Source: Fusobacteriia bacterium UBA1095 (GTDB taxonomy: Bacteria; Fusobacteriota; Fusobacteriia; Bac17; UBA816). Taken from it: a stretch of 51,012 nucleotides of DNA. A model generated the notes under the pieces. It made no database searches. It was not told the origin of the DNA and worked only from the letters and a program-made list of their open reading frames with translations. The stretch lies in the NCBI GenBank assembly GCA_002313635.1, contig DCBY01000005.1, positions 1 to 51,012 of the forward strand, given 5' to 3'. Below, piece after piece: positions 1-51,012 of the stretch; within the stretch, counting starts at the first letter, position 1; every line of letters begins with the position of its first letter. A program made the position numbers and the translations under genes.

Positions 1-2658
1 TGCTGCAAGCTGTAGAGGAATTTTACCATCTTCATTCCTATCCATTAATTTATTTTTCATAAACTTCAAGGCTATTTCCAAAGATTTCAATTTCCCACCT
101 TTACACAAATTGTGTAAGCTTATCCTTTTACTTAAGCTCTCTTTACTTACTTTCTTTTCCATATGCTCTAACTTTTCCATATACTCTAAACATTTGATAG
201 ATGAGAAATTAAGTGCTATCATAAAAAGGTTTTCCAAGTTAGTTACTTTATCGGCCACATGTTTCAATCCTTCAACAAAATCAAATTTGATAATATGATC
301 TATTACTCTTTTACCTGTGGTACCTACATATATATCTTCATTAACCTCTCTTAGACATTTTATCAATGAGGCTTCCTTTACTTCTTTGGTAGCTTTGTCA
401 GATGAGAGGACAAATTCTAAGTCACCGCCTTCTTCATCATATCCACATATATACTTGATAACATCATAGATTGTCTCTTTGTTAACTTCATTTTTAACTA
501 TTAAGTCAAAAATAGATTCACTATCATCATACTTTGTTAAGTCAAGCTCTTCTTTGCTAAGTATTTCTAGAGAAACTAAATGCTTTATGAAGTATGGATT
601 AGATTTTAAAATAGCAATGTGTAATGGCCTATCTCCATTAGAATCTGCTTGTACTAATAGATTTTTATTAAAACTTTTTAGGCTAATTGATTTGTTTAAA
701 AATTCTGAAGTAGCTATATCTTCATCTGTACACTCTGCCAAGTAATGAAATACATTTTTGTTATTTTCATCAACGGATGTTAGGTCTATGATGTTTTTGT
801 AGGCATACATATATTTGTCTTGTTCTAAATCTAGGCTATCATCTTTCCTATTAGCTAATCTAGCTTCTTGCTTCCTTTGCCTCAATATAGGTAAAGAAGG
901 GCCGTAAATCCTCTCTTGAGCATTTTGTACATCTTTTTCTCTAAGAAGGTCTAATAGCATTTGAGAGGAAACATAATCTTTTAGTTCTTTCTCATGGTTT
1001 AGTATATTTATTTTTTTAAGGGTACTTTGTTTATTTTCACCAAAAATTTCTTTTATTTTTTGAAAAAACATTTCTTTAACAGAAGATGACTGGTTATAAA
1101 AAGGGGAAGCCCCTTTGGAAATTAGAATTCTTACATTATTCATCAAACCTTCTCTCAAAGCTAGCCTTAAAGGAGATATACCCTCTGCATTTTCTGAATT
1201 ATCTACAAAGGAAGAAAAATTACTATTTTGTAGAAGAGATTTAATAACAGAACAATCTCTATTCATAGCTGCAAAGTGAAGTGAGGTGTAATTTCGTTTA
1301 TTAACATTTACTATTTTAGAAGAAATTTCTGAAAGAAAGTTTGCACTCAAATATTGAGAGGACTCAAGATAATCTAAATCAAATTCATCAAAGTAGTTAA
1401 GCGAAAAAAGCTTCTCCATAATGGGCACATTATAAAAGTGATTAGTTTTCAGGTGTTGTTTGATAAAATTGACAAGACCGTATTCCAATGATTTTATTAC
1501 AAGCAAATTGACAATTTCATTATTATTATTTTCTAGTGCCAATTTCAAAGATGTAATGCCTCTTTTACTTTTTATATCAATTTGTGCTTCATTGTCAATA
1601 AGGATTTGGCACACTTCTTTATGTCCATTTGCTGCTGCAACCATAAGTACTGTAGCTCCACTTTGATTTTTAGCATTAACATCAGCCCCATTGTCAATAA
1701 GCAACTGGCACACTTCTTTATGTCCATTTCTTGCTGCAATCATAAGTGCTGTCCACCCATCTTGCTTTTTAGCATTAACTTCAGCACCTTTGTCAATAAG
1801 TAACTGGCACACTTCTTTATGTTCATTTTCTGCTGCAACCATAAGTGCTGTCCACCCGTCTTCATCTACTGTATTAACATCAGCCCCATTGTCAATAAGG
1901 AATTGGCACACTTCTTTATGTCCATTTCGTGCTGCAATCATAAGTGCTGTACACTCACCATCTAATTTCTGATTAACATCTATTCCCAGACCTAATGAAT
2001 ATTTTATTGCTTCCTTCTTCCCTAACTTTGATACAGTAAAAAACAAATATTCTTTTATGTCTTTAATATCTTTTTCTAATATTTTTATTATATCTTTTAT
2101 AAAATCTATTTCACAATATATACATAATATCTCCGTCGTGTTTATTCTTCTTTGTTTAACATATCCCCTATCATCTTTATAATTATCCAAGAACCATCCC
2201 TTACTTTTCTTTTTTATTTCTTCTATTTTTCCACTCACGATCAATTTTTCTAATTCTGTTGCTTCTATTCTCTTTAAAAATTCTCTCTCCAATTCTCCAT
2301 CTTTATTTTCCTTCATCCTGGACAACAGTCTGTACTCTAGATTTTCTTGAGGTATTAGGTTGAATAGATCTATATTCCTCTTATTAACAATTCTTTCATA
2401 AACTTTGTAAGGATATTCACCTTTTTTGATCAATAACTGAACCGCTTCTATATTTTCAACTTCTATTGCTTCTTCTATTGGTAGTTTTCCATTTTCATCC
2501 TTATGAAAAGCAGTATACTTATTAACTTTTTCTAATATATCTTTGCTATTCTCATCATCTGGATTCCGTATCGCTTTACTTATATTTTCTCTTCTACATT
2601 TTTCTTTTATCTTTAAATTGTTAAATGTACAGCTAAACATAAATATCAAAAATAACAT
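1..2658 (-). CDS. Giant ankyrin-repeat protein paralog 1 (ANK1), 3'-truncated by the window edge, with lipobox-like N-terminus
   Basis: Manual translation: ATG at 2658 after an AAGGGG SD with an in-frame TAA upstream; open for 886 codons to position 1. Starts MLFLIFMFSCTFNNLKIKEKCRRENISKAIRNPDD. Has ANK repeats TALMIAARNGHKEVCQFLIDNGADVN and is co-linear with 3230..9484 (YTSLHFAAM, SSQMLLDLLR, RIYGPS, GKIPLQLAA). Absent from the ORF track because it has no stop in the window. Confidence 0.93.
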   Translation of the reverse strand, partial: MLFLIFMFSCTFNNLKIKEKCRRENISKAIRNPDDENSKDILEKVNKYTAFHKDENGKLPIEEAIEVENIEAVQLLIKKGEYPYKVYERIVNKRNIDLFNLIPQENLEYRLLSRMKENKDGELEREFLKRIEATELEKLIVSGKIEEIKKKSKGWFLDNYKDDRGYVKQRRINTTEILCIYCEIDFIKDIIKILEKDIKDIKEYLFFTVSKLGKKEAIKYSLGLGIDVNQKLDGECTALMIAARNGHKEVCQFLIDNGADVNTVDEDGWTALMVAAENEHKEVCQLLIDKGAEVNAKKQDGWTALMIAARNGHKEVCQLLIDNGADVNAKNQSGATVLMVAAANGHKEVCQILIDNEAQIDIKSKRGITSLKLALENNNNEIVNLLVIKSLEYGLVNFIKQHLKTNHFYNVPIMEKLFSLNYFDEFDLDYLESSQYLSANFLSEISSKIVNVNKRNYTSLHFAAMNRDCSVIKSLLQNSNFSSFVDNSENAEGISPLRLALREGLMNNVRILISKGASPFYNQSSSVKEMFFQKIKEIFGENKQSTLKKINILNHEKELKDYVSSQMLLDLLREKDVQNAQERIYGPSLPILRQRKQEARLANRKDDSLDLEQDKYMYAYKNIIDLTSVDENNKNVFHYLAECTDEDIATSEFLNKSISLKSFNKNLLVQADSNGDRPLHIAILKSNPYFIKHLVSLEILSKEELDLTKYDDSESIFDLIVKNEVNKETIYDVIKYICGYDEEGGDLEFVLSSDKATKEVKEASLIKCLREVNEDIYVGTTGKRVIDHIIKFDFVEGLKHVADKVTNLENLFMIALNFSSIKCLEYMEKLEHMEKKVSKESLSKRISLHNLCKGGKLKSLEIALKFMKNKLMDRNEDGKIPLQLAA
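1555..1950 (-). repeat. Four near-identical 99-bp tandem ankyrin-coding repeats in ANK1
   Basis: Repeat starts at 1950, 1851, 1752 and 1653, with a diverged fifth at 1554. Codons CAT AAA GAA GTG TGC and CTT ATT GAC are identical in all four copies. Confidence 0.95.
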
Positions 2659-2731
2659 GGTATTTACCCCTTATCCCAATACTCTCTGATTTTCTATAGA
2701 GAGATGAATTTTTTGAATATATCCAGTCACG

Positions 2732-2740
2732 ATTTTAACA
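2732..2740 (-). promoter_or_regulatory. Putative extended -10 promoter of ANK1
   Basis: TG-T-TAAAAT about 75 nt upstream of the ATG; same motif class as other promoters in the window. Confidence 0.45.
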
Positions 2741-2986
2741 TAATGTCACTGTAGTTTAAGCTTTTTTAATAAAAAAAGTTGGAGCTATAGATTTATAGAT
2801 ATCTATATAGCTATTTATTGGAATTAATTATCAATATTTATGGAATTATAATTATATAAGAGTTGATTTGATAAATAAATTAAGGGTAGACAAACAATAA
2901 AAAATATGCTTTCTTTTTTTAATGCTTTTTGAATGAAGTTTAATTTGGTGATTTTAACTGTTTACTTGGACCGTATAACTACAAAC

Positions 2987-3072
2987 TGGTACCGAGGGTG
3001 GGACTCGAACCCACACGAAGTTGCCTTCATCGGATTTTGAGTCCGACGCGTCTACCATTCCGCCACCACGGC
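2987..3072 (-). tRNA. tRNA-Leu(CAA), class II with long variable arm, encoded CCA
   Basis: GCCGTGGTGGCGGAATGGTAGACGCGTCGGACT-CAA-AATCCGATGAAGGCAACTTCGTGTGGGTTCGAGTCCCACCCTCGGTACCA; D-loop GG, T-loop TTCGA, discriminator A. Confidence 0.97.
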
Positions 3073-3081
3073 ATATAATCT

Positions 3082-3090
3082 ATTCTATCA
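3082..3090 (-). promoter_or_regulatory. Putative extended -10 promoter of tRNA-Leu
   Basis: TG-A-TAGAAT ending 9 nt before the mature 5' end. Confidence 0.55.
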
Positions 3091-3166
3091 TAATTATTAT
3101 TTTTGTTTTGAAATTTTGGTGATCTTTTTTATATATTTATAGCCTCTCTTAACATTTATCCAATCA

Positions 3167-3188
3167 TTGCTAAAATTCTTTTTAGCAA
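3167..3188. terminator. Inverted repeat downstream of ANK2 (possible terminator or stability hairpin)
   Basis: TTGCTAAAA-ttct-TTTTAGCAA (9-bp stem); a second 6-bp hairpin ATGTTG-tattt-CAACAT at 3212..3228. No clear U-tract. Confidence 0.4.
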
Positions 3189-3229
3189 CTGTTTATAATG
3201 TAAAAATTGTTATGTTGTATTTCAACATG

Positions 3230-6200
3230 TTAAGCTGCACTATGACCGTAGTTCTTAAGAGGGTATCTCTCTTTTTTCTTGTACCCTTCAACTCTTGTTG
3301 TCAATTGATCTCTTTTATCTATTATTCCTTTGTATAATTTTTTTAATTCATTTTCTAGCCCTTTATTCCAGGCTATCTCTCCATCTAAAACTTTCTCTGC
3401 TTTTTCTTTTATAAATGTTTTATATCTGCTGTATATATCGTTGTATTCTCCCAACTCTGTTAAAACGTTTTTTAGTTCACTCTCTAGAATTCTGTTGTAT
3501 TCTTTCATATCTTTGTCACTTAGCAGCTTTGCTTTTTGCCCCTCTAGCATTAGTTTTGTTATTGTTAAATTTTCTATCATTCCAAGCTCTTCTCTCACTT
3601 GTGAACGCACTTTGTTTTTCATCCGCTTCCATTTGTTTTCCATACCTTCTTGTAATTCTTTTACTGTCATCTCTTTGAATGATTCTAAACTTTCTACATA
3701 GTATTTCAGCAATTGTACATCCATCGGTATTTTTAGTTGAAGCACCCATTTTCCTTCTCTGTATACTTTATTTATATATATTATCTCTTCGTCACCCTCC
3801 CTTCTCTGTTTTGGTCTAACCATATTTACAAAAATATCTACCACCCAATCTGAACCACCTAATTTTGATATTGGCCCAGATAGCTTTAGAAAGTTTGCCA
3901 GCCTTTCTCGCCACTTGTCTATTGCTAAATCTTTTTTTGTTACAAATTTCACAAAACTCCTTAACAATGCTTCTACAAGATCTCTATCCCTTTTCTTTGC
4001 TCCTAGATATATTAGGTCACTCATAATTTTTTCTGATGAATTACTTCCACATTTCTCCAGTCCCATTAGCAAATTTTTTATTTTGCCACTCTCTATCATT
4101 TTTTCTGTTTTCTTCTTTATTTCTTCACGTAGCTTTTCTGTGTAGCTGTTTGATCTGCCATCTTTGATGTTATCTATTACTTTTATTACTTCTTCTAAAT
4201 ATTCCCCCCCTTTTTTCATCAGTATCTCACTTAGACATGAATTTCCATCTTCATTTTTTTCAAACACTTCTCCTATATCTCTCGTGTTTAGAGCCTTTCT
4301 TAACACGCCTACACTTCCTCCTACATTTACTAGTTCTAATGGCAATAATATTGTTCTACCTTCCACGTCAATTTTGTATCTGCCTATGTTATCTATCAAT
4401 TGTTCTGCTTTATCTATGAAATGTCTTTCATTGGCAGCCTTTTTTATTAATATCTTTAGTGCTTTCATTATATAAGCTGCTCTATTTTCTTTGTGTTTAG
4501 AATTAGAAAGTGCTCTTATTACCATATCTGAGCATTCACCTCCTTTTGTTATTCCTATCTCTAAAACACTTTCTGTTTGACTATCTACGTCTAATACATC
4601 TCCTAAGCTAAGCAAACAGGATAAAGAGTCTAGGTCGCCCTCTTTTATAGCTAGTCTATAGCTATTTATTTTATCAGGGCCTTCAACGTTCAATTCTGCA
4701 CCTATTTCTACTAATTTTCTTATTAACCCTACTTCACTTCTCTCTACCGCTAAGTGAATTGCATATCTTCCACTGCCAGATAAAGCCTTATTCACAGGTT
4801 TGCTTCCTTTTGCTATTATTTCTTGTAAATCCTTTTCATCTTTTATGGCTTTTTCATCTATTTCTCTGTCTTTTCTTCTTTTTTCTTCTCTCTCGTCCAT
4901 CTCTTTTGTATCTATTTTATAATTAGTTAATAATGTTACTAATTCTTCATTACCTATTTTTCTTGCTATGCCTATTGCATTACATTGTTCATAATTACCC
5001 ATACGTAATACCCATTGTTTATCAGCACCATTATCTAGAGCATACTTTATGAGGCTTTCTAAATTTTCTTCTTTACTTCTAGCCACGTATCTATGTAATA
5101 CAGGCTCTTCCTCTTTATTTGTTAATGATAGTAACAATGTTGATGTTATATCTCTTTTTATGGCATTTGTAAGTATTAATCTCACAATCCCTACTGATTT
5201 TGCCAAATGTAGAGGGGTATCTCCTTTATTATTTCTTGTTGTATACTTAACTTTGTTCCCCAAAAGTATCTTAAGTTGCTCAATGTTATCTTTCTCTACA
5301 ACTAAATGTAGAGGAGTGTTTCCATCTCTATCTTTGCAATTTACCATTCCACTTGCTATCAATTCTTTGACAAGCTTATTTTCATTCATCATTAATGACA
5401 TATGTATGCATTCGTCTGCAAAGTCTGCATCATATTCTCTTTTACATAATGCACATAGTAGTGAATATATGGTCCCCAATTTTTTTGCTCTTTCTTCATC
5501 ATTTTTGGGATGTAAATTCATTAAATAGTCTATTGCCCTATTGTTACTCAAGTCCCTTAAATCTAATTGACATCCTAACCTACTAAATAAATCTACTATG
5601 TGAGGACTTAGGCTGAATACTGCCGAGTGCATCAAGCTTTTTCCCAAATTGTCTGCATGCACTTGCATTTTCTTTATTTCACCCTCTTTGAAGTAAATAG
5701 GATTTATCGTGTCTTTTCTAAAGTCATAGCCTAATAATAGGGATACTACATCATCTTTGCCCAATTCTGACGCTACTTGTAGTGGTAGCTTTCCTTTCTC
5801 ATCTATGTCCATTAGTTGGTCTTTTACAAAATCTAATACTATTCTTAAAGAGGGTACTGCTCCAATTTTACATAGGTCATGTAAATCTATGTAATTTTTT
5901 GTTGCACCTTCTTTGGAAGCTTTTTTCAGGTCTGTTTTGCTCTCTTTTGCCTTTTTCTTCCCATTTATTATCTCCTCCTTATCTGCATCATTCAATTTCT
6001 TAATTAAGTACTCCATGCATTTTTGTGATGATGGTAAGTAACTTGCCATTATAAATAGCTTTTTTACATCTTTTACTTTGCCTAAGTTGAATATATAGAA
6101 TAATACTTCCACTAAATCTTCTGTTATTGTGATGTCCATTATGCTATTGCCATTCTCACCTTCATATACACTTTTTCCTGAATTGATTTTATCTATAAGA

Positions 6201-9200
6201 TCTTTTTCACTAGAATTAGAATATTTCAATATGTAATTAATTACAGCTATTTTTGTCTCCTTAGAGATTACTTCCTCCATAATTAGATTGAATATAGTTC
6301 TGTTTCCACATTGAAAATTTAATTCGTCTATTGTGAGTATATTAGAGGAGTTCACGTGCTGTATAAAGTATGGATTGGAGTTCAGAATAGCTACGTGTAT
6401 TGGCCTCATTCCATTGCTATCTTCTTGTATCAATAGCTTTACATCAAAACTGCTTAGACTCATCGCTCTGTTTAGAAACTCACTTGTAGGTATATCCTCT
6501 ATACACTTAGCCAAGTGATGAAATACATTCTTGCCCATATCATCAACAGTAGAAAGAACAATGATATCTTTGTATAGTTCTGAATGCTGCAGATCACTAG
6601 GACCGTATATTCTTTTTTGTGCATTTTCAAGATCTTCACTCCTAAGTAGATCAAGTAGCATTTGTGAAGAAATATAAGTTGTGAGTTCTTTATTACCATC
6701 CAAAATATTTCTGACTCCTCCTAGGAAGGTTTTATATAAAGGAGAAGCACCTTTTGAGAGAAGTATTTTGGCATTATCAACAAGGTCATGCTTTAGTGCT
6801 AATCTCAATGCAGTAATTTTATTCCTGTTTTCATTATTATCAATAAAGAGTGCAAATTTATCATTTTCAACTATAGATTTAAGAATACTAGAGTCTTCAA
6901 TCATAGATGCAAAATGAAGGGAAGTGTACCCTTTATTATTCTTATTTGAAATTTCAAAAAAGTTATTAGAAAGAAAGTCTAAACTTAGGCACTGAGAAGC
7001 TTTATAATAATCCAAGTGAAGTGTGTCGAAGTTATCGGCTAATATTATGGAAGGAATCAAATCTTCTTTATAGGGGTCCGCCAATGCTTGCTTAACAAAT
7101 TTTTTGGAGTGTTTGTCAATAGTTGCTCCATGCTTAATAAAAAGTTCAATTTTTTTATTATCGTTATGGTCATAATCTCTATGGTCATAATCTCTATATG
7201 TCGTATTTACTGCATATGACAAAGCTGTCCACCCTTTGTTATCTACTGAATTAACTTCTGCTCCATTCTCTAATAAGAATTTACAAGTCTCTACATACCC
7301 ATTTTCCATTGCTATAATTAATGCTGTTTGCTTTTCATTATTTAAAGCATCCACTTCTGCTCCCTTCTTAAGCAACAATCTGCATGCCTCTTCATGTCCA
7401 CCTTTTGCAGCATACATCAGGGCTGTCCAACCATCTTCATCTGATATGTTAACCTTTGCTTCCTTTTCTAATAACAATTTATATATATTTTCACGATCGG
7501 TTGTATTTATTTCTGCCTCTTTTAAAGCTATTTCCCCCATATTCTCTCTCTTCATTTTTCTCCATGACTGATCAAACAACATTAGGTCTAAAGAGTTTTG
7601 AGTATAGTTTAATGCATGTATTAATGCCGTCTTTCCAGTTCTATCTTTTATATCAATGTCTGCACCATTATTTATTAATAGCTTACATATTTGTTTTCGC
7701 CCATAATTTACTGCGTACATTAATGCAGTCTGACCACTTTCACTAATTACTGCATTAACTTTTGCACCATTTACTAATAGTAGTTTACATAAGTAATATT
7801 TACCTTGTTCAGTTGCTATCATTAATGCTGTCTTATCAAATGCAAAAATTGACTCCTCTCTATCATAAACTGTTTTATTTACATTTGCCCCTTTTGATAA
7901 TAATAGTTTACAGACATCTTCATTCCCATATTTTACCGCACACGTTAGTGCCGCCCATTTCTCGTCATATTCTTCTGATTCAATATTTGCACCGTTCTCT
8001 AATAGTAGTTCACATACATCCTTGAATCCATTTATTGCAGTGAGTATCAATGCTGTCCATCCTTTATTATCTACTGAATTAACTTCTGCTCCATTCTCTA
8101 ACAACAATTTACACACATCTTCATGACCATTTTCTGCTGCATATATTAATGCTGTTCTACCACTTTTATCCTTTGTATTGGCCTTACCTCCATTCTCTAA
8201 CAACAATTTACACACATCTTCATGACCATTTTCTGCTGCGTGTATTAATACTGTTTTTTCTAAAGGTTCTTCCCCTATCAAAAATGAATAAGTTACTATT
8301 CCATCTGACATTTCTTCTATGGAATTAGGATCTAAGGTATCATTTTTTTTTAGCAGTAGTTCACAAACCTCTTTATGACCTCTTGCAGCAGCCATCGTAA
8401 ATGCTATTTTGTCTGTGGCTTTCTCATACTCTGTTGCTTCATGAACTCCTTCTCTCTCCTTCAAAAATAGATCACATACCTCCTTGAATCCATTTCTTGC
8501 TGCTAATATTAATGGAGTCCAACCTAGATAGTTTTGAATATCTATTTTTGCTCCTTTTGCTAAAAGTAGCTTACATACCTTTTCTTGTCCATTTTTTGCT
8601 GCAAACATTAGTGCTGTATGCTGTTTGGTATTATCTTTAGCATTTACGTCTGCGCCCTTACTTAATAACAAAGTACATATATCTTCATGACCATTTTCTG
8701 CTGCACACATTAGCCCTGTTCTATCAGTTCCCCACCTGCACTTTACGGATGTCTCTACTCCATTTGGTAGTAATGCTTGACATGTCTGTAGTAGGTACTG
8801 TACTAACTTTTTGTCTCCTATTGCTGATGCTGTAACTAGAACATACTCTGCTATATCCTTTTTCCTTGATTTTGCCATTTTCATTATTTTTTCTATTACT
8901 GACTCTTCTCCGTAAATACATAAAATTTCTGCTGTAGATATTTCTCTGTCACGTAATTCTGCCTTCTCTTTGTAATGTTCTTCTATCCACTTTTCATCCT
9001 GTTTCTCTATTTCAGCAATATTTCCTTCCACTATTAATCTTTCTAGCTCTGTTGCACTTATCCTTTTCATGAATTCATTTTCTAAATTTTTATATTTACA
9101 TTCTTTTATTTTTAATAGTAATTTATAATCAAGATCACCTAACGATATTAGATTGAACATTTCTACATTTTGTGTTTCTAATATTTTTTTGTATATCTGT

Positions 9201-16796: not shown

Positions 16797-19069
16797 ATCT
16801 TCTTTTCAATGTAAGTCTCTATAATGTCCCCTTCTTGGAAATCATTGAAATTTTCAATGCTAATCCCACATTCTTGCCCTGCATCTGCACGAGCAATGAA
16901 GTCTTTTAGCCTTTTTAGGGCTAATATTTTTGCTTCTTTTACTGTTTCATTATTCCTAATTACTTTTAGATAAGATTTATTATCTATGTAACCATTTTTA
17001 ACTACACAACCAGCTATGGTTCCCACTTTAGGTATTTTAAATATTTTCAATACATCTACCGTTCCAGTTTTGATGTATTCGTACTTAGGAGCCATCATTA
17101 ATTTCATTTTCTCTTCAACATATTCCATTAATTCATAGATAATAGAGAAATTTTTCACTTCTATGCCTAAAACATCTGCTTCCTTCTTTAATGATGGATT
17201 AACCGGTATATCAAAAGATATTATCGATGATCCTGATGCCTTAGCAAGTTTTAGGTCACTGGAAGTTAGATTACCGGTTGACAGGTTGATAAGCGCTAAT
17301 CTTATTTCTTCATTTTCTATCTTAAGTAAAGAATTTTTAACCGCTTCTAATGCTCCTCTAGATCCTGCCTTTACTATTATATGAAGTTCCTTTTCTGTAT
17401 CTGAAGAGAGATTTGTAGTGTATACTTCATTTCCTGTTTTCTCTTCCATTTTCTTGATTGAAGCTATCTTTTTAGCCTCTCTATCACTCTTTCTTACCTC
17501 TAGTATGTCACCTGCATCAGGAACAGAGCTGAACCCAGCTATTTTTACTGGCATACTCATGGAAGCTTCTTTAGTCTTTTTACCGTTATCATCAATCATG
17601 TATCTTATTTTACCGAAAGATATACCAGCTGTAAAAGGATCTCCAACTCTTAATGTTCCATCTTGAACTATTATGTCTGCCAACGGACCTGAATGCTGAT
17701 CTAGCTTAGATTCAATGACTATAGCTCTTCCTCTTCCCTTAGGATCACTTTTTAGGTCAAGAACTTCAGCTTGAATTATTATTGTTTCTAGAAGAGAATC
17801 GATGCCTTTACCAGTTAGAGCAGAGACCTCTATCATTTCATTATCTCCACCCCACTCGGGACCCATTATTCCCTGTTCTGCTAACTCTTGCTTAACCCTA
17901 GCAATATTAGATTCAGGCTTATCTATTTTGTTTATAGCTACTATTATAGGGACTTTAGTGAATTTGGCATGTGAAATAGCCTCTTTTGTCTGAGGCATTA
18001 CGCCATCATCAGCAGCTACCACAAGAACAGCTATGTCAGTAACACTTGCGCCTCTAGCACGCATGTCCATGAATGCCTCATGACCAGGTGTATCAATAAA
18101 GGTTATTTTCTTACCCCCTTTTTCTACCTGGTATGCACCAACTTTTTGTGTTATTCCTCCTGCTTCACTTTCTGTTACTTTTGTAGACCTTATTCTGTCT
18201 AAAAGTGAGGTTTTACCATGGTCAACATGTCCCATTACGGTTACCACGGGTGGTCTATTTATTCCTTCTGTAACCTCATGCTTCACATCTATATACTTTT
18301 CTATCTCTTTTTCTGGTTCAATCAACACATTATAATTTTCAGCTACCTCTTCTGCCAGGCTAAAAGGTATAAAGCTGTTAACATTGTGCATCTTTCCTTG
18401 CATAAACAGAAATTTAACTATCTCAGTTGGGTTTATCCCCATTTTGTCAGCTAACTCTTTAACTGTCACTTCTTTTCTACACTTTATAATTCTCTCTTCT
18501 CTTATAGCTTGCTCTACTTTTTGCTGCTCTTGTAAAAAGGCCTCTTTCTTCTTCCTCTTATTGTCTCTTCTAGATTTTATTTTTGAAGATCTAGCACTTA
18601 TAATTTTACTTAAAATTTTATCTTCTTCTTTCTCTTTTTTATTTTTTCTATTTTGCTGACTATTTTGTGGAGCAGTAAATTTTTTTGCCTTCTCTTTTTT
18701 TACTGGCTCTTTACTCTCTGTACTCTTATTGGATTTTACAGTAAAGGCATGCTTCACCTCTTTTTTGCCTTTTTCAGTTACATTTTGTCTCTCTTCTTTT
18801 TTCTTTACAACTTGTACTTTCTCTTTAGGCTTTTGATCAGCTACTGTTTCCTTAGTTTCTTTAACTTCAGTAATTTTCTTCTTTCTTAAGATAGCCTTAG
18901 GTTTTGCCTCGTCAACTACCCTAAACATTTTGTCAATTTTTTCAACTAACTCAGGATTGACAGGAGCTAAGTGAGATTTGGCTTTAGCACCTAACTTCTC
19001 TAATATTTCAATTATGTCTTTGTTAGTTTTATTATATTTTTTAGCTAATTCGTGAACTCTAAATTTCAA
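16793..19069 (-). CDS. infB: Translation initiation factor IF-2
   Basis: RVHELAK N-domain, RPPVVTVMGHVDHGKT, DTPGHEAF, NKID; TTG start. Confidence 0.99.
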   Translation of the reverse strand: MKFRVHELAKKYNKTNKDIIEILEKLGAKAKSHLAPVNPELVEKIDKMFRVVDEAKPKAILRKKKITEVKETKETVADQKPKEKVQVVKKKEERQNVTEKGKKEVKHAFTVKSNKSTESKEPVKKEKAKKFTAPQNSQQNRKNKKEKEEDKILSKIISARSSKIKSRRDNKRKKKEAFLQEQQKVEQAIREERIIKCRKEVTVKELADKMGINPTEIVKFLFMQGKMHNVNSFIPFSLAEEVAENYNVLIEPEKEIEKYIDVKHEVTEGINRPPVVTVMGHVDHGKTSLLDRIRSTKVTESEAGGITQKVGAYQVEKGGKKITFIDTPGHEAFMDMRARGASVTDIAVLVVAADDGVMPQTKEAISHAKFTKVPIIVAINKIDKPESNIARVKQELAEQGIMGPEWGGDNEMIEVSALTGKGIDSLLETIIIQAEVLDLKSDPKGRGRAIVIESKLDQHSGPLADIIVQDGTLRVGDPFTAGISFGKIRYMIDDNGKKTKEASMSMPVKIAGFSSVPDAGDILEVRKSDREAKKIASIKKMEEKTGNEVYTTNLSSDTEKELHIIVKAGSRGALEAVKNSLLKIENEEIRLALINLSTGNLTSSDLKLAKASGSSIISFDIPVNPSLKKEADVLGIEVKNFSIIYELMEYVEEKMKLMMAPKYEYIKTGTVDVLKIFKIPKVGTIAGCVVKNGYIDNKSYLKVIRNNETVKEAKILALKRLKDFIARADAGQECGISIENFNDFQEGDIIETYIEKKI

Positions 19070-19078
19070 ATTAAACCC

Positions 19079-20119
19079 CTATATTACTTCTATGTTTATT
19101 TTACACTCTGTAAGTCTTGCTGCCAACCTTGCATTCTGCCCTTTTCTTCCTATAGCTAAGGCAAGTTGGTCCTCTTTTACTTTAACATTGGCTACATGGA
19201 ACTCCCCTTTATCTTCAAGTGTTATCTCTGTTATTTCAGATGGCTTGATAGCATTAGATATAAATTTGGATAGATCTGGATCCCAAATTATAATGTCAAT
19301 TTTCTCACCATTCAATTCATCTGTTATAGATTTAATTCTCGAGCTTTTGTTACCAACACATGCTCCTACAGGATCTATTGCTTCACTGTCAGAGTAGACT
19401 GCGACTTTAGTCCTTGATCCAGCATCTCTAGCAACTGATTTTACGCTGATTATACCCTCAGAAACCTCTGGAACCTCAAAAGCAAAAAGTTCCTTCACGA
19501 ACCTAGCGTCTCTTCTAGATACGTGTATTCTTGTCGATTTAGAATTGGTCACTACATCTACTATATAAACTTTTACACTGTTACCTACTTTGTAGATATC
19601 TGTAGGACTTTGATCTCTTGTTGTTAATATAGTCTCTATTCCATCTAGGTCTATGAAAACATTTCCGCTATGATCTATTCTTCTTATAATTCCAATTGCA
19701 ATTCTATTTTTCTTATCTTGAAACTTAGATAGGATATTATTTTTTTCAGCTTCTCTTATTCTTTGAATAACCAGTTGCTTAGCATTTTGTACAGCATTTC
19801 TTCTGAAATCATCTTCTCTCTCTTCTAACATAATTTCATCTTCTAATGCAGCATCTTCACTTATTTTCTTGGCATCCTCTAGAGATATTTCTCTCTCTGC
19901 GTCTTCTACCTTTTCAACTATCTTCTTTACCCTATATATTGATATTCTAAAATCATCATCAATGTCTACTTCTATTTCAGAATCAAGACCATAGGTCTTA
20001 GAGTAAGCAGAAGCTATTCCCTCTTTAAGTGAATCTATTATAAATTTTTTCTCTATACCTCTATATTTCTCTAAGAATTCTAGAGACTCTCTAAATGAAT
20101 CCAAATCCTTTATATACAT
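19079..20119 (-). CDS. nusA: Transcription termination/antitermination factor NusA
   Basis: RNAVQNAKQ, S1 domain, ARDAGSRTKVAV, DPVGACVG, AIGRKGQNARLAARLT. Confidence 0.99.
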   Translation of the reverse strand: MYIKDLDSFRESLEFLEKYRGIEKKFIIDSLKEGIASAYSKTYGLDSEIEVDIDDDFRISIYRVKKIVEKVEDAEREISLEDAKKISEDAALEDEIMLEEREDDFRRNAVQNAKQLVIQRIREAEKNNILSKFQDKKNRIAIGIIRRIDHSGNVFIDLDGIETILTTRDQSPTDIYKVGNSVKVYIVDVVTNSKSTRIHVSRRDARFVKELFAFEVPEVSEGIISVKSVARDAGSRTKVAVYSDSEAIDPVGACVGNKSSRIKSITDELNGEKIDIIIWDPDLSKFISNAIKPSEITEITLEDKGEFHVANVKVKEDQLALAIGRKGQNARLAARLTECKINIEVI

Positions 20120-20139
20120 TTAATCTCCTGACTTTGCAT

Positions 20140-20168
20140 AAAAAAAAGTGGGAAAGGTGCCCACTCTT
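20140..20168 (-). terminator. Leader terminator hairpin upstream of nusA (rimP-leader-like attenuator)
   Basis: AAGAGTGGG-CACCTTT-CCCACTTTTTTTT lies between a promoter and the nusA SD. Confidence 0.8.
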
Positions 20169-20188
20169 AAATTTAGTGTCTTAGCCTA

Positions 20189-20217
20189 ATTATAAAATTT
20201 TCCCCAACAAAAGTCAA
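20189..20217 (-). promoter_or_regulatory. Sigma70 promoter of the nusA-infB operon
   Basis: TTGACT-N17-TATAAT; the -35 contains the addA TGA stop. Confidence 0.8.
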
Positions 20218-23200
20218 CTTTTCTGAAATTTCATCTTGATATCTATAACTTGACTCTCAACAGAGTAGTTTGGATATATGTCCTGAATAGCACTTTTATA
20301 GTTTGATATCTGTTCTTCTTCATGAGAACCCGTTTTGTAATCTATGACCCTTATATGTTTTTTATTTCTATTCATTATTAATCTATCTATCCTATACTCT
20401 CTATTTTTGTAAACAACAGTAGATTCATTGAATATTTCATCTTCTTTATCAACTTGAAAAGCAAAGCTATTTTTCAATATCTCTTTAGAAGATGTTATTA
20501 CTTTTTCTATTTTCTCTCTACTCATTTTATTGAAGAAAATATTTATTGTTTTCTTTTCAGCTTCCTCTATCTCTCTCTCTTCTCCCTTTTTAATTAATGA
20601 TAGAAAATAGTGAGCTACGATACCTTCTCTCATCTTTTTCACTGCTTTTTCTCTATGCTTAACTATTTCAGCTTCATTGTCTGGCCTATTTATTTTTCTA
20701 TCTTCTTCATAGAAAATTTTTATATCTTCGGTTACTTTGTTTGATGTCTCTTTATGGTGCTTATCACTTTTTTGTTCTATCTTACCTAAGGTGATGGGAT
20801 CAACAAAAAGTGAAGTTATATTCTCCCTGCCTGCTGTTTTAAGTAGGGCGTTTTTTACCCTATTGACATAGGCATCATTTTCATTTTTCACCTTTTTCTC
20901 ATTAATGCCCTCCAGTAACTTAAGACTTTTATCAAAACTTGCCAATAGTATTAAATTCTTCTTAGCCCTAGTTGTAGCAACGTAAAGGTTGTTAAGTTCT
21001 TCTGCTACCTCTTTTTCTCTGTCAATTTTTTCATAATTCTTACCATAATATTTAAGAATATTACTCATTTCACTGGAGGTAAAACAAAAATCACTAACCT
21101 CTTCAAATTTACTATTAAATTCTAAATTAAGGTGGAGCTTATTCCTAGTATTGCTAAATCTTGAAGAGAAATTCCATGCTAAGAACACTGTTTCAAACTC
21201 TAAACCTTTTGATTTATGGATAGTCATTAGCTTTATAGAGTTGTCCTCTTCAATTCCAACCTGCCTCATTGTTTCACTCTTTATGTTTTCTTGTGCAAAC
21301 TCAATAAAGGAGGTTATGTCAGTGAATTTTCTGCTTATTTCATAGAATTTAGTTAAATTTTTCAAGTCACTAGCTGAATAAAAAACTTTTGTGAACCCAA
21401 ACTCTTCTATCATGATTTTTATATCATAGTTGCCTTCATTTTTAATTTGCTTTATTCTAGACAGCACTTCTACAACATTATCTTCAAGTTCCAATTTATC
21501 ATGAACATTATCAAAATACATTTCTACACTGTGTTTTATCTTGGTTATTTTCTTCATGCTCTTGCTTGGTATGTTCACGACATCACTTCTCAAAAAGGCA
21601 ATCAAATCATATATTTCAGATTTAGAGACAAATTTCATCAAGTAAAATAGAGGCCTTATTGCTTTGTGATCCAATAGAGATAATGAGCTCTCTTTTACAT
21701 GAGGTATCTTGTACTCATTTAAGTACATAGATATCTCTTCTAAGTCAGCATTGGTTCTAGCTAATATAGCAGTGTTTTTAAATGAAATTTTCCTCTTTAT
21801 TATGGTCTCTACCAAATTTTTCTTTAAGTCTTTCTTCTCAGATAGTGAAAATTCTACATATCCTCTTTTTTTGGTTGGTAGATATTTAACAGCATTTTCT
21901 ATAACTCCTAAATTAGAGAATAAGTTATTAGTAAATTTAATGATCTCTTTCTGACTTCTGTAACATGTCTCTAGATAATTTGTTTTGCACTTTAAAATAT
22001 CACCTAATCTGACAAATAGCTCTTTTTCACCGCCTCGCCATCTGTATATTGACTGCTTTTCATCACCAACAGCGATAAACTGTCTAGCCTCTTTAGCCAA
22101 AAGCTTTACTATAAACCATTGCATGCAGCTAGTATCTTGGAATTCGTCAATCAAAATGTAGGTCTTGTTGTAGTCTATTACATCTTTAAACACTTCCTTG
22201 CTATGGTCACTGAATTGATATATAAACTTGAATGTATAGATTAAAATGTCATCATGAGTGAACTCTTTTTTTGTAAATTTTATTTTGTCATACTCTTTAA
22301 ATATGATTTCTGAAATTTTTATTATCTCTTTTTCTAAAGGTATAAGTTTGTTATTAAATATAAATGAAGAGAGATTTTTCTTAAATTGATTATATCTGTC
22401 TGTTAATATTTTGTATTCTTTAAAGTTTTCTTTATTTCTTCTCAACTTTACTCTATCCCAAAATCCATTCTCCCCAATGTGATTAAGGAATATAGAAAAA
22501 TTTTTCTCAAGGTAACTTTTAAAGTTTTTGTTTGCTAGTCGTAAAGATACTACCTCTTTGAAGTCATCTTTTACATACTCTGACAATTTTTTACCGTTAC
22601 CTTTACTACCAACTAGCTCTTCTAATTGATCTACTACTAATTTAAAGCTCTCTTCTATATCTAAGCTTTTTTTATATGACCTTCTTTTTTTGTCTACTAG
22701 TAAAAATTTCCACCTATTGTTTACAAACTCTGAAATCCATTTTAGATAATTAGTTACATCTTTTTCCATGAAGACTGAGAAAAACTTTTCAACTTCAGTA
22801 AATTTCTTCTCAGACTGTATGAGATTTTCTAAAGTCTCTTCTATAATGTCTAAATTTCTTTCTGAAGTTACCATCTTGTAGCCATATAAGTTGAAATAAG
22901 GAACAACAAATTTATTAAAAATACTGTTAATAAATCCATCTATGGTACTAATTCTAATGTTGCTTTTGTTAAATAGGAGATTTTTTTTAATCTCTCTTAC
23001 TTCGTCGTAGTCAATTTTTTCTATCCCAAGATAGGCAAGATCTCTGGCTAGTGATTTGCTGCCTTTTAGTAGATAATCAAGATGTTGAAATATCCTATCT
23101 TTTATCTCTTGAGTTGCTTTTCTAGTAAAGGTAGTTATTAGAATGTTTTCATAATTCACACCTTTTAAAAGTAATTTTATGTAGTGTAACGATAGTCTGT

Positions 23201-23246
23201 ATGTTTTACCAGTACCAGCACTAGCCTTTATAACTATATTTTTCAT
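20214..23246 (-). CDS. addA: AddA-like SF1 helicase-nuclease
   Basis: ASAGTGKT, TFTRKAT, LIDEFQDT, VGDEKQSIYRWRG, MTIHKSKGLEF, LYVATTRAK, C-terminal RIDRL..IDYKTG nuclease. Confidence 0.92.
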   Translation of the reverse strand: MKNIVIKASAGTGKTYRLSLHYIKLLLKGVNYENILITTFTRKATQEIKDRIFQHLDYLLKGSKSLARDLAYLGIEKIDYDEVREIKKNLLFNKSNIRISTIDGFINSIFNKFVVPYFNLYGYKMVTSERNLDIIEETLENLIQSEKKFTEVEKFFSVFMEKDVTNYLKWISEFVNNRWKFLLVDKKRRSYKKSLDIEESFKLVVDQLEELVGSKGNGKKLSEYVKDDFKEVVSLRLANKNFKSYLEKNFSIFLNHIGENGFWDRVKLRRNKENFKEYKILTDRYNQFKKNLSSFIFNNKLIPLEKEIIKISEIIFKEYDKIKFTKKEFTHDDILIYTFKFIYQFSDHSKEVFKDVIDYNKTYILIDEFQDTSCMQWFIVKLLAKEARQFIAVGDEKQSIYRWRGGEKELFVRLGDILKCKTNYLETCYRSQKEIIKFTNNLFSNLGVIENAVKYLPTKKRGYVEFSLSEKKDLKKNLVETIIKRKISFKNTAILARTNADLEEISMYLNEYKIPHVKESSLSLLDHKAIRPLFYLMKFVSKSEIYDLIAFLRSDVVNIPSKSMKKITKIKHSVEMYFDNVHDKLELEDNVVEVLSRIKQIKNEGNYDIKIMIEEFGFTKVFYSASDLKNLTKFYEISRKFTDITSFIEFAQENIKSETMRQVGIEEDNSIKLMTIHKSKGLEFETVFLAWNFSSRFSNTRNKLHLNLEFNSKFEEVSDFCFTSSEMSNILKYYGKNYEKIDREKEVAEELNNLYVATTRAKKNLILLASFDKSLKLLEGINEKKVKNENDAYVNRVKNALLKTAGRENITSLFVDPITLGKIEQKSDKHHKETSNKVTEDIKIFYEEDRKINRPDNEAEIVKHREKAVKKMREGIVAHYFLSLIKKGEEREIEEAEKKTINIFFNKMSREKIEKVITSSKEILKNSFAFQVDKEDEIFNESTVVYKNREYRIDRLIMNRNKKHIRVIDYKTGSHEEEQISNYKSAIQDIYPNYSVESQVIDIKMKFQKS

Positions 23247-23247
23247 T

Positions 23248-25797
23248 CTATATTCCTCTCACTTTGCAAATATCCACAAACTCACAATACCTACACATAT
23301 TCTTATTTTCAGTCCTAGGAAAATATTTAGAGGCTGCTAATTTATGAATTGTAGCACTTACCTCTTCTTCAAAAATAGCAACATTGGTCTCTTCTTTTAG
23401 GGATTCGTCAAAGAATTTGTAAAACCACTTTACCACGTTATCTTTCTCATTATAGTAAAGAATATGGTAAAAATCTAATTGCTTAGAATCAGTATGACCT
23501 GTCTTGTAGTCTATTATGTAGTTATTTTTAGTTGTCTCTATTCTTAAATCAGCTTTACCTTTTATAGTAAAGGTCTCCTTTCCTTTTTTGAACAATCCTT
23601 TTTTCTCAGATACCTCTATCAAGAAATCTTTGATTTTTTCATTCTTTAATCTTAAATTTAGTGCTTTATAGAACGATATAACACTCTTGATTATAAATGG
23701 GTATAATATCTTTTCGTAGTATCTTTTGTAATTAGTAGATATTTTAAATTTTTCTTCATCTATAATTTTATCAAGCTTCTCTTTCACATCATCATATGAG
23801 ATATTAAAATTATTTTTCATTATCTCACTTTTTCTAGCAAAAGCTATTTCATTTAAAACAGAATGTATTATATTACCTAATAAATTTGGATCAATTCTAT
23901 ACACTATTTTATTTTGGCTTGTGCCTAATTTTGCAATAGATTTTAGATAGTATCTGTATGTGCATTTATTTAGATCATTGTAGTCATAAAAACCTATAGA
24001 GAATTCATTATTTTCATTTATGAGGTCACTCTTATCCAGAGGTAATCCATCCATAGCATCATTGTTATCTTCAATTCTACAGCTTTTCTTGTCTTTAAAT
24101 ATTAGACCAGCAATACTGCTGTAGTCACTGCTATTCAGGGATGACTTTTCTACGGGCATTTTAAATTTCACTCTTACTTCTTCAATTATTGAGCTCATTT
24201 CTGATGCCGTATTCGCATCTTTTTTGAAGTAGATGAAGCATTTTTTTGCAGAAAAAATAGCTCTAATGTACCTATACTTATTTTCAAGATATATTGTTTC
24301 TTTGCTTTTTAAATTAAGTCTTTTTTTCTGTTCGTTGGTTAGGAAAAAATTTATTTTTGATTGAGGTGACAAGGATTTTTCATCACAGTTTAGTAAGAAT
24401 AAATTTTTCCAAGGATTTACTTTTTTTATTGACTCTTTGGTGTATCTATATTGTGAAGTATCTAACTGTACTCTTTTACGCTTTAGGCTGTTTAATAAAA
24501 ATTTAAATAGGCTATTACATAACTTACGTTTAGAGAATATATTCTTCCATCTATTTTTCAAAAGATTTTTGTTTATCGCTTCCATTTCTATCAGTGATTC
24601 ATAGAATGTTTCAAATAAATTTGAGTATTCAGAGTTGTTGAATATGGAAAAATCTTTCTTAGAAAAATATCTAAAAAACTCCTCAAAGCTATCTATTTTG
24701 AATAATTTATATATGTCTTCATAAAGCTTTTCGCATATTGCAAATCCTTTAGGTATATACTTGTATCCACTACGAGCTAGGAAAATTATAGATCTTTTAT
24801 CTTTTGGAGTAATCTCATAGTATTTGAAAAAGTAGATAGAACCTTGAATCTTCATCAGGTCTGAAATTTTTAAAGACAGTTGATTATCTATAATTTCTGT
24901 ATTTTCAACTAAATTATATAGGTCACTTAAAAAGGAAAAAAACATGGTGTTGCTAAAGAAGTCTTTTTTGTTTGACACTGTCCCAGATAGATAGCTATTT
25001 TGATCGTTTCTTGAATCTATAATAGTTGCCTTATCAAGACCTTTCATGTCTTTTAGTAAACTTAGTGATTGTACGCAATTATCAGAACATTCTCTAATTT
25101 TTACATCTATCTTCGTATTAGGAATTGTAACTTTTTTCATTCTTAAATTTTTTAAATCAAAATCTTCAGGATCCATCTGTAGGAATAATTCTATATCAGT
25201 ATCAATGCTACTAAATGAATCTATTATATGTTTTTCTAACCTGGAAAAGTAAAGAGTATTTACAAAGATTACTTTTTTGACTTGCTTGAATTTAGTCAGG
25301 TCAACTCTAGCAGGATTATATACAAAGATTCTATCTTCAAGATTATTTTGAATTACGTACTCTTTATAGTCATTTTTAACATTTTCAAGTTGTTTAAAGA
25401 TCTCTTTCTGCCACTCATATAGGTTGTCTTCTTTGATTTTCCTCTCTTCTATCAACTCTTCGTATAGATTAAAAAATAATTTTCCAAATTCTATGCAATC
25501 AAATATATTTTTTATACCAAACCTTGATTTATTTTCATTTGTCAAAGATTTAAAGAAAGAGACTAATCTAAAATCTCCTTCTATTATGGGTTTTTCTTTG
25601 AAAAATATCTCTGACTTTAATTGATCTTTGGTGGTAACTATAGCTCTGTTTATACCAAACGTTTCAAATAATTTATTTCTACATGAAGTCACATCCTCAA
25701 GACTATCCAGAACAAAAATGCATTCATTTGGGTTCTGAACATGCCCGAAGATCTGGTCAAATATTGGTTGACCGTAGCCAACGAATCGACACAGCAT
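23248..25797 (-). CDS. addB: AddB-like PD-(D/E)xK nuclease subunit with Fe-S staple
   Basis: KCTYRYY, GKADL..IDYKTG, CRYCEFVDIC; directly upstream of addA. Confidence 0.88.
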   Translation of the reverse strand: MLCRFVGYGQPIFDQIFGHVQNPNECIFVLDSLEDVTSCRNKLFETFGINRAIVTTKDQLKSEIFFKEKPIIEGDFRLVSFFKSLTNENKSRFGIKNIFDCIEFGKLFFNLYEELIEERKIKEDNLYEWQKEIFKQLENVKNDYKEYVIQNNLEDRIFVYNPARVDLTKFKQVKKVIFVNTLYFSRLEKHIIDSFSSIDTDIELFLQMDPEDFDLKNLRMKKVTIPNTKIDVKIRECSDNCVQSLSLLKDMKGLDKATIIDSRNDQNSYLSGTVSNKKDFFSNTMFFSFLSDLYNLVENTEIIDNQLSLKISDLMKIQGSIYFFKYYEITPKDKRSIIFLARSGYKYIPKGFAICEKLYEDIYKLFKIDSFEEFFRYFSKKDFSIFNNSEYSNLFETFYESLIEMEAINKNLLKNRWKNIFSKRKLCNSLFKFLLNSLKRKRVQLDTSQYRYTKESIKKVNPWKNLFLLNCDEKSLSPQSKINFFLTNEQKKRLNLKSKETIYLENKYRYIRAIFSAKKCFIYFKKDANTASEMSSIIEEVRVKFKMPVEKSSLNSSDYSSIAGLIFKDKKSCRIEDNNDAMDGLPLDKSDLINENNEFSIGFYDYNDLNKCTYRYYLKSIAKLGTSQNKIVYRIDPNLLGNIIHSVLNEIAFARKSEIMKNNFNISYDDVKEKLDKIIDEEKFKISTNYKRYYEKILYPFIIKSVISFYKALNLRLKNEKIKDFLIEVSEKKGLFKKGKETFTIKGKADLRIETTKNNYIIDYKTGHTDSKQLDFYHILYYNEKDNVVKWFYKFFDESLKEETNVAIFEEEVSATIHKLAASKYFPRTENKNMCRYCEFVDICKVRGI

Positions 25798-25867
25798 ACA
25801 GCCTCCTACAGCTGCACAAAAAAATTTTTATAATTTCTTATGCTATTTAAAAGTTATTCTAAGTGAG

Positions 25868-25896
25868 ATGATAACATTTTTTGAATGTGAAAGCAA
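25868..25896 (-). promoter_or_regulatory. Putative sigma70 promoter of addBA
   Basis: TTGCTT-N17-TATCAT with a TG extension. Confidence 0.55.
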
Positions 25897-25899
25897 TTT

Positions 25900-26916
25900 T
25901 TATTCACACTCTTCTACCCTTAATTTTATGATAGAAGATAAATCGATTTTTTTAAATGATTCTAGCATGCTTTTTCTGTCTTTCATATTAGAGTTGATAA
26001 TAATAGAGTATAGTATTTTAGCAGTTATAAACCCTTCTAAACCAGACTCACCTACCTCAAAATCAGGTTCATACTTTCTAGAACATTTTACATAATCTTT
26101 TACTGTTTTATTGTTTGAATTGATATTGGGGAATATTTTCCCTGAATAGACTTTTACACCATATTTCTTTATCTTTTTATTGACTTCAGAGTTAGATAGA
26201 TAAAAAGGTAGGATAAATGTACTATCTACCCCGTTAAATTTTGCCCTTTTGATAAAGCTAATTGCTCCTTTTTGTTCTCCAAGTATTATTATGTGGCTAG
26301 GTTTAAGTTGCTTTATATCCATCAAGGCTTCATTCATAGATAGAGGATCTTTAATGTATGAAAAGACAGAAGGAACTATTTTTGTTAATTCACTAATGTA
26401 CTCTTTTTGCCATTCTTCTTCCTTTTCAAATACAATAGCCAATTTTTGTACATCGTGTCTGTTTACAAAATCAGCTAAAGCTTCTAAATCTTTTTCTATG
26501 GATGGCCTTAGATAGAAGATATCTTCACTGTTTTCATCTATATCTTTTTGAGATAGACTAACGAAAGGAAAGGCCATTACAACATCTTTTTTCTTTGCTT
26601 CTTCTATGGATTTTAGCACCCCTTCCATATTTGAGTATCCCATTAGTACGGAAGCTTTATCAGAAAAAATTAATCTCCTTGTGTTAGACAGGTCTCTAGT
26701 AGGTCTATTTCCATTATCATAAAAAATTGCTTTAGGAATAATATTAGGATCACTGTCTATTACTTTATTTAAATAACATATAGCTCCCCTGACATATTCT
26801 GCATTTTTACCCTCTTCTTTCTCTTTAAAGATAGATCCACCTATAATTACATCTGCTTTTTTCTCTTCAGAAAAGGATGTTTGGCTTAAAGCAAGAAACA
26901 TTAAAAATATCATCAT
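25900..26916 (-). CDS. Periplasmic-binding-protein type 1 (branched-chain amino acid/LivJ-like), no adjacent permease
   Basis: Short signal peptide; RGAICYLNKV, FYDNGNRP, IFYLRPS, EGFITAKIL resemble the Peripla_BP_6 pattern. Confidence 0.7.
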   Translation of the reverse strand: MMIFLMFLALSQTSFSEEKKADVIIGGSIFKEKEEGKNAEYVRGAICYLNKVIDSDPNIIPKAIFYDNGNRPTRDLSNTRRLIFSDKASVLMGYSNMEGVLKSIEEAKKKDVVMAFPFVSLSQKDIDENSEDIFYLRPSIEKDLEALADFVNRHDVQKLAIVFEKEEEWQKEYISELTKIVPSVFSYIKDPLSMNEALMDIKQLKPSHIIILGEQKGAISFIKRAKFNGVDSTFILPFYLSNSEVNKKIKKYGVKVYSGKIFPNINSNNKTVKDYVKCSRKYEPDFEVGESGLEGFITAKILYSIIINSNMKDRKSMLESFKKIDLSSIIKLRVEECE

Positions 26917-27839
26917 AAATTCCCCAAATAAATTTTTATTCTATTTATAATTTTATCTGAACTTTCACTTATTGAAAACCCTGCCGCTTTTTTATGACCA
27001 CCACCACCAAATATAGAAGCCAACTTATTAACATCTACATTGTTCGATCTTAAACTACCTTTAAATTCACTTCTATGCTCTTTTAAAAGTAGAAATATGT
27101 CATATCCTTCTAACGTTTTCATTAATTCTATTATCCCTTCACAGTCTTCATATTTAGCATCAAGCGTCTCAAGTACATCCTTATTCATTACAAAATAGCA
27201 GAATTTTAATCTTTCAATTAATATGAAGTTTTGTAAAACATATCCCATTAATCTTAAATTTTTGATCTTTCTTCTGCCAAATAGGTTTTTTGATACTAGT
27301 TCATGATCTACGCCATAAAGCTTTAATTTTGCTAACTTGTTAAGCGTTGTACTATTTACTTTACCCCATGATAAATTGCCAGTGTCGCTCATAAATCCGT
27401 AATATAGACACAAAGCTATTTCAGAGTTAATTTTGAAATTATTATTTTCAAATATATCAAATAAGATTTCAGCAGTTGAGCATGCCTCAGTATTTATAAA
27501 GTTACTAATTCCAAAATCATTCTTACTTACATGGTGATCAATATTGATTAAATCTTTGTAAACAATTCCTTCTTTTGCTACCCTATCAATGCTTCCACAG
27601 TCAACTGATATTAGGAGATCAACATCATAGCAGTTATCAGCATCTGATATTGTGATTTCATTGACATCGAAGAAATTAAAATAATCTGTCAAAGGCTCAT
27701 TAATGAAAAAATTAACTTCTGTATTGAAATTTAAATTAATTGTTTTCATCAGCGCCAATCCAGATCCTATTGCATCTGGATCTGGATTAATATGGGTAAC
27801 TATACCTATTTTTTTGTAATTACCTAAAATGTCTAACAA
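26913..27839 (-). CDS. nrnA: DHH/DHHA1 phosphoesterase (NrnA-like)
   Basis: THINPDPDAIGS, VDCG, IDHH, SDTG, GGGHKKAAG; TTG start. Confidence 0.92.
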   Translation of the reverse strand: MLDILGNYKKIGIVTHINPDPDAIGSGLALMKTINLNFNTEVNFFINEPLTDYFNFFDVNEITISDADNCYDVDLLISVDCGSIDRVAKEGIVYKDLINIDHHVSKNDFGISNFINTEACSTAEILFDIFENNNFKINSEIALCLYYGFMSDTGNLSWGKVNSTTLNKLAKLKLYGVDHELVSKNLFGRRKIKNLRLMGYVLQNFILIERLKFCYFVMNKDVLETLDAKYEDCEGIIELMKTLEGYDIFLLLKEHRSEFKGSLRSNNVDVNKLASIFGGGGHKKAAGFSISESSDKIINRIKIYLGNL

Positions 27840-28477
27840 TCTATTTTACCCCTTAGTATTTTGCCTGTTAAATCAACTACAATACCGGTAGATATAGCCG
27901 ATACTATAGAAGCAATAACATTTTCAACTGGGAATACAAGGCTAGAACTTAGGACTATTAGTATTTTATTCAAAGATACTGCAGAGCCTATGCTTAGCTT
28001 ACCATACCAGTGGTTCATTATCTTAGCTAAGATGTCCACTCCTCCACTGGAACCAGACATTAAATTAGCCCCACATATTCCGATTCCGCTTGTTATACCA
28101 GCAAGAATTGCAGCTGTCCATATAGACATTTCTGGAATATCTATAGGCAACAGTAGAAATAGGCTTGAAATGAGAATAGTAAAAAATGGTAATACCAGTG
28201 TACTATATAGCGATTTTAGAATAAATTCCATACCAAATATTTTGTACGAAAGAAGTAATAAAGGGCAATTGATAATAACATATATGATAGGTACTAAGAT
28301 ACCCTCATCACCTGATAAATTCATCAGGTGATAGAGTACCATAGATATGCTCATAAACCCACCAGAAACAACCTTGTTAGGGATTAAAAAGATAGCATGT
28401 GAAATCCCAACTAATAATATGAATAGATTAAATAATAAAAAAGATTTAAAGCTCTTTTTTACTATCTTCGATTTCAT
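27833..28477 (-). CDS. YitT-family membrane protein (copy 3)
   Basis: SGG..IS, NCPLL, GSSGGVDILAK; multi-TM. Confidence 0.85.
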   Translation of the reverse strand: MKSKIVKKSFKSFLLFNLFILLVGISHAIFLIPNKVVSGGFMSISMVLYHLMNLSGDEGILVPIIYVIINCPLLLLSYKIFGMEFILKSLYSTLVLPFFTILISSLFLLLPIDIPEMSIWTAAILAGITSGIGICGANLMSGSSGGVDILAKIMNHWYGKLSIGSAVSLNKILIVLSSSLVFPVENVIASIVSAISTGIVVDLTGKILRGKIDC

Positions 28478-29118
28478 TACTTTTTGCCCACCAACAACTT
28501 AAGAGTAAGATCTAAAGAGTATGCAACAATAATTACTACAGCTATGCCATATAGGGTACCAGATGCTCCCAATATAAATAGAGAAGCAGCTAATATAATT
28601 AAGTTAAATAGTCCTATTGAAAGACCTAAACTTATTCTAGGTACATACTTATTTAGTACTTGACCTAATATGTCAGTTCCACCTGTATTTGCTCCAGAAT
28701 ATATTGTTAAAGCTACTCCCACTCCCATAACTACTCCTCCAAGTAATATAGCTGTGTACAAGCTAGGTACATAATTAGCTACCACTGAGGCGAATAAGAA
28801 ATTTATAACCATTATGTATATTGGATAAGCGAAACTAGCATATACAACTTTTAGTAGATACTCTAAACCGAAGACGTAATATGCAGCTACGAGTAGAGGT
28901 ATGTTGTACATAATAGCTATAGAGCTTATTAAGTTGTTTGCATCACCACACAGGCCTAAAGCATTGTACGTTAGTAAAGCAACACTATATAGTCCTCCAG
29001 GTGGTATGTTAACTTTAGAAAAGAAGAATACAGCAGGAATTGCTGCAATTATGCATCCTAAGTTAAGTATTAAAAAATTCTTCATCATACTGTTATTATT
29101 CATTTTGTTTTTTTCCAT
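28477..29118 (-). CDS. YitT-family membrane protein (copy 2)
   Basis: PGGLYSVA, NIPLL, ANTGGTDILGQ; multi-TM. Confidence 0.85.
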   Translation of the reverse strand: MEKNKMNNNSMMKNFLILNLGCIIAAIPAVFFFSKVNIPPGGLYSVALLTYNALGLCGDANNLISSIAIMYNIPLLVAAYYVFGLEYLLKVVYASFAYPIYIMVINFLFASVVANYVPSLYTAILLGGVVMGVGVALTIYSGANTGGTDILGQVLNKYVPRISLGLSIGLFNLIILAASLFILGASGTLYGIAVVIIVAYSLDLTLKLLVGKK

Positions 29119-29142
29119 AAAAAACCTCCTTAGTTAAACAGT

Positions 29143-29787
29143 TTACTCCATGTCTACTGCTCTTTTATTGAAGCCGTACCATAAAGTTACATCTATAAAC
29201 CAACCCGTTAAGATTATTGATATAACAGAAGCAATAGCTCTGTCTATACCAAACATTATTGCTGAGACAAGAGTTAAAGCTAAATTAGTCAATGTCACAC
29301 CAAGTCCCAAACTTATTTTTGGGTAGTATCTATTTATTATCTTTGCTACAGTGTCTGCACCCCCAGTACTTCCACCTAGACCCATTATTATTCCTATACC
29401 TACACCTGGAATTAAGCTTCCTAATATAGTTGCTACAAATATGTTGCTTTCAACTATGCTGTAGTTTATATATTTCAAAAAAGCCCCCATTAGTAGCATG
29501 TACAGAGGTAGAGTAGCTGTTGCATAGAATGTCTTATTGAAATACTCTTTGCTAAAGTAAAGAAAAGAATATAAAAACAGAGGAGCATTCAGCAAGAAGG
29601 CTATTATAGGCACATATATACTGCCATCATCCTTTAGCCCAAATAGGTGAGTTAACACTATGGCAATACCATAAAGCCCACCTGATGTAATTGTTGAAGG
29701 TATCAGATAAAAAATATCTGCTATTGGCATTAAGGCCAAAGTTAAGTTAATTATTAAAAAATTTAAAAGCTTCTTTTTTCTATCCAT
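29143..29787 (-). CDS. YitT-family membrane protein (copy 1)
   Basis: SGGLYGIA, NAPLF, GSTGGADTVAK; multi-TM. Confidence 0.85.
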   Translation of the reverse strand: MDRKKKLLNFLIINLTLALMPIADIFYLIPSTITSGGLYGIAIVLTHLFGLKDDGSIYVPIIAFLLNAPLFLYSFLYFSKEYFNKTFYATATLPLYMLLMGAFLKYINYSIVESNIFVATILGSLIPGVGIGIIMGLGGSTGGADTVAKIINRYYPKISLGLGVTLTNLALTLVSAIMFGIDRAIASVISIILTGWFIDVTLWYGFNKRAVDME

Positions 29788-29788
29788 A

Positions 29789-30148
29789 TTAAATCTCCTT
29801 AGTTAGATTTGCTAAAATTCCATTTACGAACCTGAAAGAATCATCGGTTCCATAAATCTTGGCCAATTCTATAGCTTCATTTATGGCTATCCTGTGATTT
29901 AGTTCATCATACTTTATCTCATAAACAGCCAAAATTAACAAGCTTTTTTCAATGTCACCTATCTCTCTAAAGTCCCATCTTGAAGTGTTACGCTTTATAA
30001 TCTCTATTATACTGTCCAAATTTTGCTTGATATTATTTATACCCTTTTCCACATATTCGGTCTTAGGAGTACCAGGATTACAATTTGGATTAGATAGTAA
30101 TTGGAAAATTAGTTTAAATAGTTCTTCTCTCTCTTTTTTTCTAGACAT
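29789..30148 (-). CDS. nusB: Transcription antitermination factor NusB
   Basis: SRKKERE, IAINEAIELAKIYG, FVNGIL. Confidence 0.96.
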   Translation of the reverse strand: MSRKKEREELFKLIFQLLSNPNCNPGTPKTEYVEKGINNIKQNLDSIIEIIKRNTSRWDFREIGDIEKSLLILAVYEIKYDELNHRIAINEAIELAKIYGTDDSFRFVNGILANLTKEI

Positions 30149-30152
30149 TTAC

Positions 30153-30326
30153 TTAATCTCTGGATATCCATTCTGATATTTTTTCTCTATTTACTATGAA
30201 CAACATCATAGTACCCAAAACAACAACAGTACTTACAACACCTTGAGTTACTATTAGAATTCCCACAATGAACCCAGCTAGTCCAAATACAACAACTTTC
30301 TTGTTTATTTCATCTATGAAGTTCAT
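30153..30326 (-). CDS. Small membrane protein, 57 aa (DUF2273-like); not in the ORF track
   Basis: MNFIDEINKKVVVFGLAGFIVGILIVTQGVVSTVVVLGTMMLFIVNREKISEWISRD*; fills the gap between asp23 and nusB, where DUF2273 proteins typically occur. Confidence 0.75.
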   Translation of the reverse strand: MNFIDEINKKVVVFGLAGFIVGILIVTQGVVSTVVVLGTMMLFIVNREKISEWISRD

Positions 30327-30328
30327 TC

Positions 30329-30718
30329 CTATTTCTCCTTTTTACCTTTCTCTCCATCAGAAGGAGCACCTTCTTCAGAAGGCTCTATCCTCACTTTGTC
30401 AACATAGACGTTGACAGAGTGAATTTTAATGTCAAGCATATCTTTTATGTCTTTCTTAACATTGTGCTGAATCTTTCTGGCAACTTCACCCACTTTATAG
30501 CCATGTTTCACTGCTATGTTTATATCAATTACCCTATGCTTGTCATCATCAATCTTGACATAGATACCTTTTTGAAATTGCTTTTTACCTAGCATTTCAC
30601 TTATTCCTTCAACAACACCACCTGAAAGCTCGTAAACTCCGTCCACCCTCATGGTTGCAGCACCGGCTATACTTGATACAACATCATTGGTTATTTTTAT
30701 TTCACCAGTATTTGACAT
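30329..30718 (-). CDS. Asp23/Gls24 family protein
   Basis: GEIKITNDVVSSIAG, VDGV, GIYV, VARKIQHNVK, VNVYV. Confidence 0.92.
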   Translation of the reverse strand: MSNTGEIKITNDVVSSIAGAATMRVDGVYELSGGVVEGISEMLGKKQFQKGIYVKIDDDKHRVIDINIAVKHGYKVGEVARKIQHNVKKDIKDMLDIKIHSVNVYVDKVRIEPSEEGAPSDGEKGKKEK

Positions 30719-30751
30719 AAAAATATGATTTCCTTTCTTGTATTAATCAAG

Positions 30752-30781
30752 ATTCTACCACAGCACATATTTGTTTGTAAA
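30752..30781 (-). promoter_or_regulatory. Putative promoter of asp23-DUF2273-nusB-yitT operon
   Basis: TTTACA-N18-TAGAAT with a TGTG extension. Confidence 0.6.
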
Positions 30782-32953
30782 TCAGTATATAGGCACAAAT
30801 GCAATTATATTCTGAGGTAGCAAAGTTATATTTTGGTATGCTATTTTAAAGGATAGCTTATCTATTTGTGAATTATTATTTATAAGTACAGGTATTTCAC
30901 TACCCTTTGCATTAATTAATTTTTCCTTTAGCTCAACTTTCTCCTCATTGCTCAATTTAGAAACATCAATTAAAATTCCAAAATTGTAACTTTTACTAAA
31001 CAGCTTTTGACTCTCTTTAATTAGGGAGAAATATTTTTTAACTAATATTTTCTCTTCTGCTGTTAATTTTAGTCTGGTTTCAATGTCTTTTATACCCAAA
31101 AATGGTCCCTTTTCTCGCTCTCTAATTATCTGTTCTGCTAGTCCTTCTACCATGACAGATTTAAGCCCTTTAACAAGAAGGTTATTTTTTACAGAGTAAC
31201 CTTTGTCTGACCAATTTATGTCAGGCTCTAGCATTTTACTTTCAAATGAAGTTACTAAGTTGAACTCTTTTTTGAAATTGGCTTTAAAGTATGCCATATA
31301 ATAAGTGAGATAGGCATATGCTATCGCATGTGACTTTGGGAATGAATAATCTTTGAATTTCATTATTAAATTTAAGTCAGACTTGTCTATCGGTATCTTT
31401 TCTAAGTCATCATTCCTTCCCTTTCTTAATGCTCTGATAATCATTTCTGAATCTTCAATATTAATTCCCTTTTTAGTTAAGAGTTCAATTAGTTGTTCTT
31501 GATATACTATAGAGTTTTTTGAACATATATCTTCAATGTTTTGAAGAGCTGCTGGTCTATTGATAGCTAAAACTCTTGCAAGATCTTCTATGCTATTAGG
31601 TTTTATATGTTTTATTATATCTCTTGCTGTAATTGATTCTAACTGAAATATGTTCTGTGTATCTAAAGAGTTTATAATTTTGTAAGCTTTACTGTTATTT
31701 AATTCCAGTTCAGCAAGATTAGTATTTGTTATCTCTAAAAGCATCTTTAGTAAAGTTAATGTTTTCAAGGGAAGTATATCAATTTTTATTCCTTTTAGCT
31801 CCTCTATCTCTTCTAAATCTAAATCAATAATTCCATCATTTACTGTAGCAATCTTAGTTATATTATTTGAAATTATTATTCCCACAGGGTGTTTTATTTT
31901 ATTGCATATTAAATTAGATATTTTTGGGGAGAGTTCTTCAATTGATTTAATATCTTTTACAACTCTGCTCAGGGCTATTTGAGCTGACTTTAAAGTGAAT
32001 TTGGAATAAGCTGATATCTCCCAAGCGTTATATTTCTTTTTTATATTTTCTATCAATTTGCCTCTTTTATTATGTTCTACATCTATATCAATGTCTGGTA
32101 AGCTAGCTCTCTTTCTATTCAAAAATCTTTCGAACATCAAATTATACTTCAGCGGATTAAATGCTGTTATTCCCAACGAATATGCTACATAACTTGATGT
32201 TGCTGATCCCCTACCTGGACCTACCATAATGTCTAAGCTTTTAGCTAAATTTACGATATCAGAGACAGCCAAGAAGTATGAGCATAATTTCTTGTCATTT
32301 ATTACCTTTAACTCTCTATTTATATCTTTTTCATTGTCTGCTGATAGTAATTTTTGTTCTAAAATACTCTCATCATTTTGTATGCTGTAATTTTCTATCT
32401 CAGGAAAGGAGATGTTTACCATAGATACTATTTTTTCCATATTCTCTATAGCTTTCTTAGATACGTTCTCTTGAGTTAGATGATAATCATTTTTGTCCTT
32501 ACATATTTTCCCTTTGATGGCTGAAGTGTAGGCTAAATATGTCTTTTTATCCTCTTTGTTCAAGTATTTAATATAAGGAGTAAAGACCTCTTTTTCATGT
32601 TTTCCTTCTACAGATGAGTGATAAAATACTTGTTCTCCCTTAATTATTTCATCATTCATTATTATCTTAATTATCTCTTCATCGTTTACTACATTATCAA
32701 GATTGTTATTTATTATCTCAGAATATTTATTGAAGTTAGTAGGTATCAAAAGCATTAGTGTGTTGCCTAACTGTTTCTCAAAAACAAATATAGGCTTGAT
32801 ATTTTTCTTTTTAGCTAATTTGTAAAAATTTACAACTCCACTACTGCTATTACCGAAATTGACACCAACTGCCCTTTTACTAATTGATGTTATTTCATCT
32901 AAGGTTAGTATACTGTCTAAACTAAAGTCAGATTTGCAATTTAGGAAAATCAT
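30782..32953 (-). CDS. dnaE: DNA polymerase III alpha subunit, strongly shortened (723 aa)
   Basis: VGPGRGSA, FERFLN, LPDIDID, KIDIL, FQLES, YQEQ, FPKSHAIAY, PDIN HhH region; degenerate PHP. Confidence 0.92.
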   Translation of the reverse strand: MIFLNCKSDFSLDSILTLDEITSISKRAVGVNFGNSSSGVVNFYKLAKKKNIKPIFVFEKQLGNTLMLLIPTNFNKYSEIINNNLDNVVNDEEIIKIIMNDEIIKGEQVFYHSSVEGKHEKEVFTPYIKYLNKEDKKTYLAYTSAIKGKICKDKNDYHLTQENVSKKAIENMEKIVSMVNISFPEIENYSIQNDESILEQKLLSADNEKDINRELKVINDKKLCSYFLAVSDIVNLAKSLDIMVGPGRGSATSSYVAYSLGITAFNPLKYNLMFERFLNRKRASLPDIDIDVEHNKRGKLIENIKKKYNAWEISAYSKFTLKSAQIALSRVVKDIKSIEELSPKISNLICNKIKHPVGIIISNNITKIATVNDGIIDLDLEEIEELKGIKIDILPLKTLTLLKMLLEITNTNLAELELNNSKAYKIINSLDTQNIFQLESITARDIIKHIKPNSIEDLARVLAINRPAALQNIEDICSKNSIVYQEQLIELLTKKGINIEDSEMIIRALRKGRNDDLEKIPIDKSDLNLIMKFKDYSFPKSHAIAYAYLTYYMAYFKANFKKEFNLVTSFESKMLEPDINWSDKGYSVKNNLLVKGLKSVMVEGLAEQIIREREKGPFLGIKDIETRLKLTAEEKILVKKYFSLIKESQKLFSKSYNFGILIDVSKLSNEEKVELKEKLINAKGSEIPVLINNNSQIDKLSFKIAYQNITLLPQNIIAFVPIY

Positions 32954-32959
32954 ACTACA

Positions 32960-32968
32960 ATTGTATCA
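32960..32968 (-). promoter_or_regulatory. Extended -10 promoter 6 nt before the dnaE ATG (leaderless-type)
   Basis: TG-A-TACAAT-tgtagt-ATG with no correctly spaced SD. Confidence 0.6.
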
Positions 32969-32977
32969 TCTATTCCT

Positions 32978-33712
32978 TTAGGAAAATATTAAATAGGATA
33001 AGAAGAGATTAACTACTATTATAGCGACTATGGAATAAGCAACAGAATCTGTTGTCGCTCTGCTAACTTCTGTACTACTACCTCTTAGAAAAATTCCTTT
33101 GTAACAAGATATAAATGAGATTACAAAACCAAAGGCAATAGTTTTTGATACTCCTCCAATAACATCCATTTGTCTAAACATTTCAGAAGCTTTTTCTAAA
33201 TATGCTCCATATGATATATCATAGAAGAATACCGCCATTATGTAGCTACCTAATCCACCTGCAAAAATAGATATCATAGTTAAAAATGGTAGCATTATTA
33301 TGCTAGATAAAACTTTTGGAGCAACTAAATATCTAATTGGATTTACTGCCATTAATTTTAAAGAGTCAATCTGATTAGTTATATTCATACTTCCTAACTC
33401 TGCAGCCATTGCTGATCCCATTCTTCCAGCGATCATTATTGATATAACAACTGGTGATACTTCTCTTGCTAGTGAAACCATTACCATACCACCAGTTAGT
33501 GTTTCAGCACCAAATCTTCCCAATTCTGGTACAAACTGTAAAGTTAGTACTAGCCCTAAAAAGAAAGATACAACTAAAACCATAGATAGTGAAAGGGCTC
33601 CAAAAAAATAGATCTGATTTACAAACATTGACCTTTTGTATCCCTTTTTGTCTGTAATTATTTCGTAACATCCTATAAAAATATCTTTTGTATACTCTAC
33701 TATTCTACTCAA
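32978..33712 (-). CDS. mlaE: MlaE-family ABC permease
   Basis: REVSPV, AGRMGSAMAAELGSMNITNQIDSL, NPIRYLVAPK, VSRATTDSV. Confidence 0.93.
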   Translation of the reverse strand: MSRIVEYTKDIFIGCYEIITDKKGYKRSMFVNQIYFFGALSLSMVLVVSFFLGLVLTLQFVPELGRFGAETLTGGMVMVSLAREVSPVVISIMIAGRMGSAMAAELGSMNITNQIDSLKLMAVNPIRYLVAPKVLSSIIMLPFLTMISIFAGGLGSYIMAVFFYDISYGAYLEKASEMFRQMDVIGGVSKTIAFGFVISFISCYKGIFLRGSSTEVSRATTDSVAYSIVAIIVVNLFLSYLIFS

Positions 33713-33714
33713 GT

Positions 33715-35619
33715 CTAACCCCTTAAAATTTTGTCTATATTACCCACTTTGTTTATAAGGTTTACTAGATAACAAAGCAAAGATAATCTATTATTCATTG
33801 TTTTTTCATCTTCAGACATTACAATTATATTATCAAAAAAATTAGATAAATACACATCCAACCTGCTTATGCCTTTCATTAAATCTTTATATTTATTTAT
33901 CTGGTTAAGTTGTTCAATTTGTTCATAAAGCTCTTTTTCTTCTTTCTTCTTTAACAGTGCTTTTTCAACTGAAGGAGATTGAGCAAGCTTTTTCGCTAAA
34001 TTGAAAGCTCTTAAATATAGCTCTTTTAATGAAGCAATATCTGCATGTCTTATAGCTTCTGCTCTAGAAATTAGATCAGGAATATTATCCCAATACTCAA
34101 TTACTGCATTTACTATATTTTTATCAAATCTCTCTAGCATGTAGCTCTCTACTCTACTTACCATGAAATGTTCTAGATTGGATATGCTTATACTGCCAGA
34201 AGATTTTGAGACATCTGTCAGTAGCTGTTTTACGCTAAGATTTATGTCAAATTTATCTAAAATTTCTATTATCCCTATTGCCTCTCTTCTTAAGAAAAAA
34301 GGGTCTTTAGCTCCTTTAGGTAACTTGCCTAATATATCAAATTGTGCAAGGTTATCTGCCTTATCTAATATGCTTAAGATAGCTCCTTCTGTTGAAGAAG
34401 GTAGTTTGTCTCCTCTAAATCTAGGTAAGTAGTGTTCAAAAATTAGTTTAGAAACATTTTCATCAACTTTTCTATCAACAGCATATATGTATCCAATATA
34501 GCCTCGTAAAGTAGCATACTCTTTTTCCTTAACTACTGATGTAGCCAAATCAAATTTGCTGATCTGAGCAGCATTAACTATTGATTCATCAAGTGAAAAT
34601 AAATTTTTATAAATCTTTGCTAAACCTACTAATCTGCTTTGCTTATCCATCATATTACCTGCACCTTGGAATAGAGATATATTAGGTAATTCTTCAATAA
34701 AGTCTTCTATCCTCTTTTTACTATCTTCTTCTACAAAATTCTTTGCATCATGGAGTCTCGATCTAACAACTTGCTCATTCCCCATTCTTACCAAATTATC
34801 ATCATTATTACTTTCAGCAATTACAAAAAAATTATTGCCTCCAGACATAATACCAGATTGGTGGACTGCTATAGTTTTATTAATTATTTCATAGGGTAAT
34901 TCTAAAAAAGTTTTATCAAAACTGCACATAACTGCTTTAGGGTTTTCTGTATTGTTAATTGCTTCGTAAAATACACTGTTCCTTTCAACTGTGGGGTCTA
35001 CACTTTTATCCCTGGCTTCTTCTGTTATTTTTATTTGTGAAATTGTAGAATAATAATCAGCATAACTATTTACTTTAATATCTCTATTATTGACTTTTAT
35101 TTTATCTGATGATTCTATATTTCCTACTTTAACTTTGATAATTTTGTTGTCATTGAATGCAACTATATATCTAATAGGTCTAAGAAAGTGAATTCCTTCC
35201 CATGACATTTTAACTGGGAAATCTATAGAGGTTAAAGACTTCTCTAAAGCATCTGATAGCTTGTTCTCTAAAGAAATTTTTTCTACTTTATTTACACCTA
35301 TATATTTTTTTTCTCCTTTAATGTCAGTAAAAATGTCTTCTTGTTTGCAACTATTTTTCAATAAAAATTTTTCGCCAACGTGATTTAATTTTCCCTCTAT
35401 AAAGCATAGATCATATGGAGGGCCTACTACTTTGGTAGTGATTTCTTCTTTGAAATCAACCTCTTTAAGATCTACTATAAATCTTCTATAAGTACCTTTA
35501 ACACTTATCTTTTTAGAAAATGAAAAATTACATAGCATATTTTTTTCTAAACTATCAAGTGTGGATTTAAGGCTTTTCGATGGGAAATTTTCTATGCCCA
35601 GTTCGATAACAATATTCAA
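33715..35619 (-). CDS. glyS: Glycine-tRNA ligase beta subunit
   Basis: IELGIENFP, MSWEG..FLRPIRY, GNEQVVRSRLHDA, HYLPRFRGDKLP, KDPFFLRR, NNRLSLL. Confidence 0.95.
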   Translation of the reverse strand: MNIVIELGIENFPSKSLKSTLDSLEKNMLCNFSFSKKISVKGTYRRFIVDLKEVDFKEEITTKVVGPPYDLCFIEGKLNHVGEKFLLKNSCKQEDIFTDIKGEKKYIGVNKVEKISLENKLSDALEKSLTSIDFPVKMSWEGIHFLRPIRYIVAFNDNKIIKVKVGNIESSDKIKVNNRDIKVNSYADYYSTISQIKITEEARDKSVDPTVERNSVFYEAINNTENPKAVMCSFDKTFLELPYEIINKTIAVHQSGIMSGGNNFFVIAESNNDDNLVRMGNEQVVRSRLHDAKNFVEEDSKKRIEDFIEELPNISLFQGAGNMMDKQSRLVGLAKIYKNLFSLDESIVNAAQISKFDLATSVVKEKEYATLRGYIGYIYAVDRKVDENVSKLIFEHYLPRFRGDKLPSSTEGAILSILDKADNLAQFDILGKLPKGAKDPFFLRREAIGIIEILDKFDINLSVKQLLTDVSKSSGSISISNLEHFMVSRVESYMLERFDKNIVNAVIEYWDNIPDLISRAEAIRHADIASLKELYLRAFNLAKKLAQSPSVEKALLKKKEEKELYEQIEQLNQINKYKDLMKGISRLDVYLSNFFDNIIVMSEDEKTMNNRLSLLCYLVNLINKVGNIDKILRG

Positions 35620-36143
35620 TTTGCTTCTCCCATATAACTAGGCATTAACTTTATTATTACTTCTCTATCTAAGTTATTCTCAGGTACAATTTCTATCTCC
35701 TCTTCTATTTGTAATTCTCTTCTTACTTTGTACAGTATGTCTAATACCATCTGCCCTTCTGCACTTCTAAGATTTAGATTTGAAAGTGAAACAGAACTTT
35801 TTTTAACATTCTTTTCTGCAACCTCATCTTTTTTATTTAAGTTTAGGCTGGTAGTTATAGTTGACCCTTTTAAATAAATTTTATCTTCTACTACTGAGAC
35901 ATTTAAAAACACTACCTTTGATTTTGTTATTTTTTTGCTACTCTCTTTCTCAGGTACTTTAATTAATTCTCTAACTAGCTCAAGAGAGCCTTTGCCCTCT
36001 TTTGAAGGAGAAAAGCCGCCTTCTTTTACAGCATAATAGTACATACAGTCTAAGGCTTTTTGTGGATTATTAATGCCTTTCAACACAACTACCTTAAATT
36101 CTGTTGAGCATGAAAACAAAAATGCAAATAACATAAATAACAT
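35616..36143 (-). CDS. Hypothetical lipoprotein between glyQ and glyS
   Basis: MLFMLFAFLFSC lipobox-like start; 1 nt after the glyQ stop and TTGA overlap with glyS. Confidence 0.75.
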   Translation of the reverse strand: MLFMLFAFLFSCSTEFKVVVLKGINNPQKALDCMYYYAVKEGGFSPSKEGKGSLELVRELIKVPEKESSKKITKSKVVFLNVSVVEDKIYLKGSTITTSLNLNKKDEVAEKNVKKSSVSLSNLNLRSAEGQMVLDILYKVRRELQIEEEIEIVPENNLDREVIIKLMPSYMGEAN

Positions 36144-36144
36144 A

Positions 36145-37017
36145 TTAAACTCTCTTTTTTCTGATTATATCATAATCACTCTTAGTCTTAACGTACGATT
36201 CACAACAAAGTTTAGCTAATCTACTCACTGTCTGTATGAAATTTTGTCTCTTTTTAGGAGATATAACTTTTTGAGCATCTAGCACATTAAAGGCATGAGA
36301 TGCTTTCAATACCATGTCATATGCTGGAAACACAAGATCATCTTCTAGACATTTTTTGGCCTCTTCTACGTATATGTTGAAAAGGTTCAAATAATTATCT
36401 GGATTAGCTACCTCAAAAGAGTATTTAGAGTATTCGAATTCTCTTCTTCCAAATACTTCCTTATATTTTTTATTGCCATCCCAATCTAGCTCAAGTATGT
36501 TGTCCTTATTTTGAACAGCAAGAGCTAACCTCTCCACACCGATTGCTATCTCTATCGGAGTATGAATTAGGTTTATGTTACCAACTTGATTGAAATAAGT
36601 GAATTGAGTTACTTCTCTACCATTTATTCTAACTTCTGAGCCTAGTCCCCATGCACCTAAAGTCGGCTGTTCCCAATTATCTTCGATAAATCTAACATCA
36701 TTTTTCTCTAAATCTATTCCTATATGCTCCAAGCTCTTTAAATAGATTTCTTCTATATTTGAGGGTGATGGTTTCAAAAATACTTGAAATTGATGGTGTT
36801 GATACAGCCTATTAGGGTTTATTCCATATCTGCCATCTTGTGGTCTCCTACACTGCTCAATATAAGCTATTTTTTCTAAACTGTCACCTAATGATCTTAA
36901 AAAAGTATTGGGACTGGAAGTAGCAGCCCCTTTTTCAACATCATAAGAATACTCTATTGTGACACCCTGATCAAGCCAAAAATTTTCAAGAGCTTTTAGC
37001 ATACTCTTTATGTTCAT
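36145..37017 (-). CDS. glyQ: Glycine-tRNA ligase alpha subunit
   Basis: RRPQDGRYG, NPNRLYQHHQFQV, EDNWEQPTLGAWGLG, EVTQFTYF, LKASHAFNVLDA. Confidence 0.99.
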   Translation of the reverse strand: MNIKSMLKALENFWLDQGVTIEYSYDVEKGAATSSPNTFLRSLGDSLEKIAYIEQCRRPQDGRYGINPNRLYQHHQFQVFLKPSPSNIEEIYLKSLEHIGIDLEKNDVRFIEDNWEQPTLGAWGLGSEVRINGREVTQFTYFNQVGNINLIHTPIEIAIGVERLALAVQNKDNILELDWDGNKKYKEVFGRREFEYSKYSFEVANPDNYLNLFNIYVEEAKKCLEDDLVFPAYDMVLKASHAFNVLDAQKVISPKKRQNFIQTVSRLAKLCCESYVKTKSDYDIIRKKRV

Positions 37018-37493
37018 TTATCCTCGCTGATATAACTGTCAATTAATAACAAAATTATTGCTATGTTTATAAAGGCATCTGCCCCGTTGAATATAAATGT
37101 CCATATCCCATTAAAGTCAATGAAATCTATTACAAAATTTCTGAAAAGCCTATCGTAACTATTACCTAGTGCTCCTCCAAAAATTAATCCATAAGCGACA
37201 AGTTTTAACATGCTAAATTCGTTTATTCTTTTGTAAATATAGTAAAGTATGTAAAATGTCACACCTACACCTAATGCACTGACTAACCAAAATACAAACT
37301 GATTGTCTAGAAATAGTCCAAATACTATACCAGTATTTCTGACGTAGGTAATTCTTAAGAAATTCCCTATAACTTCTATAGATTGATGTGGAATCATATA
37401 CAGGTCAACCAATATTTTTGAAATTTGGTCAGCTGCAAATGAAAATAGTGAAATGAATGATAATATTAAATATCTTCTAGTACTTTTCTGCAT
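37014..37493 (-). CDS. lspA: Lipoprotein signal peptidase II
   Basis: DQISK, NTGIVFG, GGALGNSYDR, VIDF, FNGAD. Confidence 0.96.
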   Translation of the reverse strand: MQKSTRRYLILSFISLFSFAADQISKILVDLYMIPHQSIEVIGNFLRITYVRNTGIVFGLFLDNQFVFWLVSALGVGVTFYILYYIYKRINEFSMLKLVAYGLIFGGALGNSYDRLFRNFVIDFIDFNGIWTFIFNGADAFINIAIILLLIDSYISEDK

Positions 37494-40096
37494 TTTTCAC
37501 AAACCTCTCCTTCTTTTATATAATTAAAGTATAACCAACACCTATCACATTTTATACCATTAAATTTGTTGACTACAACTTTATTTTCATCTGCCATAGT
37601 AATATTTACTTCGGCAACCTTGAATATCTCTTTAAGTTCATCTTCATTAAAGAAATTCAAATTTGTAAAAAGATCTACGGATACTTGAGAAGATTTTTTT
37701 ACAATATCGTTTTCTATTAACTTCTCTATTTCTGTATTAACTTTGCTTCTCAATAAAAGAACTTTTTCCCAAATATCTAAATTCAATTTTGGGTTTAAAG
37801 ACTCTATTTCAGATAGAAATACAGAGTTATCACTCAAGTAGGACCAAACTTCCTCTGAAGTGAAAGATAAAACCGGAGATATAAATTTACTAATTTGTTG
37901 GCAAATTTTCTTTAAAACTATTTGGCAAGATATCCTCTCTTTACTCTTTGGTAAAGAGGTGTAGAGCCTATCTTTAACTATGTCAAAATAAAAAGAGCTC
38001 ATTTCAGTTAAGAAACTTACTATCTCTAACATTCCGTTATGAAACTGGTACCTATCAAACAGATTTGTCGCTTTGTTAATAGTATCATCTAGCTTAGTGA
38101 TTGCCAGTTCATCTATTTTCATTAATTGCGCATCACTGTCTTCGCTTAAATCATGAATATTTCCTAAAATGAATCTGAAAGCATTTCTTATTTTTCTATA
38201 ACTCTCTATGTTTTGTTTTAGAATGTCTTCAGAAATTCTAACATCACCCATAAAATCTACTGATGCTGTCCACAATCTAAGTATATCTGCTCCATATTTA
38301 GAGACTATATCTTGAGGTAATACAACATTACCTAGCGACTTACTCATTTTTATTCCATTGCCATCCATCACAAATCCGTGAGTTACTAAACTTTTGTAAG
38401 GTGCTTTTTCTCTTGAACCTACACTAGTTAGTAAAGATGTTTGAAACCAGCCTCTATGTTGGTCACTGCCCTCAAGATATAGATCCGCTATGTTGTCTTT
38501 TAAAACTGTAGAGTATGTTGTCCCAGAGTCAAACCAGACATCAAATATATCCTCACCTTTCCTAAAATCACTATCTTCACAGCATTTATATCTTGATTTG
38601 AGGAAATATTCTGCATCTTTGCTAACAAATATATTGGACCCATTTATTTTAACTTCCTCAGCTATCTCTCTTATTAACTTACTATCTAACAGAGGTTTAT
38701 TACATTTGTTACAAAAAAATACAGGTATAGGAACACCCCATACTCTCTGCCTAGAGATACACCAGTCAGGTCGATTTTCCATCATGGATCTGAGTCTATG
38801 CTCGCCTTCTGAAGGAAGAAAAGATACATTCTCAATCTCTTTTAGGCATTTCTCTCTTAATCCAGAATTTACATCTATAAACCACTGTTTTGTTGCCCGA
38901 AATATTATTGGTTTTTTTCCTCTTTCTGAGTAAGGATAGGAGTGCTTAATCTTTTCATGCAAAAGTAAATTTGAGCCTAGTGCTTCAATTATTTTCATAT
39001 TTGCATCTTCGTAAAATAGCCCTTCAAAATTGTCTGCTTCTTTTGTCATAACTCCCTTTTCATCTACGGGGCAGAGTATTTCTAGTCCATACTTTGTGCC
39101 TAGAATGTAGTCATCCATACCATGACCTGGTGCAGTGTGAACGCAACCAGTACCTGATTCGGGAGTTACGTGATGACCCAACACTATCTTACCTTCCCTT
39201 TTTATAAATGGATGCTCATAGCTGTAGTTTTCAATTTCATGTCCCTTGAACTCTCTTAAAATTTTGCCTAGGGATAGCTTTTCTTTCAGTGTTTCATATA
39301 ATTCCTTAGCTACTATAATATTCTTTCCTTTTTCTTCAGTAACTACGTAGTCAAGATCAGGATTAAGCGCAACAGCAAGGTTAGCTGGTAGCGTCCAGGG
39401 TGTTGTTGTCCAAACAGCTAGGTATAAATTTGAAGCATCTAGCTTGGTTTCTAGCTCTTTTGAAGATTTCATTAAGAAATATATGGAGTTAGATTCTTTC
39501 TCCTTGTAAACAATCTCTGCTTCAGCTAATGCAGTTCTGGTTGTCACACACCAATAAACAGGTTTGAGAGAATTGTATACGTATCCTTTTTCAACCAGTG
39601 TTGCAAATACTCTTAACTGTTCAGCTTCAAATTTGGGATCCATTGTAATATAAGGATTTTCCCAGTCAGCTAATATACCTAATCGTTTGAAATCCTTTTT
39701 ATGCCTCTTTATAAATTTAAGAGCATGATTTCTAAATTTATTTCTAAGAGATATTTTGTCTCCATCTAAGTCTCCTTTGCTCATTACTGCTAATTCTATG
39801 GGAAGCCCATGAGTATCCCATCCTGGTATGAATTCAGCTTTAAACCCTTTTATTCTTTTGTATTTCAAGACAATGTCTTTTAAAATTTTATTAAAAGATG
39901 TCCCAACATGTATATCTCCATTAGCGTAAGGCGGACCATCATGGAAAACAAATGTTTTGTTTCCTTTTGATAGAAGCTGTTCGTATATTTTTTCATCTTC
40001 CCATTTTTTCAAAATTGATGGTTCTTTCTCAGGAAGGTTAGCCTTCATACTGAATGCTGTTTTTGGTAAATTAAGTGTATCAGAATAATTTTTCAT
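37466..40096 (-). CDS. ileS: Isoleucine-tRNA ligase (type 1)
   Basis: HDGPPYANG-HVG, WTTTPWTLP, WCISRQR, KMSKS, C-terminal CDRCW..CEKC zinc finger. Confidence 0.99.
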   Translation of the reverse strand: MKNYSDTLNLPKTAFSMKANLPEKEPSILKKWEDEKIYEQLLSKGNKTFVFHDGPPYANGDIHVGTSFNKILKDIVLKYKRIKGFKAEFIPGWDTHGLPIELAVMSKGDLDGDKISLRNKFRNHALKFIKRHKKDFKRLGILADWENPYITMDPKFEAEQLRVFATLVEKGYVYNSLKPVYWCVTTRTALAEAEIVYKEKESNSIYFLMKSSKELETKLDASNLYLAVWTTTPWTLPANLAVALNPDLDYVVTEEKGKNIIVAKELYETLKEKLSLGKILREFKGHEIENYSYEHPFIKREGKIVLGHHVTPESGTGCVHTAPGHGMDDYILGTKYGLEILCPVDEKGVMTKEADNFEGLFYEDANMKIIEALGSNLLLHEKIKHSYPYSERGKKPIIFRATKQWFIDVNSGLREKCLKEIENVSFLPSEGEHRLRSMMENRPDWCISRQRVWGVPIPVFFCNKCNKPLLDSKLIREIAEEVKINGSNIFVSKDAEYFLKSRYKCCEDSDFRKGEDIFDVWFDSGTTYSTVLKDNIADLYLEGSDQHRGWFQTSLLTSVGSREKAPYKSLVTHGFVMDGNGIKMSKSLGNVVLPQDIVSKYGADILRLWTASVDFMGDVRISEDILKQNIESYRKIRNAFRFILGNIHDLSEDSDAQLMKIDELAITKLDDTINKATNLFDRYQFHNGMLEIVSFLTEMSSFYFDIVKDRLYTSLPKSKERISCQIVLKKICQQISKFISPVLSFTSEEVWSYLSDNSVFLSEIESLNPKLNLDIWEKVLLLRSKVNTEIEKLIENDIVKKSSQVSVDLFTNLNFFNEDELKEIFKVAEVNITMADENKVVVNKFNGIKCDRCWLYFNYIKEGEVCEKCRKVLEDI

Positions 40097-40109
40097 TTTT
40101 TAACTCCAA

Positions 40110-41342
40110 CTATATTTTTTTTATTAAATCTATTATATCGTCAAAATCTTTATCATTTGTAATTTGATAATTTTCTACAATAGCCGCTATTGTTCTTCCT
40201 ACTGCAAGCCCAGATCCATTCAATAAGTGTGCATATTCATTCTTTTTTCCTCTTCTGAATTTTATAGAAGACCTTCTAGACTGAAAATCTCTTGTGTTAC
40301 TACAAGAAGATATCTCTCTAAATTTGTTTTGTGAAGGCATCCAAACTTCTAAATCAAAAGTCTTTGATGCAGTGAAACCTGTATCTCCTCTGCATTTCAA
40401 TACAACTCTGTATGGTAGCTTTAATTTTTGAAGTATACTCTCTGCATCAGCAACTAAGCTATCTAGTTCATTGTCAGACTCTTCTGGTTTTACTATTTTA
40501 ACTAGCTCCACTTTACTAAATTGATGTAGTCTGATTAGGCCTTTTGTGTCTTTACCATAGGATCCTGATTCCTTTCTAAAACAAGGTGAATAGCAGACTA
40601 ACTTTTTGCTTAACATTTTTTCATCTAAAATTTCATTTGAATACAAATTTACTAAAGACACCTCACCGGTAGGAATTAAATAGAAGGCATCAAAAGAGTA
40701 TGCATCTTCCTTAAATTTAGGAAGCTGTCCACTATTAAACATAGCTTTTTCTTTAACCAAAAAAGGAATTGAAATTTCTTCATACCCTTTTGAAATATGC
40801 TCTCTTATCATGAAATTAGCTAACTCTCTCTCTAAAGTAGCTGCCCTATTTCTAAGAACGGCAAAACGAGCTCCACTAATTTTAGCAGCTCTTTCACTGT
40901 CTAAATAGTTTGTTTTTAGTAATTCATCATGACTTTTACCATCTTTTTTGATAAGCTCATCTCCCCACATCTTTACAACCACGTTAGATGATTCATCTTC
41001 TCCTAAAGGCACATCTTCATCACAAATGTTAGGTATTTGATCTATTAGTTGTTTATACTCTGAATTAATCTCTGAAAGATTATGTTCCATTGAGCTTATT
41101 TCCTTGGCAAAAGAAGCTGCTTTCATTAGCAATTCGTCTGCTTTTTGATTTGTAGACCTAGCTATTCCTATTTTTTTTGATATTTCATTTCTCTTATTTT
41201 TAAGTTCTTCTGACTCTCTAGTTAAGTTAGATCTTTTGCTGACTAACTCTGACAAATAGTCTAAATCTACACTACTGTGTCTAAATTTTAGCTTAGACTT
41301 AAGGGATTCTAAATCTCCTTTTAAAAGACCAGTATCAATCAT
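40110..41342 (-). CDS. serS: Serine-tRNA ligase
   Basis: LIPTGEV, FRKESG, RLHQFSKVE, EISSCSN, LNGSGLAVGR. Confidence 0.99.
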   Translation of the reverse strand: MIDTGLLKGDLESLKSKLKFRHSSVDLDYLSELVSKRSNLTRESEELKNKRNEISKKIGIARSTNQKADELLMKAASFAKEISSMEHNLSEINSEYKQLIDQIPNICDEDVPLGEDESSNVVVKMWGDELIKKDGKSHDELLKTNYLDSERAAKISGARFAVLRNRAATLERELANFMIREHISKGYEEISIPFLVKEKAMFNSGQLPKFKEDAYSFDAFYLIPTGEVSLVNLYSNEILDEKMLSKKLVCYSPCFRKESGSYGKDTKGLIRLHQFSKVELVKIVKPEESDNELDSLVADAESILQKLKLPYRVVLKCRGDTGFTASKTFDLEVWMPSQNKFREISSCSNTRDFQSRRSSIKFRRGKKNEYAHLLNGSGLAVGRTIAAIVENYQITNDKDFDDIIDLIKKI

Positions 41343-42765
41343 TGATTCTCTCAGATGTCTTGACTATACCATAATTAGCAGCTATTCGATGTGTTTCTTT
41401 ATCTATATCTTTAGCTTCTATTACAATTATAGTATCATCAAAAAGTTTTATTATATGTTGTACAGTATCTTTTTTAAAGGCATTTTCTACATCTTTGAGA
41501 GTCTTTATTGGCTCATCATTTATTGTTGAAACTATATTTCTTGACACTTGGTACCCAGAGGTGTTTTCATCTTCTAAAACCCTATTAACTATTATGAAGT
41601 CTTCTTTCTCTTCTTCTCTAAGCTTTCCAACAACTTGGTCAATGTGTTTATTTCCTATTCCAAATATTGAATCACAAACTATGTTGCAGACCAGAGGTTG
41701 AAAAATAACCCCTCCTTTTATTGTAAATGCAGGAGAAGTATCATATTCTGTCTCACTAGCATATCGTACATCATTAATAGCAGTAGAGAGTTTAAGATTT
41801 TTCTCCATTATGTTACCTTTTCTGAATATTCTAATTTTAATTTCATCTCCTAAATTTTTTCTCTTGTAGGCATAACTAGCAGAAGTTCTTTCATTTCTTC
41901 TGAATTCTACCGTTAAATTTTCTGCTATTTCAAAGTCATCTATTTTCAATATCACGTCACCCTCTTCAATGATACCTTTAGCGGGTGAAAGGTCCCCTAC
42001 TTTGGTTACTAGAATTCCACCTTCTAGTTTGTCTATGCCTAACCATTTTCGAAGATTTTTGTTTTCAGTAGCCTGAAATTCTATTCCTATATCCGGTACT
42101 CTGTAAACTAAGCCTTTTTTGTAGAGACTTAAGACTTTTTTCAATACTTCAGCTGATATCATGTATCCACCCTCTTTAAAGAAAGATCCCTGGAATGACA
42201 CTCCCACAACTTTGTCATCTTTTATGACCGGACCTCCACTACTTCCGGGCGCTATAGATGTATCCATATCACAGCCTAACAATTGTGAACGACTGTGAAT
42301 AGATCTAGTCATTTCTACTCTAGAAACAACCCCTTTAGTTAGGGACATCTCATCCCCGCCTATTGGAAATCCGTATGCTTTAACTTCATCACCCACTCTA
42401 GGTGTATCGCCTATCTCCAAAGCAGAGGTTCCTTTAAAGAAATCACCGTCCTCAACTTCCAAAATAGCTAAGTCTACATCATGTGCAACTTTGCTTATTT
42501 TAGCAGCATATTTTCTAAAGTCACCTGCTTTTCTCACTTGGATAAAGGTTGAATCTGCAACTACGTGAGCATTAGTGACTATTTTCTTATCTTCAACTAT
42601 AAATCCTGAACCGCTTGCTTCTGATTGAACTGGTGATGCCCACGGTCTAAAATAGTCATATGATACCTTTTGAACAAAGACTTTAACTATTCCATTTGGA
42701 ACGTTGGATACCTTTGCTAAGGTGTTGAAAGAGATTATAAAAAATAAAAATATTTTGAAAAGCAT
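41335..42765 (-). CDS. Exported trypsin-like serine protease with PDZ domains (Deg2/Deg9-like architecture)
   Basis: Signal peptide; TNAHVV, DLAIL, PGSSGGP; RPW loop, GGDEMSLTKGVVSR; PDZ followed by a PDZ-like C-terminal region. Confidence 0.85.
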   Translation of the reverse strand: MLFKIFLFFIISFNTLAKVSNVPNGIVKVFVQKVSYDYFRPWASPVQSEASGSGFIVEDKKIVTNAHVVADSTFIQVRKAGDFRKYAAKISKVAHDVDLAILEVEDGDFFKGTSALEIGDTPRVGDEVKAYGFPIGGDEMSLTKGVVSRVEMTRSIHSRSQLLGCDMDTSIAPGSSGGPVIKDDKVVGVSFQGSFFKEGGYMISAEVLKKVLSLYKKGLVYRVPDIGIEFQATENKNLRKWLGIDKLEGGILVTKVGDLSPAKGIIEEGDVILKIDDFEIAENLTVEFRRNERTSASYAYKRKNLGDEIKIRIFRKGNIMEKNLKLSTAINDVRYASETEYDTSPAFTIKGGVIFQPLVCNIVCDSIFGIGNKHIDQVVGKLREEEKEDFIIVNRVLEDENTSGYQVSRNIVSTINDEPIKTLKDVENAFKKDTVQHIIKLFDDTIIVIEAKDIDKETHRIAANYGIVKTSERIND

Positions 42766-42778
42766 TTATCCTCCTGAT

Positions 42779-42804
42779 TTTTTCTAATTATAACATTAGA
42801 AAAA
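42779..42804 (-). promoter_or_regulatory. Extended -10 promoter of the Deg protease embedded in a 10-6-10 inverted repeat
   Basis: TTTTTCTAAT-N6-ATTAGAAAAA overlapping TG-T-TATAAT (42787..42795); AGGAGG SD downstream. Confidence 0.6.
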
Positions 42805-42818
42805 TTATATTAAAATCT

Positions 42819-44228
42819 TTATTTGATGTGCCTAATTAATTTTGGTCCATAAACTTTTATACCCTTTTCCTTGAATGTCTTTTTGATTTTGGAGTTAACA
42901 TAATCCTTTGTTATGAAAGATTTAGATATATCTCTCACCCAAAATGTCATAAGAAGTTTAATTGAATTTTGACCATAATCTACAAAATATATTCTAGGAT
43001 TTGGTACCTTAAGTATTTCATCACTTTCACTTAAAATTTCATACAGCAATTCTTTGGCTTCATCTATATCTGCTTTATCATCTATGAACAGCGGATATCT
43101 TATTTTAAATCTACTACCATATTTTCTGTAGCTTGTAACAGCTTTTTCAGTAAATTGAGAGTTGGGAACTGTGACGATGCAGTTCTCTAAAGTCTTTATT
43201 TTTGTTGTTCTTATACCTATCTCTTCTACATCTCCATACACTTCATTTATTCTTATTCTGTCACCTATAACAAAGGGAGCATCTGTAATTATAAATATAC
43301 CTGACATAAAGTTAGCTATGGTATCTTTAGCAATAAATGAAAGACCAACCCCAAGAATACCTATACTTTGTATCAAGGCAGGTAAGCTAGCTAAAAATGA
43401 CACTGCTGTATAGTCAAAAAGGTTCAATATGGAGAGAAAAAAGAGAATAAAGATAAATATTGTCCCTAAGTTCTTAACAAGTGGAATGAAGAATAAGTAA
43501 TTTTTCACAATTTCATTCTCTGACTCTTTTATCTGTGCGCTCAATTTATCTAAAAAAATTAAAGTTAGCCTTCTAAATATTACAATTGCATATAGCAGCA
43601 TAGAGAAGTCTATTAGTTTGAACACGTATTTTAGATATACGCTCATGCTCTGTATGCTAGAGATGTAGGGAATGGTAGCAAATATTTCCAGTCCTATCTT
43701 TGCAACAATTATTGATGCCAATACTTTGATATCCGCAAAAATAGTGTTGAAGTTGTTATTTGAACCTCCCATACCTAGTTTCTTTAGATAATTTTCACTA
43801 CTTTTAGCTATATCCGATTTAAAGAAGAATATATTCCATACTATACTGAAAATAAGAGTGAATGAGATAACTATCTTAAACTCTCTTAGTAAAAACGATA
43901 ATCCGTAAAAAGATATTACTAACCCCAGTAAAAGAAAGATGATAGATAACAGATCAAAAGCTACGTTTAAGAAGTATGGTAACTTTTTCATGTTTTCCAT
44001 CTGCTGTGTGATTTTGTCAAATAGAAAGTTTAGGCCTATTTTGAAAAAAATAGAGCTAACCAAAACTATTAATATATTTATAAAAATAGATATGTAATAA
44101 GAAAGATAAATTATGCCTAAATAGTCTAATATTTTCACGAACAAACTTGACATCAACAAAATAGATGCAAAGTTAATATTAGTTTTAGATAAAAATTTCT
44201 TTGTTGTGAAGGTTTGCTCCTTTTTCAT
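42819..44228 (-). CDS. mscS: MscS-family mechanosensitive channel with extended TM N-terminus
   Basis: IAKDTIANFMSG, PFVIGDRI, GDVEEIGIRTT, VPNSQF. Confidence 0.92.
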   Translation of the reverse strand: MKKEQTFTTKKFLSKTNINFASILLMSSLFVKILDYLGIIYLSYYISIFINILIVLVSSIFFKIGLNFLFDKITQQMENMKKLPYFLNVAFDLLSIIFLLLGLVISFYGLSFLLREFKIVISFTLIFSIVWNIFFFKSDIAKSSENYLKKLGMGGSNNNFNTIFADIKVLASIIVAKIGLEIFATIPYISSIQSMSVYLKYVFKLIDFSMLLYAIVIFRRLTLIFLDKLSAQIKESENEIVKNYLFFIPLVKNLGTIFIFILFFLSILNLFDYTAVSFLASLPALIQSIGILGVGLSFIAKDTIANFMSGIFIITDAPFVIGDRIRINEVYGDVEEIGIRTTKIKTLENCIVTVPNSQFTEKAVTSYRKYGSRFKIRYPLFIDDKADIDEAKELLYEILSESDEILKVPNPRIYFVDYGQNSIKLLMTFWVRDISKSFITKDYVNSKIKKTFKEKGIKVYGPKLIRHIK

Positions 44229-44237
44229 ATTTTAAGT

Positions 44238-44246
44238 ATTGTAGCA
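44238..44246 (-). promoter_or_regulatory. Extended -10 promoter 9 nt before the mscS ATG
   Basis: TG-C-TACAAT-acttaaaat-ATG, no SD. Confidence 0.5.
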
Positions 44247-44260
44247 CTAAAAGTCTAATT

Positions 44261-45199
44261 TTATTTAACTTTGGAAAATAGATATCCAAAATCTAATTCT
44301 AAGAAGAACCATACTCTATTTTCTTGGCTATGCCAAAAGTGTACAAAATCTATTCTGAATTCCATGTCAAAGTAAAAGAAATCAGGCATTTCATTCTTAC
44401 TGATAAACCCGGCTGATCCTACACAGGTAAATTGGTGTAAATCGTCTTTTCCTCTTTTGTAGTAAATTTCCTCTTTTAGAATCAAAGAGAAATTTTTTGG
44501 ACCTCTAGCCATAGGGAACTTTTGTTTAATTCTAGCTGAAAAAAAATCTTCAGTTTCAATTTGGGAATAAATTTTAAAGGAATCTAATAAATTTACTAAC
44601 CCACTCAAATTTAGCTGTTTTATAGTTTCAAATCTTTCTGCTCTTCCTAGTGAAACTACTATAGACATCTCAGCAAAATCAAAATTCCGTTTTGCCCTTA
44701 ATTTGAAATCATAAACAATTAATTTGAATTCGTTAGTTTTTTCTTTTTGTAGACCATAAGTTAGGGAAATATCCCCAGTGTACTCTTTATTACTGAAAGG
44801 GAAATTTGGCATCATAAAGAGGAACAGATTCATTTTTTTAAATTTATTCTGTATAACTAGTAAATAGTCTTTTGGGTTTCTTCTGTAAAAAGTTCTATCT
44901 TTGTATGAACTAAGTCCTACTTTCAGAAAAGAAAAGTCAATGTCAAAATAAGGGTCCAGGTTGAAACGCAAATTTGTTGTGCTGTATGTAGGTTCCTTAT
45001 ACGAAAGGTTGGTATTTAATTTAAGTACAGATATGTCATTCTTAATCTTGAAGTCAAAATTTAAAAATTCAAAATCAAATATACTATCTCCCCCTAATCC
45101 TATATCAGTTAAATTCGAAACTTTAGAACCAAGTTTCATATTCATTTGGTAAGAATATCCTATTGAGGATACTAAAAAGTATAGAATGATTTTTTTCAT
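44261..45199 (-). CDS. Hypothetical exported protein, probable outer-membrane beta-barrel
   Basis: Signal peptide MKKIILYFLVSSIGYS; many alternating hydrophobic strands (FDFEF, FDIDFSF, FDMEFRIDF, WFFLELDFGYLF). Confidence 0.6.
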   Translation of the reverse strand: MKKIILYFLVSSIGYSYQMNMKLGSKVSNLTDIGLGGDSIFDFEFLNFDFKIKNDISVLKLNTNLSYKEPTYSTTNLRFNLDPYFDIDFSFLKVGLSSYKDRTFYRRNPKDYLLVIQNKFKKMNLFLFMMPNFPFSNKEYTGDISLTYGLQKEKTNEFKLIVYDFKLRAKRNFDFAEMSIVVSLGRAERFETIKQLNLSGLVNLLDSFKIYSQIETEDFFSARIKQKFPMARGPKNFSLILKEEIYYKRGKDDLHQFTCVGSAGFISKNEMPDFFYFDMEFRIDFVHFWHSQENRVWFFLELDFGYLFSKVK

Positions 45200-46266
45200 C
45201 TTTTTCCTATTATTTCTATGAGTTTTTTAACTACAAAATCTACTTCAGACTTAGTGTTGTTTTTACTGAAGCTAAATCTTATCGAGTTCCTATTTAGTTT
45301 ATCAGTTAAGCCAATCTGTTTCAATACTCTAGAAGGCTCTATACTTCCAGAATTACAAGCTGAACCTGAACTTACAAATATATTATTCATATCTAATTTG
45401 AACAGCAATAACTCTCCATCTATGTCATAGAAAGAGATGTTAGATATATGCGGAGCTCTATTCTTTGACGCATTTATCTTAATTTTGAGATTTTCATTTA
45501 ATCTCATTTCAAAATAATTTCGCAAACTTGTTATATATTCACTTCTATTCTCTTTTAATACTTTTTCTAAAGCGAGTGCAGCACCAGATACAGCAGCAAC
45601 ATTTTCTGTTCCTCCTCTTCTGTTTCTCTCTCTGTTTTTACCTAATATCAGCTTGCTTAACTTAACTTGGTCTTTTGCTATTAATATTCCAATACCCTTT
45701 GGTCCATGAAATTTATGGGGAGATATCGTCATTGAATCTATGATTTCCAGGGAGTGATTTACTTTTCCTATTGCTTGTACAGAATCGCTATGAATTAATC
45801 CTTTAAAATTCTTTCTTATCTTTTCAAGAGAAGTTATGCTTCCCAGCTCACTATTAATATGAGATGTTGCTATCAACTCTACCCCATTTTCTTGTGCTTT
45901 AATTACATCTTTTTCTAATATCTCTCCCTCTGAATCCACATTAAGCTCCGTTACATTTTCTCTGATTTCATATATTTCATGTATAGATGGATGGTCAATA
46001 GCAGAGATTGCTATTTTGCTATAAGGATAGGTAACAACCATTGAATTAGCTTCCGAAGCAGATCCTGTGAATATGACATTTTCCCTGCTACATCCCAATA
46101 AATTAGCTATTTTCTCTCTAGAATCTTCCAATATAGCTTTTGCTTTTTGTCCTAAAGAGTGCACGCTCGAAGGATTAGCGTAAATTTCTGTGCTTATTTT
46201 AGTCATATGCTCAACTACATCATTATCCATAGGTGTTGATGAAGCGTTATCAAGATATATTTTCAT
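45196..46266 (-). CDS. iscS: Cysteine desulfurase (IscS/NifS)
   Basis: YLDNASSTP, NPSSVH, DSVQ, SPHKFHGPKG, SSGSAC. Confidence 0.95.
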   Translation of the reverse strand: MKIYLDNASSTPMDNDVVEHMTKISTEIYANPSSVHSLGQKAKAILEDSREKIANLLGCSRENVIFTGSASEANSMVVTYPYSKIAISAIDHPSIHEIYEIRENVTELNVDSEGEILEKDVIKAQENGVELIATSHINSELGSITSLEKIRKNFKGLIHSDSVQAIGKVNHSLEIIDSMTISPHKFHGPKGIGILIAKDQVKLSKLILGKNRERNRRGGTENVAAVSGAALALEKVLKENRSEYITSLRNYFEMRLNENLKIKINASKNRAPHISNISFYDIDGELLLFKLDMNNIFVSSGSACNSGSIEPSRVLKQIGLTDKLNRNSIRFSFSKNNTKSEVDFVVKKLIEIIGKR

Positions 46267-46272
46267 AAAATA

Positions 46273-46281
46273 ATTTTAACA
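46273..46281 (-). promoter_or_regulatory. Extended -10 promoter 6 nt before the iscS ATG (leaderless-type)
   Basis: TG-T-TAAAAT-tatttt-ATG, no SD. Confidence 0.6.
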
Positions 46282-46311
46282 CTTAAAATGTTTTTTTATA
46301 AATTACTTTTT

Positions 46312-47256
46312 ATGAAGGTATTTTTTTTATTATTTTTATTTTCTTGCAGCAACTCTTATTTAAGTGTGAAATCACGATTCATATACAGGGATGATAAGTT
46401 CATTATTTTGGATAGAAGCCTGTATCCTGGTCTCTATAAATTAAGAGGTAAGACTGTGGGGAAAATTGTCTCTACTCATTTGCTTCAACGCTGTTGGGTA
46501 AACAAAATAAGGGGATTTATTAGGGATAGAATTTTCATTAATACCCTAGAAATGAGTGATGAGAATAGAAATTTAATTCTATCAATAGTACTTTCTGAGC
46601 GTTTAGACAAAAGCTTGAAATATCTTTATAAATTAGGGATAGGACACTTCTTTGCAGCATCGGGTCTACATATGTATATTTTATTACTTATGCTAGGTAG
46701 AAATTATTTCTCAATTATTTTCGCCTTCTTTTACTTATTAATAATATTTTCACCTTCTATTCTGAGAGCATTCATATTTTGCTTTTTTTCTTTTCTTAGT
46801 AATCTGATAGGAGAAGAGAGAAATATTTATAAAGAGCATCTGCTCTCTTTGATTATATGTATCTCCTTATTTGGGTTTAAATCTTTCTCTCTCCATTTAA
46901 GTTTTTTAGCAAGCTTTATAATTGTGAAAGAAAAAAATAGTCTGAAAGCAACCATACTTATTTCAATCTGTTCTATTGTTCCCTGCCTCTATTTTATTCA
47001 AGAAGCAAATATAATCTCTTTCCTTCCTAATTTGCTACTGACTCCATTTTTTTCTGTACTGGTAATTTTCTCCTTCATTACGGTATTTATACAAATTCCA
47101 TTTTTAGAGGTTTATATGAACTTTATAATTTATTTTTCAAAATTTATTCAAAAATATTCCATAATCCAAATAAAGTTACACCTACCTTTTTTATTCCTGA
47201 TTCTGTATTATCTACTATTATTTCTATACTTATATTTTAAATATAGAAAAAAATAG
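46312..47256 (+). CDS. comEC: ComEC/Rec2 core competence domain protein, short form
   Basis: GIGHFFAASGLH, SPSILRAF, SLHLSFLA, SFLPNLL. Start placed at ATG 46312 (MKVFFLLFLFSC); the upstream ATG at 46288 is also possible. Confidence 0.8.
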   Translation: MKVFFLLFLFSCSNSYLSVKSRFIYRDDKFIILDRSLYPGLYKLRGKTVGKIVSTHLLQRCWVNKIRGFIRDRIFINTLEMSDENRNLILSIVLSERLDKSLKYLYKLGIGHFFAASGLHMYILLLMLGRNYFSIIFAFFYLLIIFSPSILRAFIFCFFSFLSNLIGEERNIYKEHLLSLIICISLFGFKSFSLHLSFLASFIIVKEKNSLKATILISICSIVPCLYFIQEANIISFLPNLLLTPFFSVLVIFSFITVFIQIPFLEVYMNFIIYFSKFIQKYSIIQIKLHLPFLFLILYYLLLFLYLYFKYRKK

Positions 47257-47265
47257 TGTTATAAT
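47257..47265 (+). promoter_or_regulatory. Putative extended -10 promoter of the S2P-like gene
   Basis: TG-T-TATAAT followed by an AAAGGA SD and TTG. Confidence 0.55.
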
Positions 47266-47286
47266 TTTCTGCGAAAGGAAATAAAA

Positions 47287-48060
47287 TTGTTTAACTCTAT
47301 AATAGACTTAATTTTACAGATGCTAGATAGAATAAATGAGATGTCTATCGTTCCAAGGGTTTTTTATTTTTTGCTCTTGGTTTTATTCGGGAATATATTT
47401 ATATATAGGCTTATACTTTATCCTGGCTTAATCTACCTATTTTTAACTTTATGCATTTCAGAGGCCCTAAGGGTTGCCTTCAATGAATTTGTGGTCAAAT
47501 ACCTTATTAAAGCGGATTTTAAAAGAGATCTATCTGATATTCTGGATCCTATAGCTGTTTTTTTATTGATTATTGAAATTTTTCTAAATGCTCGATTTAA
47601 GGCAATTACTCCACTACTTCTTGTTTTTTGGACTAAACCTTTGAGCATAAACTATAGATTGCTGACGGATAATCCATTTTATATTTTTATTATCTCTTTT
47701 TCTAAAACTATACTTAGCCTATTAATATGCTCAATATCTTTTGTATCTATGAAATTGTTGAATTTTTCAATTTTACCTCTTACTCTTGAGTTATTTGATT
47801 TAAGTGTGCTACAAAATGTGTTATTATTCTTTTTTGTTGTTAATATTGGATTGGTAATATTAAATCTACTTCCTTTTCCTCCATTTGAGATGGGGATAGC
47901 TTTAGAGCACCTAGCTCCAAACTCTGTTAGAAAATTTTTAATGAGTATAAGGCCATTTGGAAGTTTACTAATATTGATATTTTATTATTTTAATTTAATA
48001 CCCTATTTTCTTTATGCAGCTTACAACTTTATTTTAAATATAATATCACTCTTTATTTAA
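47287..48060 (+). CDS. Site-2 protease (M50) family-like membrane protein, apparently catalytically dead
   Basis: LDPIA, WTKPLSIN and NLLPFPP match small S2P proteins, but HExxH reads SEALR and the LDG motif reads FEM. Confidence 0.75.
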   Translation: MFNSIIDLILQMLDRINEMSIVPRVFYFLLLVLFGNIFIYRLILYPGLIYLFLTLCISEALRVAFNEFVVKYLIKADFKRDLSDILDPIAVFLLIIEIFLNARFKAITPLLLVFWTKPLSINYRLLTDNPFYIFIISFSKTILSLLICSISFVSMKLLNFSILPLTLELFDLSVLQNVLLFFFVVNIGLVILNLLPFPPFEMGIALEHLAPNSVRKFLMSIRPFGSLLILIFYYFNLIPYFLYAAYNFILNIISLFI

Positions 48061-48106
48061 ATTACGATGCTATTCCTTTAATTTTGGATACTGTATGTGA
48101 ATGGGA

Positions 48107-49165
48107 CTATTTTATTACTCCACTTCCTGCAAGCCATCCCTCTTTATGATAGAAAACTGCATATTGTCCTTTGGTTATAGCTCTAACCGGATTATCAAAA
48201 ACTACTTTTAGTTCATTTTCATTAATTACAGTCACTTTTCCTCTGTTTTTAAAGTCCCTAGCTCTTGTCTTTACAAAAAACTCTTTCTCATTAAACAGCT
48301 CAACAGGCATAAACAGATTTAGATTTGTGCATGAAAGTTCCCTATTATATAGTTCTCTATCTTCTCCTACAATTAATCTGTTATTCTCAGGATCTATTCC
48401 TATTACATAGAGAGGTACTTCATCTGAGACCCCTATTCCTCTTCTCTGCCCTATTGTATAATTATGTACCCCACTATGCTTACCAACTAATTCTCCATTT
48501 GATTTAACTATATCACCAGGTTTTTTATATCTTTCATCAAGTTTGGAATCTAGAAAATCTTTGTAACTTTTTTTTATAAAGCAGACCCCTTGGCTATCAA
48601 CCTTATCTTTAGTTATTATACCGAATTGTGCAGCTAATTCTCTGGTTTTAGATTTATTAAGTCCACCCAATGGGAAGACCATTTTCTCTATATCTTCTTT
48701 CCGTATTTGAGCTAAGAAATAGGATTGATCTTTATTCTCATCATCAGCAGAGTAAACTTTTCCATTTTTCATTATAGAGTAGTGCCCTGTTGCTAAATAA
48801 TCAGCACCTAACTCCTTAGCATATCTTATTAATTCACCGATTTTCACTTCCCTATTGCACTTAACACATGGATTTGGTGTTGATCCTTTTTTATAATCGT
48901 TGATAAAAGTATCTATTATTTTTTCTTTAAAAATGGATTTAAGGTTTAGAGTGTAGTGAGGAACACCTAGACCATTACAAATTCTCTTTGCGTCAATAAT
49001 ATCTTCTAAAGAGCAGCAAGGTTTATGAAGCTTTTCATTTTCAACATGATCCAGCTGTTTCATGGTTAGCCCAAAAATATCATAACCCTCTCTCTTCAAT
49101 ATGTAAGCTACTAAGGAGCTGTCAACTCCTCCACTCATCGCTATTGCTATTTTGCTTTTTTTCAA
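48107..49165 (-). CDS. mnmA: tRNA 2-thiouridylase MnmA
   Basis: AMSGGVDSS, TPNPCVKCN, ATGHY, KDQSY, DSQGVCF, TIGQRRG, TKGQYAVFY. Confidence 0.99.
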   Translation of the reverse strand: MKKSKIAIAMSGGVDSSLVAYILKREGYDIFGLTMKQLDHVENEKLHKPCCSLEDIIDAKRICNGLGVPHYTLNLKSIFKEKIIDTFINDYKKGSTPNPCVKCNREVKIGELIRYAKELGADYLATGHYSIMKNGKVYSADDENKDQSYFLAQIRKEDIEKMVFPLGGLNKSKTRELAAQFGIITKDKVDSQGVCFIKKSYKDFLDSKLDERYKKPGDIVKSNGELVGKHSGVHNYTIGQRRGIGVSDEVPLYVIGIDPENNRLIVGEDRELYNRELSCTNLNLFMPVELFNEKEFFVKTRARDFKNRGKVTVINENELKVVFDNPVRAITKGQYAVFYHKEGWLAGSGVIK

Positions 49166-49446
49166 TACACCATTAATGATCTCATCTCCTTTATAGCTAA
49201 TTCATCTGCTCTCTTCATCGCTTTTGTTAAAAGATTAATTAACTCTTTTTCTATTGATTTAGCCTCTATCTCCTCTTTGAAATTTATAGATAATATCTCC
49301 TTTTTCGCATTTGCCTTTACTGATATATTCTCACTTGATAACTCAAAGGTGCTCTCTTTTAATCTCTTATCTAACTCTTTTGCTTTCTGCTGCATATCTC
49401 TAGCTTGTGAAAGACCACCCAACATATTTTTGAAACTTCCAAACAT
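49162..49446 (-). CDS. ybaB: YbaB/EbfC nucleoid-associated protein
   Basis: Gly/Met-rich N-terminus, MQQKAK, VKANAKKEILSI, helical C-terminus. Confidence 0.8.
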   Translation of the reverse strand: MFGSFKNMLGGLSQARDMQQKAKELDKRLKESTFELSSENISVKANAKKEILSINFKEEIEAKSIEKELINLLTKAMKRADELAIKEMRSLMVY

Positions 49447-49450
49447 TTTA

Positions 49451-49906
49451 TTAATTCTCCTTATTCATTTTATCTATTTCTTTTATAAAACTATCTATAT
49501 TTTTGAAATCTCTAAATACAGATGCAAATCTCAGATAGCCTACTGCATCTATCCTTTTTAGCTCTTTCATGACCAATGTTCCTAACTCCCTTGATGTTAT
49601 CTCCCTCTTTCCACTTTCCTCAACTTGTCTTTGGATTTGAGAGACAATATTCTCTAGAATATCATGGCTAACATTTCTCTTCTCAGTTGCTAACATCAGG
49701 CCGTGCATCATCTTTGCTTCATCAAAAAGCTCTTTTGTTCCATCTCTTTTCATTACAGTTATGCTAAAATCTTCAACAGTTTCGTAAGTAGTAAATCTCT
49801 TATGACAAAAATCACAAGACCTCCTCCTTCTAACTGATAGACCGTTTGAAGAGAATCTAGTGTTTATAACTTTTGTGTCTAATTTATTACAAAAGGGACA
49901 TTTCAT
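49451..49906 (-). CDS. nrdR: Transcriptional repressor NrdR
   Basis: MKCPFC, RRRRSCxxC-RFTTYE, ATP-cone, YLRFASVFRDF. Confidence 0.98.
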   Translation of the reverse strand: MKCPFCNKLDTKVINTRFSSNGLSVRRRRSCDFCHKRFTTYETVEDFSITVMKRDGTKELFDEAKMMHGLMLATEKRNVSHDILENIVSQIQRQVEESGKREITSRELGTLVMKELKRIDAVGYLRFASVFRDFKNIDSFIKEIDKMNKEN

Positions 49907-50343
49907 TATTTTATTATACCTATAATTTCATTTCTTTTTTTAGCTGACAATATCCTATTCCTTATCTCCTCTTTCCTCATCATTTTAGCAACTTTGTTAA
50001 CTAAACTCAAATTTATGCCTTTATCTCTTAATGGAGATACTATCAGAAAAAATATTTTAGCATCTTCAAAATCTATTGAACCAAAGTTTATGCCTCTCTT
50101 ACTAACACCCATTGCTACCTGCGTTGACAGAACGGAACTACTTTTTGCATTTGGTATTGCAATCCCTCTGCCTATGCCTGTACTAGATATAGCTTCTCTA
50201 CATAGTATTGCATCTAGACACTCTTCGCCATTAATTATCTCGTTAAAGTCCAAAAGATTATAAAGCTCTTTAATAACCTCTTCTTTACTGTCAGACTTTA
50301 GATCTAAATTAATTCCATCAATTCTTAAATATTTATCTACCAT
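49906..50343 (-). CDS. PTS EIIA-like (PtsN/Fru-type) protein lacking the phosphoacceptor His
   Basis: REAISSTGIGRGIAIPNAK, GINFGSID. Start placed at ATG 50343; the track extends to TTG 50385. Confidence 0.88.
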   Translation of the reverse strand: MVDKYLRIDGINLDLKSDSKEEVIKELYNLLDFNEIINGEECLDAILCREAISSTGIGRGIAIPNAKSSSVLSTQVAMGVSKRGINFGSIDFEDAKIFFLIVSPLRDKGINLSLVNKVAKMMRKEEIRNRILSAKKRNEIIGIIK

Positions 50344-50401
50344 AGCTCTACTTATCCCTAATACTGATATGAAACATAATACCAAAAAATATTGCTCATA
50401 T

Positions 50402-50929
50402 TCAACTTAAATAATTCATAAATGTTTCGTAATTAACATAAACATCTAAATGATCAAACATGTGACGCTCTAACTCCCTTATAGTTGCTTTTTTTAAGTT
50501 ATCCATCATTATTCCATGACTCTCAAGAATGGAAATGATAAATTGAGATATGATACTTTTTTCTTCATTTTTACCAATACTGAGTAGTGAATTTTGTAAA
50601 GATAAAAATATGCTTTTACTATGAAAGTCGTAATACTTGATTGAGTTTATTATTTTTAACATATAAAATGCCTGTCTGTATTCTTTTATATTTTTAAATT
50701 TAAATGTTTTAATAAGAGAAGATTTAGTAACTATGGAGTTAGAATATAAAAATTCACTTACACTACAAATATCAAAGCTAATGATTTCTCTATTGAGTGA
50801 TTTAGCTATTCCTTTAGCATATAAATTTAGGATAAACCCAGTCTCGGTTAAAACACTTATGGATCTATCTCCATTAAAAAGATCTTTTTTAGAAATGACT
50901 ATCCCTGTCACTCTTTTATATTGTTTCAT
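50402..50929 (-). CDS. recO: DNA repair protein RecO, shortened
   Basis: GIVISKKDLFNGDRSISVLTE, AKGI OB-fold start; no CxxC zinc finger. Confidence 0.8.
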   Translation of the reverse strand: MKQYKRVTGIVISKKDLFNGDRSISVLTETGFILNLYAKGIAKSLNREIISFDICSVSEFLYSNSIVTKSSLIKTFKFKNIKEYRQAFYMLKIINSIKYYDFHSKSIFLSLQNSLLSIGKNEEKSIISQFIISILESHGIMMDNLKKATIRELERHMFDHLDVYVNYETFMNYLS

Positions 50930-50937
50930 ACTATTGA

Positions 50938-50946
50938 ATTATACCA
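50938..50946 (-). promoter_or_regulatory. Extended -10 promoter 8 nt before the recO ATG
   Basis: TG-G-TATAAT-tcaatagt-ATG, no SD. Confidence 0.6.
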
Positions 50947-50974
50947 AAGTTTTTGTAATATTTTGTGATGAAGA

Positions 50975-51012
50975 TGGTGCCCAGAGGCGGAATTGAACCA
51001 CCGACACAAGGA
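50975..51012 (-). tRNA. 3' half of a tRNA, probably tRNA-Phe (truncated by the window edge)
   Basis: TCCTTGTGTCGGTGGTTCAATTCCGCCTCTGGGCACCA: T-arm, acceptor 3' strand and CCA typical of bacterial tRNA-Phe; anticodon outside the window. Confidence 0.8.

Follow-up and report, generated by a model that had tools for sequence, protein, structure and literature searches.

A narrowly distributed family of giant ankyrin-repeat proteins with a constant scaffold and a variable surface in an uncultured marine bacterium

Gene A is one member of a narrowly distributed and strongly expanded family of giant ankyrin (ANK)-repeat proteins, and its repeat units combine a nearly constant scaffold with widely differing loops. 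This pattern is real but ordinary for ANK repeats, and it is sharpened by homogenization of the scaffold. We put the probability at roughly 60% that scaffold homogenization through recombination between units, together with relaxed constraint on the surface, explains the contrast better than adaptive hypervariation does. The arrays would then show in a clean natural setting how homogenization of the scaffold and freedom of the surface give a DARPin-like architecture with no special mechanism, and they document an expanded family of giant ANK proteins in an abundant, uncultured marine bacterium.

Gene A and its ankyrin array

The window, i.e., the whole stretch of 51,012 nucleotides that was analyzed, contains two ANK paralogs, here called genes A and B (Table 1). 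Gene A covers 886 amino acids in the window and at least 1214 in public contigs (L001, L090, and L091); a further extension was sought in the public contigs, and every contig ends inside the C-terminal part of the gene. Its Pfam matches are Ank_2, Ank, and Ank_4, and the two genes give ANK families only. Four ANK units of 99 nt were found on the minus strand at 1950–1555 in the phase of the original prediction, where each unit consists of 26 scaffold codons followed by 7 loop codons, and both the four loop sequences and the series R/E/R/A at the end of helix 1 (AARNG, AAENE, AARNG, and AAANG) read as predicted. An array with period 99 was also reported by Tandem Repeats Finder at 1590–1954 (3.7 copies, 84% matches, score 513). 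The 33-residue period and the motif pattern G-x-T-x-L ... G-A-D-V-N are present, and the units align without gaps. Scores lie far above the Pfam cutoffs of the Ank clan (PF00023, PF12796), with E = 1.5e-64 and 215 bits for Ank_2 (cutoff 27.3) and 168.9 bits for Ank (cutoff 21.1). The top PDB sequence matches are ankyrin-1 (E = 9e-119) and many DARPins at E-values of 1e-40 to 1e-90, and it is a safe prediction from the sequence that the array adopts the ANK solenoid fold of helix-turn-helix and beta-hairpin. The degenerate fifth unit is only 36–41/78 identical in its scaffold to the other units of gene A. Plus-strand open reading frames over the array (e.g., 1691–1972) were rejected as antisense by-products of the repeat.

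Table 1. Coordinates of the features discussed in the text (positions in the window).
Feature	Position	Strand	Description
Gene A, giant ANK-repeat protein, partial CDS	1..2658	minus	ATG at 2658; runs off the left end of the window
Gene A N-terminus, MLFLIFMFSC	2629..2658	minus	short hydrophobic stretch ending in Cys
Family-specific N-terminal domain	1969..2658	minus	~230 aa; weak ANK-like helices; 47–78% identity, 7 paralogs
Reader-phase unit 1	1950-1852	minus	frame of gene A
Reader-phase unit 2	1851-1753	minus	frame of gene A
Reader-phase unit 3	1752-1654	minus	frame of gene A
Reader-phase unit 4	1653-1555	minus	frame of gene A
ANK unit 1, DARPin phase	1867..1965	minus	aa 232-264, LDGECTALMIAARNGHKEVCQFLIDNGADVNTV; HMM match 59 bits
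ANK unit 2, DARPin phase	1768..1866	minus	aa 265-297, DEDGWTALMVAAENEHKEVCQLLIDKGAEVNAK; HMM
ANK unit 3, DARPin phase	1669..1767	minus	aa 298-330, KQDGWTALMIAARNGHKEVCQLLIDNGADVNAK; HMM
ANK unit 4, DARPin phase	1570..1668	minus	aa 331-363, NQSGATVLMVAAANGHKEVCQILIDNEAQIDIK; HMM
ANK unit 5	1471..1569	minus	aa 364-396, SKRGITSLKLALENNNNEIVNLLVIKSLEYGLV; degenerate, cap-like
Scaffold block F1 (repeat 1, codons 1-26)	1873..1950	minus	75/78 identical to F3
Scaffold block F3 (repeat 3, codons 1-26)	1675..1752	minus	partner of F1
Loop l1	1852..1872	minus	TVDEDGW
Loop l2	1753..1773	minus	AKKQDGW
Loop l3	1654..1674	minus	AKNQSGA
Loop l4	1555..1575	minus	IKSKRGI
Gene A C-terminal part	1..1470	minus	scattered degenerate ANK-like units, e.g., YTSLHFAAMN, GKIPLQLAAENERNDVVNFLL
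tRNA-Leu(CAA)	2987..3072	minus	between genes A and B
Gene B, ANK paralog	3230..9484	minus	2084 aa (2078 aa from ATG at 9466)
lspA	37014-37493		within the window

Outside the array, the N-terminal alignment of seven family members has invariant C10, T11, and F12, and the family carries a lipobox-like motif of the form F-S-C, L-S-C, or L-G-C. The N-terminus is considered a candidate lipoprotein signal, and export and lipidation of the proteins are putative; gene A has only nine residues before the Cys, none of them K or R, and some paralogs possess an upstream in-frame MCQELCSRRGK extension. A gene for signal peptidase II, lspA, lies elsewhere in the window. In its C-terminal part, gene A shows homology to the corresponding parts of gene B and of two metagenome genes, L088 and L089 (family D4). 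Gene B has the N-terminus and domain order of gene A and harbors at least 16 ANK units, which are just 60–69% identical to those of gene A at the nucleotide level, and this degree of identity excludes a recent conversion between the two genes.

Near-identical units may also be produced when short-read assemblies of paralogous repeats are collapsed or chimeric. The NCBI assemblies L003 and L004 indeed break approximately 35–45 nt before the array, the Logan contigs are fragmented over it, and the contig ends inside the C-terminal part point in the same direction. However, JGI and ENA assemblies of three samples (L001, L002, and L091), made by two pipelines, give the same 2658 nt with no mismatch to the window over gene A, Logan contigs of four further runs hold exact pieces of the array (spans 1–1717 and 1734–2027), and the reading frame and the 33-codon periodicity are intact. 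An assembly artifact, which had been named beforehand as a reason to give up the prediction, is scarcely credible in view of these identical samples and exact pieces.

Scaffold and loop divergence within gene A

Units 1 and 3 differ at 3 of 78 scaffold nucleotides and at 13 of 21 loop nucleotides (Fisher P = 1.4e-8), which reproduces exactly the predicted identities of 75/78 and 8/21. All six unit pairs behave in the same direction (scaffold 64–75/78 vs. loop 8–14/21 nt), and 19–26 of the 33 residues (58–79%) are identical between units. Where units 1 and 3 encode the same amino acid at degenerate scaffold codons, 22 of 24 codons are identical compared with 11 expected from the codon usage of the window itself (simulation P < 1e-5, with a similar result in 6/6 pairs), and the fraction of same codons is 0.89 within gene A vs. 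0.55–0.75 between gene A and other genes. The tract shared by blocks F1 and F3 is sharply bounded, with identities of 22/45 upstream, 75/78 inside, and 8/21 in the next loop, so that both flanks correspond to background. A scaffold that became related more recently than the adjoining loops, through homogenization by gene conversion or unequal recombination, fits these data, and this part of the original prediction is borne out. Apart from the F1/F3 pair, the scaffolds of gene A agree mutually at 64–70/78, vs. 64–69/78 with the best paralog scaffolds; because the two ranges barely differ, the case for homogenization in gene A draws mainly on F1/F3 and on the excess of shared synonymous codons.

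The divergence of the gene A loops is about four times that of the scaffold at synonymous and nonsynonymous sites alike. Values of pN/pS are nearly equal (~0.9; scaffold 0.123/0.139, loop 0.491/0.539), and the difference at third codon positions amounts to 15% for the scaffold vs. 50% for the loop (P = 1.3e-5). A model in which the loops are approximately 8–9 times older under a single omega (M2, rho = 9) reaches lnL -1107.07, and a model of equal age with a loop omega of 10 (M1) is poorer at lnL -1110.00; when both age and omega are left free (M3), the loop omega is 0.85 and rho is 8. Loops that are older rather than faster-evolving fit gene A better, where the lead of M2 by ~3 lnL units comes from four units giving six non-independent pairs with seven loop codons apiece, and where synonymous counts in multi-hit loop codons hinge on path averaging. 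This is a property of mosaic pairs and not a general one: as a family-wide rule, older loops were rejected on the ground that at synonymous sites the glycine of the loop (position 4) has diverged no more than scaffold glycines and that an equal-age model is best for nearest pairs.

Scaffolds and loops of gene A also have discordant nearest relatives. The scaffolds lead to other units within gene A, whereas loops l1 and l2 lead to other paralogs: in L085, AVDEDGW loops match l1 best (19/21 and 18/21 nt, vs. 8–13/21 to the other loops of gene A), and in L086, l2 is matched best by AQNQDGW and ASMQDGW (19/21 and 18/21 nt). Loops l3 and l4 have no close relative, with best matches of 15/21 and 12/21 nt. 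In several genes, near-identical scaffolds are flanked on one or both sides by loops that are no more similar than background, and the PHI test for recombination between units is significant in four of five arrays (P = 0.002–0.03). Some pairs of paralog units reach 94–97% nucleotide identity, and units 383 and 649 of L085 are 97% identical and have the DEDGW turn in common. The idea that loops are reusable cassettes turned out to be partly true, DEDGW being the sole loop that recurs in several genes.

Such duplicates that include their loops raise the question of whether recent tandem duplication and neutral drift, with no conversion between units, could create the contrast through site-specific constraint alone, and a surface omega of ~1 (see below) fits the relaxed constraint that this explanation implies. 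However, the scaffold pS of 0.12 predicts only ~2–3 loop differences, compared with the 13/21 that are seen beside 3/78 in the scaffold, and the background similarity of both F1/F3 flanks, the closeness of l1 and l2 to loops of other genes, and the significant PHI tests in four arrays all speak against it. Duplication and drift would require an approximately 8-fold raised local mutation rate at the loop codons, synonymous sites included, and we consider them very unlikely as a sufficient explanation.

Surface variability and selection across the family

The positions that were randomized in the DARPins of Binz et al. 2003, which we take to be 2, 3, 5, 13, 14, and 33, are reportedly surface positions that contact targets in natural ANK complexes. 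When the positions of 84 family units are ranked by entropy, the order is 10, 5, 13, 1, 3, 2, 33, and 14, and thus all six DARPin positions fall within the eight most variable, in agreement with the prediction that variability coincides with the canonical binding surface. These six positions have a mean entropy of 2.76 bits, compared with 1.14 bits at the remaining ones. The six-position surface signature is unique in 80 of the 84 units, which display 70 distinct beta-turns; position 14 is mostly Asn (65%), positions 1 and 10 vary as well, and residue usage at the variable sites is skewed to D, K, E, Q, R, and W.

Omega was estimated from profile grids of likelihood, in codon comparisons that cover paralogous units and genes. 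Family-wide, the scaffold omega is 0.2–0.3. At the DARPin positions it is 1.0–1.2 (vs. 0.2–0.25 in the scaffold) for pairs not chosen by similarity, where omega = 1 is not rejected, and 0.8 for the nearest pairs of whole units, which reject omega ≥ 1.5 by 6 lnL units. Pairs picked on scaffold identity give a surface omega of ~2, and those picked on helix 2 reject omega = 1 by 8.3 lnL units; we regard this value as an ascertainment effect because the pairs were picked on scaffold identity, and beyond the segment used for picking them their relatedness at synonymous sites falls off as well. Surface positions in the beta-turn and helix 1 are thus under essentially no constraint and evolve at a rate close to neutral. 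Surface omega exceeds 1 in the single arrays of L088 and L089 (2.5 each) and gene A (3.0), and episodic positive selection may have acted at surface positions in some arrays.

The original prediction had interpreted the contrast as adaptive diversification, in which positive selection pushes the contact residues of a binder to diverge, for instance during an arms race with targets in a host or prey, and purifying selection and homogenization preserve a constant scaffold. The 80 unique signatures and 70 beta-turns, the coincidence of the most variable positions with the ANK binding surface, and a surface omega ~5 times that of the scaffold (~2 in helix-2-chosen pairs and 2.5–3 in three arrays) are all in favor of it, and look-alike ANK arrays of fungal NLR proteins have been reported to be under positive selection (PMC4986451). 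Yet omega stays at 1.0–1.2 when pairs are chosen without regard to similarity and at 0.8 for whole-unit nearest pairs, the high values arise in pairs ascertained on scaffold identity, and the loop excess of gene A is equally synonymous; the comparison of substitutions across repeats and paralogs, which had been suggested as a check, did not bear out the adaptive claim. A concentration of variants at loop codons across samples, which had been suggested as well, did not appear: no loop-codon or repeat-number polymorphism of gene A was found among the three samples, whose short-read contigs could hide rare alleles, and gene B variants differ by 1–2 of 2078 amino acids in changes that are not clustered. 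Variants and "joints" in Logan contigs are not assignable to the gene A locus, since paralogous contigs pile up on the array, and unit number varies only between paralogs. Taken with the evidence on both sides, adaptive diversification is a possible but rather unlikely explanation.

Under the preferred explanation of scaffold homogenization with relaxed surface constraint, scaffold residues would be held by structural constraint (omega about 0.2–0.3), and recombination between units, i.e., gene conversion and unequal crossing-over, would repeatedly homogenize 78-nt scaffold blocks. The exchanges would occur within a gene and probably between paralogs too, with units 1 and 3 as the clearest case in gene A. 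Surface positions (omega about 1) would not be carried along by these exchanges and would for that reason keep their older divergence. Each unit would as a result bear a surface signature of its own on the shared scaffold, as suits a solenoid that binds proteins, and the surface diversity would have been built up over the history of the family and not by ongoing hypervariation. We infer both the detailed mechanism of recombination and binding as the function from these patterns.

Known repeat systems and the setting of the family

DARPins share with the gene A array the 33-residue unit and the degenerate cap-like units that flank the regular ones. They are synthetic, with a framework taken from the consensus of natural repeats (for the derivation of the ANK consensus see PMC8683736). 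The resemblance is expected because their design drew on natural repeats and, reportedly, on the contact positions in natural complexes; the predicted DARPin-like character holds for the variability at six positions on a fixed framework, and the likeness is in large part a restatement of the DARPin design.

Among natural proteins, the gene A family can be set, as a bacterial equivalent, beside the conserved repeats of fungal NLR proteins and the ANK genes of Wolbachia. In fungal NLR proteins, ANK, TPR, or WD repeats form arrays that are highly conserved internally (Dyrka et al., 2014, PMC4986451; also Paoletti et al., 2007, to the extent that it is cited in PMC4986451). The two have in common a near-constant scaffold with variable positions on the concave binding surface, units that undergo shuffling inside and among family members (concerted evolution), and widely varying unit numbers. 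Recombination and shuffling of units are evident here from the PHI tests (4/5 arrays) and the discordant neighbors of loops and scaffolds. However, the fungal arrays are defined by at least 85% unit identity across a minimum of 100 amino acids and by repeat-number polymorphism between alleles, whereas the units of gene A are 58–79% identical and the gene is the same in three samples. Fungal NLR arrays are accompanied by NACHT or NB-ARC, in contrast to genes A and B with Pfam ANK matches alone, and the fungal positive selection differs from the omega of about 1 found here, in a bacterial host and behind a lipobox-like N-terminus.

The ANK gene families of Wolbachia are likewise bacterial and lineage-expanded, and their genes differ in repeat number as a result of intragenic recombination and the exchange of ANK clusters (Siozios et al., 2013, PMC3563639). 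Sequence kinship with them does not extend past the ANK fold. The present proteins are much larger (~2000 aa), possess a conserved family-specific N-terminal domain with a Cys-containing N-terminus, and have no prophage association that was seen; they come from an uncultured bacterium of the sea, and related MAG proteins carry the NCBI label "Fusobacteria/Fusobacteriota bacterium". The zinc-finger arrays of PRDM9 also undergo concerted evolution, with homogenized tandem units that differ from each other in a few contact codons, and these codons are under strong positive selection and show extreme allelic polymorphism. Neither the selection nor the polymorphism was seen in the gene A family. 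If its surface diversity is selected, the family would be a bacterial analog of repeat-based recognition repertoires.

Among 1.84 billion proteins, no more than 15 representatives match the N-terminal domain at E ≤ 1e-10, and three scans of one-genome-per-species GTDB contigs, run with gene A and with the alignment of the N-terminal domain, gave no relative of either. Five paralog loci in metagenomes contain ~10 to 27 recognizable units each, compared with four good units in gene A, and the depth of Logan contigs over 1600–2570 is ~10–30 times in excess, which points to many paralogs. It is quite unlikely, though conceivable, that perhaps 15–20 giant paralogs in a small genome form a combinatorial repertoire of surface-anchored binders, with shuffled units and selected surface diversity. 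Among prokaryotes, such a repertoire would parallel fungal NLR arrays or the variable lymphocyte receptors of lampreys and would serve in contacts with eukaryotes, either hosts or prey. An expansion of ANK families is usually a sign of a bacterium that lives in association with eukaryotic cells or within them, and therefore the family hints at the lifestyle of the organism.

A diversity-generating retroelement acting on the array was rejected, as Pfam scans of the window's open reading frames of at least 150 aa gave no reverse-transcriptase family and the array sequence is invariant across samples. An alternative genetic code was ruled out by stop codon usage (TAA 10, TGA 10, TAG 7) and by the intact long open reading frames. 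Matches to Lon at 46–49% come from Gammaproteobacteria, Bacilli, and others, in a list shaped by a pattern pre-filter and uninformative on phylogeny. The GC content is 31%, i.e., low-GC, and on this ground the Comchoanobacterales, a choanoflagellate-associated lineage of 39–42% GC, were dropped as a candidate. The locus of this uncultured marine organism recurs in dozens of assemblies, many of which are Tara Oceans metagenomes.

The ankyrin array of gene A and its paralogs

Gene A, the giant ankyrin-repeat (ANK) gene at the left end of the window, begins with an ATG at 2658 on the minus strand and is open past the window's left end, with 886 residues inside the window. In public contigs it has at least 1214 residues and reaches the contig end each time: four contigs of other assemblies (L001, L002, L090, and L091) stop within its C-terminal part at 1175–1214 aa, and two (L003 and L004) stop 35–45 nt short of the ANK array. 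Its Pfam matches are ANK families only (Ank_2, E = 1.5e-64), and the best solved-structure matches are ankyrin-1 and many DARPins, which are designed ANK binder proteins. Tandem Repeats Finder reports a period-99 array of 3.7 copies, and a degenerate fifth unit directly follows the four units of the table.

Features of the window on contig DCBY01000005.1
Feature	Position	Strand	Remark
ANK unit 1	1950-1852	-	phase of the original prediction
ANK unit 2	1851-1753	-	phase of the original prediction
ANK unit 3	1752-1654	-	phase of the original prediction
ANK unit 4	1653-1555	-	phase of the original prediction
tRNA-Leu	between gene A and gene B
Gene B	3230-9484	-	2084-aa ORF; N-terminus and domain order as in gene A
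tmRNA	10803-11139	-	one-piece; tag peptide ANNFALAVA
YitT-family paralogs	27833-29787	-	three in tandem; 5-TM membrane proteins, 213-214 aa each
DnaE-like ORF	30782-32953	-	723 aa only

All figures of the original prediction were reproduced, namely 75/78 matches between the scaffolds of units 1 and 3 and 8/21 between their seven-codon loops, the four loop peptides (including TVDEDGW of l1 and AKKQDGW of l2), and a helix 1 end that reads R/E/R/A across the units. The difference between scaffold and loop (3/78 against 13/21 sites; Fisher P = 1.4e-8) has the same direction in 6/6 unit pairs, and the identical tract of units 1 and 3 has abrupt edges, with 22/45 matches upstream of the 75/78 and 8/21 in the following loop. 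Where degenerate codons encode the same amino acid in both scaffolds, 22 of the 24 are identical while 11 are predicted from the codon usage of the window's housekeeping genes; amino-acid conservation combined with an AT-rich composition thus does not fully account for the identity. Near-identical units might also be produced by the assembler, and two NCBI assemblies break just ahead of the array, as is expected of repeats. However, assemblies of three samples by two pipelines have 0 mismatches to the window across the whole of gene A, and exact pieces of the array are present in Logan contigs of further sequencing runs, which makes an artefact very unlikely.

Besides gene B, a metagenome scan gave five further family loci (L085–L089), whose N-terminal domains share 63–67% identity with that of gene A in tblastn (42% in L089) and whose central arrays comprise some 10 to 27 recognisable units, compared with the four good ones of gene A. 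The common architecture consists of a short hydrophobic N-terminus closed by an invariant Cys, a family-specific domain of ~230 aa, a regular ANK array, and a long C-terminal part with dispersed degenerate ANK units. The lipobox-like N-terminus of gene A is a candidate lipoprotein signal of only 9 residues with no positive charge; lspA lies in the window. The family is narrowly distributed, since a set of 1.84 billion proteins yields only 15 strong representatives of the N-terminal domain, which has no relatives among GTDB species representatives, and Logan contig word depth is raised ~10–30 fold over 1600–2570 in four runs. This assembler word depth suggests ~15–20 paralogs per genome. One of the four runs is a ~0.76 Mb data set resembling a single genome.

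The nearest relative of gene A's N-terminal domain (L086 2655–4952, 67% identity) has a stop codon straight after a ~16-unit array, giving 766 aa without the long C-terminal part, and another member begins ~1 kb downstream; the family therefore includes tandem and truncated members. One ANK loop of gene B repeats the motif RDYDH, encoded by 2.2 perfect tandem copies of a 15-nt sequence (7165–7197, minus strand). Over 967–1246, a ~90% identical contig (28 differences in 280 nt) is found in runs X2, X3, and X4, with an exact contig also in X2 and X4, and a similar near-match covers 1321–1618 in X2 and X4 (27 differences in 298 nt); these near-matches may come from a sister strain or from a paralog of gene A that arose very recently.

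Divergence of scaffolds and loops in gene A

Nei-Gojobori estimates for gene A are pS 0.139 and pN 0.123 in the scaffold, and pS 0.539 and pN 0.491 in the loop. The pN/pS ratio is ~0.9 in both, and the loop is ~4 times more diverged for synonymous and nonsynonymous changes alike; the share of differing third codon positions is 15% for scaffold codons and 50% for loop codons (P = 1.3e-5). With a single omega for scaffold and loop, and loops ~9 times older, the model reaches lnL -1107.07, a better fit than the -1110.00 at equal age and a loop omega of 10, the grid limit; when age ratio and loop omega are both left free, they are estimated at 8 and 0.85. The original prediction held that the framework is homogenised while contact residues diversify adaptively: its first half is supported, and the second is not demonstrated, the loop excess being equally synonymous.

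The nearest nucleotide relatives of l1 and l2 are in other paralogs (19/21), whereas gene A scaffolds have theirs inside gene A, although apart from those of units 1 and 3 (F1, 1873–1950; F3, 1675–1752) they are barely nearer each other than they are to the best scaffolds elsewhere. PHI detects recombination between units in 4/5 larger arrays, and near-identical scaffolds flanked by loops of background similarity recur in several genes. A mosaic history of the gene A array appears the parsimonious reading, resting on four units whose pairs are non-independent. Scaffold blocks would have been swapped or homogenised through homologous recombination, and loops, too diverged or shielded by selection, may have stayed outside the exchange and kept their older divergence. 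Across the whole family, loops are not generally older.

No variants at loop codons were seen in gene A, which does not differ among the three samples, and gene B variants in the 90% cluster differ at 1–2 of 2078 residues without clustering in loops; nothing suggests ongoing hypervariation. Pfam scans of ORFs of at least 150 aa found no reverse transcriptase in the window, and therefore a diversity-generating retroelement is not involved.

Surface positions and selection across the family

Positions 2, 3, 5, 13, 14, and 33 are reportedly those randomised in the DARPin library of Binz et al. 2003. Among 84 ungapped 33-codon units out of seven genes, the most variable positions in DARPin numbering are 10, 5, 13, 1, 3, 2, 33, and 14, so that all six library positions fall within the top eight and the DARPin-like pattern, as a description, holds family-wide. 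Mean entropy is 2.76 bits at the six and 1.14 bits at the others, and the six-position signature is unique in 80/84 units. Variability at surface positions is a generic property of ANK repeats, and the reason why DARPins look as they do. A published account gives the DARPin design as a principle only, without a position list (PMC8683736).

Selection was estimated on unit pairs with a Goldman-Yang codon model having a divergence time per pair and separate omega for scaffold and surface positions. In 37 disjoint adjacent units, paired without similarity choice, omega is 0.25 in the scaffold and 1.2 at the DARPin positions, with omega = 1 not rejected; all 603 within-gene pairs give 0.2 and 1.0. 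Whole-unit nearest pairs give 0.8 (support interval about 0.55–1.15), and single genes range from 0.4 to 3. Omega of about 2 arises only for pairs picked by helix-2 identity, in which synonymous relatedness drops beyond the selected segment too, which marks it as an effect of ascertainment and mosaicism. Overall, surface positions evolve at ~5 times the scaffold rate and roughly neutrally, and positive selection on them, which may still have acted, is not demonstrated.

The closest described phenomenon is the fungal NOD-like receptor repeat arrays (ANK, TPR, and WD) with high internal conservation, in which a conserved scaffold, variable concave-surface positions, and repeat shuffling, as in the gene A locus, are accompanied by reported repeat-number polymorphism and positive selection (PMC4986451). 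Unlike these, the gene A locus stays below the 85% identity criterion, lacks a NOD domain, and showed no allele-level repeat-number polymorphism in three samples. The nearest bacterial analogue is the Wolbachia ANK gene families, alike in recombination of ANK units, which recombine within genes and exchange ANK clusters (PMC3563639). That the family serves in bacteria as a combinatorial repertoire of binders, with selection favouring diversity, seems to us improbable.

Organism and genomic surroundings

The DNA comes from a marine source, and Tara Oceans assemblies supply many of the contigs; GC is ~31%, and related MAG proteins are labelled 'Fusobacteria/Fusobacteriota bacterium' by NCBI. Outside the ANK genes the window holds ordinary housekeeping genes. 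A patatin-like phospholipase gene (9768–10679, minus strand) lies directly upstream of gene B, and one database homologue (P0053) has ANK repeats fused to a patatin domain; proteins of both kinds are typical for bacteria manipulating eukaryotic cells. DNA polymerase III alpha subunits typically have ~1160 aa, and the short ORFs downstream of the DnaE-like ORF look by eye Asp23/Gls24-like and NusB-like rather than dnaE fragments. Gene A and 27/27 long genes of 3230–46266 are on the minus strand, and GC skew is negative throughout 1–46266, consistent with one replichore whose genes strongly favour one strand.

Follow-up and report, generated by a model that had tools for sequence, protein, structure and literature searches.

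A 723-residue DnaE with its catalytic motifs intact in a small marine genome that also encodes PolC

The dnaE locus

The window analysed here, a stretch of 51,012 nucleotides, comes from a ~0.77-Mb marine genome related to Fusobacteria, which is available as a 33-contig metagenome assembly (92% complete) and belongs to a host-dependent organism. On the reverse strand, the list of open reading frames contains a dnaE frame running from ATG to TGA, the start codon of which is confirmed by orthologues that start at the equivalent residue. The features of the 723-aa product and its immediate surroundings are as follows, from the N-terminus of the protein onwards.

30782..32953, reverse strand: dnaE coding sequence, 723 codons plus TGA (open reading frame list, Pfam and NCBIfam DnaE matches, Foldseek)
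32408..32953, reverse strand: degenerate PHP remnant, aa 1-182 (alignment, no Pfam PHP match, AF2, Foldseek)
32009..32407, reverse strand: palm part 1, aa 183-315 (Pfam, alignments, motif check)
31892..32008, reverse strand: thumb remnant, aa 316-354 (phmmer alignment to Taq, multiple alignment)
31763..31891, reverse strand: palm part 2, aa 355-397 (alignments, motif check)
31238..31762, reverse strand: fingers, aa 398-572 (Pfam finger domain, alignment, motif check)
31034..31237, reverse strand: helix-hairpin-helix (HhH) region, aa 573-640 (Pfam HHH_6, E 1e-6; aligns to Taq 850-926)
30998..31012, reverse strand: SQKLF, resembling a clamp-binding motif, aa 648-652 (alignment, motif check)
30785..30991, reverse strand: C-terminal domain, aa 655-723 (hhalign, AF2)
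30752..30781, reverse strand: candidate promoter of the downstream asp23-nusB-yitT unit (promoter scan: TTTACA, 18 nt, TG-n-TAGAAT)

The family identity of the protein is given by several searches. Pfam matched DNA_pol3_alpha (E 2e-45), the finger domain and HHH_6, with 155.9 bits against a cut-off of 23.9 for PF07733, 65 against 22 for PF17657 and 29.2 against 25.6 for PF14579, and left both PHP and OB unmatched. The NCBIfam equivalog cut-offs were missed (254 of 1002 bits for PRK05673, 231 of 1084 for PRK07135 and 245 of 434 for TIGR00594), as is expected because a third of the model is missing from the protein. The AF2 model (mean pLDDT 84.7, pTM 0.78) found its best Foldseek match in Taq Pol III alpha (2hpi, E 7e-43, TMq 0.73), and its whole-chain fold, which matches 2hpi, 3e0d, 5lew and 2hnh, agrees with that of Pol III alpha of Taq, E. 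coli and M. tuberculosis. Compared with full-length DnaE, ~20 in-frame deletion blocks have taken away ~384 alignment columns, while every column that does not vary among 39 diverse DnaEs is retained. PolC is distinguished by a DEDD exonuclease inserted in the PHP and by an N-terminal domain and OB ahead of it. Such an identity was rejected for the 723-aa protein, which has no RNase_T match, the sole such match of the genome lying in a separate 1355-aa PolC.

Domains kept and domains lost

The palm carries the catalytic centre. Its first part, with GPGRGS at aa 245-250 (GRGS at 247-250), FERFLN at aa 274-279 and PDIDID at aa 286-291 (32081..32098), supplies D287 and D289 and is the most conserved region (mean identity of 53% across the five short orthologues); its second part supplies the third catalytic residue, D392, in KIDIL at aa 390-394 (31772..31786). 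These three residues align to D463, D465 and D618 of Taq and to D401, D403 and D555 of E. coli. The fingers retain FQLES, NRPA, YQEQ and FPKSHA (aa 538-543) but have undergone four deletions, of 6, 22, 15 and 18 aa. The thumb retains 39 of 78 aa and is missing the helix-loop-helix equivalent to Taq 510-554, as the phmmer alignment jumps from Taq 509 (query 333) to Taq 555 (query 335). The PHP remnant measures 182 aa against 270 in E. coli, roughly 90 aa having been deleted, and in the alignment its His-x-His is replaced by N-C-K; of the nine positions that canonically bind metal, seven are substituted or deleted. AF2 nevertheless predicts a folded N-terminal stub (pLDDT mostly >90), which weakly matches the E. 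coli PHP-epsilon chimera 4gx9 in Foldseek (E 1.5e-4, TMt 0.42). A preliminary description of this DNA had stated that the three catalytic Asp, GRGS and FPKSHA are intact, that the PHP is short and has lost its metal-binding His, and that thumb and fingers carry in-frame deletions. All of this agrees with the motif positions, the retained invariant columns, the N-C-K replacement and ligand losses, and the alignment, by which 37 aa are missing from the thumb and 61 aa from the fingers.

Behind the HhH region, QKLF of the clamp-like SQKLF lies at 30998..31009, exactly where it had been placed. It occupies the site of QxxLF in full-length DnaEs (QADMF in E. coli, QMNLF in Fusobacteriia), with Ser rather than Gln as its first residue; the orthologues have QQSLF, QKNLL, QINLF and MNRLF there, so that QxxL[FL] is present in three of four. 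The OB fold is absent, given that no Pfam tRNA_anti-codon/OB match was obtained, that not a single residue aligned to E. coli 964-1078 (the OB region), and that just 4-5 residues separate the clamp-like motif from the C-terminal domain. On this point the preliminary description was right, but it overlooked, at the end of the protein, a conserved C-terminal domain of the tau-binding type. The last ~67 aa are homologous to the tau-binding domain of E. coli alpha (1081-1158) by hhalign, in which five short tails compared with 120 full-length tails gave a probability of 87.6% (E 3.5e-6) and a score of 35, whereas 30 column shuffles scored no higher than 16; with three short tails, the probability was just 33-43%. 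The AF2 model of this domain has the order beta-alpha-beta-beta-alpha-beta, which is compatible, at low confidence (pLDDT 50-70). Because these residues represent the retained C-terminal domain, the OB fold has been cleanly excised.

Orthologues, constraint and other reduced DnaEs

Four orthologues, of 736, 766, 782 and 789 aa, have the same architecture and the same deletions at 38-49% identity, and the order serS-dnaE-...-nusB-yitT is common to the short-DnaE lineages. The reading frame is open in all five lineages, in genomes of ~30% GC, and conservation among the short orthologues is highest in the palm and fingers. Since population copies are near-identical, differing by 0-1 bases, dN/dS was estimated between lineages: Nei-Gojobori counts gave pN of 0.35-0.41 against saturated pS of 0.65-0.73, and due to this saturation dN/dS is at most 0.16-0.36. 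Being well below 1, the ratio accords with the view put forward earlier of a functional rather than a decaying gene. The identical protein is found on >90 metagenome contigs (Tara, JGI, ENA); the Tara and JGI contigs compared show no difference in the DNA of the gene, and the NCBI metagenome-assembled genome departs from them at one base. Metatranscriptome RNA contigs, which are assembled contigs and may include DNA carry-over, cover dnaE; those from four runs terminate at 30734-30744, with depth about ten-fold greater downstream, and the asp23-nusB-yitT promoter forms the 3' boundary of the dnaE unit. Between lineages, DnaE identity is 37.5% compared with 56% for SerRS, and because DnaE evolves faster, some relaxation of constraint on it is likely. 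The 723-aa DnaE is thus real and under selection, and it is probably catalytically active.

Among the best 150 matches in a search of 1.8 billion representatives, and in the literature, this is the shortest complete DnaE, followed in those matches by its clade mates of 736-789 aa and then by unrelated proteins of 818-831 aa; its earlier description as one of the smallest plausible C-family polymerases holds in these terms. Short DnaEs are not routine more widely, as they are confined to a narrow uncultured clade: DnaE frames measure 1067-1278 aa in all 39 class-level relatives and 880 aa in the sole same-order genome. One 'uncultured Thermotogae' genome has a single DnaE of 1181 aa, and the contigs of named genomes that were scanned contained no relative of the 723-aa DnaE or of the protein P0176. 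In the IQ-TREE phylogeny, the short DnaEs are set apart by a very long stem branch (1.62 substitutions per site) and adjoin the same-order 877-aa protein and Thermotogae-like sequences, a placement that carries a warning of long-branch attraction. Published data (Timinskas et al.) assign the DnaE of Fusobacteria to DnaE1, as does genome taxonomy, while two DnaE3 traits, PolC co-occurrence and a disrupted PHP metal site, are present in the source genome; the third such trait would be a position in the tree with the DnaE3 of Bacilli, Tenericutes and Thermotogae.

The Thermotogae DnaE3 (Timinskas et al. 2014, NAR 42:1393, PMC3919608), like the 723-aa DnaE, co-occurs with PolC. Both have a much smaller PHP without the metal site and no OB fold, both thumbs are without the helix-loop-helix equivalent to Taq 513-552, and a basic isoelectric point is common to Thermotogae DnaE3 and the short DnaEs (pI 8.7-9.1). 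The C-terminal domain, however, is kept in the 723-aa DnaE and unrecognisable in the Thermotogae DnaE3. The Thermotoga maritima DnaE is reportedly ~840 aa long and thus longer than the 723-aa protein. The resemblance looks convergent, because the class-level relatives carry full-length DnaE (1067-1188 aa) of the DnaE1 type.

Other DnaEs resemble it in part. The 899-aa P0129 likewise passes from HhH to clamp motif to C-terminal domain without an OB fold, but its PHP is of normal size and still has the His-x-His, and its fingers are mostly retained; the 723-aa DnaE is 176 aa shorter, with additional losses in PHP, thumb and fingers. The DnaE of B. subtilis, a DnaE3 of ~1115 aa in which PHP, thumb, OB fold and C-terminal domain are all complete, shows the same pairing of PolC with one DnaE, a disrupted PHP metal site and no epsilon. 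Its contact with the clamp is described as weak and dispensable (PMC12309361). Mollicutes DnaEs (PRK07135 and PRK05898, models of ~970 aa) are likewise reduced in small PolC-bearing genomes, although their open-frame lengths are confounded by TGA=Trp; these two models gave the best full-length NCBIfam alignments, starting at query residue 2-3, and the 818-aa P0169 is an example of a Mollicutes-like DnaE. The losses are opposite, however, since Mollicutes DnaEs lose the C-terminal domain (Timinskas et al., PMC3919608), whereas the short clade has lost the OB fold and kept that domain. The OB fold is not universal, DnaE3 members without it having been reported by Timinskas et al. (PMC3919608), and reduction of PHP and thumb, as well as OB excision with the C-terminal domain kept, was described for DnaE3 in 2014 (PMC3919608). 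Hence every part lost from the 723-aa DnaE is also absent in some previously described DnaE; in this protein those losses come together, in a lineage whose relatives carry full-length DnaE1.

Role beside PolC

The PolC that the preliminary description had surmised beside the short DnaE is present in full (1355 aa, contig C12:94222-98293), comprising PHP, inserted exonuclease, polymerase core and HhH, with QSTLF as a C-terminal clamp motif. A search of the 92%-complete assembly for another dnaE or a stand-alone dnaQ, proposed earlier as a check, found neither, leaving the 723-aa protein as the only DnaE. Also encoded are a three-domain DnaN, a DnaX that includes the C-terminal domain of tau, and DnaG, DnaB and SSB. 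In the same assembly holA was unmatched by PF06144, and may be diverged or in the missing 8%, and uvrA and recF are apparently absent. PolC was not found in the same-order genome G001, which is 79% complete. Relative to its relatives, DnaE has shrunk by ~36% and PolC by only ~7%, a contrast that points to PolC as the main replicase in this lineage.

The protein is probably a functional, active and heavily trimmed DnaE that, by analogy with B. subtilis DnaE, serves as an auxiliary primer-extending polymerase beside PolC. B. subtilis DnaE extends RNA primers and then hands them off to PolC (PMC3919608; PMC5627055), and a DnaE has so far accompanied every PolC (PMC3919608). The analogy crosses DnaE groups, because Fusobacteria belong to the PolC+DnaE1 systems, in which the roles of the two polymerases are listed as 'Unknown' (Timinskas et al., PMC3919608). 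In the proposed mechanism, DnaE would add a little DNA, unproofread, to the RNA primers laid down by DnaG, loosely tethered at the fork by its weak clamp motif and its C-terminal domain of the tau-binding type, and would pass the primer to PolC after this brief extension of low processivity. Genome reduction may have stripped the parts needless for such a short distributive job, namely the surface on which epsilon docks, the nuclease site of the PHP, the thumb element that grips the duplex and the OB fold that binds ssDNA.

Two other roles have to be weighed. The short DnaE might be the main replicase for one or both strands, with PolC acting mainly as proofreader or partner; the DnaE1 type of the ancestral fusobacterial DnaE, the 'Unknown' labour division in PolC+DnaE1 systems and the retention of clamp-like motif and C-terminal domain are compatible with this. 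It is nonetheless unlikely, as the OB fold and the thumb helix-loop-helix are lost, every proofreading route is gone (PHP metal site, dnaQ and, by trimming, the epsilon-binding surface), PolC retains its full architecture and exonuclease, and the features of the short DnaEs, basic pI included, converge on the primer-extender class DnaE3. Retention mainly for error-tolerant repair or translesion synthesis, rather than replication, is another improbable role. The protein is without proofreading, B. subtilis DnaE is error-prone and adds to mutagenesis (PMC12309361), and with uvrA and recF apparently missing, gap filling might fall to DnaE; yet this is the only DnaE of the genome, in every tested case of a DnaE alongside PolC the DnaE proved essential (PMC3919608), and a 0.77-Mb genome that has lost repair genes is unlikely to retain a dedicated translesion enzyme.

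A non-functional leftover frame in a decaying gene might be suspected from the ~20 deletion blocks, the long stem branch and the sub-cut-off NCBIfam score (254 against 1002 bits), but it is very hard to reconcile with a frame kept open in five lineages at ~30% GC and 38-49% identity, with catalytic and invariant residues all kept and conservation peaking in the palm, with the low dN/dS and a sequence invariant across many ocean samples, or with the constant accompaniment of PolC by a DnaE (PMC3919608). A truncated, chimeric or split gene made by assembly or gene calling, for which the 33-contig metagenome source is the only pointer, is scarcely credible, as the independent Tara/ENA, JGI and NCBI assemblies share a gene of 2172 nt, flanked by mlaE and asp23 and differing at 0-1 positions, and its place is well inside a 146-kb contig. 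Split-off parts were sought by tblastn with the OB/C-terminal-domain and PHP segments of relatives, which matched nothing else in the assembly.

The short DnaEs constitute a natural deletion experiment, in which the same parts of Pol III alpha have proved removable in five diverged lineages with the gene still under selection. About a third of the PHP has gone, its metal site included, as have the helix-loop-helix of the thumb, four segments of the fingers and the whole OB fold. Palm, finger motifs, HhH, clamp-type motif and C-terminal domain have stayed. It may also be proposed, tentatively, that this clade of 723-789 aa represents the smallest C-family replicative polymerase in nature with intact catalysis, and that it arose through a convergent 'DnaE3-isation' of DnaE1. 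If so, a minimal DnaE would need only a stub of the PHP, the palm, half of the thumb, shortened fingers, the HhH, a clamp motif and the C-terminal domain, and the clade would provide the first indication, a comparative one, that, in a PolC+DnaE1 system, PolC is the main replicase and DnaE a helper with dispensable domains. The 723-aa protein offers a compact template for the structure and biochemistry of C-family polymerases, and as it falls below the NCBIfam equivalog cut-offs, similar genes may be under-annotated.

Catalytic core and domain losses

The 723-aa DnaE is encoded by an uninterrupted frame in the window ORF listing, with the following surroundings.

30782..32953, minus strand: short dnaE, ATG to TGA, 723 aa
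32978..33712: mlaE, on one flank of short dnaE; asp23-nusB-yitT lies on the other

Pfam assigns aa 196-350 to the Pol III alpha catalytic domain (E 2e-45) and also finds the finger domain and HHH_6; PHP and OB fold gave no Pfam match in this protein. NCBIfam DnaE equivalogs match it at E 1e-75, yet well under their cut-offs (e.g. 254 vs 1002 bits). A phmmer alignment to PDB sequences sets PDIDID and KIDIL against the catalytic Asp residues in Pol III alpha from Thermus aquaticus (Taq). Moreover, every column invariant across an alignment of 39 diverse DnaEs is kept, including G245-S250, F274-N279, D287, D289, D291, K390, D392, FQ.ES at 436-440, R466, P467, Q485, E486, F538 and H542. The motifs named in the preliminary description were all found, correctly placed, in the translation, and its claim of a short ORF with an intact catalytic core is confirmed by these motifs, the pairing with Taq and the invariant columns.

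The losses were mapped by aligning the short DnaE to E. coli alpha, one DnaE from Bacillales and four of full length from genomes of the same class.

Residues kept in the short DnaE / domain length in E. coli
PHP: 182 / 270
Palm: 176 / 212
Thumb: 39 / 78
Fingers up to HhH: 195 / 270
OB fold: 0 / 115

The PHP His-x-His reads N-C-K, and of the nine canonical metal-ligand positions, seven have been substituted or deleted. The thumb gap corresponds to Taq 510-554 (residue 333 aligns with Taq 509 and 335 with Taq 555 by phmmer), and the fingers carry four deletions of 6, 22, 15 and 18 aa. The earlier reading of a shortened PHP without its metal-binding His, of multiple in-frame thumb and finger deletions and of SQKLF following the HhH region (aa 648-652) is thus borne out.

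SQKLF is followed by a 67-residue tail. When the tails of five short orthologues were compared by hhalign with 120 full-length DnaE tails, this tail aligned with the tau-binding domain at the C-terminus of E. coli alpha (residues 1081-1158; probability 87.6%, E 3.5e-6); the score was 35, and 30 column shuffles scored no higher than 16. A clean excision has therefore removed the OB fold from between the clamp motif and this domain; its absence had been recognized before, and the C-terminus proves to be retained, not truncated. An AlphaFold2 model built on a 39-sequence alignment (mean pLDDT 84.7, pTM 0.78) is confident for the PHP stub, palm, thumb remnant and fingers, and renders the tail as beta-alpha-beta-beta-alpha-beta at pLDDT 50-70. 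In a Foldseek search with the model, the Pol III alpha structures of Taq, M. tuberculosis and E. coli ranked first, at E 1e-43 to 1e-33 and TMq ~0.7, and PolC came next. At the level of sequence, the protein is shown to lack the thumb helix-loop-helix as well as the OB fold, and to retain a clamp-type motif along with a tau-binding-type domain.

Orthologues, selection and transcription

The identical 723-aa protein occurs on 92 contigs by cluster look-up, from sources including Tara, JGI, ENA, NCBI and Logan, and its index entry covers 127 blocks of the collection. At the DNA level the gene is identical in two independent assemblies and differs by one base in an NCBI MAG (L343F). Word-based and exhaustive profile searches retrieved orthologues of 736, 766, 782 and 789 aa (38-49% identity), all four sharing the lost PHP His, matching thumb and finger deletions, no OB fold and a C-terminal domain. 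The gene of the 766-aa orthologue lies in the same neighbourhood, mscS-htrA-serS-dnaE-...-nusB-yitT-yitT-DHH. In G001, the one GTDB genome from the same order, an 877-aa DnaE is likewise encoded next to serS, and large ankyrin-repeat genes flank this pair on contig C22 (1..3032 and 7783..8019 of the locus).

Nei-Gojobori estimates for the three lineages with DNA gave pN 0.35-0.41 and pS 0.65-0.73; because pS is saturated, dN/dS is given as an upper bound (at most 0.16-0.36), well under 1. Among the five short DnaEs, mean identity peaks in the palm (48-53%), is 42% in the fingers and drops to its minimum of 27% in the C-terminal domain, the palm- and finger-weighted pattern that an active polymerase would be expected to show. 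Identity between the 766-aa lineage and the host genome is 37.5% for DnaE, 56% for SerRS, 48% for MscS and HtrA and 38% for the DHH protein; judged on these values, DnaE is evolving fast, but inside the range of local genes. A relic or an assembly artefact is rejected, as independent assemblies, orthologues, dN/dS and the conservation pattern all speak against it, and the comparisons show a catalytic core under selection. A split gene was ruled out, since no separate OB/C-terminal-domain or PHP piece was found elsewhere in the assembly.

Parts of dnaE are represented in metatranscriptome contigs from four runs, at a word depth of 2-12, and the downstream asp23-nusB unit reaches ~64, about ten-fold over dnaE. 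A strong promoter precedes that unit.

30734..30781, minus strand: stretch directly after the dnaE stop codon, with TTTACA-18 nt-TG-n-TAGAAT (extended -10) at 30752..30781

In the four runs, RNA contigs of the asp23-nusB-yitT unit end at 30734-30744, just downstream of this promoter. Upstream of the dnaE ATG (32954..32977, minus strand) no clear Shine-Dalgarno was seen, and a TG-a-TACAAT element ends 6 nt ahead of the ATG, a position at which dnaE could start leaderless. An RNA contig (32638..33058) continues from mlaE into dnaE, so read-through transcripts also exist. Though weak, this contig-based RNA evidence is consistent with low-level expression of dnaE.

Replisome context and proposed role

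The host assembly (G000; 768 kb, 33 contigs, 92% complete) encodes a second C-family polymerase on the contig that carries dnaE, in keeping with the suggestion that the short DnaE acts beside a PolC.

G000 C12:94222-98293, minus strand: PolC, 1355 aa

PolC comprises a PHP with inserted RNase_T exonuclease, polymerase core, fingers and HhH, and ends in QSTLF. No other dnaE was found in this 92% complete genome, and the search for DEDD exonucleases matched PolC alone, so dnaQ is absent; by sequence, the short DnaE is shown to have neither intrinsic nor partner proofreading. DnaN (three domains), DnaA, DnaG, DnaB and SSB are present, as is a 551-aa DnaX with the tau C-terminal domain PF20964; clamp and tau, the putative partners of the retained motif and domain, are both encoded. 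The only holB (delta-prime-like) candidate (C12:132929-133537, minus strand, 200 aa) aligns only with the second half of PF13177, and holA was not found with PF06144 in the 92% complete assembly; the clamp loader may be heavily reduced too. In tblastn searches of the same 92% complete assembly, E. coli RecF had no match and uvrA was not found, the UvrA query giving weak ABC-ATPase-type matches alone, a result suggesting that both the RecF pathway and nucleotide excision repair have been lost.

DnaE frames in 39 class-level relatives span 1067-1278 aa, and PolC frames span 1454-1459 aa in the 11 where the search also matched PolC; by these lengths, PolC has shrunk by ~7% and DnaE by ~36%. Across 1..51012, nearly all long ORFs are encoded by the minus strand, with a negative GC skew over the whole length (-0.03 to -0.32); such a strong strand bias of genes, together with purine asymmetry, is typical of PolC-bearing genomes.

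We infer that the short DnaE would serve as a helper polymerase in a PolC replisome, extending RNA primers briefly and distributively before passing them to PolC. B. subtilis DnaE is established as extending RNA primers and handing off to PolC (PMC3919608; PMC5627055), the main caveat being that the analogy crosses DnaE groups, as Timinskas et al. (PMC3919608) place Fusobacteria in the PolC+DnaE1 class and list its division of labour as 'Unknown'. The clamp-type motif has S in place of Q at its first position, a degeneracy compatible with a helper role; for B. subtilis, clamp-motif binding is ~20-fold weaker in DnaE than in PolC, and the DnaE interaction is dispensable (PMC12309361).

Relation to known reduced DnaEs

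According to Timinskas et al. 2014 (PMC3919608), the PHP metal site is not conserved in DnaE3, many DnaE3s miss the OB fold and/or C-terminal domain, and in Thermotogae DnaE3 the PHP is greatly reduced in size and the thumb lacks its helix-loop-helix. The latter element, Taq 513-552, is also described there as absent from PolC, and is the one missing here (Taq 510-554). Among reduced DnaEs from the profile search, P0129 (899 aa) has likewise excised the OB fold and kept the C-terminal domain, but its PHP His-x-His is intact; P0127 and P0128 (952 and 958 aa) keep a miniature OB fold and the C-terminal domain. As intermediates, these proteins suggest stepwise, lineage-specific trimming.

Individual reductions have already been reported; what appears to be new is their combination in one protein and the resulting 723-aa length, which makes it an extreme version of a described kind. 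Other complete short DnaEs among the matches listed have 818, 824 and 831 aa, supporting the view that it is among the smallest plausible C-family polymerases. Its occurrence in a lineage with full-length DnaE1-type relatives suggests that it has converged on a minimal, DnaE3-like form, descent from DnaE1-type not being confirmed by the tree because of long branches. Higher pI has been linked to DnaE3 and DnaE2 (Timinskas et al., PMC3919608), and the short DnaEs have pI 8.7-9.1 vs 6.1-7.2 in relatives.
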